Shown piece by piece: positions 1-51,415 of a stretch of DNA of 51,415 nucleotides. The stretch is from an uncultured Spirochaetaceae bacterium (GTDB taxonomy: Bacteria; Spirochaetota; Spirochaetia; DSM-27196; PWMO01): contig CAZVXU010000002.1 in assembly GCA_964631585.1 (NCBI GenBank), positions 1-51,415 on the forward strand, read 5' to 3'. Position 1 is the first letter of the stretch, and every line of letters starts with the position of its first letter. The notes beneath the pieces were generated by a model. The model saw only the letters and a list, made by a program, of their open reading frames with translations, did no database searches and was not told the origin of the DNA. Made by a program: the position numbers and the translations under genes.

Positions 1-824
1 AGGTAGCCGACATATCCGTCAATGAGGCGTTCCTGATCGATCCACTGCACGGCCTTCTGCTCGACGGCGCGGACGTTCTCGCGCATGGCCGCGTTCGGCT
101 CGAGGGCGTTGATGGCGTCCCAGAGGACGCGGTTGACGTCGCGGTCCTCGGTGTTCAGCAGATACGATACCACACCCCAGGCCTGAGGATAGAAGACGTC
201 GAGGCGATTGCGAGCCTCGGCGACGTCGATGCGGAGCAATTCGTCGAAGGGGATGGGCTCATCGCCGGAGCTCCCGTCGAGGATGGACTTCAGGTTGTCG
301 AGCCAGGTCAGATTCTCCCGATACACCGCCTGTCCGGAGGACGGATCGTAGTCGATCTCCTCGAAGTAGACCGCGAACCCCTCCCTCAGCCACAACGGCG
401 GGTTGGCGACGAAGGAGCGGAGGTACTGTATGAACGCCTGGTGATTCAGCGAGTAGTCGTACTCGGGATCCTCGCGGAAGTAACCGACGAGCTCACTGCG
501 CGCAAGGTTTCCGTAGTGGAGGTAGATGAAGTCCTCGCGGGTCTCGTCGATGGTGTTCCTCAGGAAGGTATCGTACGCCTCCCTGGAGGCAAAGATACGC
601 ACGCGCATGCGGTCGGGCAGCTCGCCGAGCTCGAAATGGAAGTAATCGTTGAAGATCTCGAGCGTGGCCTCGAGACGATCGGCGGTCTGCTCCGCGTGAT
701 TCCTGCCGACCTCGGAGACGATCCGATAGTGCTCGGTCTGTGCTTCGAATTGCCCGCCGCTCTGGGCCGGCAGGGTCGAGGATACTACGAGGAGTCCCGC
801 GAAAACCATTGCGATGCGTCTCAT
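1..824 (-). CDS. secreted hypothetical protein; the C-terminus lies beyond the window start
   Basis: My own reverse-strand translation from the ATG at 824-822 reads MRRIAMVFAGLLVVSSTLPAQSGGQFEAQTEHYRIVSEVGRNHAEQTADRLEATLEIFNDYFHFELGELPDRMRVRIF... I translated by hand down to about 421 with no stop; the rest to position 1 was read less carefully. GGAGG (complement of 832-836) lies 7 nt upstream. The N-terminus looks like a signal peptide. It is missing from the ORF track only because it has no in-window stop. The family is not recognised with confidence. Confidence 0.6.
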   Translation of the reverse strand, partial: MRRIAMVFAGLLVVSSTLPAQSGGQFEAQTEHYRIVSEVGRNHAEQTADRLEATLEIFNDYFHFELGELPDRMRVRIFASREAYDTFLRNTIDETREDFIYLHYGNLARSELVGYFREDPEYDYSLNHQAFIQYLRSFVANPPLWLREGFAVYFEEIDYDPSSGQAVYRENLTWLDNLKSILDGSSGDEPIPFDELLRIDVAEARNRLDVFYPQAWGVVSYLLNTEDRDVNRVLWDAINALEPNAAMRENVRAVEQKAVQWIDQERLIDGYVGY

Positions 825-882
825 CACCTTACCTCCATGCTCTCTATCAGTGTCGGCACGTTACCCGGGTAAACTTCAGGCG

Positions 883-1752
883 CTACTCCGGCGTCTCGGT
901 CACGTTGCTCACGATGATATTCAGCTCTTTGATGATGATCCCCGTGAACTTCTCGATGTTCTCGATGGTATAGCTCTGCATATTGTGAAGGGTAACGGCG
1001 AGGGGGCTGCCGAAGGGTACGTCGAGGAACACCGTGATGCGATAGCCGGTCGGCTCGTTCTTCACCTGCACCTTTCGGATTCTGGTTTCGGGGGCGTACT
1101 CGTCGATGCAGTGCATGATCATCTGGCTGAGCGCCGCCTCCGATATGGTCACCCGCCCCTTACTGCTGAAGTCCGGCCGCACGACGCTCTTCTCGTAGAC
1201 TTCCTGCTTTGTGAAAAAGCCTACACCCTTGCGCCAGAGGATACGGACGGAATCGGCCATCGTACGGGGGTAGTTCCTGCGCACTTCGATCGAGGGAACG
1301 GGGATAACGTGGCTTCCCTGTACACGGCGATAGTTGATGGCGGTACCTATCTCCTCCGCAGTGGCGACGTCCTCGATGCGCACGATCCGTGAGGGTGAGG
1401 GGAGCTTCAGCGCCTCCGCAATCTTATAGACCATGCGCTCCGAGGTCCCGATGACGAGCACCCGCTTGAAGTTCTCCCGCTCGAGGGCGTGGCGGACGGC
1501 GCGGCGATGCTCCTTGTCGGTGAAGAGCGCCGTTTTGACCGCGGCGAGGTAGGCCTTCTCCCGCTTTGCCGACTTGCCGGCGATAATCTTCTGGTCACGG
1601 ATCAGCAGGCCGTCGTCGATGAGGAGATCGATGCTGTACTTCTGCATTATGAGCTTTGCACGGAAGCTCTTTCCGGTGCCGCTCTTTCCGACGAGCGCAA
1701 ACACACGAATGCCGCGAAATCGCCAGATAATCTTGCCGAGAAACCTGATCAT
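883..1752 (-). CDS. P-loop NTP-binding protein with a C-terminal Asp23/alkaline-shock-like domain
   Basis: ORF 883..1824 trimmed to the internal ATG at 1752 (MIRFLGKIIW...), because the longer form overlaps the upstream gene, which stops at 1764. Walker A is ALVGKSGTGKS. The C-terminal part (ISEAALSQMIMHCIDEY...YRITVFLDVPFGSPL...IENIEKFTGIIIKELNIIV) resembles Asp23/DUF322. Confidence 0.75.
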   Translation of the reverse strand: MIRFLGKIIWRFRGIRVFALVGKSGTGKSFRAKLIMQKYSIDLLIDDGLLIRDQKIIAGKSAKREKAYLAAVKTALFTDKEHRRAVRHALERENFKRVLVIGTSERMVYKIAEALKLPSPSRIVRIEDVATAEEIGTAINYRRVQGSHVIPVPSIEVRRNYPRTMADSVRILWRKGVGFFTKQEVYEKSVVRPDFSSKGRVTISEAALSQMIMHCIDEYAPETRIRKVQVKNEPTGYRITVFLDVPFGSPLAVTLHNMQSYTIENIEKFTGIIIKELNIIVSNVTETPE

Positions 1753-1763
1753 TCTTCCATATT

Positions 1764-2933
1764 CTATTGATTGCCCGGCTCTTTGTATACGAGCCCCGAG
1801 AGTGACTCGGAGAGGCCGGCGCATGAAAGCGCCGCGTCGAGCTCTGCTGCCGCTGCCGATGCCGGGCCCGCGTGTGGGATATCGAGCCTCGCGGCGAGCT
1901 CCCGCCGCCGTTCCGGGCCCGGCGGGGCGCAGATGACGCGCGCGGGAAAGATCTCATCGGGCTCCTGATTGATGAGCACCGCCGCGTGGAGGAAATAGGC
2001 GTCCGCCGGGTGAGCCGCTCCCTCATCGCCTCTGCCGGCGCCGCCGGTGCCCCGGCCGCGACCGCCGCCGCGACCGCCGCCGTATTTCGTATCACCGAGG
2101 AGGGGGTGTCCGTGCGCCTCGGCCTGCGCCCGGATCTGGTGGGTTCGCCCCGTCTCGATGCGGATGAGCACAAGCGTCACCTCCGTGCCGCCCTCCGCTC
2201 CGGTCGGCCCGCCGACGAGCGTCGCGACGACCGACCGTGCCGGCCGGCTCGCCCCTGCCGGCGTCGCGTTCTTTCCGGTTCCTCCTCCGGGCGTCCCGCC
2301 AACAACCCGCGTGACGTTTCGCGAGCGGTCCCGTTCGAGGAAGTCCGCCCACGTTTCGACCCCGGGGAGACGACCCGAGAGCAGCGCGAGGTAGCCCTTC
2401 TCGAGTCGGCCGGTGCGCAGCAGCTCGGAGGCTCGCTGCGAGCCGCGGAGGGACCGCGGGAAGAGCATGAGGCCCGAGGTGTTACGGTCGAGGCGGTGAA
2501 TGGGGCCGGGACGAAAGGAGATGCTTTTCCTCGCCCCGGCCTCGAGATAGGGCCTGAGCGCTGCAAGCAGCCCGGTCCGACCGTGGACGGGCATACCGGC
2601 CGGCTTGTCGATGGCGAGGATGTGCTCGTTCTTGTAGATTACACGGCCCGCGAGCTCCGGCGGGATCGTGCCGCCGCCGTCCGGGGCGGCGCCGGCGCCG
2701 CGGTCCGGGGTGCCGGCCGCCGGGGCGAGCTCTTCGGGCAGCTCGAGGATGTCGCCGTGCTCTATCCTGTAGGAGGCGGCCCTCCGTCTGCCGCCCACCC
2801 GGATTTCTCCCTTGCGGATCAGGGTATAGATGCGGCCGAGCGAAACATCGGGGAGTAGCCGACGCAGTATCCGGTCGAGCCGCCGGCCTTCGTCGTGCTC
2901 GCCGAGGGGCAGGGAGGTCCGTGGTGAGCTCAC
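1764..2933 (-). CDS. RluA-family 23S rRNA/tRNA pseudouridine synthase (S4 domain plus catalytic domain)
   Basis: 389-aa ORF with a GTG start at 2933. It has an S4-like N-terminus (RLDRILRRLL...IYTLIRKGEIRVGG), the catalytic motif HRLDRNTSGLMLF, and GRTHQIRAQ. It also carries Gly/Arg-rich low-complexity insertions. Confidence 0.9.
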   Translation of the reverse strand: MSSPRTSLPLGEHDEGRRLDRILRRLLPDVSLGRIYTLIRKGEIRVGGRRRAASYRIEHGDILELPEELAPAAGTPDRGAGAAPDGGGTIPPELAGRVIYKNEHILAIDKPAGMPVHGRTGLLAALRPYLEAGARKSISFRPGPIHRLDRNTSGLMLFPRSLRGSQRASELLRTGRLEKGYLALLSGRLPGVETWADFLERDRSRNVTRVVGGTPGGGTGKNATPAGASRPARSVVATLVGGPTGAEGGTEVTLVLIRIETGRTHQIRAQAEAHGHPLLGDTKYGGGRGGGRGRGTGGAGRGDEGAAHPADAYFLHAAVLINQEPDEIFPARVICAPPGPERRRELAARLDIPHAGPASAAAAELDAALSCAGLSESLSGLVYKEPGNQ

Positions 2934-2962
2934 CCGCAGAGTCTCTCACGGGAAGCGCGCGC

Positions 2963-2991
2963 TTGACAAACCTCCCGCCGCTCCAAAGAAT
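2963..2991 (+). promoter_or_regulatory. candidate sigma-70 promoter (TTGACA-17 nt-AAGAAT) for the DUF212 gene
   Basis: TTGACA lies at 2963-2968 and AAGAAT at 2986-2991, with a 17-nt spacer. The -10 element overlaps the ATG at 2990. If this promoter is used, the transcript would start near the ATG at 2999, giving a leaderless or near-leaderless mRNA. Confidence 0.3.
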
Positions 2992-3478
2992 GAGGTCAAT
3001 GGAACCGCATGGGGAAGGTGCGCTGTACGAGCTGTTCGCAGGACCGGTGTTTCTATCGGCCTTCTTCAGCTGGTTTCTCGCCCAGGTTTTGAAAGCCGTT
3101 ATCGAGACGCTGCGGAGCCGGACATCGGGCTCGAAGGACGTGGCGCAAACCATATTCTGGAAGACCGGCGGCATGCCCTCGAGTCATGCCTCCCTGGTGA
3201 CCTCTCTGGCGACCTCCATGGGGTTCGAGTACGGGCTGTCCTCACCGTTGTTTACTCTGTCGCTCTTCTATGGAATACTCATCATACGTGATGCCCTGGG
3301 AGTTCGTCGGGCTGCGGGTTTGCAGGCCCAGGCGCTCAACCGGCTCGGGCTCGAGCTTCGGGACAAGGTGGGGATCCGTTTCAGAGCCGTGCGGGAGATC
3401 AACGGACACACCCCTGCCGAGGTTTCGGTCGGCGTGCTGCTCGGGTTCTTTATCGCCACCGGTTTCAGCCTGTTGTAG
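2990..3478 (+). CDS. divergent PAP2 / DUF212 family membrane protein (acid phosphatase / vanadium-haloperoxidase related)
   Basis: ORF 2921..3478. The GTG at 2921 overlaps the divergent rluA-like start, so an internal ATG at 2990 or 2999 is preferred. Diagnostic stretch: FSWFLAQVLKAVIE...GGMPSSHASLVTSLATSMG. Confidence 0.8.
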   Translation: MRSMEPHGEGALYELFAGPVFLSAFFSWFLAQVLKAVIETLRSRTSGSKDVAQTIFWKTGGMPSSHASLVTSLATSMGFEYGLSSPLFTLSLFYGILIIRDALGVRRAAGLQAQALNRLGLELRDKVGIRFRAVREINGHTPAEVSVGVLLGFFIATGFSLL

Positions 3479-3486
3479 AGAGCCCA

Positions 3487-5049
3487 ATGAATCGTCACGG
3501 TGTTGACTGGCGCGGCCCGACCCTGATCGGGTGTCTCCTTCTTATTTATCTGTTCTCCTCCGCAGCCTTCCTTCTGTTTATCCCGCAGACGCAAAGCCGT
3601 TCGTCTACCTGGAGCGGGTTCTACAGCCTTCTCGTTCCGCGCTCCGAGGAGCGCTCAGGCCTGGTCCCCGCCCTTCGCGCAGAGGGACTCGAGCGTGTTC
3701 TGAGCCTCGGGACCGCGACGGTACGCGTTTCCGACTTCAGCGGGCTCGAAGAAGTCGCGGTCACCGGTCTGGACGAGCGTCTTGCGCCGATGGACCCGCG
3801 ATGGGATCCCTTTCTGCGTGAGCTGCCCGAGTTTTTCCGCGGCGGCCCCGGCGGACAGTATGAAATCCTCTACCTCCGCACCGACGCTCCCATCGGCGCG
3901 GTCCGCAGCAGCGTTCGGCATGCCGTTGAGGCCGTCGGCGGGGTCGCGGGCTGGGAACTGGCGGAGTCGCCGAGCCCCGTTCGGGCCGTCTATCTCCTGG
4001 GCTTCGCGGCTGTCCTCGCGGCTGTGCTCCTTCCGGCGGGGCGTACCCGCCGGACTGCCGCGGCCGGCGCGTTGCCCTGGCTGGGGACCGTTGCCTGGGG
4101 AGGCGGGGGGACATTCGTTGCCGCCGCCCTCATCTATTTTGCGTGGGTGATGTTCGCAGACAGCGGTCGGCGCTACCTCGATCACCGCCTGCAGTACGGT
4201 AACTGGCAGGCAGGACGTCGGGAGCTGCGGCACAGCGCGCTCGTGCTTGCCGCAACCTGGGCGATCGTCCTCGGCGTTCATCCCGCGCAAAGCATCGGGG
4301 TGCTCGTGCCGATTTTCATCTCCAGCCTCGGGCTCGCAGCCTGGAGCGGTCTCTCGGTTGCGATGGCCGTGTTCAAGAGGCGTGAGCAGGATCACCGCCT
4401 CTTCGTACCGGTTACGCTTCGTACACAGCCGGCGGCGATTTCCGCAGTTTCCCGCTACGCCTCCACCGCGGCGTGGGTTGCCCTGTTCGTGGTTGCCGCA
4501 CCTTTCGCCGCGGCACTTCTGCCGCAGAGCAGCGTCCCCGACATCCCGCGCCCGGTCCCCGTTGCCGGGGGCGCGGAGATGAGTCTCGAGGCCCTCAACG
4601 CTCTGGGGGCCTCCTCCGGAGACACGGGGACGGTAGACATCGCCGACTACGTCGCTCATCGCGCCTATCAGGAGGGGTTCGTCTACGGGGCACGCTACGG
4701 CGTGCCGGCCTCCGGCTCGACGCTGACGCTGTCGCGTTTCCGTGAGGCCGGGGGGCTCACGGTGCGCGAGGAGGAGGTGATGCTGCGCTACGATCGCGCC
4801 TGGCTCGACGGAGTTCTCACTGAGAATGAAACCGGAATCGGAGCGCTTCTCAGCAATGGCAACGTGCCCTCGGGGGTTGTGCGAACCTCGGAACCGGGGG
4901 TATACTCCCCCGGTACACACCCGGCGCGTTACAGTCTACAGGCGCTGCTAGCGTTTTCACCATTCCTCTTTCTCGGCATCCGGGTTTTGATCACGGCCGG
5001 GAGTAATGCGCCTACACCGGTGCTCAGACGCAAGAGGCAGGCAGCATGA
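3487..5049 (+). CDS. hypothetical polytopic membrane protein
   Basis: 520-aa ORF with an N-terminal TM segment, a soluble segment, a cluster of hydrophobic helices (aa ~165-345), a second soluble segment and a C-terminal TM segment. No recognisable family. Its stop overlaps the rnfC start (ATGA at 5046-5049). Confidence 0.75.
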   Translation: MNRHGVDWRGPTLIGCLLLIYLFSSAAFLLFIPQTQSRSSTWSGFYSLLVPRSEERSGLVPALRAEGLERVLSLGTATVRVSDFSGLEEVAVTGLDERLAPMDPRWDPFLRELPEFFRGGPGGQYEILYLRTDAPIGAVRSSVRHAVEAVGGVAGWELAESPSPVRAVYLLGFAAVLAAVLLPAGRTRRTAAAGALPWLGTVAWGGGGTFVAAALIYFAWVMFADSGRRYLDHRLQYGNWQAGRRELRHSALVLAATWAIVLGVHPAQSIGVLVPIFISSLGLAAWSGLSVAMAVFKRREQDHRLFVPVTLRTQPAAISAVSRYASTAAWVALFVVAAPFAAALLPQSSVPDIPRPVPVAGGAEMSLEALNALGASSGDTGTVDIADYVAHRAYQEGFVYGARYGVPASGSTLTLSRFREAGGLTVREEEVMLRYDRAWLDGVLTENETGIGALLSNGNVPSGVVRTSEPGVYSPGTHPARYSLQALLAFSPFLFLGIRVLITAGSNAPTPVLRRKRQAA

Positions 5050-6368
5050 TCGGACGTAAGACCTTCCCTCGCGGGGGAGTTCATCCATACGAGCGCAAGT
5101 CGCTCTCCGAGCATAAGCGAATCTGGAACGCGGCGGTTCCCTCCGAGTGCATCGTGCCGCTGCAGCAGCACATCGGCAAGCCGGCGGAGGCGCAGGTGGG
5201 CCCAGGCGACGAGGTCCGTGAGGGCCGGCTGATCGGTAAAGCGCCCGGTTTCGTCAGTGCGAACATTCACGCACCCATCCCCGGCGTGGTGAGAGAGCTC
5301 CGCGAGGTCTATCTTCCCAGCGGGCTGGCCACCACGGCCGTCGTCATAGATCTGCAGGGTGAATTCGACCGCCTCGGCAAGCAGCAGACGGCGGCCGAAT
5401 GGCGCGACCGTGACGTGAAGTCGCTGCTGACGGCGATCCGCGAGAACGGCGTCGTGGGTATGGGCGGGGCGACCTTCCCGACCCACGTGAAATACACCCT
5501 ACCCCAGGGCAAAACCCTTGACTGGATGATTCTCAACGGGGTGGAGTGCGAACCCTACCTTACGGCAGACCACCGATTGATGCTCGAAATGACCGACCAG
5601 GTCATCGAGGGCCTCGAAATCGCGTCGCGAATTCTCGACGTCGAACATGTTGCGATCGGCATCGAGGAGAACAAGCCGGAGGTCATCGAGAAGATGCGGT
5701 CGCGGGTGAGGGAGCGGGGCCTCGACTTCCGGGTCGTGAGCCTGGAAACCAAGTACCCGCAGGGCGGCGAGAAACAGCTGATCAAAGCGATCACCGATCG
5801 CGAGGTCCCCTCCGGCGGCTTGCCGATAGATGTCGGTTGCATGGTATCAAACGCGGGCACCCTGAACGCGGTCTACGAGGCTGTCGTCTTGGACAAGCCG
5901 GTCATGGAGCGTGTCGTGAGCGTGACCGGCGGAGCGGTGCGCGAGCCCGGCAACCTCAAGGCGCGCATCGGGAGCACATTCGGTGAGCTCATCGAAGAGT
6001 GCGGCGGCCTCGCGGAGATCCCAAAGAAAGTTGTTGCCGGCGGTCCGATGACCGGCTTCGCTGTCTACGACCTCGACATGCCCCTCATCAAGGGAACGTC
6101 GGGCATTCTCGCGCTCACCGCGCGGGATGTCAACGAAGCGCCGCGGACGCCCTGTATCAACTGTGGCCGGTGCATCGCCGCCTGCCCGATGGGTCTGCAG
6201 CCGACGACGCTGTTCAAGCACATAGATCACGAAGAGTACAAGCCGGCCCGCACGCTCGGTCTCATGGACTGCATCGAATGCGGGGCCTGCAGCTACGTCT
6301 GCCCGGCGCATATCCCGCTGGTACAGGGCATGAGGATCGGCAAGCGTGTTGTCCGAAAGAAAGGTTGA
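5046..6368 (+). CDS. rnfC: Rnf electron-transport complex subunit C
   Basis: 440 aa. N-terminus is FPRGGVHPYERK. There are two C-terminal 4Fe-4S motifs (CINCGRCIAACP and CIECGACSYVCP). It is first in an rnfCDGEAB gene order. Confidence 0.93.
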   Translation: MIGRKTFPRGGVHPYERKSLSEHKRIWNAAVPSECIVPLQQHIGKPAEAQVGPGDEVREGRLIGKAPGFVSANIHAPIPGVVRELREVYLPSGLATTAVVIDLQGEFDRLGKQQTAAEWRDRDVKSLLTAIRENGVVGMGGATFPTHVKYTLPQGKTLDWMILNGVECEPYLTADHRLMLEMTDQVIEGLEIASRILDVEHVAIGIEENKPEVIEKMRSRVRERGLDFRVVSLETKYPQGGEKQLIKAITDREVPSGGLPIDVGCMVSNAGTLNAVYEAVVLDKPVMERVVSVTGGAVREPGNLKARIGSTFGELIEECGGLAEIPKKVVAGGPMTGFAVYDLDMPLIKGTSGILALTARDVNEAPRTPCINCGRCIAACPMGLQPTTLFKHIDHEEYKPARTLGLMDCIECGACSYVCPAHIPLVQGMRIGKRVVRKKG

Positions 6369-6371
6369 TCG

Positions 6372-7520
6372 ATGAGTACGCAGGCACCACCTGATCAGCG
6401 AATCGACAAGGACGCGCTGCGCGAGCAGCTCGTCGTCACGAGCTCGCCCCAGTTTCACGACGAGGCCTCGACGGCGCGCATCATGTGGTCCGTCAGCGCC
6501 TGTCTCCTGCCTGCGGCCGCATGGGGTATCTACGTCTTCGGACTCTCCGCCCTCTGGGTGATGCTTGCCGCAACCGTTGCGGCGGCGGGGACCGAGTACA
6601 TCATCGCGATGTGGATGGGCCGGGGGAACACCCTCCACGACGGAAGCGCCGTCCTCACGGGTTTTCTGGTGGGTCTCAACATGCCTCCCGTGATACCGGC
6701 CTACATCCCGATCATCGGATCGGTGTTCGCTATCGCCGTGGTAAAGTGGACCTTTGGCGGACTCGGCAACAACTGGATGAACCCTGCGCTGGCGGGCCGT
6801 GTATTCGTCTTTTTCTCCTGGACGGGTCACATGACGTCCTGGAAAATGCCGGCGACACTGCCCGCCACCGACGCACAGAGCGGCGCCACCATCCTCGGCG
6901 CGGTGAAGTCGGGTATCATCGAGAGCGACGGCGCGGTCGGCAACCCCAATCGCTACCTCGAGCGCATCGGTTTCCCGCGAAGCGACCTCGACACCGGCAT
7001 CACGAGCTGGCTCAACGACACGATTCTCGGCCCGCTGGGCATCAACATGCCGGGCGGCTACGTCGACCCCTTCGTCGGAAACGTCCCCGGCTCCATCGGC
7101 GAAGTCTCGGCCCTTCTGCTGCTGCTCGGTACCATTTATCTCTTTCAGAAGCGCATCATCACCTGGGAGATCCCCGCTGCCTATTTTGCCACCTTCGCCG
7201 TACTGATCTGGCTCTTCGGCGGGCTGCCGCTCGGCACGGGACTGTTCACCGGCGACGTGCTCTTCCATGCCTTCGCCGGGGGGCTTATTCTGGGAGTGTT
7301 CTACATGGCGACGGATATGGTGAGTTCCCCGACGACCTCGAAGGGGATGATCATCTACGGGGCGGGCGCGGGCTTCCTCACCTTTCTCATCCGAGTCTAC
7401 GGCTCCTTTCCCGAGGGCGTGTCCCTCGCGATCATCCTCATGAACATCACCGCACCCATGATCAATCGGTACACCCAGCCCAGCATCTTCGGCAAAGCCG
7501 GCGCGGAAGGGGAAGCATGA
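6372..7520 (+). CDS. rnfD: Rnf complex subunit D
   Basis: 382-aa polytopic protein with an NqrB/RnfD-like FMN attachment motif (DAQSGATILG). Confidence 0.92.
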   Translation: MSTQAPPDQRIDKDALREQLVVTSSPQFHDEASTARIMWSVSACLLPAAAWGIYVFGLSALWVMLAATVAAAGTEYIIAMWMGRGNTLHDGSAVLTGFLVGLNMPPVIPAYIPIIGSVFAIAVVKWTFGGLGNNWMNPALAGRVFVFFSWTGHMTSWKMPATLPATDAQSGATILGAVKSGIIESDGAVGNPNRYLERIGFPRSDLDTGITSWLNDTILGPLGINMPGGYVDPFVGNVPGSIGEVSALLLLLGTIYLFQKRIITWEIPAAYFATFAVLIWLFGGLPLGTGLFTGDVLFHAFAGGLILGVFYMATDMVSSPTTSKGMIIYGAGAGFLTFLIRVYGSFPEGVSLAIILMNITAPMINRYTQPSIFGKAGAEGEA

Positions 7521-8080
7521 TGCAGCAACTCGTCGCGATCGGTGGCCGACTGGCAGTAATCTGTACTGTTGCCGCCCTGGTGCTCGCGCTCGCGAATGCG
7601 GTGACTGCACCGGTCATCGCGCAGAACCGACAGGAGGCGCTCAACGCGGCTTTGCGACAGATCGTGGGCGACAGACAGGTCGGCGACCGTGTCCCCGTCG
7701 ATGAGGAAGAGAGCGAGATCGTGCGCGCCTACTACCCCGTGGGCGCATCGAGCTCCCCGGTCTCCCGCTACGTGGTGGAGCTCACCGGCTCCGGATACGG
7801 TGGCGAGATGCAGATCCTGGCCGGCATTGCCGCCGACGGTGAGGTTTTTTCCGCAGTGCTCATGCAGAACTCCGAGACCCCGGGGCTCGGCAAGGAAGCC
7901 GAGGATGCCGGTTACATGGAGGGAAAGTTCATCGGCAAAGGTGATGAGGAACCCATCCCCGCCACCAGGAGCGACCTGCCCCCGGAGGAAGCCGAGGCGG
8001 TCTCCGGCTCGACCATAACCTTCATGGGCTTCGCCGACGCCCTGCGGGCAGGCTCGACGTTCGTGAAAGAGAGGCTGTAG
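7517..8080 (+). CDS. rnfG: Rnf complex subunit G (FMN-binding)
   Basis: This is the last 187 codons of track ORF 6485..8080. The ATG at 7517 overlaps the rnfD stop (ATGA). It has an N-terminal TM anchor (MMQQLVAIGGRLAVICTVAALVLALA) and the flavinylation motif VSGSTITF. Confidence 0.9.
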   Translation: MMQQLVAIGGRLAVICTVAALVLALANAVTAPVIAQNRQEALNAALRQIVGDRQVGDRVPVDEEESEIVRAYYPVGASSSPVSRYVVELTGSGYGGEMQILAGIAADGEVFSAVLMQNSETPGLGKEAEDAGYMEGKFIGKGDEEPIPATRSDLPPEEAEAVSGSTITFMGFADALRAGSTFVKERL

Positions 8081-8082
8081 AG

Positions 8083-8748
8083 ATGCTCGACGAGTTCAAC
8101 AAAGGCATATTCAGGGAGAACCCCATATTCGTGATGGCCCTCGGGCTCTGTCCCGCCCTTGCGGTATCGGGGCAGGTGGTCAACGCCCTCGGTATGGGTG
8201 CGGCGGTCCTCTTCGTGCTTCTAAGTGCGAACGTGTTCGTTTCGCTTCTGAAAGATTTTATCCCGCCGAGGGTTCGCATCCCGGCCTACATCGTCATCAT
8301 CGCGAGCTTCGTGACGATCGTCGATCTGACCATGCAGGCCTATCTTCCGGCGCTTTCGGCGTCACTTGGCGTGTTCGTGCAGCTCATCGTGGTGAACTGC
8401 ATCATCCTCGGTCGGGCCGAGGCCTTCGCAAGCAGGAGCACCACCGCAAGCTCGGCGGTCGACGCCCTCGGCATGGCGGTGGGCTTCACGATCGGCCTCA
8501 CGGCCATCGCGCTGGTGCGCGAGATACTCGGGGCCGGCACCATCACGCTGTTTCCGGTGGGCGCATTCAACGGCACCATCGATATCCCCGGTATCGTCGA
8601 CTCGCCCGCCCGCGTCATGGCGCTGCCCGCCGGCGCGCTCCTCGCCATCGGCTTTCTGATGGCCGGATTCAACGCGTTGAAGGCAAAGCTGGATGCCGCA
8701 GAGGCCCGCCGCCGGGCCGCGGCCGGGTCCGAGCCCGAGGCGGCATAG
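8083..8748 (+). CDS. rnfE: Rnf complex subunit E
   Basis: 221-aa polytopic protein with the typical RnfE N-terminus (GIFRENPIFVMALGLCPALAVS). Confidence 0.92.
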   Translation: MLDEFNKGIFRENPIFVMALGLCPALAVSGQVVNALGMGAAVLFVLLSANVFVSLLKDFIPPRVRIPAYIVIIASFVTIVDLTMQAYLPALSASLGVFVQLIVVNCIILGRAEAFASRSTTASSAVDALGMAVGFTIGLTAIALVREILGAGTITLFPVGAFNGTIDIPGIVDSPARVMALPAGALLAIGFLMAGFNALKAKLDAAEARRRAAAGSEPEAA

Positions 8749-8757
8749 GAGGATGGT

Positions 8758-9348
8758 ATGAGCTACGTCGGCATCATCATAACCTACGTGTTCGTCAGTA
8801 ACTTCATCCTGACGCAGTTCCTCGGCCTCTGCCCCTTCATCGGTGTATCGAAGAAGGTGGAGTCGGCGGTCGGGATGGGAATGGCGGTCACCTTCGTCAT
8901 GTCCCTGGCTTCCATCACCACCTGGGCCATCTACCGCTTGCTCCTCGTGCCCCTGAGCATTCAGTTTCTGCAGACGGTCACCTTCATCCTGGTGATTGCG
9001 ACTCTCGTACAGCTCGTGGAGATGGTCGTGCAGAAGGTCTCCCCGCCGCTCTACAAGGCTCTCGGGATTTACCTGCCGCTGATTACCACGAACTGTGCCA
9101 TTCTTGGAATCGCCCTCATTGCCGTGCGCAACGAGTACGGACCGCTGGAGAGCTTCGTGGCAGGCTTCTCGGCGGGACTCGGCTTCATGCTGGCCCTGCT
9201 TCTGATGTCGACCCTGCGGGAAAAGCTCGAGAGCGAGTGGGTCCCGAAGCATTTCCGCGGCGCGCCCATCGCCTTCGTGACCGGCGGGCTGATGGCGCTT
9301 GCGTTCATGGCGTTCGACAAAGCGCTGTTGAACAACCTGATCGGCTGA
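8758..9348 (+). CDS. rnfA: Rnf complex subunit A
   Basis: 196-aa polytopic protein. RnfA/NqrE-like sequence: FVSNFILTQFLGLCPFIGVS...ITTNCAILG. Confidence 0.92.
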   Translation: MSYVGIIITYVFVSNFILTQFLGLCPFIGVSKKVESAVGMGMAVTFVMSLASITTWAIYRLLLVPLSIQFLQTVTFILVIATLVQLVEMVVQKVSPPLYKALGIYLPLITTNCAILGIALIAVRNEYGPLESFVAGFSAGLGFMLALLLMSTLREKLESEWVPKHFRGAPIAFVTGGLMALAFMAFDKALLNNLIG

Positions 9349-9369
9349 GAGTAAGGAGCTCGAGAGCTT

Positions 9370-10278
9370 ATGGCTATGACGATACTATACGCGCTACTGG
9401 TAGTCGGCTTTCTGGGCGCCCTCTTCGGCATCGGGCTCGCCTTTGCATCGAGCGTGCTCGCGGTAAAAAAGGACGAGCGCGTCGAGGCGGTCGAGGAAGC
9501 TCTGCCGGGCCTCAACTGCGGTGCCTGCGGATACCCGGGGTGCAGTGCCTACGCCGAGGCCATCGTGAATCAGGGCGAGAAGCTCACCCTTTGCGGCCCC
9601 GGTGGAAACGACGCCGCGGCGGCGATTGCGAAGATCATGGGGAAGGAAATCGATCTCTCCGCGGAGAAAATGGTTGCCCAGGTGCACTGTCGCGGCGGGC
9701 GGGATGTGTCGAGCTACGAGTTCAACTATCAGGGGATGGAGGACTGCACCGCACTCTATCTTCTCTACGGCGGCGATAAGGTCTGCAAGGAAAGTTGCCT
9801 CGGACTCGGGTCCTGTATCCGCGTGTGCCCGGTGGACGCGATCGACTATGACGAGGAGGGCAAGGTCTGGGTGGATAAGGACGTGTGCATCTCCTGCGGG
9901 AAGTGCATCGAGATCTGTCCGACCGGCGTGATCAAATGGGTGCCGTACTCGGCCGACTATATCGTCGCGTGCAACAATACGGACACGGGCAAGAACGTGA
10001 GGAAATACTGCTCGGTCGGCTGCATCGCCTGTAAGCTCTGCGAGAAGAAATCGCCCGAGGGCGGATACGTGGTGGAGAACAACCTTTCCAGCATCGACTA
10101 CAGCCGGACGGGAGACCGATCCGCAGGGGCGGAGAAATGTCCGCCAAAGTGCATCATTCAGGTTGGTGAAACTTTACAAAGAACAGCAGCCCACGTAGAA
10201 TCCCAACATGCTTCCGACGGTGACCAGGCTGTAGCCGCCGGTGAGCAGCCCGATCGGGATTCGAATGAAAAAAATTAA
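9370..10278 (+). CDS. rnfB: Rnf complex subunit B (polyferredoxin-type)
   Basis: 302 aa. N-terminal TM segment followed by LNCGACGYPGCSAYA, then several CxxCxxCxxxCP clusters. It ends in an acidic, low-complexity tail. Confidence 0.9.
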   Translation: MAMTILYALLVVGFLGALFGIGLAFASSVLAVKKDERVEAVEEALPGLNCGACGYPGCSAYAEAIVNQGEKLTLCGPGGNDAAAAIAKIMGKEIDLSAEKMVAQVHCRGGRDVSSYEFNYQGMEDCTALYLLYGGDKVCKESCLGLGSCIRVCPVDAIDYDEEGKVWVDKDVCISCGKCIEICPTGVIKWVPYSADYIVACNNTDTGKNVRKYCSVGCIACKLCEKKSPEGGYVVENNLSSIDYSRTGDRSAGAEKCPPKCIIQVGETLQRTAAHVESQHASDGDQAVAAGEQPDRDSNEKN

Positions 10279-12295
10279 GCTGATTTTTGGTACGACGAAC
10301 AGTCAGCCTGTCGGTGCTACCGACGAGGAAGTCGAGGCCGCCTACCAGAAGTCCTACAAGCCATTCATTCGCGCACTCTACAACGCGCCACACGTGCGGG
10401 CCACACTTCACTACTCGGGACGGCTGCTGCAGTGGCTGGAACGACACCATTCGGAGTTCATCGACGTGCTCTCGGAGCTCGTCGGGCGCAAGCAGGTCGA
10501 GCTTCTCGGCGGCGGCTTCTACGAGCCGATCTTTCCGCTCATCCCGCGGGCCGACCGCCTCGGTCAGATCGAGCGGCTGACCACCTACCTGCGGAAACTC
10601 TTCGGCAAGCGGCCCCGCGGCCTGTGGGTCACCGGGCAGGTCTGGGACCCCATGTTGCCGTCACTACTGAAGACGAGCGGAATGGAGTATACGTTCCTCA
10701 GCGACTATCAGTTCGTTGCAGGCGGTATACCCGCGGGCGCCGTCCACAGCCCGTGTATCACCGAGGATGAGGGGAAGATGATCATCGTCTTTCCTATTGC
10801 GAGCGAGCTGCGAAAAGCGTGCAGCGAGGGCCGTGTCGACGGCATACGCGGGTTTCTTACCGAGGTGGCAACCGAGGACGAGGACCGCGTGGTCTCCCTG
10901 CTCTGTCCCGGTGAGTTGCTGCAGCCGGAGACGGACGAGGAGCAGTGCTTCGACGAGACACTGCTCCGCGGCCTTTTTGCCCTGCTCGAGGAGGAATCCT
11001 CCTGGGCCATGACGGTAACCCCCTCCCGCTATCTGAAGAAAGCGTCCCCCCGGGTGCGAGGCTACTTTCCCCAGGCTGCGTTCGATCCGGATTCCTTCGG
11101 GCGGGATCGAGCCGCCGTACACGATACCTCCATGGAGGCCCGCGCCGACGGCTATCTTCCCGGCACGTCGTTTCGCACCCTTCTGACGCGTCATGCCGAG
11201 AGCAATCTGATGTACGCGAAGATGCACTATATCCACATCCTCGTAAATCAGATCCGCGGGGACAAGTACCGAAAGCAGCTCGCCCGCGAAGAACTGTGGA
11301 GGGGGCAGTGCAGTTCCGCGTACTGGGCCGGGGGAATCGGGGGCGGGATCTACTCGAACCGCCTTCGGAAGCATGTCTATTCCTCGTTGATAGAGGCCGA
11401 GAAGGTCACCCGTGAGAAGGGCATCTTCAGCCCCTCCATCATCACCGTCGACTTCGACATGGACGGTCTCTCGGAGTTTCTATACCAGGGCGAGGAGCTC
11501 AATGCCTACGTGCACAAGCAGGGTGGCGTCGTCTTCGAGCTCGACTACCTGCCGGCTCCCTGGAACTACGGTGATTCGCTCTCCGCCGACATCGGAACGT
11601 CGCCGCCCACGGGCCGGAATCGCCTGCCCTATACGCGCAACCTCTTCGTGGATCACTTCTTCGAGCCTGATCGTGCCGTTTCTTTCGGTTCCGGCGACGA
11701 GAATGCGGACGATAATGGGGCAGACGACGGCGAGCTCGGCGACTTCGTCACGCGCCTCTACGCGGTGCGGCAGCTCAGCAAGGACGGCCACCGCATCCAT
11801 TTCGCGGCGCTCGGCCGGGTGCAGTCCGGGGAGGCCGGGGAGGCCGGAGTGCCGGTGGAGGTGTACAAGGAGTACGCGTTCGATGGCGCAACTCTCCACG
11901 TCACCTATCACGTGAGAAATCGTGGCGAGGAGCGGCTGAGGGCCGGATTCGGTTCGGAGATCAACCTCTCGCTCGGCGCCAACGACGGGGAGGCAGCCCG
12001 CATCCTCGCGGGAGCGGGCTCAGGCGCAACCCTTTCGGCTGAGGCCCCCGACACCATCGACGGCGTCGACAGGGTCAGGGTATACGACCTTGCCCGGGAC
12101 GTGATGCTGCAGCTGCAGTACGACGACCCTGCCTTCCTCAGCGTCGCGCCGGTGTGCGTCGGTAACGGCGACGAGGCGACACGCTACCAGGCGACACGCT
12201 ACCAGAGCTCCTGCCTCTTTCCCCAGTGGCAGCTCGATCTTGCAGCCGGCGGGGAGTGGACGCAGAAGTTGAGCCTCTCCCTCGTTGCAGAATAA
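10265..12295 (+). CDS. glycoside hydrolase family 57 protein (alpha-amylase / 4-alpha-glucanotransferase-like)
   Basis: ORF 10241..12295. The ATG at 10265 (MKKIKLIFGTTNSQPVG...) is preferred as the start. GH57-like N-terminal domain: HYSGRLLQWLERHHSEFIDVL...LLGGGFYEPIFPLIP. The start choice is uncertain (GTG 10241 versus ATG 10265), and either overlaps the rnfB 3' end. Confidence 0.8.
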   Translation: MKKIKLIFGTTNSQPVGATDEEVEAAYQKSYKPFIRALYNAPHVRATLHYSGRLLQWLERHHSEFIDVLSELVGRKQVELLGGGFYEPIFPLIPRADRLGQIERLTTYLRKLFGKRPRGLWVTGQVWDPMLPSLLKTSGMEYTFLSDYQFVAGGIPAGAVHSPCITEDEGKMIIVFPIASELRKACSEGRVDGIRGFLTEVATEDEDRVVSLLCPGELLQPETDEEQCFDETLLRGLFALLEEESSWAMTVTPSRYLKKASPRVRGYFPQAAFDPDSFGRDRAAVHDTSMEARADGYLPGTSFRTLLTRHAESNLMYAKMHYIHILVNQIRGDKYRKQLAREELWRGQCSSAYWAGGIGGGIYSNRLRKHVYSSLIEAEKVTREKGIFSPSIITVDFDMDGLSEFLYQGEELNAYVHKQGGVVFELDYLPAPWNYGDSLSADIGTSPPTGRNRLPYTRNLFVDHFFEPDRAVSFGSGDENADDNGADDGELGDFVTRLYAVRQLSKDGHRIHFAALGRVQSGEAGEAGVPVEVYKEYAFDGATLHVTYHVRNRGEERLRAGFGSEINLSLGANDGEAARILAGAGSGATLSAEAPDTIDGVDRVRVYDLARDVMLQLQYDDPAFLSVAPVCVGNGDEATRYQATRYQSSCLFPQWQLDLAAGGEWTQKLSLSLVAE

Positions 12296-12403
12296 TCGCC
12301 GCAGGATGATCGACATTCTCGGGGTCGACTGCGCGACCGATGCACACCGCCGGAGGCGTTCGCTCTACCGCTCGATGAGATCGATCATGAGGGGTGGATC
12401 TGG

Positions 12404-13666
12404 CTACCGCTCGGCGGCTCCGGACGCCAGGTTTGAGAGGATACGGTCGATCCAGGGGCGGGTTTCGAGATAGTAGTCATTCTGCGCGAGGAGAAACTCG
12501 AGAAATGCCGTGCGGGGCCGATCGGTGAAGTAGTAGGCCTGCGCGAGATAGAAGTGCGCCCTCGAGGCCACGCGCGCGGGAAGCGAGGTCGAAAGCAGAT
12601 TTTCGAGAAGCATCTCCGCCTCCTGCCAGTTGCCGGCGTCGACGGCTCCCGTCGCGATCGTTGAGAGAGCGTAGGCGGCTCCCTTGTCCCCGACCCTGCG
12701 GTCCTCGCGCAGGATGACAGGCTCGAGTGGCTCTACCCGAGGCTCCGGGAGGCTCTCGAGAATGCGGTTGACCGCGGCCTCCGTCTCCGCGTTCAGGGGC
12801 AGCCGCGGCTGCAACGCCACCGGGTTCCGCGGCAGTCGCGCATCGCCGTCCTCGAGGGGCCGTGAAATGCGCAGGAAGGGGAGCGGGTTGCGCGAGCGCG
12901 GTCCGCCCTCGAACGGGGGAAGGGTGACCCGGGTCGTCGTCAGCGGGATCTCGACGGGCTCAGCGGTGACGTTGACCCCCGGCTCGAAGCGCGGGTCGCC
13001 CTCTGCGAGGGACTCGGCGGGGAAGGCGCCGTAGTAGTAGCCGATGCCCGGGACGGGGAAGTCGGTGACGGGGGAGTCCTCGGCGGCGAGCTCGGTGACG
13101 CGTGTCGCGCGGGCCAGCGCGTCGGTGGAGTCCAGCGGCTGTGCGCTCCGGAAGATGACCAGACGGCGTTCGGGTGGGCCGGCCTCGATCTCGATCCGCA
13201 CTTCGTCGGCGCTGCGCTCGGCGGCTATCGCGCGCACCTGGGTCTGTATCACTTCAGGCTCGAACGTTTCGGTGATTCGCACCGGCTCGGTTGTGCGATT
13301 ACGGAAGGGGATGAGCACGCGGTAGGGGCTGCCGTCTTCGGTTTCCGCGACGACCGCGTAGTGATAGGTGCCGGGCTCCGGCCGATCGAGATAGGTCTCG
13401 GTTTCCGCCTCAACCGCTTCGAGGAGCGTTGCCTCAGAGAGATTATCCGACGTTATCTCCTCGGTATGGCGATAGACGCGATAGCGGGCAACATCGGCAG
13501 CGGCATCGCGCCACGTCAGTCGCACCTCCGGATCGCGAATGGCTACACGAAGCCTCGAGGGGAACGGTGCGAACACCCCACCGTCCTGGGCCCATGCCGA
13601 CGGCGCGGCGGTAATCGAGGAGAGCGCGAGAAACAGAACTGCGACAGAGAACGCACGACGGCTCAT
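12404..13666 (-). CDS. secreted hypothetical protein with a C-terminal TPR-like region
   Basis: ORF 12404..13675 with the ATG at 13666 preferred (MSRRAFSVAVLFLALSSITAAPSAWAQ, a signal peptide). The C-terminus (AEMLLENLLSTSLPARVASRAHFYLAQAYYFTDRPRTAFLEFL) looks TPR-like. Confidence 0.7.
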   Translation of the reverse strand: MSRRAFSVAVLFLALSSITAAPSAWAQDGGVFAPFPSRLRVAIRDPEVRLTWRDAAADVARYRVYRHTEEITSDNLSEATLLEAVEAETETYLDRPEPGTYHYAVVAETEDGSPYRVLIPFRNRTTEPVRITETFEPEVIQTQVRAIAAERSADEVRIEIEAGPPERRLVIFRSAQPLDSTDALARATRVTELAAEDSPVTDFPVPGIGYYYGAFPAESLAEGDPRFEPGVNVTAEPVEIPLTTTRVTLPPFEGGPRSRNPLPFLRISRPLEDGDARLPRNPVALQPRLPLNAETEAAVNRILESLPEPRVEPLEPVILREDRRVGDKGAAYALSTIATGAVDAGNWQEAEMLLENLLSTSLPARVASRAHFYLAQAYYFTDRPRTAFLEFLLAQNDYYLETRPWIDRILSNLASGAAER

Positions 13667-13725
13667 CACTGTCACTATAATCGGCGGCGATTCAACCTGT
13701 CTATAGAATGGACGGGTAGAACGGG

Positions 13726-13753
13726 CGGGGGCGAAGCCTCGACTCCGCCCCCG
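13726..13753 (-). terminator. GC-rich hairpin downstream of the encapsulin gene
   Basis: CGGGGGCG (13726-13733) pairs with CGCCCCCG (13746-13753) around a 12-nt loop, about 30 nt past the encapsulin stop. There is no clear U-tract, so it is weak as an intrinsic terminator. Confidence 0.3.
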
Positions 13754-13783
13754 GGGTTCCCATGCGGGTTGCTGAGAGCGTCG

Positions 13784-14578
13784 TTACGCGAAAAAGATCA
13801 TCACCTTCGGGTCTATGACCCGGAAGCTGAAGGTCTCGGTAAAAAAGAGCTTCACCGAATCGCTCGAGTGCGAGTCGTAGCCGATGGACAGATCCTGCCC
13901 GAGCACGAGCTCGAGATCGCCGCCGCGAATCGAGACCAGCATCGATTGATCGATGAAGGGGCTGAAGATGACGGGACCGTTGAGGATGTACTCGACGTGG
14001 TGCTTCAGCGGGCGGCCGTTGACGGCGCTGAGCAGATGATTCCACACCGGCTCGGTGACGATCAGGGCGTAGGGGCCCTCGATCATCGACTTGCGCAGCT
14101 GGGTGACCGCGGAAGCCACCCCGGGAATCATGTTGGTCATGTCCTTCCCGAAGTGCACCTCCTCGTGCTTGCTCGCATCCTTCAGTGCAGGAATCCCGGT
14201 GTCGGTGAGGCCCTTGTAGACGGTCTCCTCCTCGAAGCGAGCCGCCTCCCAGGCCGCCGTCTCCAGCGCCTTTAGGTCGATGTCCCGGGCGCCACGCGAG
14301 ATGTTGTCGAGCTCCCACAGGCTGAGCTCGAAGGGTACGCGGACCTCCAGCATGGGAAGCGTACGAGTGACGCCGTAGCGGGCGCCTGTCTTCGGCTGCG
14401 AGCCGGGCATCTCGAGCCGTCCCGTGGGAACGGCGGAGTACTCGATACCCTTGGGGCCAACCACGTCGGCAAACCGGCGCACCGAAAGCGTGGTCTCGAA
14501 GCACTGTCGTGCCGTTGAATCTATCTCATCCCATGCCGCCTCGGAGATCGGCGCCATTGAGCGACGAAGTATACTCAC
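13784..14578 (-). CDS. family 1 encapsulin nanocompartment shell protein (linocin M18-like)
   Basis: In-frame part of ORF 13784..14743. The GTG at 14578 gives MSILRRSMAPISEAAWDEIDSTARQ..., matching the conserved encapsulin N-terminus (LxRxLAPIxxxAWxxI). The product is 264 aa, typical for the family. GGAGG lies 6 nt upstream. The GTG overlaps the TAG of the upstream EncFtn gene (GTAG). Confidence 0.9.
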   Translation of the reverse strand: MSILRRSMAPISEAAWDEIDSTARQCFETTLSVRRFADVVGPKGIEYSAVPTGRLEMPGSQPKTGARYGVTRTLPMLEVRVPFELSLWELDNISRGARDIDLKALETAAWEAARFEEETVYKGLTDTGIPALKDASKHEEVHFGKDMTNMIPGVASAVTQLRKSMIEGPYALIVTEPVWNHLLSAVNGRPLKHHVEYILNGPVIFSPFIDQSMLVSIRGGDLELVLGQDLSIGYDSHSSDSVKLFFTETFSFRVIDPKVMIFFA

Positions 14579-14943
14579 TACTCTCCTCCTTTGGATTTCA
14601 GACTGCCGATGCCGAGGTCGGAGTCTTCGCTGCCGCCACTCTCGCCACCTTCGGCCGCTTCTTCGATCTCGAGCAGATTGCCCTGGGTAAAGAGATAGGT
14701 GCGCAGCGCGTCGTCCCACCCGTCCATATTCCGGCGAAGCCATTCAAGCGTCATAGCCGCGTGCTCCATTTCCTCGTCGCGGTTGTGTTGAAGTATTTCT
14801 CGCACGGTGGGGTCGTTTGATGCGGCCATTCGCTGGTTATACCAGTCGACTGCCTCGACCTCCTCGCGGAGGCTGTGAAGCACCCGAACCTGGTCCCGGT
14901 GCAAGGCCGACAGTTCCGCCGTCGGCTCATGATAATCGCTCAT
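14578..14943 (-). CDS. encapsulated ferritin-like cargo protein (EncFtn) with a C-terminal targeting peptide
   Basis: 121 aa. Ferroxidase-type motifs EEVEAVDWY and NRDEEMEHAAMTLEWLRR. A Gly/Glu/Ser linker is followed by DLGIGSLK, which matches the encapsulin cargo-loading peptide consensus (LxIGSLK). Confidence 0.9.
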   Translation of the reverse strand: MSDYHEPTAELSALHRDQVRVLHSLREEVEAVDWYNQRMAASNDPTVREILQHNRDEEMEHAAMTLEWLRRNMDGWDDALRTYLFTQGNLLEIEEAAEGGESGGSEDSDLGIGSLKSKGGE

Positions 14944-15025
14944 TTTGTTCTCCTTTCGTGCGTTCGTCCTGTTGCTTACCCCCTCAATATAATCCCGGCG
15001 GCGGGTGACGTAAAACGGATCAGGC

Positions 15026-15038
15026 AGGAACGATTCCT
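15026..15038. promoter_or_regulatory. palindrome AGGAA-CGA-TTCCT in the divergent EncFtn/prfB promoter region (candidate operator)
   Basis: Perfect 5+5 inverted repeat with a 3-nt spacer at 15026-15038, nested inside a looser GGCAG...CTGCC pair (15023-15047). It lies about 85 nt upstream of the EncFtn ATG. Confidence 0.25.
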
Positions 15039-15070
15039 AATTCTGCCGTCCCGATGCGGCTCTCCCCCGG

Positions 15071-15099
15071 TGGCAACTCGCCCCGAAATTCGCTATATT
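15071..15099 (+). promoter_or_regulatory. candidate sigma-70 promoter for prfB (TGGCAA-17 nt-TATATT)
   Basis: TGGCAA at 15071-15076 and TATATT at 15094-15099 with a 17-nt spacer, about 35 nt upstream of the prfB ATG. Confidence 0.3.
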
Positions 15100-15134
15100 G
15101 CGGGACGAACCCCATGCACACAGGGAGGCACGCC

Positions 15135-16251
15135 ATGCTGCAAGAACTACAGGCTCCGGTAGAGGAGCTGAAAGAGAATATCCTCGACACCTGGAGGCGT
15201 CTTTGACTCCGACAGAATGAAGGAGGAGATCGAGACGCTGGAACAGAAGACCGCGGCGCCGGAGTTCTGGAATGACCGGGAGAAGGCGGAGCGGACCATG
15301 TCCGAGCTGAAGCGGCTCCGCGACCGCTACGAGCCGTGGCGTGACCTGGTTGCCGAGCTCGAGGACCTGGAGGGGCTCTACAGCCTCGCCGTGGATGAGG
15401 GCGACCCCTCGTTCGAGGCCGACATCCGACGGACACTGACGGATCTTCAGCGTCGCTACGGGAAGCTGCGTATCCTCGAGCTTCTCGGCGATGAGCTCGA
15501 CGGAAATCCGGCCTTCCTTACGATTCACTCGGGAGCCGGCGGCACCGAGGCCTGTGACTGGGTGAGCATGCTCCTGCGGATGTACCAGCGCTGGACCGAG
15601 CGGCGCGAGTTCAAGACGCGCATCCTCGACCTCCAGGAGGCCGAGGGCGGCATAAAGTCGGTGACGCTCCAGGTTGACGGAAGCTATGCCTACGGATATC
15701 TCAAGGCGGAGTCCGGCATTCATCGCCTGGTGCGCATCTCGCCCTTCGACTCAGGGGGGCGTCGCCACACCTCCTTCGCTTCGGTCTACGTCTCGCCCGT
15801 CATCGAGGAAGACATCGAGGTCGAGGTGAAGCCCGACGATCTTCGCGTGGACACCTATCGCGCGAGCGGCGCCGGTGGCCAGCACGTCAACAAGACCGAC
15901 TCGGCGGTTCGCATTACCCATCTGGAGACCGGCATCGTGGTGCAGTGTCAGAACGAGCGCAGCCAGCACAAGAATCGTGCCACCGCAATGAAGGTCCTGA
16001 AGTCCCGGCTCTACGAGCATTATCGTGCCGAGCAGGAGAAGGAGCAGCAGGAGTCGGCCATGGAGAAGAGAGATATCTCCTGGGGCAACCAGATCCGCTC
16101 CTACGTGTTCCATCCCTATAACATGGTTAAGGATCACAGAACCAAGAGGGAGGTCGGCAACGTGCAGGCGGTGATGGACGGCGATATCGACGGCTTCATC
16201 GAAGAGTACCTTCGATACATGTGGTCGCAGCGCACGGCAGACGCCACGTAA
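15135..16251 (+). CDS. prfB: peptide chain release factor 2, expressed through a programmed +1 ribosomal frameshift (join 15135..15203, 15205..16251)
   Basis: The short frame-0 [26 protein letters not shown] ends at the in-frame TGA at 15204-15206. The +1 frame continues as [15 protein letters not shown]... The main body carries the SPF and GGQ motifs ([27 protein letters not shown]). Confidence 0.93.
15193..15207 (+). promoter_or_regulatory. prfB +1 frameshift site (internal SD GGAGG, 3-nt spacer, CTT TGA C)
   Basis: The sequence GGAGGCGTCTTTGAC has the same architecture as the E. coli prfB autoregulatory site (AGGGGGTATCTTTGAC). Confidence 0.88.
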
Positions 16252-16254
16252 CTC

Positions 16255-16629
16255 ATGTCGATCCGCGTCCTGGTCGTCGACGACCTTCCGATGATGCGCG
16301 CCGCCATTCGCAAGGCGCTGTCACATGACGCCTTCCTCATCGTCGGTGAGGCGGAAAACGGCCGCGATGGGGTCCTCACCTATGCCGAGAAGCGCCCCGA
16401 CGTGGTGCTCCTCGATATCGCCATGCCGGTGATGGACGGTATCACCGCCCTGGAGAAACTGCTGGTGGTTGACCCGGGCGCGAAGGTCGTCATGTGCAGC
16501 GCTCTCGGCGAGAAGGAGATGGTAATGCAGGCCCTGCGGCGGGGGGCGCGGGAGTTCGTGGTCAAGCCCTTTACCACCGAGCGCCTGGTATCGGCGGTCT
16601 CGAGAGTCGCGCGTTCACATGCGGTGTAA
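16255..16629 (+). CDS. CheY-like single-domain response regulator
   Basis: 124 aa. Receiver residues: VVDD (acidic pocket), LLDIAMP (phospho-Asp), MCSAL (Thr/Ser position) and VVKPF (Lys). It starts 3 nt after the prfB stop. Confidence 0.88.
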   Translation: MSIRVLVVDDLPMMRAAIRKALSHDAFLIVGEAENGRDGVLTYAEKRPDVVLLDIAMPVMDGITALEKLLVVDPGAKVVMCSALGEKEMVMQALRRGAREFVVKPFTTERLVSAVSRVARSHAV

Positions 16630-18118
16630 GCGATCAGCTACAGCCGAGCATCTCCTGTTGGTCATGTTCGTGGTGTGCGCCGGCGTGCTACTCTCGGTCG
16701 GCGCGGCCCCGGCTGTAGCTTCGGGCCGCGCGGAGTCCGCCGCGGAGGTCGAAATTCCCGAGGACGAGCGCGATGAGTACCTTGTCGGCTTCCAGGTTTT
16801 CTCGGGTGAGGAACTCTCCGAGCAGAATCGGCTTCTCGTCCGGACCATCCCGCGACTTCTGCGGGAGCGGTTGTCGGTGCTGCCCGAGCACGAGCTCTCC
16901 GAAGCCGAGCAGGAAGCCGTCGCGCGGTCACTGCTCGAGGAGGCGATCCTGAAGGCCGGCAATGAGCTCGACGCCGCGGTGGTGGCGCGGGCGGAGCTTC
17001 GGTTCGAGACCGGGAGAGAGGACGAACGCCGCCGTAGGATCGAAGCCGCCGAGGAGAAGGTGGCAGAGGCCCGGGCGAAACTCGAGGCGGTGCGAGCGGT
17101 CGATCCCGACAGGATAGAGATAGCCGGGCGCAAGCCGATCTCCGTCGACGAGGAAGACGCCGAGCCCTTCGCCCCCGATCGGCCGGCCGTACGCCTCGCG
17201 CGGGAGGAGGACCTGGACCTGCTGATAACCGGCGCGCTCGAAGAGGTCGACGGAAGCATCGTGGTGGAGGTGGAGGCCTACAACCGTTTCCTCGAGAGGA
17301 TTGTCTACCAGGACAGGTTCGTCGGCGGTGCCGGGGAAAGCGATGCCCTCGTTGCGCCCATCCGCGCGGGCCTCGCGGAGGTGCTGCTCGGGCGACCCTG
17401 GGGTACCCTGTCCGTGTCGACCTCCCGCGATGATACGGCCATCTACGTTGACGATCGCCTCGTGGGCTTCGGCGCGGTGACCATCGATTACGCACGCACG
17501 GGGCGGCGTGAGGTGCGGGTCTCCCGCGACGGTATCTCCGAGCGCAGGCAGGTGGTGAGTGTCGCGCCGTCGGAGACCGCCGAGGTCGACCTGACCCTGG
17601 AGCCCGTGCAGGCCGGCACGGTGCGCATCGAGAGCACGCCGACCGGGGTCGATGTGTACCTCGGCTCCATCTGGCAGGGGGTGACGCCCATCACCCTGGA
17701 TCGGCCGGGGGCCGCGCGCACGGTCATTCTCTCCCGAGAGGGTTTTCTCGACGAGACCGTCGTCCTCTCGGACGAAGCCCCCGACCGGGTGAGCCGCGAG
17801 CTCGTCCCCGATCCGGGGAACTGGCCGGAGGTCGTGCAGGAGCGCCGCGATCGCTTCTATCGGGCGTTCGGCTGGTTCGCGCTCTCCATCCCGGTCCCGG
17901 TCATGCTCAACGGGATGTACCAGGATATCGCGGCCCTGTATCCCGGCGGTCAGCCCTCGCCGGAATTGAGCGAGGCGGAGGCGAATCGGCTTGCGGGCAC
18001 GGCCAACACCATGCTGTGGAGTGCCCGCGGTACGGCGGTGGTGAGCGCGGGGCTGTTTGTAAACATGATGGTACACCTGATACAGTACATTCGCGTCGGA
18101 CAGTATGCGCACTACTAA
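16619..18118 (+). CDS. PEGA-domain secreted/membrane protein
   Basis: 499 aa. Signal peptide, a charged coiled-coil-like region, two PEGA-like modules (IYVDDRLVGFG...VRVSRDGI and VDVYLGSIWQGVTPITLD...VILSREGF) and C-terminal TM helices. It overlaps the cheY-like gene by 11 nt. Confidence 0.75.
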   Translation: MRCKRSATAEHLLLVMFVVCAGVLLSVGAAPAVASGRAESAAEVEIPEDERDEYLVGFQVFSGEELSEQNRLLVRTIPRLLRERLSVLPEHELSEAEQEAVARSLLEEAILKAGNELDAAVVARAELRFETGREDERRRRIEAAEEKVAEARAKLEAVRAVDPDRIEIAGRKPISVDEEDAEPFAPDRPAVRLAREEDLDLLITGALEEVDGSIVVEVEAYNRFLERIVYQDRFVGGAGESDALVAPIRAGLAEVLLGRPWGTLSVSTSRDDTAIYVDDRLVGFGAVTIDYARTGRREVRVSRDGISERRQVVSVAPSETAEVDLTLEPVQAGTVRIESTPTGVDVYLGSIWQGVTPITLDRPGAARTVILSREGFLDETVVLSDEAPDRVSRELVPDPGNWPEVVQERRDRFYRAFGWFALSIPVPVMLNGMYQDIAALYPGGQPSPELSEAEANRLAGTANTMLWSARGTAVVSAGLFVNMMVHLIQYIRVGQYAHY

Positions 18119-18155
18119 ATGGACTGAACGGCGGACAGCGAGGCAGGAGCGACAC

Positions 18156-19037
18156 ATGGCAGGAAGGGGCCTCGGCGCCCGGCTGAAAGATCTATTCACA
18201 CGTTCTCCGGAGGGTGAGGAGTTCTACGAGGAGCTCGAGGATCTGCTGATCGAGTCCGACATGGGCTCGGCGGCGACCATAGAGGCGGTTGATGAGCTCA
18301 GGCGCCGCGCCAGGTCGGAGAAGCTGCGTGATCGAAACGGTTTCCTCTCGGCCCTCGCGGAGACCCTCTCAGGATATCTCTCGGAGACCCGTATCGAGCT
18401 CGATCCCGAGCGGCTGAATGTCTTCCTCGTGCTCGGCGTCAACGGCGTGGGGAAAACGACAACCATCGCGAAGCTCGCGCAGTACTACCGGGCGGCCGCC
18501 GGCACCGAGGGCATCGTCCTCGCCGCCGGCGACACCTTCCGTGCCGCCGCGATCGACCAGCTTGCCGTCCACGGCGAGCGCCTCGGCATGCGCACCGTAA
18601 AACAGGCTCCCGGGGCCGACCCGGGCGCCGTCATCTACGATGCGCTCGAGAGCGCGCGCTCCCGTGGCGACCGCCTCGTGCTTGCCGATACCGCGGGGCG
18701 CATGCACAGCAAGCAGAACCTCGTGAACGAGCTCGCCAAGATCGACAAGATCGTCAAGAACCGGGCTGCCGACGCCGTCTACCGGAAAATACTCGTCATT
18801 GACGCGACCACCGGACAGAACGCGCTTCGGCAGGCGGAGATCTTCCACGAAGCGGTGGGCCTCGACGCCATCATCCTCGCCAAGTACGACTCCACCGCGA
18901 AGGGCGGCATCCTCGTGCCCATCGCGCGTGAGCTCGGTATCCCCTGCGCCTTTCTCGGGTCCGGGGAAACCTACGACAGCCTCGTGCCCTTCGACGCGAC
19001 GGCCTACCTCGCCGAGCTCCTGGGGGTGGGGGAATGA
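18156..19037 (+). CDS. ftsY: signal recognition particle receptor FtsY
   Basis: ORF 18105..19037 with the ATG at 18156 preferred (AGGAG lies 6 nt upstream). SRP GTPase motifs: LGVNGVGKTTTIAKLA, DTAGR, TKYD-like AKYDSTAKGG. Confidence 0.9.
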   Translation: MAGRGLGARLKDLFTRSPEGEEFYEELEDLLIESDMGSAATIEAVDELRRRARSEKLRDRNGFLSALAETLSGYLSETRIELDPERLNVFLVLGVNGVGKTTTIAKLAQYYRAAAGTEGIVLAAGDTFRAAAIDQLAVHGERLGMRTVKQAPGADPGAVIYDALESARSRGDRLVLADTAGRMHSKQNLVNELAKIDKIVKNRAADAVYRKILVIDATTGQNALRQAEIFHEAVGLDAIILAKYDSTAKGGILVPIARELGIPCAFLGSGETYDSLVPFDATAYLAELLGVGE

Positions 19038-20170
19038 TGAGGGGAATCATGTCATGGGTGATGGGGGACGCCGGCGGCGCGGCGTGCCGGGCGGCCGGGC
19101 GTCGGCTACGGGTGCCGCCCGTCGTGTTGGCGGTGCTCGGGGCGCTACTCCTCCAGCCGGCGGCGATCGGCGCGCAGGAGCTGTTCCGCTCGAACGCCGC
19201 CGGGACCGCAGTTTCGCCGATCTCGGAATCGCAACGCGAGAGCTACGAGTACGTCCTGGAAGTCGAGCGTACCGACGGCGTCCGCGAGCGCGCCCTCTTC
19301 CGGGAGGGTGAGCTCACACGCCTCGAGCGCCTGCGACTCGACGGCCGCGGTCGTGTCGTCGAGGAAGAGCGCTACGACGGCGGCGTGCTTCGCGAGGTAC
19401 GGCGATTCGACGAGCGCGGCCGCATCAGGGAGGAGCTCGAGTACGACGATACCGGGCTCCTCGCCGGGCGCAGCGAGGTCGAGTACGAGGACGGCAGGCG
19501 CGTGAGCGAGCGGCACTTCAACGCCGATGATACGCTGCGCTACACCGACCGTTTCGAATACGACTCCCGCGGCCGCATCCGCCGTGTCCGGCGTGAGAGT
19601 GATGGAAACCTGCAGCGCTCTACCGCCTACGCCTATGCCCACGGCCGCCTGTTCGAGGAATCATTCCGCACCGGAGACATGCGTGCCGTCGTCCGCTACG
19701 ATTCCCGTGGCCGCGTGGCCTACCGCGCCGAGCGCCGCGACGGGGAGCTCGTGGCGGAGCAGGAGTACCGCTACGAATCGCCGGATGAGTACGACGTGAC
19801 GTATCGAGGCCCGGCCGAGCCCGGCACTCGTGTCGAGCGCTACGTCGATGGGCGCCTCGTCAGCTCCAGAGAGGAGATCGACGGCGAGGTAGTCTCGCGA
19901 ACGGCCTACCAGTATGACGGGGAGCGCCTGGCTCGAGTCGTGACGGACGGGCGCGATATAGCCGGGCGTCGCGTGGAGCATTACCACTACGACGGGGACG
20001 GGGATCTCAGCCGACGCGTCGTTGAGGTAGCGGGCCGCACCGTTCGTGAGGTCGTCTACCCCGGCGACCGTGTGCGCGAGGAGATCACCTACCGCGACGG
20101 CGAGCCCTTCCTTCGCGTGACATACCGCGACGACAATCCCGTCTCGCGCGATCTGGTCTCGGGGCGCTAG
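19034..20170 (+). CDS. secreted YD/RHS-repeat-like protein
   Basis: 378 aa. Signal peptide, then about a dozen ~20-aa repeats of the form xxYDxxGRxxxE (RYDGGVL, FDERGRI, EYDSRGRI, RYDSRGRV, YQYDGERL, YHYDGDGDL...). The start overlaps the ftsY stop. Confidence 0.7.
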   Translation: MMRGIMSWVMGDAGGAACRAAGRRLRVPPVVLAVLGALLLQPAAIGAQELFRSNAAGTAVSPISESQRESYEYVLEVERTDGVRERALFREGELTRLERLRLDGRGRVVEEERYDGGVLREVRRFDERGRIREELEYDDTGLLAGRSEVEYEDGRRVSERHFNADDTLRYTDRFEYDSRGRIRRVRRESDGNLQRSTAYAYAHGRLFEESFRTGDMRAVVRYDSRGRVAYRAERRDGELVAEQEYRYESPDEYDVTYRGPAEPGTRVERYVDGRLVSSREEIDGEVVSRTAYQYDGERLARVVTDGRDIAGRRVEHYHYDGDGDLSRRVVEVAGRTVREVVYPGDRVREEITYRDGEPFLRVTYRDDNPVSRDLVSGR

Positions 20171-20174
20171 CGCC

Positions 20175-21476
20175 ATGCGAGGCAACTGGGTCCTGTTCGT
20201 CTCACGACGGCACTTCCGCACCAAGCGCCGCGAGCAGGGGCACACCGCATCGGTGCTCTCGGTGACCGGCATCGCCGTCGGCGTCATGACACTCGTCGCC
20301 GTGCTTGCCGTGATGAACGGGTTCCAGATCGGCACCATCGAGAGCATCCTCGAGATCAACTCCTACCACCTGCGCGTGCGAGGGCTCACCGCGGCGGGGG
20401 GCGGCGCACCCGAGCGGGGCCTTGCCCGCCGCCTCGACGGCGTCCGCGGCGTGGCCACCGCCGTCCCCTTTCAGGAGCTGCAGACCCTCGCCCGCAGCCG
20501 CTACGCCGGCCCCGAGGCGGTCGTCCTCCGTGGCGTGCCGGCCGACATCCGCACGCGCGACCGCGGCTTCGCCGGGAACCTCGAGCTCGTTGCCGGCCGT
20601 TTCGACATTGGCTCTCGGGGCGCGGTGGTAATCGGTGTCGAGCTCGCGCGCATGCTCGGCGTCGGCGTGGGGGATCCTATCACCTTCGTGAACCTCGGCG
20701 GAGAAGACTTCAACGCGGCGAACCCCGAAGAGACCGAGCTCATGGTGCGGGGCCTCTTTCGCACGGGCTTTCTCGATTACGATCGCAGCTGGGGGTTCGT
20801 TTCCCTCGACGAGGCACGAAGCAGCTTTGCCGCCGGCGAGGCCGTCACGTGGGGTGTGAAGCTCGAGAATCGATTCAACGACCGCCCCGTGACCTCGAGA
20901 CTCGAGGAGGTGCTTCCCGCGGAGGCGTCGATCGTCTCCTGGCGGGAGTTCAACCGCTCCATCTTCGGTGCCCTCCGTCTGGAAAAGACGCTCATGATGC
21001 TGCTGGTGGGACTGATCTTCGTGGTTGTCGGCGGGAACATCTATCAGTCGCTGCGTCGCAGCGTGGTCGAGCGGACCGAGGAGATCGCGGTGCTGAAAGC
21101 TCTCGGGGCGGCGCCTCGCAGCATCCGCACCGTGTTCACCCTCGAGGGGCTCATGATCGGCCTGCTCGGTGGAGTCATCGGTGTGGCGCTGGGGCTCCTG
21201 GTGTCTGAGAATGTAAACGGTGTGTTCGCGCTGGCGGAGTGGACCGTGAATGCGGTCGGTAGCGTCCTGCAACTTCTCGGCGGCGTGATGGGCGAGGGGC
21301 AGTTCACGATCTTCTCGCCGGCCTACTTCTATATCACCGAAGTGCCCACCCGCGCGGTGCTGTGGGAGACGGCGGGTGTTTTCCTCTTTGCACTGGTCTC
21401 CGCCACGGCGGCGGCCTATTTCGCCTCGTTTCGCGTGGCGCGTATCAAACCGTCGGAGGTCCTGAGAAACGAATGA
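20175..21476 (+). CDS. lolC: lipoprotein-release ABC transporter permease (LolC/E, FtsX/MacB-type)
   Basis: 433 aa. N-terminal TM segment, a large periplasmic domain and a C-terminal FtsX-type 3-TM bundle. It forms a permease-ATPase-permease gene order with the next two genes. Confidence 0.8.
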   Translation: MRGNWVLFVSRRHFRTKRREQGHTASVLSVTGIAVGVMTLVAVLAVMNGFQIGTIESILEINSYHLRVRGLTAAGGGAPERGLARRLDGVRGVATAVPFQELQTLARSRYAGPEAVVLRGVPADIRTRDRGFAGNLELVAGRFDIGSRGAVVIGVELARMLGVGVGDPITFVNLGGEDFNAANPEETELMVRGLFRTGFLDYDRSWGFVSLDEARSSFAAGEAVTWGVKLENRFNDRPVTSRLEEVLPAEASIVSWREFNRSIFGALRLEKTLMMLLVGLIFVVVGGNIYQSLRRSVVERTEEIAVLKALGAAPRSIRTVFTLEGLMIGLLGGVIGVALGLLVSENVNGVFALAEWTVNAVGSVLQLLGGVMGEGQFTIFSPAYFYITEVPTRAVLWETAGVFLFALVSATAAAYFASFRVARIKPSEVLRNE

Positions 21477-22153
21477 GTAGCGCGATTCTCGATCTGGCAC
21501 ATGTCGCAAAAACCTTCGTCACCAGAGCAGAGGAGCTCCACATCCTCACCGATGTCAACCTGTCGGTGGCCGCCGGCGAGACGGTGGTCATTACCGGGGA
21601 GAGCGGCTCGGGGAAGAGCACCCTCCTCAACCTCATCGGCGGGCTCGATACGCCGAGCGGCGGCAGCATAGAGGCGGCAGGATATCGCGTCGACTCTTTG
21701 CCCGAGTCCGAATTGACGCGCTACCGCAGCAACGTCGTGGGCCTGGTATTCCAGTTCCACTTTCTGCTCAAGGATTTTACCGCCCTCGAGAACGTGATGA
21801 TGCCCGCCTTCATGACCGGCGCCACCCGGGATGAGGCCGGCGAGCGCGCCCGCAGACTCCTCGCGGACGTCGGCCTCGCCGATCGCACGGAGCACTTTCC
21901 GACCCAGCTCTCCGGCGGTGAGCGCCAGCGCGTGGCGGTTGCCCGCGCGCTCGTGAATGAGCCCGAGATCATCCTCGCCGACGAGCCAACCGGCAACCTC
22001 GACGAGGGGAACAGCCGCACCGTCGAGAACATCCTCTTCGACCTCGTGCGGGAGTACGGGAAGACGCTGCTGCTCGTCACGCACGACGTGAGCCTCGCCG
22101 AGCGGGGTGAGCATCACCTCCACCTCGTGCACGGACGGGTATCCACCGCATGA
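21473..22153 (+). CDS. lolD: lipoprotein-release ABC transporter ATP-binding protein
   Basis: In-frame ATG at 21473 within ORF 21362..22153, overlapping the lolC stop (ATGA). Walker A GESGSGKST, signature LSGGERQR, Walker B ILADEPTGNLD. Confidence 0.88.
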   Translation: MSSAILDLAHVAKTFVTRAEELHILTDVNLSVAAGETVVITGESGSGKSTLLNLIGGLDTPSGGSIEAAGYRVDSLPESELTRYRSNVVGLVFQFHFLLKDFTALENVMMPAFMTGATRDEAGERARRLLADVGLADRTEHFPTQLSGGERQRVAVARALVNEPEIILADEPTGNLDEGNSRTVENILFDLVREYGKTLLLVTHDVSLAERGEHHLHLVHGRVSTA

Positions 22154-23490
22154 AGCCGCTCGCCTCCCTCTTTCTTTCGGTCCGCTACCTCGCGGGCCGC
22201 GGCGAGCGCGGCGGTGCACGGATACGCTCCGCGGTCATCGGCGTCGCGGTGAGCCTCGTGCCGCTCGTCGTCGTGATGCAACTCGCCGACGGGATGATAC
22301 AGGGCATTACCGATCGCTTCATCGAGGCCGGGACCTACCATCTGCAGGCAATCCACGCTCCCGATATGAGCTCCGAGGAGGTCGAAGAGGCTGCGGACCG
22401 TATCGCAGGCATACGTGGTGTGAACGTGGTGACGCCCGAGCGCCGTGGAATGGGGCTCCTCTCCTCCGAGGCGGGCCGGAGCGGCGTCACCATCCGCGCG
22501 ATTCCCGCCGACGCGTGGTCCACCGACGCCGGGCTTCGGCGCTACGTCGAGGTAGAGGCGGGCAGCTTCGACCTCTCAGGCGAGAACAGCGTCGTCCTCG
22601 GCCGCGCTCTGGCCGAGGAGCTCGGAGTCGAGCCCGGCGATCCCGTGCGTCTTCTCACCGTCAGACCGCTCGACAACGGGGCCTTCCTGCCCCGCGTGTC
22701 ACGTTTTACGGTGGCCGGCGTCATCAGCACCGGCTATCAGGAGCTCGATCAGCTGTGGGTCTTCATGCCCCTCGAGCGGGGAATGCGTGTGCTCCCGCCC
22801 GGCTCCAGCCGGCAGGTGCTCGGTATTAAGATCGCCGAGCCGTACTCGCTGCCGAATCCGCTCTTTGCAAGCGGGCGAGGCGGTGAGGCGCGGTATCTGG
22901 CCAACGAGGTCGCCCGCAGGCTGGGAGTCGAGTGGCGGCTGTTTACCTGGTACGAGCTCGAGCGCTCACGCTACATGTCGTTCCGCACCACCAAGAATCT
23001 CCTCGTGTTCATCATGGCCCTCATCGTGGTAGTGGCGGCGGTCAACATCTCCTCGTCCCTGGTCATGCTCGTCCTCGAGAAGCAGTCCGAGATTGCCATT
23101 CTGAAGAGTATCGGCGCGAGTCCGGCGGGCATCCGCCGGGTGTTTGTCCTGGCCGGGTTTTTCACCGGTGTGCTCGGCGCCGCGCTCGGCCTCGCTGTGG
23201 GATTGGCGGTTGCCGTGAACATAAACGGGGTTCTTGCCGGCATCGAGGCCGTAGCCGACTGGATACAGGGCGGTGTTTATCTTCTGCTGTCGCCGCTGGT
23301 GGACGACGTACCTCGCAACCTCAACGTCTTTCACTCGGAGTTCTACCTGGAGACGATCCCCATCACGGTGGATCCCGCGCAGCTTTTTGCGGTGGCCGCA
23401 CTCACGGTGTTGCTGTCGACCCTCGCGGCGCTGGTGCCTGCCTACCGGGCCGGGCGGATTCGGCCGCTCGAAGTTATGAGACGGCACTGA
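22150..23490 (+). CDS. lolE: second LolC/E-family permease
   Basis: 446 aa with the same FtsX/MacB-type topology as lolC. The start overlaps the lolD stop (ATGA). Confidence 0.8.
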   Translation: MKPLASLFLSVRYLAGRGERGGARIRSAVIGVAVSLVPLVVVMQLADGMIQGITDRFIEAGTYHLQAIHAPDMSSEEVEEAADRIAGIRGVNVVTPERRGMGLLSSEAGRSGVTIRAIPADAWSTDAGLRRYVEVEAGSFDLSGENSVVLGRALAEELGVEPGDPVRLLTVRPLDNGAFLPRVSRFTVAGVISTGYQELDQLWVFMPLERGMRVLPPGSSRQVLGIKIAEPYSLPNPLFASGRGGEARYLANEVARRLGVEWRLFTWYELERSRYMSFRTTKNLLVFIMALIVVVAAVNISSSLVMLVLEKQSEIAILKSIGASPAGIRRVFVLAGFFTGVLGAALGLAVGLAVAVNINGVLAGIEAVADWIQGGVYLLLSPLVDDVPRNLNVFHSEFYLETIPITVDPAQLFAVAALTVLLSTLAALVPAYRAGRIRPLEVMRRH

Positions 23491-23580
23491 TGGGAATTAC
23501 GTAACTTGTCGTTTGCGAGAGAATAAACTAAATTAGACTGAGTGCAGGGTTTCCGGAAGCCGAAATCCGTCACGTGTCTT

Positions 23581-23609
23581 TTGCATTGCCGCCGCATGCG
23601 ATGTAGACT
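23581..23609 (+). promoter_or_regulatory. candidate sigma-70 promoter for mcsA-mcsB-clpC (TTGCAT-17 nt-TAGACT)
   Basis: TTGCAT at 23581-23586 and TAGACT at 23604-23609, in the only AT-rich gap of this stretch. GGGAGG lies upstream of the GTG at 23627. Confidence 0.35.
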
Positions 23610-23626
23610 GAACACAGGGAGGCAAT

Positions 23627-24124
23627 GTGCTGTGCAACATCTGCGGTGAACGAGAAGGCGTCATCAAGATTCAGCGGGCCTGGGGAAAGCAGACCGAAGA
23701 GCTGATGCTCTGCGAGAGCTGTGCCCTCGAGCTGGGCATCGAGCCGGAATCGACGATGCCGACGCCGAGCGTGCAGGAGCTGGTTTCCGGCGCGTTCAAC
23801 GCCGACCCCGAAGCGGAGGAGGATGCCCGCTGCGACGGCTGCGGCAGGCTCTATCGAGACATCCGCCGGACAGGCCAGGTCGGCTGCGCGCAGTGCTACG
23901 CAGTGTTCGAAGGGGAGATCCGATCCATCCTGGAGCGGCGACCGAGCCCTGCTCAGCATGCGGGCAAGTATCCGGAGCGCCTCCTCATGTACAAGCGTTT
24001 CTTCGTGGATCGCGAGCGGGTACGCCGGCGCCTGGAGGCTGCGGTGGCCGCGGAGGATTATGAAACGGCGGCGCGTCTGCGGGACGAGCTCTCTGTCATG
24101 GACCGCGAGGTAAGTGATGGCTGA
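23627..24124 (+). CDS. mcsA: protein arginine kinase activator McsA (zinc-finger / UVR-domain protein)
   Basis: 165 aa with a GTG start. Four CxxC pairs (CNIC, CESC, CDGC, CAQC) and a C-terminal UVR motif (AVAAEDYETAARLRDEL). Confidence 0.85.
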   Translation: MLCNICGEREGVIKIQRAWGKQTEELMLCESCALELGIEPESTMPTPSVQELVSGAFNADPEAEEDARCDGCGRLYRDIRRTGQVGCAQCYAVFEGEIRSILERRPSPAQHAGKYPERLLMYKRFFVDRERVRRRLEAAVAAEDYETAARLRDELSVMDREVSDG

Positions 24125-25154
24125 TCTGAAGCACGAGACGAGCTGGTTCTCGGATCAGGGGCCGGAACAGGACGTGGTCATGTCCTCGCGCGTGCGCCTC
24201 GCTCGTAACATAGTGGGCTATTCCTTCCCGGGCTTCATGCAGCCGCGCGAGCGGGCCGAGCTCGAAGATAACCTTGCGGAGTACTTTTCCGACCGCGAGG
24301 AAGAGTTCGGTGCCTTCGACACCGACGAGGAAGGATTCCGCGAGCTCCTCGTGGAGCGGAATTTTTTTCCGGCCGAGCCTGCCCTGGATGCGGGACCGCT
24401 GTACCTGAGAAATGATGAGCGGCTGGCCGTGCAGGTGAACAATGTCGATCATTTGCGCATCGTAAGCTTCCGCGGCGGACTTGATTTGCGCGGAGCGCTC
24501 GACGATGGCGATGAGATTGACGATAGTCTAGAGGATGAGTTTCCTGTTTCGGTTTCACTCGAATGGGGATATCTCACCGCACGCCTGGATGACCTCGGAA
24601 CGGGGTTGCGGGCGTCGACCATGCTGCACCTTCCCGCCCTGCGGCGATCGGGTCTCCTCGAGGAGGCACTCGGTGCGGTCTGGAAGGAAGGCTTCTCGGT
24701 GCGAGGGTTTGCGCTCGAGGGGACGGAGTCGCTCGGTGACGTATATCAGCTTGCGTCCCGGCAGACGCTGGGTATCGGCGAGGAAGAGCTCGTCGAAAAA
24801 CTTGAACGTGCGACAATGCAGTTGGTAGATTATGAGCGACACGTGCGGGAGAGCCTGACGGACTCCCGCAGGGGTGAAACCGAGGACGCCGTGTATCGGG
24901 CGATGGGGATACTGTCGTATTCGCGTTGCCTCACGCGGACGGAAGCATTCAGGCTACTGTCGTGGTTGCGACTGGGCGTGGCACTGGGGATGGCGCAGGA
25001 GATAACGTTGGCACAGGCAACATCGTTGTTTTTCCTCACGCAACGTTCTCATGTAGTTCACTCACTGAAGGGGTACGACATCGACGATACACAGGAGAAC
25101 GAAGACGAGCAGCGAGCGGTACTGCTACGGCGGTACCTCGAGTCACAGCGCTGA
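24117..25154 (+). CDS. mcsB: protein arginine kinase McsB
   Basis: Phosphagen-kinase-like core: VNNVDHLRIVS and LTARLDDLGTGLRASTMLHLPAL. The start is the ATG at 24117, or the GTG at 24114 that begins the track ORF. It overlaps the mcsA 3' end. Confidence 0.88.
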   Translation: MADLKHETSWFSDQGPEQDVVMSSRVRLARNIVGYSFPGFMQPRERAELEDNLAEYFSDREEEFGAFDTDEEGFRELLVERNFFPAEPALDAGPLYLRNDERLAVQVNNVDHLRIVSFRGGLDLRGALDDGDEIDDSLEDEFPVSVSLEWGYLTARLDDLGTGLRASTMLHLPALRRSGLLEEALGAVWKEGFSVRGFALEGTESLGDVYQLASRQTLGIGEEELVEKLERATMQLVDYERHVRESLTDSRRGETEDAVYRAMGILSYSRCLTRTEAFRLLSWLRLGVALGMAQEITLAQATSLFFLTQRSHVVHSLKGYDIDDTQENEDEQRAVLLRRYLESQR

Positions 25155-25170
25155 CTCTGGGAGGATCTGA

Positions 25171-27675
<2,505 letters not shown>

Positions 27676-27775
27676 GCCCCGGGCGGGGATTGCCCCCGGG
27701 CGGTGAGCCGTCGCGGCCGGCTGCGGATCGCGGGCGGCAACAGCAGGGACCGGACACAGCAGATTCACAATCAGC

Positions 27776-27803
27776 GCGGCCCCGGAAACGGGGCCGCTTT
27801 CTT
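27776..27803 (+). terminator. rho-independent terminator after clpC
   Basis: GCGGCCCCG-GAAA-CGGGGCCGC: a 9-bp perfect GC stem with a tetraloop, followed by TTTCTT. The T-tract overlaps the stop of the convergent gene, so it may work in both directions. Confidence 0.75.
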
Positions 27804-28698
27804 ATCGTATCCTCTTGAGCCCTTCCACGGTGTCACGGGCGAAGAGCTCGTAGACCCCTCGGTTGGGTTCCTCGAGGGATCGTTTGCGTTCTTCCATTGT
27901 GCCGAGTATCTCGACCGGATCGGCCTCGATTCTTCCGGCCGCTATGTCGGCGATGATCGCGTCTCTGTAGGGCTGATCACCGCGCAGGTGTACGAGATCC
28001 TCGGCGTATTCAGCTGAGCGCTTTTCGGTGTAGTCCAACGGTGACGGAAAGCCCCATTCCCGTACTGTGAAGTCTCCGACGGCGGAAGTCACCGCGGATA
28101 TCGGCACCCGTCGTTCTCCGTCGTAGTGGAAGCGCTCGAGAAGCGTGCGCGTGGTCGCCGGGTCCACGCCGATCTCCGTACCGCTGCGCATGTCATAGCA
28201 CGCGGCGCGCCACGCGCCGGGTTCATCCCGAGAACCGTGGCCCACCTTGAAGACTACGTAGAGGAGATCATCCTGCTGCTCGAAATAGGATGTCCGCACA
28301 TCGAGCCCCGGAGGGCGGCCTGTCCCCAGCTCCGAGAGGCGCTCGAGTCGATCGTCGCGCGCATCGAATCGGTACAGATATGTTTCGTGGAAGAGATACC
28401 GGGCTCTGCCACCGTCGGGAAAGCGCGCTATACCGCGTGGAGCGCGATAGAGTCCGTAGCTTACGAGGAAGTAGAGCGATTCATCATGCTGATATCCGCC
28501 GCTCAGCTTCCTCGAGGTATAGACCTCCTCGGAGCGAAGGCGTGAGCCCATAGCCGCGGTGTTCCCGGGTGCTCCGAAGAACAGCAGAAGCCCGCTCATG
28601 ACGGCGAGCACGGGACCCACTCGCCGGGGACGTCCCGCCGAATGCGGATCCGATCGGAAGTGAGAAAGAAATGGCATGCAAAAGGCTGGGACTCGCAC
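27802..28698 (-). CDS. hypothetical protein, probably exported
   Basis: 298-aa ORF with a hydrophobic segment (VLAVMSGLLLFFGAPGNTAAMG) near the N-terminus. No recognisable family. The start codon is uncertain. Confidence 0.6.
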   Translation of the reverse strand: MRVPAFCMPFLSHFRSDPHSAGRPRRVGPVLAVMSGLLLFFGAPGNTAAMGSRLRSEEVYTSRKLSGGYQHDESLYFLVSYGLYRAPRGIARFPDGGRARYLFHETYLYRFDARDDRLERLSELGTGRPPGLDVRTSYFEQQDDLLYVVFKVGHGSRDEPGAWRAACYDMRSGTEIGVDPATTRTLLERFHYDGERRVPISAVTSAVGDFTVREWGFPSPLDYTEKRSAEYAEDLVHLRGDQPYRDAIIADIAAGRIEADPVEILGTMEERKRSLEEPNRGVYELFARDTVEGLKRIR

Positions 28699-28762
28699 TA
28701 TACTGACTCCTGAGCACTACAGGACGTGCCGATCTCTTGTACACGATAGGAGGGAATCGATC

Positions 28763-29242
28763 ATGCCGGGTCGCGCCGTTATCCTTGAAGACTCCAACGG
28801 GGGGCGGATCGCCGACCCCTCCGAGTCCCAGATCCTCAGCACGGTAGAGCACATCGGAGACTCTCTCGACCACTGCATTCTACATCTCGGTGACGAAGAG
28901 TATCTACAAACAGCGGGCGAACGCAATCGCCTTTTCATCGAGTACGCCGACGTCGGGGGCATGTTTCGCAGCGCGAAGGCAGACTTCGATGCGGCCACGG
29001 TCGCTCGGATCTTCACGTCTGCCGGGCAGGGCTCGCACGGTTGGAAGCGGGAGTACGTGTTCGAGCGTACCGATACAGGAGCCGGAGCTGCGGGCACGGG
29101 CACGGGCACGGGTGCCGGGGCGGAAGGCTCGCTGAAAGACCAGCTTCTCGACTCGGTCAAGAAGGGCGTGCAGCGGGAGGCGTCTTACGGCGTCGGGCGC
29201 ATGGTCCGGGGGCTCATCCGCAACGTAACGCGGCGTCGGTAG
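28763..29242 (+). CDS. hypothetical protein
   Basis: ATG at 28763 within ORF 28676..29242 (MPGRAVILEDSNGGRIADPSE...), with AGGAGGGA upstream. It contains a (Gly-Thr)n linker and a basic amphipathic C-terminus. No recognisable family. Confidence 0.55.
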   Translation: MPGRAVILEDSNGGRIADPSESQILSTVEHIGDSLDHCILHLGDEEYLQTAGERNRLFIEYADVGGMFRSAKADFDAATVARIFTSAGQGSHGWKREYVFERTDTGAGAAGTGTGTGAGAEGSLKDQLLDSVKKGVQREASYGVGRMVRGLIRNVTRRR

Positions 29243-29255
29243 AGATCCGGGGATC

Positions 29256-30173
29256 TCAAAGGCTGCTGACCGAGACCTCCATCCACCACGATATGGAGCC
29301 GCCCGGCGGCAGCCGTGGAAGACGCCCGAGGCGAGCCGCCGCCGACAATGTGTCCATGGGGGCGGAAGCGGGTTCGATCGCGAGGTTCCTGTGGCCGAAC
29401 AGCCCGCCTGCGTTGCACCACACGCCGAACCACGGCGTAACCGCGGGGTCAGCCCGCACCGAGATGCCGAGTTTCGCCTCGGGGTTGAGAAGGGTGAGCG
29501 CTGCGGTGGGGTCGGTGTTGGGACGCTCGAAGAAGTACTTCATCGCAACACCGCTCTCGGGATCGGGAAGGACGTCGAGCTCGGGTCGGCGGCCGGGATA
29601 TCGATAGAGGCGATCATAGCCGCGCATGGCCGGGGAATCGTAGGCGTTTCGTACCCTGTCCCAGCCCGGGGGTGCGACAAGCCGGTTCCCTTTGCCGAGG
29701 GCAAAGAGCGGGTGAGCAGCCCACATCCACGGCAAGTCATTATCGCCTCCGTTTTCCAACCGGTACTCGTTGCGGACGGTGGCTCCCGTCAGGATGGTGG
29801 TGCGGGTCAGGCGGTATGGAAACGCCTCGCCGGTTACTTCAAGCGTGATCCGGGGCGCATCATCCGTTTCGATGACTTCCACCACCTGCCAGGGAAGGGT
29901 CCATACTTCGCCGTGGTCCGGTACGATCATACGAGTGCCGCTGGTGTCCTCGAATGTCTCCGCACCGATAGCCGGAAACATTTCGTCCCATCCCCAGGCC
30001 TGAGAGGCATCGAAGGCCACCGACGGATCCCCGGTGAGGCGAGTGTCCGCCGGCGACGTTGCCGGTTGCCATAGAAGCTCAGCGCGATTCGACTTGTGCC
30101 AGAGGCTGGATGTTTTCGCTCCGCGCTTCGGCAGTATGGTCAAGCGAAGGTCCCGACTCTCGAGAACGTGCAT
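29256..30173 (-). CDS. aldose 1-epimerase (galactose mutarotase-like) family protein
   Basis: 305 aa. Mutarotase-like features: ...DEMFPAIG..., VPDHGEVW, WAAHPLF, IEPASAP. It lies 7 nt downstream of the DUF5107 gene. Confidence 0.65.
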   Translation of the reverse strand: MHVLESRDLRLTILPKRGAKTSSLWHKSNRAELLWQPATSPADTRLTGDPSVAFDASQAWGWDEMFPAIGAETFEDTSGTRMIVPDHGEVWTLPWQVVEVIETDDAPRITLEVTGEAFPYRLTRTTILTGATVRNEYRLENGGDNDLPWMWAAHPLFALGKGNRLVAPPGWDRVRNAYDSPAMRGYDRLYRYPGRRPELDVLPDPESGVAMKYFFERPNTDPTAALTLLNPEAKLGISVRADPAVTPWFGVWCNAGGLFGHRNLAIEPASAPMDTLSAAARLGRLPRLPPGGSISWWMEVSVSSL

Positions 30174-30180
30174 CGTCCCC

Positions 30181-33100
30181 TCAATCTCGCGGTGCGGTCG
30201 CTTCCCGCATGTAGATCGCAGTAACCGATCCGTCGTTACTCGAGCTGCTTCGAAGCAGCTCCGCTGCGAAATGTGCTCCGGCGTTACCAGGGTCCGATCC
30301 CAGTATCAGATTCAGGTTGCTATCCGCCACTCGGGGCCGCCCCAATCCCCACTCGCCGAGCGCCCACAGGTAGAGACAGAAACGCCGATTGCGCTCGTCG
30401 AGATCCTCCTCGAACACGAGAAAATCGGGCAGGGACACTGCGAAGTAGTCGATCTGAATGTCGTCATCCAGATGGGTCTCACCGTAGTCGCGAAGACGAT
30501 GCAGCAGGCGCCGTGCATTGGTCTCGTTCCCGAGCAGACGCCAGGCGAGTGCCTGGTAGAAGATGGCGTCGGCAGGGCGATCGTTGTAGTAGAAGGACAT
30601 TTCGGGCGCCTCTTCTCCGCGTGCTGCTGCACGAAGCGCGGCCTCGCGCGAGGTCTCGTCGCCGAGTGCGGCATGCGCGCATGAGAGCCAGAAGTCGATC
30701 TCATTGTCGGCCTCCGCAGTCGGGAGCTTTCCCTCTCCGAGATTTCGCGGATAGACCTTCGCCGCCTCGAGTCGATCGATTGCGTCGTGTGCACCTCCGG
30801 CGTCCAGGTCCGCCCGGGCCATCTGAATCAGTGCTCGCTTATACTGTCCCGGGACCTTGCCCTCGCCTCCTTCCCAGGGATGAAACCGGTGCGTCGACAG
30901 CACCTCGAGGGCCCGCTCCGACCGGCCGGTGAGGTTGAGAAGCTCGACATACGAGACGGTGAGGTCGTCGCGTGTGAATATCGTGTCCGCATGTCGTTCC
31001 AGTATTTCCAGACGTTCGGATGGGCGGCGGCCCAGGCGTCGCATCAGCACGTCCATCTCCAGAATGATCTCGGCATCCCCCGGGGCGAGCGACAGGGCGA
31101 GCTCGAGCTCGCGGTGGGCCTCCGCGGGATCGCCGCGCTTGTTGTAGTGGCTGAGGGCCAGATTCCGGTGCACAGTTGGAAATGACGGAGCCTCTGCGGC
31201 GGCCTGCACCCACTGTTCGTGCGCTCGTGCATGAGCACCCGCGGCGAAGTAGTAGTTGCCGAGCTCGTAGGCCGCCATGGGCGCCGGCGCTATTTCCCGG
31301 GCGACGTGCAGCACCGGTATCATCTCCAGCTGATTGGGGAAGGAGGCTCCCCGGGCGCAGGCTTCCGCCTCCGATACGGTTTGTTCTGCTGCGGCCGGCT
31401 TGCCGAGCTCGTGCTGATACACCGCTTTGACGTAGAGGGGCAGAGGATCGAGTTGATCCGTTTCCTCGGTGTAGCGGTTCACGAGCTCGATTGCGTCCTC
31501 GCGGAATCCGGAATGCCCGTAGGCGAACAGGATTTCGCAGAGAAGCTGCGGCTTGCCGGAGAGATACTGTGGCCATTCGCCCGGCCAGGTCTGAAGCATG
31601 CGTTCGGTCTCCGCGAGGTGGTTGACCGGAAAACGCTCGAGGCTTTCGCGGTTTCGCTCTTCCGCTTCGGTGCTTCGGCCGAGTTTCCGCAGAATGACGG
31701 TGCGCAGATGAGAGGCACGGAAATGAGCCGGATTGGTGGCCAGCGCCGTTTCGAGGTGTCCGAGCGCCTCCCCGAGCACTCCCCGCGAGGCGTCGATGCG
31801 CGCCAGGAAGAACGAGCTCTCAGCCCTCAGCGGCATGTTCCACGCTGATTTGGAGAACCAGTCGTACGCCTCGAGCTCCCGACGCCGGTACCAGAGTGCG
31901 AGGCCCAGATTGAACAGCGGCTCGCCGCCGTACGGATTGGGGTTCCGCTCCAGAAGACGGGCGCACGCGGTGCGGAACAGCCGCTCGGCAGCCGTAAAAT
32001 CCCCCTGCTTGAGCCTACGGAGCCCGAGGGCATTGTTCGCGCCGCTGTGTCCGGCATCACGCTTCAGTACCTCATGGTAGTAGGGCTCCGGGGAAAAGGT
32101 CGCGTGGCGGTACTGCTCGATATGGCGCCCCCAGAGGAAAAGCTCCTCGGTGGCGGCGATCCGGGCAGGTGGTGGCGCCGCCTCCGCCGGCTTTGCAGGG
32201 GGACGCTCGCCTTCGGCTGCAGCCGGGTAACGCAGGAGCTCCGCACCCGTGGTATCGCAAAGGCGAAAGGTACAGGCCTCGGGGTGTTTCAGGTTCTTGA
32301 CGGTCCGGCTCGCGCCGGCGGCCGGAGAGAGAGTCAGCTCTTGCTGCGCCTCCACCACGCCGTCACGCTCGATACGTACCGTTACCGCGAGCTCTTCAGT
32401 TGCGTAGAGGTGTACCACGATGCGCCCCTGGTGACTTTCGGAATCGAGAGCCAGAACCACTCGCTCCGATGCGGCCTTCACCGGCATGGCGCCTTTGAAG
32501 GGAAAGAAGTACTGCGTGAAGCGCTTCTCTTCGCCGGGCTGCAGCCAGGAGAAGTCCGGCTGGTTGTCGGTGTAGACGCCCGTCATGAGCTCCACGTAGG
32601 GACCATCGTCATCGGTGAGGTTGCGCTCCCAGGCCTGTCCGAAGTCCGCCGTGCCCCAGGTCCACATCTTCTTCCCCGGCGAGACGTGGTGATCGGCAAC
32701 ATGCAGGATGCCCGCCTGCCGCCCGTGGTCGTAGCCGCCCACGAAGTCATAGTCACTGTGGTATGCCATGTAGGATGTCGGTACCGGCACGTTCTTGTAC
32801 CAGGAGATATCCACTCCGCGGGAGTAGTCGACCTTGTAGTACTCGCCGGTTGCTACCGGAAACCGCGACAGATCCCGCTTGCCGTGGTCGAATACCGCCG
32901 TCACATCGGGCGGGAAGACCGCCTGATAGTCATCGTTGACGCTGACAGCCGGATTTGCCCACCACAGGAAGGTTTGCGGCAAAGGTGTGGGGTTGTAGAC
33001 CCGCCCGTTGATTTCGAGAACTGCTCGGTCGGGATACAGGCGGAAGCCGGCGGCGCTTCGCGTGCGAAACATCTTCTCCCACTCGGATACCCACACGGTC

Positions 33101-33537
33101 ACCGACCCATCGTCTCCGTGACGGATCTCGTACTCTGTCGGCGCAAAGGTTGACGGGCGGTGGTGCTGCGGCCAATTGAACTCGATACCGCCGGAAATCC
33201 ACGGGCCCGCGAGTCCCACCAGTGCGGGCTTGATCACCCGATTGTAGTATACGAAGTGGTAGTCATTGGTCTTGTCCAGCGCCATTTGCACCCGACCGCC
33301 GAGCTCCGGGAGGATCATGATCTTCAGATACCGGTTCTCGAGGAATACGGCGTCATATGACTGCGGCCGAGGTTCATCGGCAACTCCGTGGATCATGCGG
33401 TAGGGATACACCGCGCCGGAGCTGCCCTGGTACACCCGCTTCTCGAGAAACATCGGGTTGTCGTCCGGCTCCGCGGTGGGATAGGTGGGAATGGTGACGG
33501 TTTCGTTCCATGCTTCGGCCTGTTCTGCACGTCTCAT
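30181..33537 (-). CDS. DUF5107 domain / TPR-repeat protein
   Basis: 1118 aa with no signal peptide. The N-terminal ~330 aa (PMFLEKRVYQGSSGAVYPY...GPWISGGIEFNWPQHHRPSTF) matches what I recall of DUF5107. The C-terminal ~600 aa is helical and TPR-like. Confidence 0.7.
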   Translation of the reverse strand: MRRAEQAEAWNETVTIPTYPTAEPDDNPMFLEKRVYQGSSGAVYPYRMIHGVADEPRPQSYDAVFLENRYLKIMILPELGGRVQMALDKTNDYHFVYYNRVIKPALVGLAGPWISGGIEFNWPQHHRPSTFAPTEYEIRHGDDGSVTVWVSEWEKMFRTRSAAGFRLYPDRAVLEINGRVYNPTPLPQTFLWWANPAVSVNDDYQAVFPPDVTAVFDHGKRDLSRFPVATGEYYKVDYSRGVDISWYKNVPVPTSYMAYHSDYDFVGGYDHGRQAGILHVADHHVSPGKKMWTWGTADFGQAWERNLTDDDGPYVELMTGVYTDNQPDFSWLQPGEEKRFTQYFFPFKGAMPVKAASERVVLALDSESHQGRIVVHLYATEELAVTVRIERDGVVEAQQELTLSPAAGASRTVKNLKHPEACTFRLCDTTGAELLRYPAAAEGERPPAKPAEAAPPPARIAATEELFLWGRHIEQYRHATFSPEPYYHEVLKRDAGHSGANNALGLRRLKQGDFTAAERLFRTACARLLERNPNPYGGEPLFNLGLALWYRRRELEAYDWFSKSAWNMPLRAESSFFLARIDASRGVLGEALGHLETALATNPAHFRASHLRTVILRKLGRSTEAEERNRESLERFPVNHLAETERMLQTWPGEWPQYLSGKPQLLCEILFAYGHSGFREDAIELVNRYTEETDQLDPLPLYVKAVYQHELGKPAAAEQTVSEAEACARGASFPNQLEMIPVLHVAREIAPAPMAAYELGNYYFAAGAHARAHEQWVQAAAEAPSFPTVHRNLALSHYNKRGDPAEAHRELELALSLAPGDAEIILEMDVLMRRLGRRPSERLEILERHADTIFTRDDLTVSYVELLNLTGRSERALEVLSTHRFHPWEGGEGKVPGQYKRALIQMARADLDAGGAHDAIDRLEAAKVYPRNLGEGKLPTAEADNEIDFWLSCAHAALGDETSREAALRAAARGEEAPEMSFYYNDRPADAIFYQALAWRLLGNETNARRLLHRLRDYGETHLDDDIQIDYFAVSLPDFLVFEEDLDERNRRFCLYLWALGEWGLGRPRVADSNLNLILGSDPGNAGAHFAAELLRSSSSNDGSVTAIYMREATAPRD

Positions 33538-33617
33538 GATCCGATTGTAGACCCGAAACCGGGAGAAAGGTATGGACCGCCGCGCAAATACATGGACAAA
33601 ACGATAACGCCCGAGCT

Positions 33618-34535
33618 ATGCTTGCCGTCATGGACCGGCTCGGCTCAGGGCCGCGAAAGCCGCACGGCTTCAGCGGAGAGATCTACCAGATCGTGCCTCA
33701 TCGTGTGCGGGGCGACTTGCGGTCCCGCCCGCTTACTCACGAATTGGCGGTCACCGATATCGGACGGTATCCCCGGGCATACGGCCACTTCTACCGCAGG
33801 CGAAGCGGGGCGGAGGAACACATCCTCATCGTCTGCGATTCCGGCTCCGGATTCTGCAAAACAGCCACCGGGTCCCTTCTCCTCGGCCCGCGGCAGTTCG
33901 TTCTCATACCGGCAGGCACCCCGCACGAGTATGGCGCCGACGATGATGACCCCTGGACGATTTCATGGTGCCATTTCACGGGCGTCTACGGAGACATCCT
34001 CGTGCAACGACTCCCGCTCACCCGGGCGCCGTACAGCATTGCCCCGCTCACCGAAACCGAGGCACACGGACTGTTCGAGCCGGCGTTCGACGTGATGAAG
34101 CGCGGGTTTTCGCTGGAGCACCTGACGGTCGCCTCGGCCCTCATTCGGGCCGTCCTTACGGTTCTCGCCTTCGACAATCCGGCCCTGGAAGTCGGCTTCG
34201 ATCGCCTCGGAAACAGGTACGTCGAGGCCGCTGTCGAGTACGTCAATCGAAATCTGGACAAGGCGATGAGCGTGGACACGATAGCGGATGCAGTCGGTCT
34301 TTCGGCTTCACGGCTCACGCAGTTGTTCCGTCGCCATGTGGGGCAGTCGCCGAAACGTTACGTACGCCGCGAGCGCGTATTGCGTGCGTGCCACTACCTG
34401 GATGCTACCGATGCTCCGATCTCTCAGGTGGCGGAACTGGTGGGATACGCCGATCCGTTGCACTTCTCGCGAGTGTTTCGTCAGGTGCTCGGTCGCTCGC
34501 CCCGTCAGTATCGGGCGCGGGAGCCGGCTTCATAG
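33618..34535 (+). CDS. AraC-family transcriptional regulator (cupin sensor plus HTH)
   Basis: 305 aa. The N-terminal AraC-type ligand-binding barrel is followed by two HTH motifs (MSVDTIADAVGLSASRLTQLFRRHVG and ISQVAELVGYADPLHFSRVFRQVLG). Confidence 0.88.
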   Translation: MLAVMDRLGSGPRKPHGFSGEIYQIVPHRVRGDLRSRPLTHELAVTDIGRYPRAYGHFYRRRSGAEEHILIVCDSGSGFCKTATGSLLLGPRQFVLIPAGTPHEYGADDDDPWTISWCHFTGVYGDILVQRLPLTRAPYSIAPLTETEAHGLFEPAFDVMKRGFSLEHLTVASALIRAVLTVLAFDNPALEVGFDRLGNRYVEAAVEYVNRNLDKAMSVDTIADAVGLSASRLTQLFRRHVGQSPKRYVRRERVLRACHYLDATDAPISQVAELVGYADPLHFSRVFRQVLGRSPRQYRAREPAS

Positions 34536-36327
34536 GCAGTACGACGTTGAAGGCGGTGTCTCCCGGTCTGCTGCGAAAGGTGATCACGCCCTCGTGCAGG
34601 TCTACGATGTGCTGGCACACGGCAAGGCCGAGCCCCGTGTTCGTCTTCGTGACTTTGGTGCTGAAAAAGGGCTTGAAGATATCGTCCTGCAGATCGGCCG
34701 GAATTCCGTGTCCCGTGTCCGAGATCGAGATCTCCACCTGACCGGTGTCGTGGTCCTCTTCCACGGTTAGCTTCAGAACCCCGCCGTGGAGCATGGCCTC
34801 TATCGCATTGGCGATCAGGTTGACGAAGAGCTGCTTGAGCTTGTTCTCGACGCCGTCAACATAGACCGGGCGGCCGGGAACGTAGCGGCTTACGGTTATC
34901 TGTTTGTCGCGGAGACGGTGGCCTACGAGAAGCACCACCTCATCGAGCAGACGAACCACGTCGACATGGCGTATGGGCAGCTGTTTTACTCGGGAGAATG
35001 AAAGCAAACTGCTTACCACTTCGGTGATAAGATTCACCTCGCCCTCGATTCGTTCGAGATATCCGGCCTGTTCCTCCGCTTCGTCGTTGACCTTGAGAAG
35101 CTCGAGATAGTTCTGGATAATCCCGAGGGGATTGTTTATCTCATGGGCCACGCCCGCTGCAAGCTCCGCGATCGAAGTCATCTGTTCCGCCCGCGCGAGA
35201 TACTCCTTGACGAGGTCATCCATCAGCACGTTTTCGATGAAGAGAATGGTTCCGAGAGCCGTCCCCTCGTAGTTTTTGATGGGGTGACATGCGAGCCGTA
35301 CCTTCCGATCCCCGGCAATCGGGACGCTCTCCCACGTGCGTGCGTCGCGCCGCTGCACCGCCGCGTGAATATCTTCCTGGTTACCTATGCCCAGATGGTG
35401 CAGAAGCGCTCGGAGCTCCGTTTCTCCCGGCTGTAGGTTCGGGTACTGCAGTAACTTTTCCGCCTCGGTATTTACCGCGAATACCCGCGTTTCGGCATCC
35501 AGTACGATGGCCGGGATTGGAAGATTCCTGATGAGCTGGTCGTTCTGTCGCCGCAGGTAGAGTGGGGCCCGATCGTCGTCGCCGTCTTGAAGGTAGGAGG
35601 TGAACTCGTAGGCCATTCGGACCAGACGTATTCTATCGAGATCACTCACACGTTCCGTTCCGATACGCTCCCCGTCTCTCAGCACGGTTACACGGTCCGC
35701 AAACTGGAATATCTCCTCGATATCCGGCGTTACAAACAGAACCGCTTTCCCGTTGGCCTTGAAGTCGGAGAGCAGGGCGAACAGCCGTTTCAGGCGATGC
35801 GGTTTGAATCGCGATGATATCTCATCGAGGATGAGAACATCCGGGTCCCGTGCCATTACGCGGACGAGCTCGATGGCCTGTTGCTGCTCCTCGGAGAGCG
35901 TTCGCAACGGTGCGTCAAAGTCGATGTCGAGATCGAGGCGGTCCAGCAGGTCACGGCAGCGGTTTCGCAGTCGGTTCTCATCCTTCCTGCGAATGATCAG
36001 CCGGTTGAGGTTGCCCACCGTCATATTGCGCCATGCGGTCAGTGCCGGCATGACCTGCAGGCGCTCCTGTATAAGTGCCACCCCGGCCTGGCGGGCACGA
36101 CGCGGTGTAAGCGAGTCACGCGAAGCTCCCTTCAGCTCGTAGGTGCCCGCCTGCATCGGCTCGATCCCGCCCGCAACGTGAGCAAGCGTCGATTTTCCGG
36201 ATTTGTGGTCACCGATGAGTGCATGTATCTCTCCGGCATACAAATCCAAATCGACCCCGCGGAGCGCGGTGTTCTCGCCATAGCTGTGTGTCAGCCCGCG
36301 CAGTCTTAGTAGAAGCTGCGGTTTCAC
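34405..36327 (-). CDS. cytoplasmic sensor histidine kinase with an N-terminal ABC-transporter ATPase-like domain (ABC_tran - PAS - HisKA - HATPase_c)
   Basis: 640 aa with a GTG start overlapping the regulator stop (GTGA at 36324-36327). There are no TM helices. Residues 1-245 align along their whole length with the N-terminal half of the AraG encoded at 39005. A PAS-like region follows, then the H-box AAGVAHEINNPL and N/G boxes (NLIANAIEA, DTGHGIP, GLGLAV). Confidence 0.85.
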   Translation of the reverse strand: MKPQLLLRLRGLTHSYGENTALRGVDLDLYAGEIHALIGDHKSGKSTLAHVAGGIEPMQAGTYELKGASRDSLTPRRARQAGVALIQERLQVMPALTAWRNMTVGNLNRLIIRRKDENRLRNRCRDLLDRLDLDIDFDAPLRTLSEEQQQAIELVRVMARDPDVLILDEISSRFKPHRLKRLFALLSDFKANGKAVLFVTPDIEEIFQFADRVTVLRDGERIGTERVSDLDRIRLVRMAYEFTSYLQDGDDDRAPLYLRRQNDQLIRNLPIPAIVLDAETRVFAVNTEAEKLLQYPNLQPGETELRALLHHLGIGNQEDIHAAVQRRDARTWESVPIAGDRKVRLACHPIKNYEGTALGTILFIENVLMDDLVKEYLARAEQMTSIAELAAGVAHEINNPLGIIQNYLELLKVNDEAEEQAGYLERIEGEVNLITEVVSSLLSFSRVKQLPIRHVDVVRLLDEVVLLVGHRLRDKQITVSRYVPGRPVYVDGVENKLKQLFVNLIANAIEAMLHGGVLKLTVEEDHDTGQVEISISDTGHGIPADLQDDIFKPFFSTKVTKTNTGLGLAVCQHIVDLHEGVITFRSRPGDTAFNVVLPMKPAPAPDTDGASDRAPDETLARSATDRRIPPVPPPERSEHR

Positions 36328-37637
36328 GAGTTGATACCGAGACGCTTCATTTTGTTGTACAGAGTCTTGCGGTGCATGCTCAAGAGCGCGGCGGCCTCGC
36401 TCTTGACGCCGTTACACCGTTGCAGGGCCCTCAGAATCATCTCCCGGTTGACGCTGTCGTGCAGATTGTTCATACGGTCGTCGAGCGTATCGGAGACCTG
36501 CTCGTACTGTTGCGGCAGATCGTTCTCACTGACGTAGCGGGCATCGCAGAATATGACTGCGCGCTCGACGGCGTTCTTTAGCTCGCGAATATTCCCCGGC
36601 CAGCTGTGGTTGAGAAAGACACGCATAACCGAATCGGTGAAGCCGACGACATCCCTCTCGTACAGGGTGGCGAACTTGTCGAGAAAATGCTGGGCCAGGA
36701 GCGGAATGTCGGTCCGCCGCTCTCTCAGAGGAGGCAGCTCCAGCTTTACGACCGACAGGCGGTAGTACAGGTCCTCGCGGAAGCTGCCGTCGCGTATTGA
36801 AATCTCCAGATCCTTATTCGTTGCGGCGATGATTCTCACGTCGGTGGACCGGGTTTCGTTGGAGCCGAGCCGCTCGAACTCGCCCTCCTGTAGCACCCTC
36901 AGAAGCTTTGCCTGGGTGACCGTGCTGAGCTCTCCGATCTCGTCGAAGAACAGCCCGCCACCCGCGGCGGCTTCGAACTTCCCGACGCGCGTGTCCTTCG
37001 CGTCGGTGAAAGCGCCCCGCTCGTGCCCGAAGAGCTCGCTCTCCAACAACGCGTCCGGTATGGCGGCGCAGTTGACTTTGACCAGCTTGCGTCCGGCCCG
37101 TGCACTGCGGGAGTGGATTTCGCTTGCAACCAGCTCTTTGCCGGTTCCGCTCTCCCCCACGATCACGACCGACACGTCGGTGGCTGCTATGCGGGTGATT
37201 TCCTCTATCAGACGGTGCATGCGGCTGTCGCGCGTTATGATCTGTCCCGTCGGCGCGGCATCCTTACGCTGAGCCTTGCGCGTCTTTAGAGTCTCGATTT
37301 CCTCCAGCAGGTCTTTCAACGGAACGGGCTTCTGATAAAAGTTGCGCGCCCCCACTCTCATTGCCTCGACGGCATGCTCAATGGTCGCCACGCCGGAGAT
37401 CATGATGACGGGCAATTCGGGTCGGATCGCGCGCACCCGCTGTAGGAGCGTCAACCCGTCGAGTCGCGGCATCTTCACGTCGAGAACGAGAAGGTCGAGA
37501 TCCGTTGAGTTGAGCATTTCGACGACACGGGCCGGCTGAGTCGTATAGAGGCTGCGCAACCCGTTTCGATCCAGGAGAGCCTGGAGCGATCTGCACATCT
37601 CCTCCTGATCGTCAACTATGAGGACCGTGAAATCCAT
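36324..37637 (-). CDS. sigma-54-dependent response regulator (NtrC family: REC - AAA+ - Fis-type HTH)
   Basis: 437 aa. Receiver (LIVDDQ, LLVLDVKMP). AAA+ domain with GESGTGKE, the GAFTGA-type loop ERGAFTDA and Walker B LFFDEIGEL. C-terminal HTH: AAALLSMHRKTLYNKMKRLGI. Confidence 0.92.
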   Translation of the reverse strand: MDFTVLIVDDQEEMCRSLQALLDRNGLRSLYTTQPARVVEMLNSTDLDLLVLDVKMPRLDGLTLLQRVRAIRPELPVIMISGVATIEHAVEAMRVGARNFYQKPVPLKDLLEEIETLKTRKAQRKDAAPTGQIITRDSRMHRLIEEITRIAATDVSVVIVGESGTGKELVASEIHSRSARAGRKLVKVNCAAIPDALLESELFGHERGAFTDAKDTRVGKFEAAAGGGLFFDEIGELSTVTQAKLLRVLQEGEFERLGSNETRSTDVRIIAATNKDLEISIRDGSFREDLYYRLSVVKLELPPLRERRTDIPLLAQHFLDKFATLYERDVVGFTDSVMRVFLNHSWPGNIRELKNAVERAVIFCDARYVSENDLPQQYEQVSDTLDDRMNNLHDSVNREMILRALQRCNGVKSEAAALLSMHRKTLYNKMKRLGINS

Positions 37638-37844
37638 GGTGGGAGCAATTGTAGAGGCAAAATCTCAGGCGGGCAACCAGTAATTGGAATCGACGCACTG
37701 TGGAATTTTTTGCACATGTGGCGTGGCGGCCGTAACGTCGTTGCACAGTGAATGCCGAATCATCAGACCGCACCGAGTCTCATGAGGGCGCACAACGTAC
37801 GATGACACAGCAAGTTGGCCGTCGGATTGCCGTCTCGGTGGAAC

Positions 37845-37859
37845 TGGCACGTACTTTGC
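37845..37859 (+). promoter_or_regulatory. sigma-54 (-24/-12) promoter TGGCAC-N5-TTGC upstream of araF
   Basis: TGGCACGTACTTTGC has a GG-N10-GC spacing that matches the consensus exactly. It lies 36 nt upstream of the araF ATG (37895) and is divergent from the NtrC-type regulator. Confidence 0.82.
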
Positions 37860-37894
37860 TTCATTCTCGGCAATACCGATAAGGAGGTAGTTCG

Positions 37895-38908
37895 ATGAAA
37901 CGACTACTGGTTTTTGTGTTGATGATCGCGATCGCGCTCGGCGCCGCGATGCCGCTGTTTGCTTCGGGCGAGCAGGAAGCTTCGTCCGGCGATGATGTTA
38001 AAATTGGGTTTCTGGTGAAGCAGCCGGAGGAGACCTGGTTTCAGGATGAGTGGAAGTTTGCAGAAGAAGCTGCCGATGACTACGGCTTCGATCTCGTAAC
38101 GCTTGGCGCCGAGGACGGAGAGGTCACCCTCAACGCCATTGATAACCTGGCCGCGCAGGGCGCAGACGGATTTATTATCTGCACCCCGGACGTACGGCTC
38201 GGGCCTGCCATCGTGGCACGCGCTGAGCAGCATGGAATGAAGGTCATGAGCGTCGACGACCGTTTCGTCAATGCGGACGGCGAATTCATGGAAGACGTTC
38301 CCCACATGGGTATCTCGGCCTACGAGATCGGACAGATCGTCGGTGACGCACTCTACGAAGAGATGCAGAACCGCGGCTGGGACGTAGAGGACACGGGTGC
38401 TCTCGCCATCAGCTTCAACGAGCTCGACACCGCCCGTGAACGCGTCGAGGGCGCAACGGACGCGCTCGTGGACGCCGGATTCCCCGCCGAACGCATCTTC
38501 GACACACCGCAGCAGCGCGAAGACGTGGAGGGCGGCTTCAACGCCGCGGCCGATACGATCACCCAGCATCCCGACATCGAGCACTGGCTTGTGTTCGCTC
38601 TCAACGACGAGTCGGTGATGGGCGGCGTGCGCGCGGCCGAGGGACGGGGTTTCACTGCAGAAGATATCATTGGCGTCGGGATCGGCGGCAGCGGGTCGGC
38701 CCAGTCGGAGTTCGACAAGGACGAGATGACCGGCTTCTTTGCGACCGTCACCATTAGCCCCTACCGCCACGGGTATGAGACCGCAGAGAACATGTACAAG
38801 TGGATTGCCGAAGGTGAAGACCCCGAAAGGCTCATCTACACCGCCGGCACGCTCATGACCCGCGAAAACCAGGATGAGGTGCTTTCGGAGTTGGGTCTCG
38901 ATCGATAA
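37895..38908 (+). CDS. araF: L-arabinose-type ABC transporter periplasmic binding protein
   Basis: 337 aa with a signal peptide. There are long collinear matches to E. coli AraF as I recall it (GFLVKQPEE-WFQ-EWKFA, LNAID-LAA-GA-GF-ICTPD, MQ-RGWDV, NELDTAR-R, VRA-EG-GF-A-DIIG-GI-G). Confidence 0.8.
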   Translation: MKRLLVFVLMIAIALGAAMPLFASGEQEASSGDDVKIGFLVKQPEETWFQDEWKFAEEAADDYGFDLVTLGAEDGEVTLNAIDNLAAQGADGFIICTPDVRLGPAIVARAEQHGMKVMSVDDRFVNADGEFMEDVPHMGISAYEIGQIVGDALYEEMQNRGWDVEDTGALAISFNELDTARERVEGATDALVDAGFPAERIFDTPQQREDVEGGFNAAADTITQHPDIEHWLVFALNDESVMGGVRAAEGRGFTAEDIIGVGIGGSGSAQSEFDKDEMTGFFATVTISPYRHGYETAENMYKWIAEGEDPERLIYTAGTLMTRENQDEVLSELGLDR

Positions 38909-38939
38909 CAACATCGAGGAGCAGTCGCCGACCCACGGA

Positions 38940-38966
38940 GGGGCCCCGCGGTCGTCGCGGGCCCCC
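38940..38966 (+). other. intercistronic GC-rich stem-loop between araF and araG
   Basis: GGGGCCCCGCG-GTCGT-CGCGGGCCCCC forms an 11-bp stem with one mismatch. It is followed by only TT, so it is more likely a partial attenuator or a 3' mRNA stabiliser for the binding-protein cistron than a full terminator. Confidence 0.45.
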
Positions 38967-39004
38967 TTCGGCTCACAAGCCGGCGAACGCGTGAAAGGAT
39001 TTCT

Positions 39005-40531
39005 ATGGGCGATCAACCGTATCTACAGTTTCATTCGGTAAGCAAGACCTTCCCCGGCGTGCAGGCGCTCGATGATGTCACCTTCGGTGTGGCCGAAGGG
39101 AGTGTCCATGCCCTCGTCGGAGAGAACGGGGCGGGCAAGTCGACCCTGCTGAAGGTTCTCAGCGGGGCTCATCAGCCGAACGGCGGCTCGCTCTCGCTCG
39201 GAGGTGTCGAGCACGCCTTCTCCAACGCTCGTGAGGCGCTCGAAGCCGGGATAGTCGTTATCTATCAGGAGCTCAACCTCATCCCCGACATGAGTGTCGA
39301 GGAGAATCTGCTTCTCGGCCACATGCCGACCCGCCTCGGGGTCATTGACAGGCGGGACATGCGAGCACGGGCATCTGAGGCGCTGCAGCGACTCGGAGAA
39401 CCGATCAATCCGAGAGCGAAAATGCGGAGCCTGTCCATCGGGCAACAGCAGATGGTGGAAATCGCCAAGGCGCTCATGAGAGATGCCAAGGTCATCGCGT
39501 TCGACGAGCCGACGAGCAGCCTCTCTCACAAGGAAGTCGAGCTCCTGTTCAACGCCATTCGTGGCCTTCGGCAGGACGGGCGAGCCGTAATCTACGTGTC
39601 TCATCGTCTGGCCGAAGTCTTCGAGCTCTCTGATGCCGTCACCGTCTTCCGGGACGGAAAGCTCGTCGCTACGCGGGACACGCTCGAGGGCGTAGATCAC
39701 GACTTTCTTGTCAAAAGCATGGTGGGCAGGTCGATTGCGGACATCTTTCACTATTCTCCGCGTCCCCACGGGGAGACAGTGCTCGAGGTCAAAGACTTGT
39801 TCGGGTACGGGTTGAGAGAACCGGTCTCGTTCAGCGTGCGAAAGGGCGAGATCCTCGGGTTCTTCGGGTTGATCGGCGCCGGTCGAACCGAGTTGTTTCG
39901 TCTTCTGTTCGGAGCGGAGCGCGCGGAGGGCGGTACGACGTCTGTGGAGGGTACGCCGGTCCGGATCAGAAACACGCATGATGCCATACGCCATGGGCTC
40001 GCACTTATGCCGGAGGATCGTAAACTACATGGTATCATCGGTGTAAGCTCGGTGGCGGAGAACATCAACCTCGCCGTCCGGCCGACGCTGGCCTCCTACG
40101 GGGGGCTCGTCATAGACGAGCGCCGCGAGCGCGAGAACGCCGACGCATTCGTAAAAAAGCTCAGAATCAAGACGCCGTCGACGCGACAGCTCATGAAGAA
40201 CCTCTCCGGCGGTAATCAGCAGAAAGCGATCCTCGCACGATGGTTGAGTCGACATGCCCGCGTATTTCTCATGGACGAGCCTACGCGCGGAATCGATGTG
40301 GGAACCAAGAGTGAAATCTATTCAATCATGTACGATCTCGCCGAATCGGGTCTGGGAGTCGTTATGGTCTCGAGTGAGTTGCCTGAGATTCTCGGCGTGT
40401 GCGACAGGATCATTGTCATGAGAGAGGGTGCCATTGCCGGTGAGGTGTCGCGAGACGAGGCAACGGAAGAGCTGCTCTTGAAGCTCGCACTCCCCGACCG
40501 CGTAGGCGACCGGACTGCCCGAACGGCATAG
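39005..40531 (+). CDS. araG: L-arabinose-type ABC transporter ATP-binding protein (duplicated ABC domains, CUT2 family)
   Basis: 508 aa. Two ABC cassettes: GENGAGKST / LSIGQQQ / FDEPTS in the first and LSGGNQQK / MDEPTRGID in the second. Confidence 0.85.
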   Translation: MGDQPYLQFHSVSKTFPGVQALDDVTFGVAEGSVHALVGENGAGKSTLLKVLSGAHQPNGGSLSLGGVEHAFSNAREALEAGIVVIYQELNLIPDMSVEENLLLGHMPTRLGVIDRRDMRARASEALQRLGEPINPRAKMRSLSIGQQQMVEIAKALMRDAKVIAFDEPTSSLSHKEVELLFNAIRGLRQDGRAVIYVSHRLAEVFELSDAVTVFRDGKLVATRDTLEGVDHDFLVKSMVGRSIADIFHYSPRPHGETVLEVKDLFGYGLREPVSFSVRKGEILGFFGLIGAGRTELFRLLFGAERAEGGTTSVEGTPVRIRNTHDAIRHGLALMPEDRKLHGIIGVSSVAENINLAVRPTLASYGGLVIDERRERENADAFVKKLRIKTPSTRQLMKNLSGGNQQKAILARWLSRHARVFLMDEPTRGIDVGTKSEIYSIMYDLAESGLGVVMVSSELPEILGVCDRIIVMREGAIAGEVSRDEATEELLLKLALPDRVGDRTARTA

Positions 40532-40552
40532 ACACACAGGAGGTAACGAACC

Positions 40553-41518
40553 GTGTCCACCATGTCCACAACATTTTCCGCAGCTTCCATTGGCAAGATC
40601 TGGCGCAACTCCGGCATGCTGATGGTCTTCCTGATCCTCTTCGCGATCCTCTCCCTATTCGTTCCGTTCTTCTTCACGTGGCGGAATATGGTGGGGCTGT
40701 CGCTCTCCGTTGCAACCCTCGGCATGGTCGCCTGCACCATGACTTTTGCGCTCGCCTCCGGCAACTTCGATCTGTCGGTCGGATCGATCGTTGCATTCTC
40801 GGGCGTCGCCGCCGCCGTCGTCATAAACGTCACCGGCAGCACGTTGCTCGGAATTCTTGCCGGATTGGCCGGAAGCATGATCATCGGTTTCGTGAACGGC
40901 ACGGTCATTGCGAGACTGAAGATCAACGCGCTCATCACGACCCTGGCGATGATGCAGATCGTGCGCGGGCTTGCCTTCATTGTCTCCGGCGGTAGCGCGG
41001 TGGGTATTCGCAACGCCGACTTCTACGTACTCGGCACCGGAACATTTGCCGGCCTCCCCATGCCGATCTGGATCGTTATCGGGTACTTTTTGGTGTTCGC
41101 GTTCATCCTGAACAAGACGACCTACGGCCGCAACACGCTCGCCATCGGCGGTAATGAAGAAGCCGTGCGACTGTCCGGCATCAACGTCGATCGGATCAAG
41201 ATCGCCATATTCAGCATTCAGGGCCTGATGACGGGGTTTGCCGGTATCGTGCTCGCCGCCCGCATGACAAGCGGACAGCCGCACACGTCGCAGGGATTTG
41301 AGCTCACCGTAATATCGGCATGTGTGCTCGGCGGTGTTTCACTCTCCGGTGGTGTGGCATCGATGACCGGAGCGCTCGTCGGTGTGCTGATCATGGGGTC
41401 CGTACAGAATGCCATGAATCTGTTGAACACACCGACGTTCTATCAGTACGTGGCGCGGGGCACGATTCTCCTGGCAGCGGTCATCTTCGATACCCTCAAG
41501 CAGGGCAAGGTCCGGTAA
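40553..41518 (+). CDS. araH: L-arabinose-type ABC transporter permease
   Basis: 321-aa polytopic protein of the RbsC/AraH-type (BPD_transp_2-like). AGGAGG lies 7 nt upstream of the GTG at 40553. The ATG at 40562 is an alternative start. Confidence 0.82.
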   Translation: MSTMSTTFSAASIGKIWRNSGMLMVFLILFAILSLFVPFFFTWRNMVGLSLSVATLGMVACTMTFALASGNFDLSVGSIVAFSGVAAAVVINVTGSTLLGILAGLAGSMIIGFVNGTVIARLKINALITTLAMMQIVRGLAFIVSGGSAVGIRNADFYVLGTGTFAGLPMPIWIVIGYFLVFAFILNKTTYGRNTLAIGGNEEAVRLSGINVDRIKIAIFSIQGLMTGFAGIVLAARMTSGQPHTSQGFELTVISACVLGGVSLSGGVASMTGALVGVLIMGSVQNAMNLLNTPTFYQYVARGTILLAAVIFDTLKQGKVR

Positions 41519-42199
41519 ATGGCGGAGTGGAATAACGATGATGAGCTCTTCCGCATCGGGCGTGAGGAGCTCTACACCGCCGTCGTCGGCGATATCTGTG
41601 ACCAGCTCGGGATGCGGCGGCGGTTTCTGCCGCCGGAGCTGCGACCGCTGAAGCCCGCGCCCGGCGTGCCGGTCATGCTCGGACGCGCCATGACGGTGCT
41701 CGAAGCGGATGTGTTCTCCGAGCCCGCCGGTGGATCGCCGTTCGGCTCGATGTTGAGCGCCCTCGACGATCTGCGCCATAACGAGGTCTACGTGTGCGCC
41801 GGGGCCAGCCCGCGCTACGCGCTTATCGGAGAGCTCATGGCCACGGCCATGATTGCCAGGGGGGCCGTTGGCGCGGTCGCGGACGGATACATCCGGGACA
41901 GCGAGGGAATCCTCACGCTGGATTTTCCCGTATACTCGCGCGGCTCCTATGCGCAGGATCAACGGGGCCGGGGCATCGTCATGGACTATCGGGTTCCGAT
42001 CGAGATCGGCGGGATCACGATCGAACCGGGTGATATTGTTCTTGCCGACGTGGACGGGGTCCTCATCGTGCCGCAGGAGGTCGAGGTCGAAGTCTTCACC
42101 CTGGCGCTGGCCAAGGCACGTGCCGAGAAGACCGTGCAGAAGGCAATCGCCGGCGGAATGACGGCGACCGAAGCCTTCGATACCTATGGGATTCTGTAA
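41519..42199 (+). CDS. RraA / HMG-CHA aldolase family protein (putative class II 2-keto-3-deoxy-acid aldolase)
   Basis: 226 aa. Family features: GELMATAMIARGAVGAVADGYIRD and PGDIVLADVDGVLIVP. The ATG directly abuts the araH stop (TAAATG). Confidence 0.75.
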   Translation: MAEWNNDDELFRIGREELYTAVVGDICDQLGMRRRFLPPELRPLKPAPGVPVMLGRAMTVLEADVFSEPAGGSPFGSMLSALDDLRHNEVYVCAGASPRYALIGELMATAMIARGAVGAVADGYIRDSEGILTLDFPVYSRGSYAQDQRGRGIVMDYRVPIEIGGITIEPGDIVLADVDGVLIVPQEVEVEVFTLALAKARAEKTVQKAIAGGMTATEAFDTYGIL

Positions 42200-42211
42200 A
42201 GGGGAGCCGCT

Positions 42212-43372
42212 GTGAAGATCACCGATGTCCGCGTATGGCTCGTGGAGGGAATCAAGTACAACTGGACCATGCTGAAGGTTTACACCGACGACGGAGTCAC
42301 CGGCGTGGGAGAGGCTACGAACTGGCCCGGAAGTCCCGTCGTCGAGGCCGCGGCGCGACACGTGGGCGAGCGGGTCATCGGCATGGATCCACTTCGCACC
42401 GACTACGTGTGGTCGAAGCTCTACCGGGACCTCAACTGGATTGGTCCTTACGGCGCCTCACTCTGCGCTATCAGCGGACTCGACATGGCGCTTCTCGACC
42501 TCAAAGGCAAGTACTACGGGCTTCCCGTATACGAGTTGCTCGGCGGCGCCTTTCGCCGGGAGATCCTCCTCTATGCGAATTACTGGTTTACCGGCGGTGG
42601 ACTGAGTGCCGCTGAATACGGGAGCGCCGCGTCCCAGGTAATGCAGGCCGGCTTCACCGGCGTCAAGTTCGACCCCTTCGCCCACACGAGCTACTTTTAC
42701 GGCGATAATCTCGCGCCGAACCTGGGGCTGACCGAGAGCCAGAAGGACCTCGCCGAGGAGGTTGCCGCGGCGGTCCGTGAGGCGATAGGGCCGGAGTCGG
42801 CCATGATGATCGAGACCCATGCCATGCTGAACTTTCAGGCCGCCTGCGAGATGGCAAATCGGCTTTCGCCCTACGGGGTGACCTGGTTCGAAGAGCCCGT
42901 GGGACCTGAAAACGTGGAGACGCTCGCCGCCTTTCGCATGCGAATACCGGCGGAGGTTCCGATCTGTGTCGGTGAGCGACACTACACGCGAAGCGGCATT
43001 CGTCCCGTTCTCGAGCGCCAACTTTGCGATATCATCATGCCGGACATCACACGCTGCGGGGGGCCGAGCGAGCTAAAGCGCATGGCCACTATGGCGGAAA
43101 CCTACGGGGTCCTCGTCGCCCCACACAATCCCAACGGACCCCTGTCGACCCTGGCCAGCGGTCATGTCTGTGCCGCACTGCCCAACTTTTTTCGCCAGGA
43201 GTTCATGTTCCATGATGTGCCCTGGAGGGACGAGGTGATCGACCACCCGCTCGACATCCGAGACGGGCATCTGTACCTGAGCGACCGGTCGGGGCTGGGG
43301 GCTGATCTCGTCGAGGAAGAGCTCGATCGTCATCCCGGTGTCAGGGAGATGCGGGACGGGTTCTACGTGTAA
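42212..43372 (+). CDS. enolase-superfamily sugar-acid dehydratase (galactonate-dehydratase-like)
   Basis: 386 aa with a GTG start. The N-terminal capping domain is MKITDVRVWLVEG...VTGVGEAT. Barrel metal and acid-base positions: VKFDPF, WFEEP, VGER, DIIMPD, APHN. Confidence 0.8.
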   Translation: MKITDVRVWLVEGIKYNWTMLKVYTDDGVTGVGEATNWPGSPVVEAAARHVGERVIGMDPLRTDYVWSKLYRDLNWIGPYGASLCAISGLDMALLDLKGKYYGLPVYELLGGAFRREILLYANYWFTGGGLSAAEYGSAASQVMQAGFTGVKFDPFAHTSYFYGDNLAPNLGLTESQKDLAEEVAAAVREAIGPESAMMIETHAMLNFQAACEMANRLSPYGVTWFEEPVGPENVETLAAFRMRIPAEVPICVGERHYTRSGIRPVLERQLCDIIMPDITRCGGPSELKRMATMAETYGVLVAPHNPNGPLSTLASGHVCAALPNFFRQEFMFHDVPWRDEVIDHPLDIRDGHLYLSDRSGLGADLVEEELDRHPGVREMRDGFYV

Positions 43373-43397
43373 ACGGGCGGGGAAGTGAGGAAGCAAG

Positions 43398-44231
43398 ATG
43401 CCGTTGACAGTTGATCTCTCCGGAAGTGTTACAATCGTCACCGGCGTAACGAGCGGAATCGGTGCCGGCGTTGCCGAGGTTTTTGCGCGAGCCGGCTCGG
43501 CCGTCGTGGGGTGCGGCAGGCGTGGCTCCGAAAGCGAAGAAGCCGCCGCCTTTCTTGAGGCCGCGGAGCGGCGCGGTGCGTCCGCGGAGTATGTCTCGTG
43601 CGACATCTCCGATACTGACGGTCCGGCGAAGGTGGTCGCTGCCGCGGCGGACCGATTCGGGCGCATAGACTTCGTCGTCTCTAACGCCGGGCGAAATGTG
43701 TTTACGGGCATCGATGAGAGCTCCCTCGGGGACTGGCAGGAGTGCATTGATCTGAACCTGCGCTCGCACTGGTTGCTTGCCCAGGCGGTCGCACCACATC
43801 TGCGAGCCGCCGCGAAGGCACCGGTGGCGCCGGACGGTGCGGGGCCGGTGTTCATGGTGAATACCTCGAACCACGCCTATGCAACCATTCCCGGCTGCTT
43901 CCCTTACAACGTCACGAAAGCCGGCATGACGGCGCTTGTACAGTCCCTCGCGATCGAATGGGGCCCACACGTGAGAGCGGTCGGCGTGGCCCCCGGCTTC
44001 ATAGAGACAGAGGCCAACGGCGAATGGTTTGCGAGATTCGAAGACCCGCAGGAAGAGCGTCGGCGCACCGAGGCAATGCATCCGGTAGGTCGGCTCGGCA
44101 CGCCGGAGGAAGTGGGGGCTTTGTTCGTGTTTCTCGCCAGTCGATACGCTGCGTTCGTGACCGGCACCACGATTCTGGCCGACGGGGGGCGAAGCGCACT
44201 CATGCAGGACGGGATGAAAGAATTCGGGTGA
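43398..44231 (+). CDS. SDR-family oxidoreductase
   Basis: 277 aa. TGVTSGIG cofactor motif, NAG, and the catalytic YNVTK (YxxxK). Confidence 0.85.
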   Translation: MPLTVDLSGSVTIVTGVTSGIGAGVAEVFARAGSAVVGCGRRGSESEEAAAFLEAAERRGASAEYVSCDISDTDGPAKVVAAAADRFGRIDFVVSNAGRNVFTGIDESSLGDWQECIDLNLRSHWLLAQAVAPHLRAAAKAPVAPDGAGPVFMVNTSNHAYATIPGCFPYNVTKAGMTALVQSLAIEWGPHVRAVGVAPGFIETEANGEWFARFEDPQEERRRTEAMHPVGRLGTPEEVGALFVFLASRYAAFVTGTTILADGGRSALMQDGMKEFG

Positions 44232-44234
44232 TGC

Positions 44235-44250
44235 CAGGCGCGGACGCCTG
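44235..44250. terminator. short hairpin between the convergent SDR and NicO-like genes
   Basis: CAGGCG-CGGA-CGCCTG in the 23-nt gap. It is only a 6-bp stem and has no T-tract. Confidence 0.2.
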
Positions 44251-44254
44251 TGTG

Positions 44255-45364
44255 TCACAGAACCGAAAGCAGCAGCACGGCGCCCACGCCGATCATCGCA
44301 ACCCCGCCAAGCCCCTCGAGCCCGATGTGGACGATTTGCCCGAGGCGTCCGTCGAGCGCCCCGGCTACGGCACGTTTCGAGAGTACTGCCGCGACGAGTA
44401 CCGCCGTCTGCGTGACCGCCATGCCGAGGGAAAACAGGACCACGGCATACAGACCGAGTGAGACCACCCCGAGGGAAATCGCAAAGAGCAGGATCATCGC
44501 CGAGCCGACATCCGGAACCGCGGCCGAAAGCACGATTGCGGGTAGCAGGTGCAGCCGGTTGCGGAAAAAGCGGGTGAATCGGGAGATGCTCTGTGCCGTT
44601 ATTGACGCTGTCGCCGACGGCGCCTCCGCAGCCAACGGCTGCGACCGCTGCGGGCCCCGAAGAGGGGTGTTGTTCCGCTCGTGTTCGCCGCGGTGATGCA
44701 GAGCTTCGCGTACAGTGGAGACAGAGACCACCATGCCGAGAAGGATTACCAGGACAGCCGTCGCTGCCTGGAGATAAACCGTAGCATTCGAAAGCGTCGC
44801 CCCGAGCGACGCCTGCAGGACGTAGTATGCGACGAGAATGACGGCCGCGGCTACGCCGGCATGCAGGGCGGCCACGGAGACACCAGCGATCACGGCATGT
44901 CGCAGAGGGGCGTCGGTGCTCACAAAATAGGAGACGAGCAACACCTTACGATGCCCCGGCAGGGCGGCGTGCACCAGGCCGTAGGCAAATGCTACGAGGC
45001 CGATGGCCGGCAGCAATCCCCAGGACGAGCCGCCGGGAGCCCGGGCGCCGCCCGGACTACCCGAACCGCCGGCCCCGCGCGCGCGACCGGAATCCGAGGC
45101 CGTCGCGGCGGAGTGGGAATGAATCAGCTCCGCGATTCGGTCGTTGAGTATGCGTTGCTGGTTTGTGAGGATCTCATTCAGCCGGGGGAACGCCGGGCTC
45201 CCGCCGAATACGGAACGGGGCGCCGGTTGCGCCGGCGGCTCGCGACCTTCGGAGCCCTCCGCGGGAGCATCGTTGCCGGTAAACGGATTCGGTTGCGCCG
45301 GGACTACAACGCAGAGGAGGAGTGTCGATAGTATAACAAGAAGGGAGATGCGAAGGAGCGGCAT
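44255..45364 (-). CDS. NicO/RcnA-like nickel-cobalt transporter family membrane protein
   Basis: 369 aa. Signal or anchor sequence, a HAALPGHRK motif, a His-rich loop (HHRGEHERNN) and about 6 TM helices. It is paired with a DUF1007 gene, as is usual for this family. Confidence 0.65.
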   Translation of the reverse strand: MPLLRISLLVILSTLLLCVVVPAQPNPFTGNDAPAEGSEGREPPAQPAPRSVFGGSPAFPRLNEILTNQQRILNDRIAELIHSHSAATASDSGRARGAGGSGSPGGARAPGGSSWGLLPAIGLVAFAYGLVHAALPGHRKVLLVSYFVSTDAPLRHAVIAGVSVAALHAGVAAAVILVAYYVLQASLGATLSNATVYLQAATAVLVILLGMVVSVSTVREALHHRGEHERNNTPLRGPQRSQPLAAEAPSATASITAQSISRFTRFFRNRLHLLPAIVLSAAVPDVGSAMILLFAISLGVVSLGLYAVVLFSLGMAVTQTAVLVAAVLSKRAVAGALDGRLGQIVHIGLEGLGGVAMIGVGAVLLLSVL

Positions 45365-46028
45365 GAGAATCCTCCGGAATGTGTGGTTCTGGTCCGTGAT
45401 ATTGTCGGTAACGCTCGCGGTATGCGCTCCCGTGCGCGCCGTCGCCCATCCCCACGTCTACATGGACGCCCGCGTTGCGTTTCGTTTCGTCGGTGAGCGC
45501 CTCGACGGCTTCGAGGTCGAGTGGACCTTCGACCGAATGTTTACCGCCCAGATTGCCTTGGACTACGATACGCCGCGACACGGGCGCTTCCCCCGGGACC
45601 TCGTTGACCGTATCCAAAGCGGCGCGTTCGACAATCTCCGGCACTACGATTACTTCACCTACGTTGTCACCGACGGTCGCATCCATCCCGTTGCCGAAGT
45701 GCGAGACTTCACCGCCTTTATGCGAAACGGCCGGCTGGTATACCGCTTTTTCGTGCCCTATCACACGACTGCAGGCGAGGCGCTCCGCACGATTCGGGTG
45801 CGAATGTATGACAAGACCTTTTTCGCGGACATGGCGTTTCACGACGACGAACCTGTGACAGTCATATCTGGTGACGCCGTCCGGCACAGAACGCGAGTCT
45901 TGCGCAATGAAGACATAGAAGTCCCCTATGATGCAACCCACCCCAGTGTCCGTCGAAAAGAAGCAACCTACACGGGTATGGCTCATCCCTACGAAATCGT
46001 GCTCGAATACCGGCGCGTAGGTAGGTAG
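45363..46028 (+). CDS. DUF1007 family periplasmic protein (partner of NicO-type transporters)
   Basis: ATG at 45363 within ORF 45144..46028. The signal peptide MRILRNVWFWSVILSVTLAVCAPVRAVA is followed by HPHVYMDARV, the typical DUF1007 N-terminus. AAGGAG lies 4 nt upstream. Confidence 0.65.
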   Translation: MRILRNVWFWSVILSVTLAVCAPVRAVAHPHVYMDARVAFRFVGERLDGFEVEWTFDRMFTAQIALDYDTPRHGRFPRDLVDRIQSGAFDNLRHYDYFTYVVTDGRIHPVAEVRDFTAFMRNGRLVYRFFVPYHTTAGEALRTIRVRMYDKTFFADMAFHDDEPVTVISGDAVRHRTRVLRNEDIEVPYDATHPSVRRKEATYTGMAHPYEIVLEYRRVGR

Positions 46029-46040
46029 GAGAGCCCCGCC

Positions 46041-47318
46041 TCACCGGCGAAGAAGCCGCGACGAGTTGGCGAGGATGCCGAGATCGGGCAGCGACTGCGC
46101 CGCGGCGGCAAGCACCGGAGGTAGTATGCCGACTGCCGCGAGGCTAAGCCCCACGAGGTTGTAGGCAGCCGTGAAGCCGATATTCCCCCGCACCACGCGA
46201 AGTGTACGTTTTGCGACGGCGAGTACCTCGGGCACGAGCGACCAGTCATCACGCAGGAGTGCCACGTGGGCGGACTCCACGGCAACGTCTGTGCCGGCCC
46301 CTCCCATCGCGATTCCGACGTCGGCCTGAGCGAGCGCCGCCGCGTCGTTGACGCCGTCTCCGACCATCACCACGGTGCGGCCCTGCTGATGATACTCTTT
46401 GACGACCCTGATCTTATCTTCCGGAAGCAGCTCCGCACGGTAGGCGATGCCGAGGTCGCCGGCGAGCCGCGCGGCCGTCCGCTCCGCGTCGCCCGTGAGA
46501 AGCTCGACGGTCGGGATGCCGAGTTCCCGCACGCGGGCGAGCGCCGCGGGAACCTCCTCGCGGACACGGTCTGCGACTGCAATATGCCCCACGGCATTGC
46601 CGTTTCGGGTGACGGCGACGACCGTGGCGCCTATGGTGGCGCGCACGCCGAGGCCGGGTACGGCCGTGAACTCGGTCGGGGTCTCGAGGGTGAGGGTCCC
46701 AGTCTTATCGACGAGGAGAACATCGGCGCGATCGAGGAGCTCGATGTATTTGCCACCCTTTATGAGAAGGCCCCGCCGGGCTGCTGCGCCGACAGAGGCG
46801 AGCATCGCGATCGGTGTGGCAAGGGCAAAGGCGCAGGAGCAGGCGACCACGAGGACGGCAACGGTGGCAAGCGCGTCACCGCTCGCGATGAAAGTTGCCG
46901 CGGCCACGAGGGCCACCACCGGGAGGTAGTAGCCCGAGAATCTGTCGGCCACCCTCTGAACGTCGCTGCGGTTGGCCTCCGCCTCCTCTACCATACGTAC
47001 GACTTTGCCGAAGGTGGACTCCGCCCCGATACGCTCGGCCCGGACCCGCAGCGCGCCGAGCTGCGGAATGGTCGCCGTTCCCGACACGATGGTGCCGTCT
47101 ACGGGGATCCGCTCACCAGGGCGCACGATAACGGTGTCGCCGGCGACCATTGCGGCGACGGCGTCGAAGAGACCGAGCCACTCGCCGACGACCACGATGA
47201 AGAGAATCGCCCCGAAGGCTATCCCGAAGAGGGAGAGCACCTGCCGCGTGAGGTCGTGTCCGCGGGACGCCGCCCCCTCGGCTGCGGCTCCCGACGCGGC
47301 GCCCCCCGGCCTCGCCAC
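46041..47318 (-). pseudogene. shortened heavy-metal (P1B-type) P-type ATPase-like ORF, probably a decayed remnant
   Basis: The 425-aa ORF retains VRPGERIPVDG, a CSC version of the CPC metal site (ACSCAFALATP), DKTGTLT, GDGVNDAAAL and the last two TM helices. It lacks the N-terminal metal-binding domain and first TM helices, the TGE(S) actuator loop and most of the nucleotide-binding domain. It starts with GTG and has no Shine-Dalgarno. Confidence 0.5.
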
Positions 47319-47420
47319 GCCCGTCGTCGGACTCGCGGGGCCCTTCGCGGGAAGGGCAACGAGGGAGGGGACCCGGCCACCGGCGCCCTCGGCGGGCCCC
47401 GCGCCACCGCAGAGAAAAGC

Positions 47421-47450
47421 TTGTAGCGGGGTCGGCGAGCGTGCTACATT
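47421..47450 (+). promoter_or_regulatory. candidate sigma-70 promoter for parE (TTGTAG-18 nt-TACATT)
   Basis: TTGTAG at 47421-47426 and TACATT at 47445-47450, about 40 nt upstream of the ATG, with GGGAGGGG as the RBS. Confidence 0.3.
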
Positions 47451-47491
47451 ATGGATAACGTAAATACCCGTTTACACTTCCTGGGAGGGGA

Positions 47492-49291
47492 ATGGCACGG
47501 TCAAGCGCGGCAACCTACGACGAAAGTAAAATCAAGACACTGTCCTCGCTCGAGCACATCCGGCTTCGCACCGGTATGTACATCGGCCGACTCGGTGACG
47601 GCACGAGCCTCGACGACGGCATCTACGTCCTCCTCAAAGAGGTCATCGACAACTCGGTCGACGAGTTCATCATGGGCCATGGCGATGCCATCCGCATCGT
47701 GGTGAGCGACGAGCTGGTTAAAGTCCGCGATTACGGCCGCGGCATCCCCCTCGGTAAGGTCATCGAGTGCGTATCGGTCATAAACACCGGCGCCAAGTAC
47801 AACGACGATGTCTTCCAGTTTTCGGTAGGTCTCAACGGCGTGGGCACGAAGGCGGTGAACGCCCTCTCCTCGCACTTCCGCGTGGTCTCCTTTCGCGACG
47901 GGAAGTACTTCGAGGCGGTCTTTCAGCAGGGACAGAAGCTCTCGGATCGCTCCGGCAAGGCGCCCAAAGAGCGAAACGGGACCTACGTCGAGTTCACCCC
48001 CGATCCCGAGATCTTCGGTGAGTATCACTACCAGGACGACTTCATCGAGCAGCGGCTGTGGAACTACGCGTGCCTCAACTCAGGGCTCAGTCTCTATCTC
48101 GGAAAGAAGAAATTTCACTCCAAGAACGGCCTCTACGACCTCCTCAAGGGCGAGGTCGGCACCGAGGCCATCTACGAGACCGCTCACTACCGCGGCAAGC
48201 AGCTCGAGTTTGCCTTCACCAGCACAAACAACTACGGAGAGACGTACTTCTCCTTCGTAAACGGGCAGTTCACCTCCGACGGCGGCACCCACCAGAGTGC
48301 CTTCCGCGAAGGCCTCTTGAAGGGCGTAAACGACTACTTCAAGAAGAACTACTCGGGCCTCGACGTCCGCGAAGGGGTTGCGGGTGCGGTTGCGGTGAAG
48401 CTGCAGAACCCGGTCTTCGAGAGCCAGACCAAGAACAAGCTCGGCAATACCGAGATCCGCGGTTGGATCGTCGGTGAGGTGAAGGACGCTGTCACCGACT
48501 TCCTGCACAAGAACACCGACGCGGCGCGCAAGCTCGAGGACAAGATCGTCCACAACGAGAAGCTTCGGAAAGAGCTGAACGCGGTAAAGAAAGAGGCCAA
48601 GGAGGCGGCCAAGCGGGTCGCGCTCAAGATTCCGAACCTCAAGGACTGCAAGTACCATCTGCAGGATGGCGCCAAGGGCCACGAGTCGACGATTTTCATC
48701 ACGGAGGGCCCATCGGCGGCCGGCTCCATGGTCTCCGCACGTGATGTCTACCTGCAGGCCATCTTCGCGTTGCGTGGCAAGCCGCAGAACATGTACGCGA
48801 AAAAGCGGGCGGATATCTACAAGAACGAGGAGCTCTTCAACATGATGATGGCCCTCGGCATAGAGAACGACGTAGAGAACCTCCGCTACGACCGCATCGT
48901 GATTGCAACGGACGCCGACCACGACGGCTTCCACATCCGGAACCTGCTGCTCACCTTTTTCCTCAACTACTTCGAGGAACTCATTGTCGCGAACCGGGTC
49001 TACATCCTCGAAACGCCGCTCTACCGGGTGCGCAACAAGAAGGAGACCATCTACTGCTACAATGACTCCGAGCGTGCCGCGGCACTCGAGAAGCTCTCCG
49101 GCGCTGAGACCACCCGCTTCAAGGGCCTCGGGGAGATATCCCCGTCGGAGTTCGGCCAGTTTATCGGCGAGGACATCCGCCTCGTGCCGGTGAACATCAA
49201 GTCCATAAAGGGCGTGCAGCAGACCCTCGGCTTCTACATGGGCAAGAATACGCCTGAGCGCCGCACCTATATCATGGAGAACCTGGTCTGA
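47492..49291 (+). CDS. parE: DNA topoisomerase IV subunit B (type IIA topoisomerase ATPase subunit)
   Basis: 599 aa. GHKL ATPase (LEHIRLRTGMYIG, DNSVDE, GRGIP), and Toprim (IFITEGPSA, ATDADHDG). It is the short ParE-type form, paired with the A subunit. Confidence 0.85.
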   Translation: MARSSAATYDESKIKTLSSLEHIRLRTGMYIGRLGDGTSLDDGIYVLLKEVIDNSVDEFIMGHGDAIRIVVSDELVKVRDYGRGIPLGKVIECVSVINTGAKYNDDVFQFSVGLNGVGTKAVNALSSHFRVVSFRDGKYFEAVFQQGQKLSDRSGKAPKERNGTYVEFTPDPEIFGEYHYQDDFIEQRLWNYACLNSGLSLYLGKKKFHSKNGLYDLLKGEVGTEAIYETAHYRGKQLEFAFTSTNNYGETYFSFVNGQFTSDGGTHQSAFREGLLKGVNDYFKKNYSGLDVREGVAGAVAVKLQNPVFESQTKNKLGNTEIRGWIVGEVKDAVTDFLHKNTDAARKLEDKIVHNEKLRKELNAVKKEAKEAAKRVALKIPNLKDCKYHLQDGAKGHESTIFITEGPSAAGSMVSARDVYLQAIFALRGKPQNMYAKKRADIYKNEELFNMMMALGIENDVENLRYDRIVIATDADHDGFHIRNLLLTFFLNYFEELIVANRVYILETPLYRVRNKKETIYCYNDSERAAALEKLSGAETTRFKGLGEISPSEFGQFIGEDIRLVPVNIKSIKGVQQTLGFYMGKNTPERRTYIMENLV

Positions 49292-51231
49292 TGGCATACG
49301 TCGGCACGGTGTTCAACGATAACTTTCTCCACTATGCCTCCTACGTGATAAAGGACCGTGCGATTCCCGACGTAGAGGACGGCCTGAAGCCCGTGCAGCG
49401 GCGTATCCTCCACACCCTCTTCGAGATGGACGACGGGAAGTACCACAAGGTGGCAAACGTCGTTGGCTACGCGATGCGCTACCATCCGCACGGCGACGCC
49501 TCCATCTACTCCGCCCTGGTGGTCCTCGCGAACAAGGACCTCCTCATCGACAAACAGGGCAACTTCGGCAATCTCTTCACCGGCGACGAGGCCTCGGCCT
49601 CGCGCTACATCGAGTGCAAGATAAACCCGCTTGCCAAGGAGCTCCTCTACAACCCCGAGATTACCACCTTCGAGGACTCCTACGACGGCAGAAACCGCGA
49701 GCCTGCGGTCTTTCCCGCCAAGGTGCCCCTGGTGCTCATCCACGGCGCCGAGGGGATCGCGGTTGGCATGTCGACGCGGGTGCTTCCGCACAACTTCGCG
49801 GAAGTCCTGCGGGGCATGGTCGACGTGCTGAACGGCCGGGAGGTCGAGCTCTTCCCCGACTTTCCCACCGCCGGCCTCCTCGATGTCTCCGGTTACGCCG
49901 ACGGCACCGGCAAGGTGCTCGTGCGCGCGAAGCTCGACACTCGCGACCCCAAGCGCATCGTCATCCGCGAGCTTCCCTTCGGCTCCACGACGGAGAGCCT
50001 CATCGCCTCCATTGAGCAAGCCGCCAAGCGTGGGAAGGTGAAGATCGCCGGCATAAGCGACTACACCTCGGAGGAGGTGGAGATCGAGATCAAGCTCGCC
50101 CGCGGGGTGTACGCCAACGACGTCATCGACGCTCTCTATGCCTTCACCGACTGTGAGACGGCCATCTCGGTGAATCCGCTTGTCATTCGCGATAACCGCC
50201 CCGTCATCATGCCGGTGAGTGAGATCATCGCCTACCACTCGGCGAAGCTCGTGGAGATCCTCCAGCGCGAGCTCGAGCTCGAGCGGCACAAGCTGCGCGA
50301 GAAGTATCATGCGCGGACCCTCGAGCGTATCTTCGTCGAGGAGCGCATCTACAAGAAGATCGAGGAGATGAAAACCGAGCGTGCGGTCATAGAGGCCGTT
50401 CTCAAGGGCTTCGAGCCCTTCAAGGCCGAAATCCCGCGTGAGGTCACCGAGGAGGATGTGGAGCGACTTTTGAAAATTCCCATCCGGCGAATCTCGCTCT
50501 ACGACATCAACAAGGCCCGCGAGGAAATGGAGCGGATCACCGCGCGGCTCGCGGAGATCAAGAAGCACCTCTCAAACATCACCGGCTATACGATCGACTA
50601 CCTCGGCGATATCATCGCGCGGGTCGGCGACGACTTCGGCCGTCGCACGAGCCTCACGTCCTTCGAGAAGGTGGATGTGCGCGAGGCGGCCCAACGGGAC
50701 CTCACCCTCCGCTACGACGGAAACACCGGTTACCTCGGCTACGAGGTCACCACGGGCAGTAAACAGTTCGATGTCTCCGTCTATGATCGGGTGCTCGTCG
50801 TGCAGCGTGACGGCACCTACTACGTCAGAAACGTGCCGGAGAAGCTCTTCGTGGGGAAGGGGATGCTCTTCTGTGACCGCGGCGAGAAGGAGGAGGTCCC
50901 GAAGCACACCTTCTCCCTCCTGTACCGGAACGCCACAGGCGAGACATACCTCAAGCGATTCCGGATCGAAACCTACATCACCGACCGCGAGTACTCCATG
51001 CTTCCCGACGGGTGCAAGGTGCTCGACCTCACCACCGACGAGCGGAAAGTGGCCCGCCTGCAGTACAAGCCCAAACCACGTCTCAAGAAGCTCGAGGAGA
51101 TCTTCGACCCTGCGGAGCATCTCGTGAAGAGCGTACGCGCGGCCGGCGTGCGCCTCTCGACCAAGGACCTGAAGAGCGGGGGCTTCGTGCTGAAGCGCGC
51201 CGGCGGCTCGAAGGGCACAAAAAAGAGCTGA
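49291..51231 (+). CDS. parC: DNA topoisomerase IV subunit A
   Basis: 646 aa. KDRAIPDVEDGLKPVQRRIL, HPHGD, and the catalytic Tyr context ASRYIECK. The C-terminal domain is short. The ATG overlaps the parE stop (TGATG). Confidence 0.85.
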   Translation: MAYVGTVFNDNFLHYASYVIKDRAIPDVEDGLKPVQRRILHTLFEMDDGKYHKVANVVGYAMRYHPHGDASIYSALVVLANKDLLIDKQGNFGNLFTGDEASASRYIECKINPLAKELLYNPEITTFEDSYDGRNREPAVFPAKVPLVLIHGAEGIAVGMSTRVLPHNFAEVLRGMVDVLNGREVELFPDFPTAGLLDVSGYADGTGKVLVRAKLDTRDPKRIVIRELPFGSTTESLIASIEQAAKRGKVKIAGISDYTSEEVEIEIKLARGVYANDVIDALYAFTDCETAISVNPLVIRDNRPVIMPVSEIIAYHSAKLVEILQRELELERHKLREKYHARTLERIFVEERIYKKIEEMKTERAVIEAVLKGFEPFKAEIPREVTEEDVERLLKIPIRRISLYDINKAREEMERITARLAEIKKHLSNITGYTIDYLGDIIARVGDDFGRRTSLTSFEKVDVREAAQRDLTLRYDGNTGYLGYEVTTGSKQFDVSVYDRVLVVQRDGTYYVRNVPEKLFVGKGMLFCDRGEKEEVPKHTFSLLYRNATGETYLKRFRIETYITDREYSMLPDGCKVLDLTTDERKVARLQYKPKPRLKKLEEIFDPAEHLVKSVRAAGVRLSTKDLKSGGFVLKRAGGSKGTKKS

Positions 51232-51252
51232 GCCGCATGTGCGGCCCAGCTC
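51225..51252. terminator. hairpin between the convergent parC and RRM genes
   Basis: GAGCTGAGCCGCA-TG-TGCGGCCCAGCTC forms a 13-bp stem with one mismatch and overlaps the parC stop codon. It is followed by TTCGGG, a weak U-tract. Confidence 0.45.
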
Positions 51253-51308
51253 TTCGGGTGTAATCGCTGTCGTTGTATAATGCTACAGGTGTGTAGGGCT
51301 CGGCTCAA

Positions 51309-51415
51309 CTAGAAGCGGCGATCGTTCCGCGGCTTGGCGGGGTTGACCTTGAGCTGTCGGCCGTCGAAGTCCTGGCCGTCGAGCGCGCTCTCTGCCGCCT
51401 GGGCAGCTTCCTCCG
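51309..51415 (-). CDS. RRM-type RNA-binding protein, C-terminal fragment (the N-terminus lies beyond the window end)
   Basis: My own reverse-strand translation reads ...EEAAQAAESALDGQDFDGRQLKVNPAKPRNDRRF*, with a TAG (complement of 51309-51311). This is the typical tail of a bacterial RRM/RNP-1 glycine-rich-type RNA-binding protein (GRxLxVNxAKPR). Confidence 0.6.
   Translation of the reverse strand, partial: EEAAQAAESALDGQDFDGRQLKVNPAKPRNDRRF

Follow-up and report, generated by a model that had tools for sequence, protein, structure and literature searches.

A soluble histidine kinase with an ABC nucleotide-binding domain as its input module, encoded beside an arabinose-type transporter operon in an uncultured Spirochaetaceae bacterium

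The usual view of two-component kinases is that they perceive signals with domains in the periplasm, in the membrane or, of PAS/GAF type, in the cytoplasm. In the PstSCAB-PhoU-PhoR system, the cytoplasmic PAS region of the kinase is informed of the activity state of an ABC importer that depends on a substrate-binding protein (SBP); there PstB is the real motor, PhoU is a separate adaptor and PhoR is anchored in the membrane, whereas in the kinase described here a copy of a nucleotide-binding domain (NBD) is built into the kinase itself. KdpD, which regulates an ATP-driven uptake system, is a histidine kinase with a cytoplasmic nucleotide-binding input domain that has Walker A and B motifs, but neither the fold nor the family of this domain is related to ABC proteins and KdpD is anchored in the membrane, unlike the present kinase, which is soluble and has an ABC domain. 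In the SasA-KaiB/KaiC system the sensor domain of the kinase is homologous to a subunit of the machine that the kinase monitors, and it competes with this subunit for one docking site; SasA differs from an ABC-NBD kinase in its thioredoxin-like fold and in belonging to a circadian clock, with no transporter involved. NtrB is a soluble PAS kinase controlled by protein-protein contact. AtoS/AtoC, ZraS/ZraR and NtrB/NtrC have a kinase core and a regulator homologous to ours, for which the best NCBIfam models are AtoS and AtoC. The scores nevertheless lie far under the equivalog cut-offs (AtoS, NF008468, 205.8 bits against 646), and the AtoS match covers residues 259-601 only, so that the kinase is not an AtoS equivalog; AtoS, ZraS and NtrB have no ABC NBD, which the kinase of this study does have.

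In Bacillus, BceS reads the conformational cycle of BceAB and controls the genes of that transporter (PMC4513084, PMC10314905). If our kinase docks on its transporter, as proposed below, it would resemble BceS in being a kinase without a ligand-binding sensor of its own that reads an ABC transporter (PMC4513084, PMC10314905). BceS, however, is a membrane kinase that touches the permease BceB through its transmembrane (TM) helices and has no fused NBD, whereas here the kinase is soluble and carries one; the Bce transporter confers peptide resistance and is paired with an OmpR-type regulator, whereas here an SBP-dependent CUT2 importer is paired with a sigma-54-dependent one. Because the kinase has no TM segment and the transporter is an importer of this kind, the locus is not a Bce-type module. 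XylFII-LytS-YesN, ChvE-VirA and LuxP-LuxQ rely on membrane kinases that bind the SBP directly with their periplasmic domains, and they respond to extracellular sugar bound by that periplasmic protein (PMC8050422). Our locus shares with them the two-component control of CUT2-type sugar transporters (PMC8050422) and differs in that its kinase is entirely cytoplasmic.

Domain layout, ancestry and ATPase motifs of the kinase

The kinase gene lies in a contig stretch of 51,415 nucleotides, hereafter the window, as an ORF with a GTG start that encodes 640 residues (34405..36327, minus strand). The protein is soluble and has as its input module an ABC NBD that descends from the N-cassette of a CUT2 ATPase, as supported by the ORF, domain profiles, hydropathy and an AF2 model. 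In agreement with the initial annotation, no TM-like segment was found in the kinase, the maximal Kyte-Doolittle value over a 19-residue window being 1.48 against 2.87 for AraH, and a Pfam profile search recovered in the predicted order ABC_tran (PF00005, residues 22-170, 69.3 bits, cut-off 25), PAS (PF00989, residues 263-364, 23.3 bits, cut-off 22.6), HisKA (PF00512, residues 387-448, 51.9 bits) and HATPase_c (PF02518, residues 493-600, 86.1 bits). The NBD-like domain (residues 1-240; 35608..36327, minus strand), delimited by PF00005, identity to the AraG N-cassette, AF2, Foldseek and its motifs, is modelled with a pLDDT of about 90, and Foldseek places its predicted fold close to LptB (TM 0.88-0.89; 0.83-0.89 for the LptB and MacB NBDs together). 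A linker of low AF2 confidence (residues 241-262) leads to the PAS domain (residues 263-366; 35230..35541, minus strand), which is assigned from PF00989 and its PAS-like fold in the AF2 model, with LOV/PAS kinases as Foldseek matches; no other part of the proteins varies as much across the kinase family (mean p-distance 0.71).

The kinase core (34528..35217, minus strand), delimited by Pfam and NCBIfam models and the alignment, comprises a DHp/HisKA region (residues 371-448) and a HATPase_c domain (residues 453-600). The phospho-acceptor H395 and the residues N503/N507, D537-G539-G541 and G565-G567 of the N, G1 and G2 boxes are invariant in the family alignment; with an H-box His in the DHp and a GHKL catalytic domain bearing all three boxes, the protein is a HisKA-class kinase, and its core is 33% identical to the ZraS cytoplasmic domain structure found by Foldseek. 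The C-terminal tail (residues 605-640; 34405..34515 with the stop codon, minus strand) is predicted to be disordered (pLDDT about 30), is confined in the alignment to close relatives of the window protein, and its coding DNA overlaps a convergent AraC-family gene (ORF 33618-34535, plus strand).

The reported alignment of the N-terminal region with the AraG N-cassette was reproduced by BLASTP, which gave 31% identity over 226 aa (E 1e-35) to the N-cassette of the window's AraG against 23% (E 4e-12) to its C-cassette. The best NCBIfam model for this region is also AraG (NF008442, 152 bits against a cut-off of 689); with one cassette only, matching AraG 6-238, the NBD is not an AraG equivalog, which requires two fused cassettes. 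Homology to CUT2 N-cassettes thus stands, but the notion that the domain is a paralogue specifically of the neighbouring AraG does not: recent duplication of that gene was rejected, since the kinase NBDs are monophyletic and separate from the N-cassettes in 298 of 300 bootstraps and the window NBD is 37% identical to N-cassettes of unrelated genomes against 31% to its own AraG. In the tree the kinase NBDs form one old clade. A search of the PDB returned neither an AraH homologue nor a close CUT2 ATPase, which ruled out interface mapping on a solved CUT2 transporter.

As to the ATPase motifs, the Walker B Asp-Glu (D168-E169), the change of the H-loop from VSH to VTP, with P201 in place of His, and the loss of the signature Gly (LSEEQ) were all as first described. 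The Walker A motif, said to be retained, reads GDHKSGKST and keeps G39 and G44-K45-S46-T47, but its inner (second) Gly is Lys, so that only the general GxxxxGK[ST] form is present. Likewise, a Gln does occur in the Q-loop (Q87), but position-by-position alignment places it one residue ahead of the canonical position, which holds E88. With LSEEQ, E88 and P201, the window NBD lacks the catalytically competent set of LSGGQ, Q-loop Gln and H-loop His. Since the window's AraG N-cassette already has a degenerate signature (LSIGQ) and CUT2 N-cassettes generally have LS[VIM][AG]Q, the degeneracy of the signature in the kinase NBDs is a heritage of CUT2 N-cassettes.

Across the kinase family, the Walker A Lys and the Walker B Asp are invariant and the Q-loop Gln, the catalytic Glu and the H-loop His are conserved in 95%, 97% and 70% of members, and a family that is dead for hydrolysis as a whole is rejected on these figures; the L085/L169 clade even has a canonical LTGGQ signature. 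The description of the domain as ATP-binding but hydrolysis-impaired therefore suits the window's clade and cannot be extended to the family, most of whose members retain the full catalytic set, with the window's clade as a degenerate exception. The position of the second Walker A Gly is Arg or Lys in 25/25 kinases, a sample biased towards relatives of the window protein, and Gly in 49/49 transporters; family-specific changes comprise H-R for N-G in Walker A, DEIS for DEPT, and the D-loop. Every NBD region is as constrained as in true transporter subunits, including the Q-loop and the next helix, where kinases and transporter subunits share the consensus P..L..ENIF.G, and the mean information of 2.64 bits, against 2.46 bits for working transporter subunits, points to purifying selection at least as strong as on the latter.

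Regulator, promoter and transporter genes in the window and in the family

The kinase is co-translated with a sigma-54-dependent response regulator (36324..37637, minus strand; REC, Sigma54_activat and HTH_8 by domain profiles), the stop codon of which overlaps the kinase start codon in the sequence GTGA, as had been noted for this NtrC-type gene and was confirmed in the sequence. Its sigma-54 contact loop is GAFTDA instead of the canonical GAFTGA; among the 76 family regulators in which the loop was found by pattern, 53 have GAFTDA and six GAFTGA. A sigma-54 -24/-12 element of the form TGGCAC-N5-TTGC (TGGCACGTACTTTGC; 37845..37859, plus strand) was located by pattern match 36 nt before the araF ATG and is the single match in 51 kb, where 0.08 would be expected by chance, so that the earlier proposal of a sigma-54 promoter for araFGH holds. 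About 100-150 nt upstream of this element there is a candidate activator binding region (37696..37750), proposed from its position and from an inverted repeat (CACTGTGGAA / TTGCACAGTG), in which TTGCACA occurs twice. With a REC, Sigma54_activat and HTH regulator and a -24/-12 element at the target, this is an NtrC-family two-component system, and the promoter, recognised as a sequence match, drives the adjacent araFGH-type operon. The operon encodes, on the plus strand, a periplasmic sugar-binding protein in the AraF position (37895..38908; Peripla_BP_1, 175 bits) with a signal peptide assigned from its hydrophobic N-terminus, the two-cassette CUT2 ATPase AraG (39005..40531; NCBIfam equivalog, 762.8 bits against a cut-off of 689) and the CUT2 permease AraH (40553..41518; NCBIfam equivalog, 472 bits against 378). 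The AraF-position protein had no equivalog-level NCBIfam match, and AraH is alone in the window, where no second BPD_transp_2-type permease was found.

The same kinase architecture recurs in no fewer than 118 protein clusters and at some 100 loci, mostly from Spirochaetota and also from Ca. Vecturithrix, and the module of kinase, regulator and transporter is conserved in about 100 loci. A contig scan of genomes based on the motif ADRVT picked up mainly ordinary CUT2 ATPases, in which this motif also occurs (8/80 loci belonged to the family), so for the metagenomes a Walker A pattern specific to the family was used. In 76/77 loci the gene immediately upstream of the kinase is that of the sigma-54 regulator, and seeming exceptions to this pairing (L005, L113, L143 and L147) were rejected as ORF-calling artefacts. 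CUT2 sugar-transporter genes are found within 6.5 kb of the kinase in 69/81 loci, whether divergent from, co-directional with or convergent to the kinase module, a synteny that outlasts rearrangement. Sigma-54 elements precede the transporter operon in 11 of the 12 other family loci scanned (13 elements in all, two each in L008 and L081, that of L084 being weaker, and none in L004), against a background of 0.14 per 10 kb. The kinase family probably switches on the adjacent sugar-transporter genes. The genomes of L008 and L081 have two modules, each adjoining its own transporter, which favours a transporter-specific signal over a global one.

Every typical locus, the window included, encodes a complete transporter ATPase, and the NBD is kept in every member of the family. 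At a few loci permease genes without their own ATPase abut the kinase, each with an SBP gene in L085, L169/L170 and L082 and alone in L153. Lone single-cassette ATPases adjoin kinases at L084, L108, L109 and L145, but they were rejected as C-type partners, being N-like (204-226 against 111-126 bits) with fully canonical motifs.

Possible modes of signal perception

We tentatively propose that the kinase is the sensor of a two-component system linked to the transporter, with NBD heads that dock on the CUT2 permease. The kinase would dimerise via its DHp helices and therefore present two NBD-like heads, which would bind the homodimeric permease (AraH) at its cytoplasmic coupling helices as the transporter ATPase does. 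Engagement of the permease by the sugar-loaded binding protein would push the ATP-bound heads together, and their closure would reach the DHp/CA core by way of the conserved linker helix and then the PAS domain, shifting the kinase/phosphatase balance so that phosphorylated regulator would activate the sigma-54 promoter of the transporter operon. In the window's clade, where hydrolysis has probably been lost (P201, E88, LSEEQ), the NBD would be an ATP-dependent conformational reader, and the NBDs of most family members may still hydrolyse ATP. Induced AraG would compete for the same docking sites, which would provide feedback.

To our knowledge, the only partners of a CUT2 N-cassette are ATP, the second cassette and the permease. 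Docking is suggested by the CUT2 N-cassette ancestry of the NBD, by the lack of a TM or periplasmic domain, which leaves the kinase no other route to an outside signal, and by a constraint on the NBD, Q-loop and following helix included, that equals the one in transporter subunits. A link to the transporter, and with it docking, is favoured by the conserved synteny, the sigma-54 promoters and the few loci with ATPase-less permease genes (with or without an SBP gene), and the AraC-type one-component regulator encoded next door means that sugar inside the cell may be sensed by another route. Against docking, the complete ATPase of each typical locus makes the kinase NBD dispensable as a motor, and ATP chemistry alone also predicts conservation of the Q-loop. 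A mirror-tree test on 29 non-redundant loci found no link between NBD and permease either (r = 0.29; partial r = -0.08 given the regulator, p = 0.86), and the correlation of NBD with ATPase was the lowest of all pairs (r = 0.10-0.11); the true-partner controls gave 0.60 for permease against ATPase N-cassette and 0.93 for N against C cassette. There is hence no NBD-permease or NBD-ATPase co-variation beyond background, and the NBD co-evolves with the response regulator and the kinase core, decoupled from permease and ATPase.

An extension of the docking proposal, to which we give slightly less credence, is that an ABC importer has been re-wired as a transmembrane receptor, the kinase dimer replacing the ATPase on the CUT2 permease dimer and external docking of the sugar-loaded SBP leading through ATP-dependent closure of both NBD heads to autophosphorylation within the cell. 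The ATPase-less permeases of L085, L169/L170, L082 and L153, usually with their own SBP, would then act purely as receptors, and in the window, where AraH would be shared with AraG, kinase output would reflect both transporter occupancy and AraG abundance.

The PAS domain, as the most variable part of the protein, could be the actual ligand sensor. In such a split arrangement, which we rate as somewhat less likely than docking, it would bind the imported sugar or a metabolite in the cytoplasm and the NBD pair would serve as an ATP-dependent dimerisation switch or an adenylate-charge gate, leaving the transporter untouched, so that kinase output would need both sugar and ATP enough for an ATP-driven importer. 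The invariant ATP-binding residues and an NBD that tracks the regulator and the kinase core are consistent with this, and the PAS p-distance, the highest in the protein, is as expected for a ligand-specific sensor; however, co-variation of the PAS with the transporter is also not significant over the 29 loci (partial r = 0.02 with the permease and 0.12-0.13 with the ATPase cassettes, p about 0.13-0.41), and a cytoplasmic AraC-type sugar sensor is already encoded next door. Although H-R for N-G in Walker A, DEIS for DEPT and the D-loop changes suggest a remodelled NBD-NBD interface, and in KdpD a cytoplasmic P-loop domain that binds ATP already serves as kinase input, split sensing would leave unexplained the choice of a CUT2 N-cassette, the retained consensus of the Q-loop and helical subdomain, and the ATPase-less permease (and SBP) genes beside the kinase.

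It is improbable that the kinase NBD pairs instead with the transporter ATPase, for instance in trans with the signature face of the AraG C-cassette, and reports whether the motor is idle or active, much as PhoR reads PstB through PhoU. In principle the two would be complementary, the kinase NBD being N-type with good Walker A and B motifs and a degenerate signature, and CUT2 C-cassettes having a canonical LSGGNQ and a degenerate Walker A; but the two AraG cassettes are joined in one polypeptide and are each other's partners, the lone ATPases beside kinases are canonical N-like homodimer types and not C-type, and NBD-ATPase co-variation is the lowest of all pairs. That the NBD is vestigial or purely structural, with control lying elsewhere, such as in a partner on the CA domain like PII on NtrB, is very improbable, for in spite of the several degenerate catalytic motifs of the window's clade (P201, E88, LSEEQ) the domain is present in every family member and under purifying selection no weaker than in working transporter subunits (2.64 against 2.46 bits).

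Implications of an ABC domain as kinase input

No published description of the ABC-NBD/PAS/HisKA/HATPase_c architecture was found in the searchable literature, in keeping with the initial annotation, which knew of no characterised example; the architecture itself, however, is far from rare. An ABC motor domain as the input of a soluble kinase represents a new class of input domain, undescribed as far as that literature shows, in a conserved family that spans Spirochaetota and one or more further candidate phyla. The pipeline labels 'AtoS', an over-annotation, and 'ATP-binding cassette domain-containing protein' are both misleading for such proteins. Should the NBD dock on the permease, no transporter would be known to be coupled to a kinase more directly, and the module would provide a tractable system in which the step from SBP binding to NBD closure could be read out as phosphorylation; if it does not dock, the family would represent a natural ATP-gated kinase.

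Domain organization and distribution of the kinase

The gene at 34405..36327 on the reverse strand encodes a 640-residue soluble histidine kinase, in which Pfam models place ABC_tran (residues 22-170; 69.3 bits, cut-off 25), PAS (263-364), HisKA (387-448) and HATPase_c (493-600) domains. No 19-residue window of the protein showed transmembrane-like hydrophobicity (maximum 1.48; 2.87 in the permease AraH), bearing out both the domain order and the absence of a membrane segment proposed in the initial annotation. The alignment of its N-terminal part with the first cassette of AraG, the two-cassette CUT2 ATPase encoded at 39005-40531, was likewise recovered by BLASTP (31% identity, 226 residues, E 1e-35), the C-terminal cassette of AraG giving only 23% identity. 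Among NCBIfam models, AraG scored highest for the kinase N-terminus (152 bits), closely followed by AlsA, LsrA, YtfR, XylG and RbsA, all far under their equivalog cut-offs, and the kinase also falls below the cut-offs of both AtoS and AraG. An AlphaFold2 model, computed from an alignment of 20 family sequences, gave confident predictions of the nucleotide-binding (NBD, pLDDT ~90), PAS and catalytic domains, with the final 36 residues disordered; in Foldseek searches with this model the NBD resembled those of LptB and MacB (TM 0.83-0.89), and the remainder PAS/LOV kinases and ZraS. The DNA for the disordered tail (residues 605-640) overlaps by 131 nt (34405-34535) the 3' end of a convergent AraC-family gene (33618-34535), as also occurs in the 87%-identical locus L001 (11778-11923).

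A search of 5.8 billion proteins matched at least 120 clusters, each with at least 483 bits, and all of the top 120 except two truncated entries contain ABC_tran, HisKA and HATPase_c. These clusters derive mostly from Spirochaetes MAGs, but also from Candidatus Vecturithrix, and pipelines label family members 'AtoS' or 'ATP-binding cassette domain-containing protein'. Eight full-length loci were found in GTDB genomes, all Spirochaetota, the nearest being 87% identical and belonging to a Spirochaetaceae MAG, and metagenomes, scanned with a Walker A pattern specific to the family, gave 113 confirmed loci, of which 80 were retained. One variant (L087 8001-10556, protein P0014) has 851 residues, ~210 above the usual length, in a locus that is otherwise typical, the regulator lying upstream and the SBP-ATPase-permease operon (SBP, binding protein) being divergent.

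Origin and conservation of the NBD

A neighbour-joining analysis over 240 columns compared 25 NBDs of the kinases with 49 N- and 14 C-cassettes of CUT2 ATPases. The kinase NBDs formed a single clade in 298/300 bootstraps; they share on average 45% identity with each other, 33% with N-cassettes and 23% with C-cassettes. The window NBD is 37% identical to N-cassettes of unrelated genomes versus 31% to its own AraG, which together with the single clade rules out a local duplication of AraG and shows that the NBD-kinase fusion is old and single. The N-terminal domain is therefore a CUT2 N-cassette homologue, but not, as its description as an AraG paralogue had implied, a copy of the adjacent gene.

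The window kinase has the Walker A sequence GDHKSGKST, and the inner glycine of GxxGxGK, present in 49/49 transporter N-cassettes, is Arg or Lys in 25/25 sampled kinases. Aligned position by position, the window protein has E88 where the canonical Q-loop residue belongs, with a Gln one residue before. The reported retention of Walker A and the Q-loop thus stands for GK[ST] and the presence of a Gln, but the inner Gly is Lys and the Gln is offset by one. The signature is indeed degenerate (LSEEQ), but so is that of CUT2 N-cassettes (LS[VIM][AG]Q); LSGGNQ is carried by the C-cassettes only, whose Walker A is degenerate, with Arg for Lys, and whose H-loop lacks the His, and the kinase domain therefore inherits the asymmetry of the CUT2 ATPase.

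When 61 non-redundant kinase NBDs were compared with 113 N-cassettes, conservation in the kinases equalled or exceeded that in the transporters in every region, namely Walker A/B, the Q-loop, the next helix (identical in consensus), the H-loop and the C-terminal strands. The Q-loop Gln is conserved in 95%, the catalytic Glu in 97% and the H-loop His in 70% of the kinase NBDs, and family-specific features include H-R in Walker A (N-G in transporters), DEIS (DEPT in transporters), a D-loop that differs (NKLTP), the motif RxGTE and a conserved helix in the linker. Impaired hydrolysis, as initially proposed, would fit the window protein but not the family, in which its clade (E88, P201) is the degenerate exception.

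Regulator, promoter and neighbouring genes

The sequence GTGA holds both the start codon of the kinase and the stop codon of a gene (36324-37637, reverse strand) for a REC-Sigma54_activat-HTH_8 regulator, confirming the overlap noted initially. On the opposite strand, 36 nt 5' of araF (37895-38908), the sigma-54 promoter element TGGCACGTACTTTGC is the sole TGGCAC-N5-TTGC match in 51 kb (0.08 expected), in agreement with the promoter claimed for araFGH. An inverted repeat at 37696-37750, CACTGTGGAA / TTGCACAGTG, with two occurrences of TTGCACA, lies ~100-150 nt upstream of this promoter and is a candidate activator binding site. The sigma-54 contact loop of the regulator is GAFTDA instead of the canonical GAFTGA; among 76 kinase-paired regulators (L001-L168) with the loop matched by pattern, 53 have GAFTDA and six GAFTGA.

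Home-made HMMs served to classify the neighbours of the kinase at 97 family loci. Directly 5' of the kinase is a sigma-54 regulator in 76 of the 77 loci with enough sequence, the exception being L085, and the 4-nt overlap occurs in 37 loci. CUT2 transporter genes were found within 6.5 kb of the kinase in 69/81 loci, the remainder being mostly short contigs; the association holds in divergent, co-directional and convergent orders, and contigs annotated with Pfam agree. Two loci (L008 and L081) have two modules each, every one next to its own transporter. Elements of the -24/-12 type just 5' of the transporter operon were detected in 11/12 other family loci scanned (none in L004, a weaker one in L084), against a background of 0.14 per 10 kb in 72 ordinary CUT2 loci. 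In one clade, an ORF of 115 aa that weakly resembles the NBD (19-25 bits) separates the AraC-like gene from the sigma-54 regulator (L004 4227-4574; L123 960-1307; L125 2502-2849; L142 360-707); it could be a remnant or have arisen by chance.

AraG and AraH (40553-41518) score above NCBIfam equivalog cut-offs, and the binding protein was assigned to Peripla_BP_1 only. Directly 3' of araH (41519-44231, forward strand), genes for an RraA-like aldolase, an MR_MLE-family dehydratase and an SDR suggest that a sugar or sugar acid is oxidized by a non-phosphorylative pathway, because of which L-arabinose is a plausible, but not proven, substrate. Lactonase, SDR and MR_MLE genes also adjoin the transporter of the distant locus L083, where genes of the DUF4432 and AraC types flank the kinase; in the window, a 1118-aa protein with DUF5107 and TPR and a DUF4432/aldose-epimerase-like one are encoded (29256-33537, reverse strand) next to the AraC-family gene.

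Signal input and related systems

Transporter-coupled sensing is, tentatively, the likeliest explanation of the kinase. Domain architecture, wiring of the regulation and conservation are established by the data above; for the signal to the NBD, we infer a path in which the dimeric kinase would present two NBD heads that dock on the permease dimer, and SBP-triggered, ATP-dependent closure of the heads would lead it to activate the sigma-54 regulator. For a permease partnership speak CUT2-type permease genes without their own ATPase beside the kinase, in few loci, three of which are close relatives (86% identity). They converge on the kinase 3' end in L085 (with SBP and methyl-accepting chemotaxis protein genes, 9945-13662), L169/L170 (with SBP, 10935-13021) and L153 (alone, 11819-12973), and are co-directional with the kinase, farther downstream, in L082 (with SBP, 14555-16550). 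The L169/L170 locus has araA/araD/araB, no orphan ATPase nearby and the kinase signature LTGGQ; here and in L085 the paired regulator is REC-AraC, not sigma-54.

The main rival, in which sugar in the cytoplasm would be sensed by PAS, with the NBD pair as an ATP-dependent switch, we consider somewhat unlikely. Pairwise-distance correlations over 29 non-redundant loci, an insensitive whole-domain test, were 0.81 for NBD and regulator and 0.74 for NBD and kinase core, versus 0.29 for NBD and permease and 0.10 for NBD and ATPase (permease and ATPase, 0.60; N and C cassette, 0.93), and showed no NBD-permease co-variation given the regulator (partial correlation -0.08, p = 0.86). By this measure the two-component module and the transporter have largely separate histories, the NBD not tracking the permease, which is a genuine negative result despite the low sensitivity. 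No CUT2 permease or ATPase structure to guide finer mapping was found in the PDB.

Pairing of the kinase NBD with AraG is improbable. Four loci have single-cassette ATPases of 261-285 aa, with fully canonical motifs (LSGGxRQ, DEPT, SH), which replace the usual fused two-cassette ATPase and serve CUT2-type permease/SBP sets adjoining the kinase (L108 9382-12463; L109 2901-5984; L145 3398-8553; L084 1338-6560). They are N-like, ruling out a lone C-type cassette as partner of the N-type NBD. In L084, where the ATPase copy has an apparent frameshift, and in L145, two permeases and two binding proteins surround the single ATPase. That the NBD is merely vestigial seems very improbable.

PstB-PhoU-PhoR, KdpD, which has a P-loop input domain, and the competition logic of SasA/KaiB are functional analogues of an ABC-NBD kinase. 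The same applies to flux sensing by BceS-BceAB (PMC4513084, PMC10314905) and to SBP-dependent kinases such as XylFII-LytS (PMC8050422). None of these kinases carries a fused ABC NBD, and full-text searches of the literature found no description of this architecture; the earlier remark that it lacked a characterised example holds to that extent, but the architecture itself is common. The kinase is a member of a family, not a curiosity, and its two-component system has an undescribed class of input domain that is uncharacterised though common in nature.
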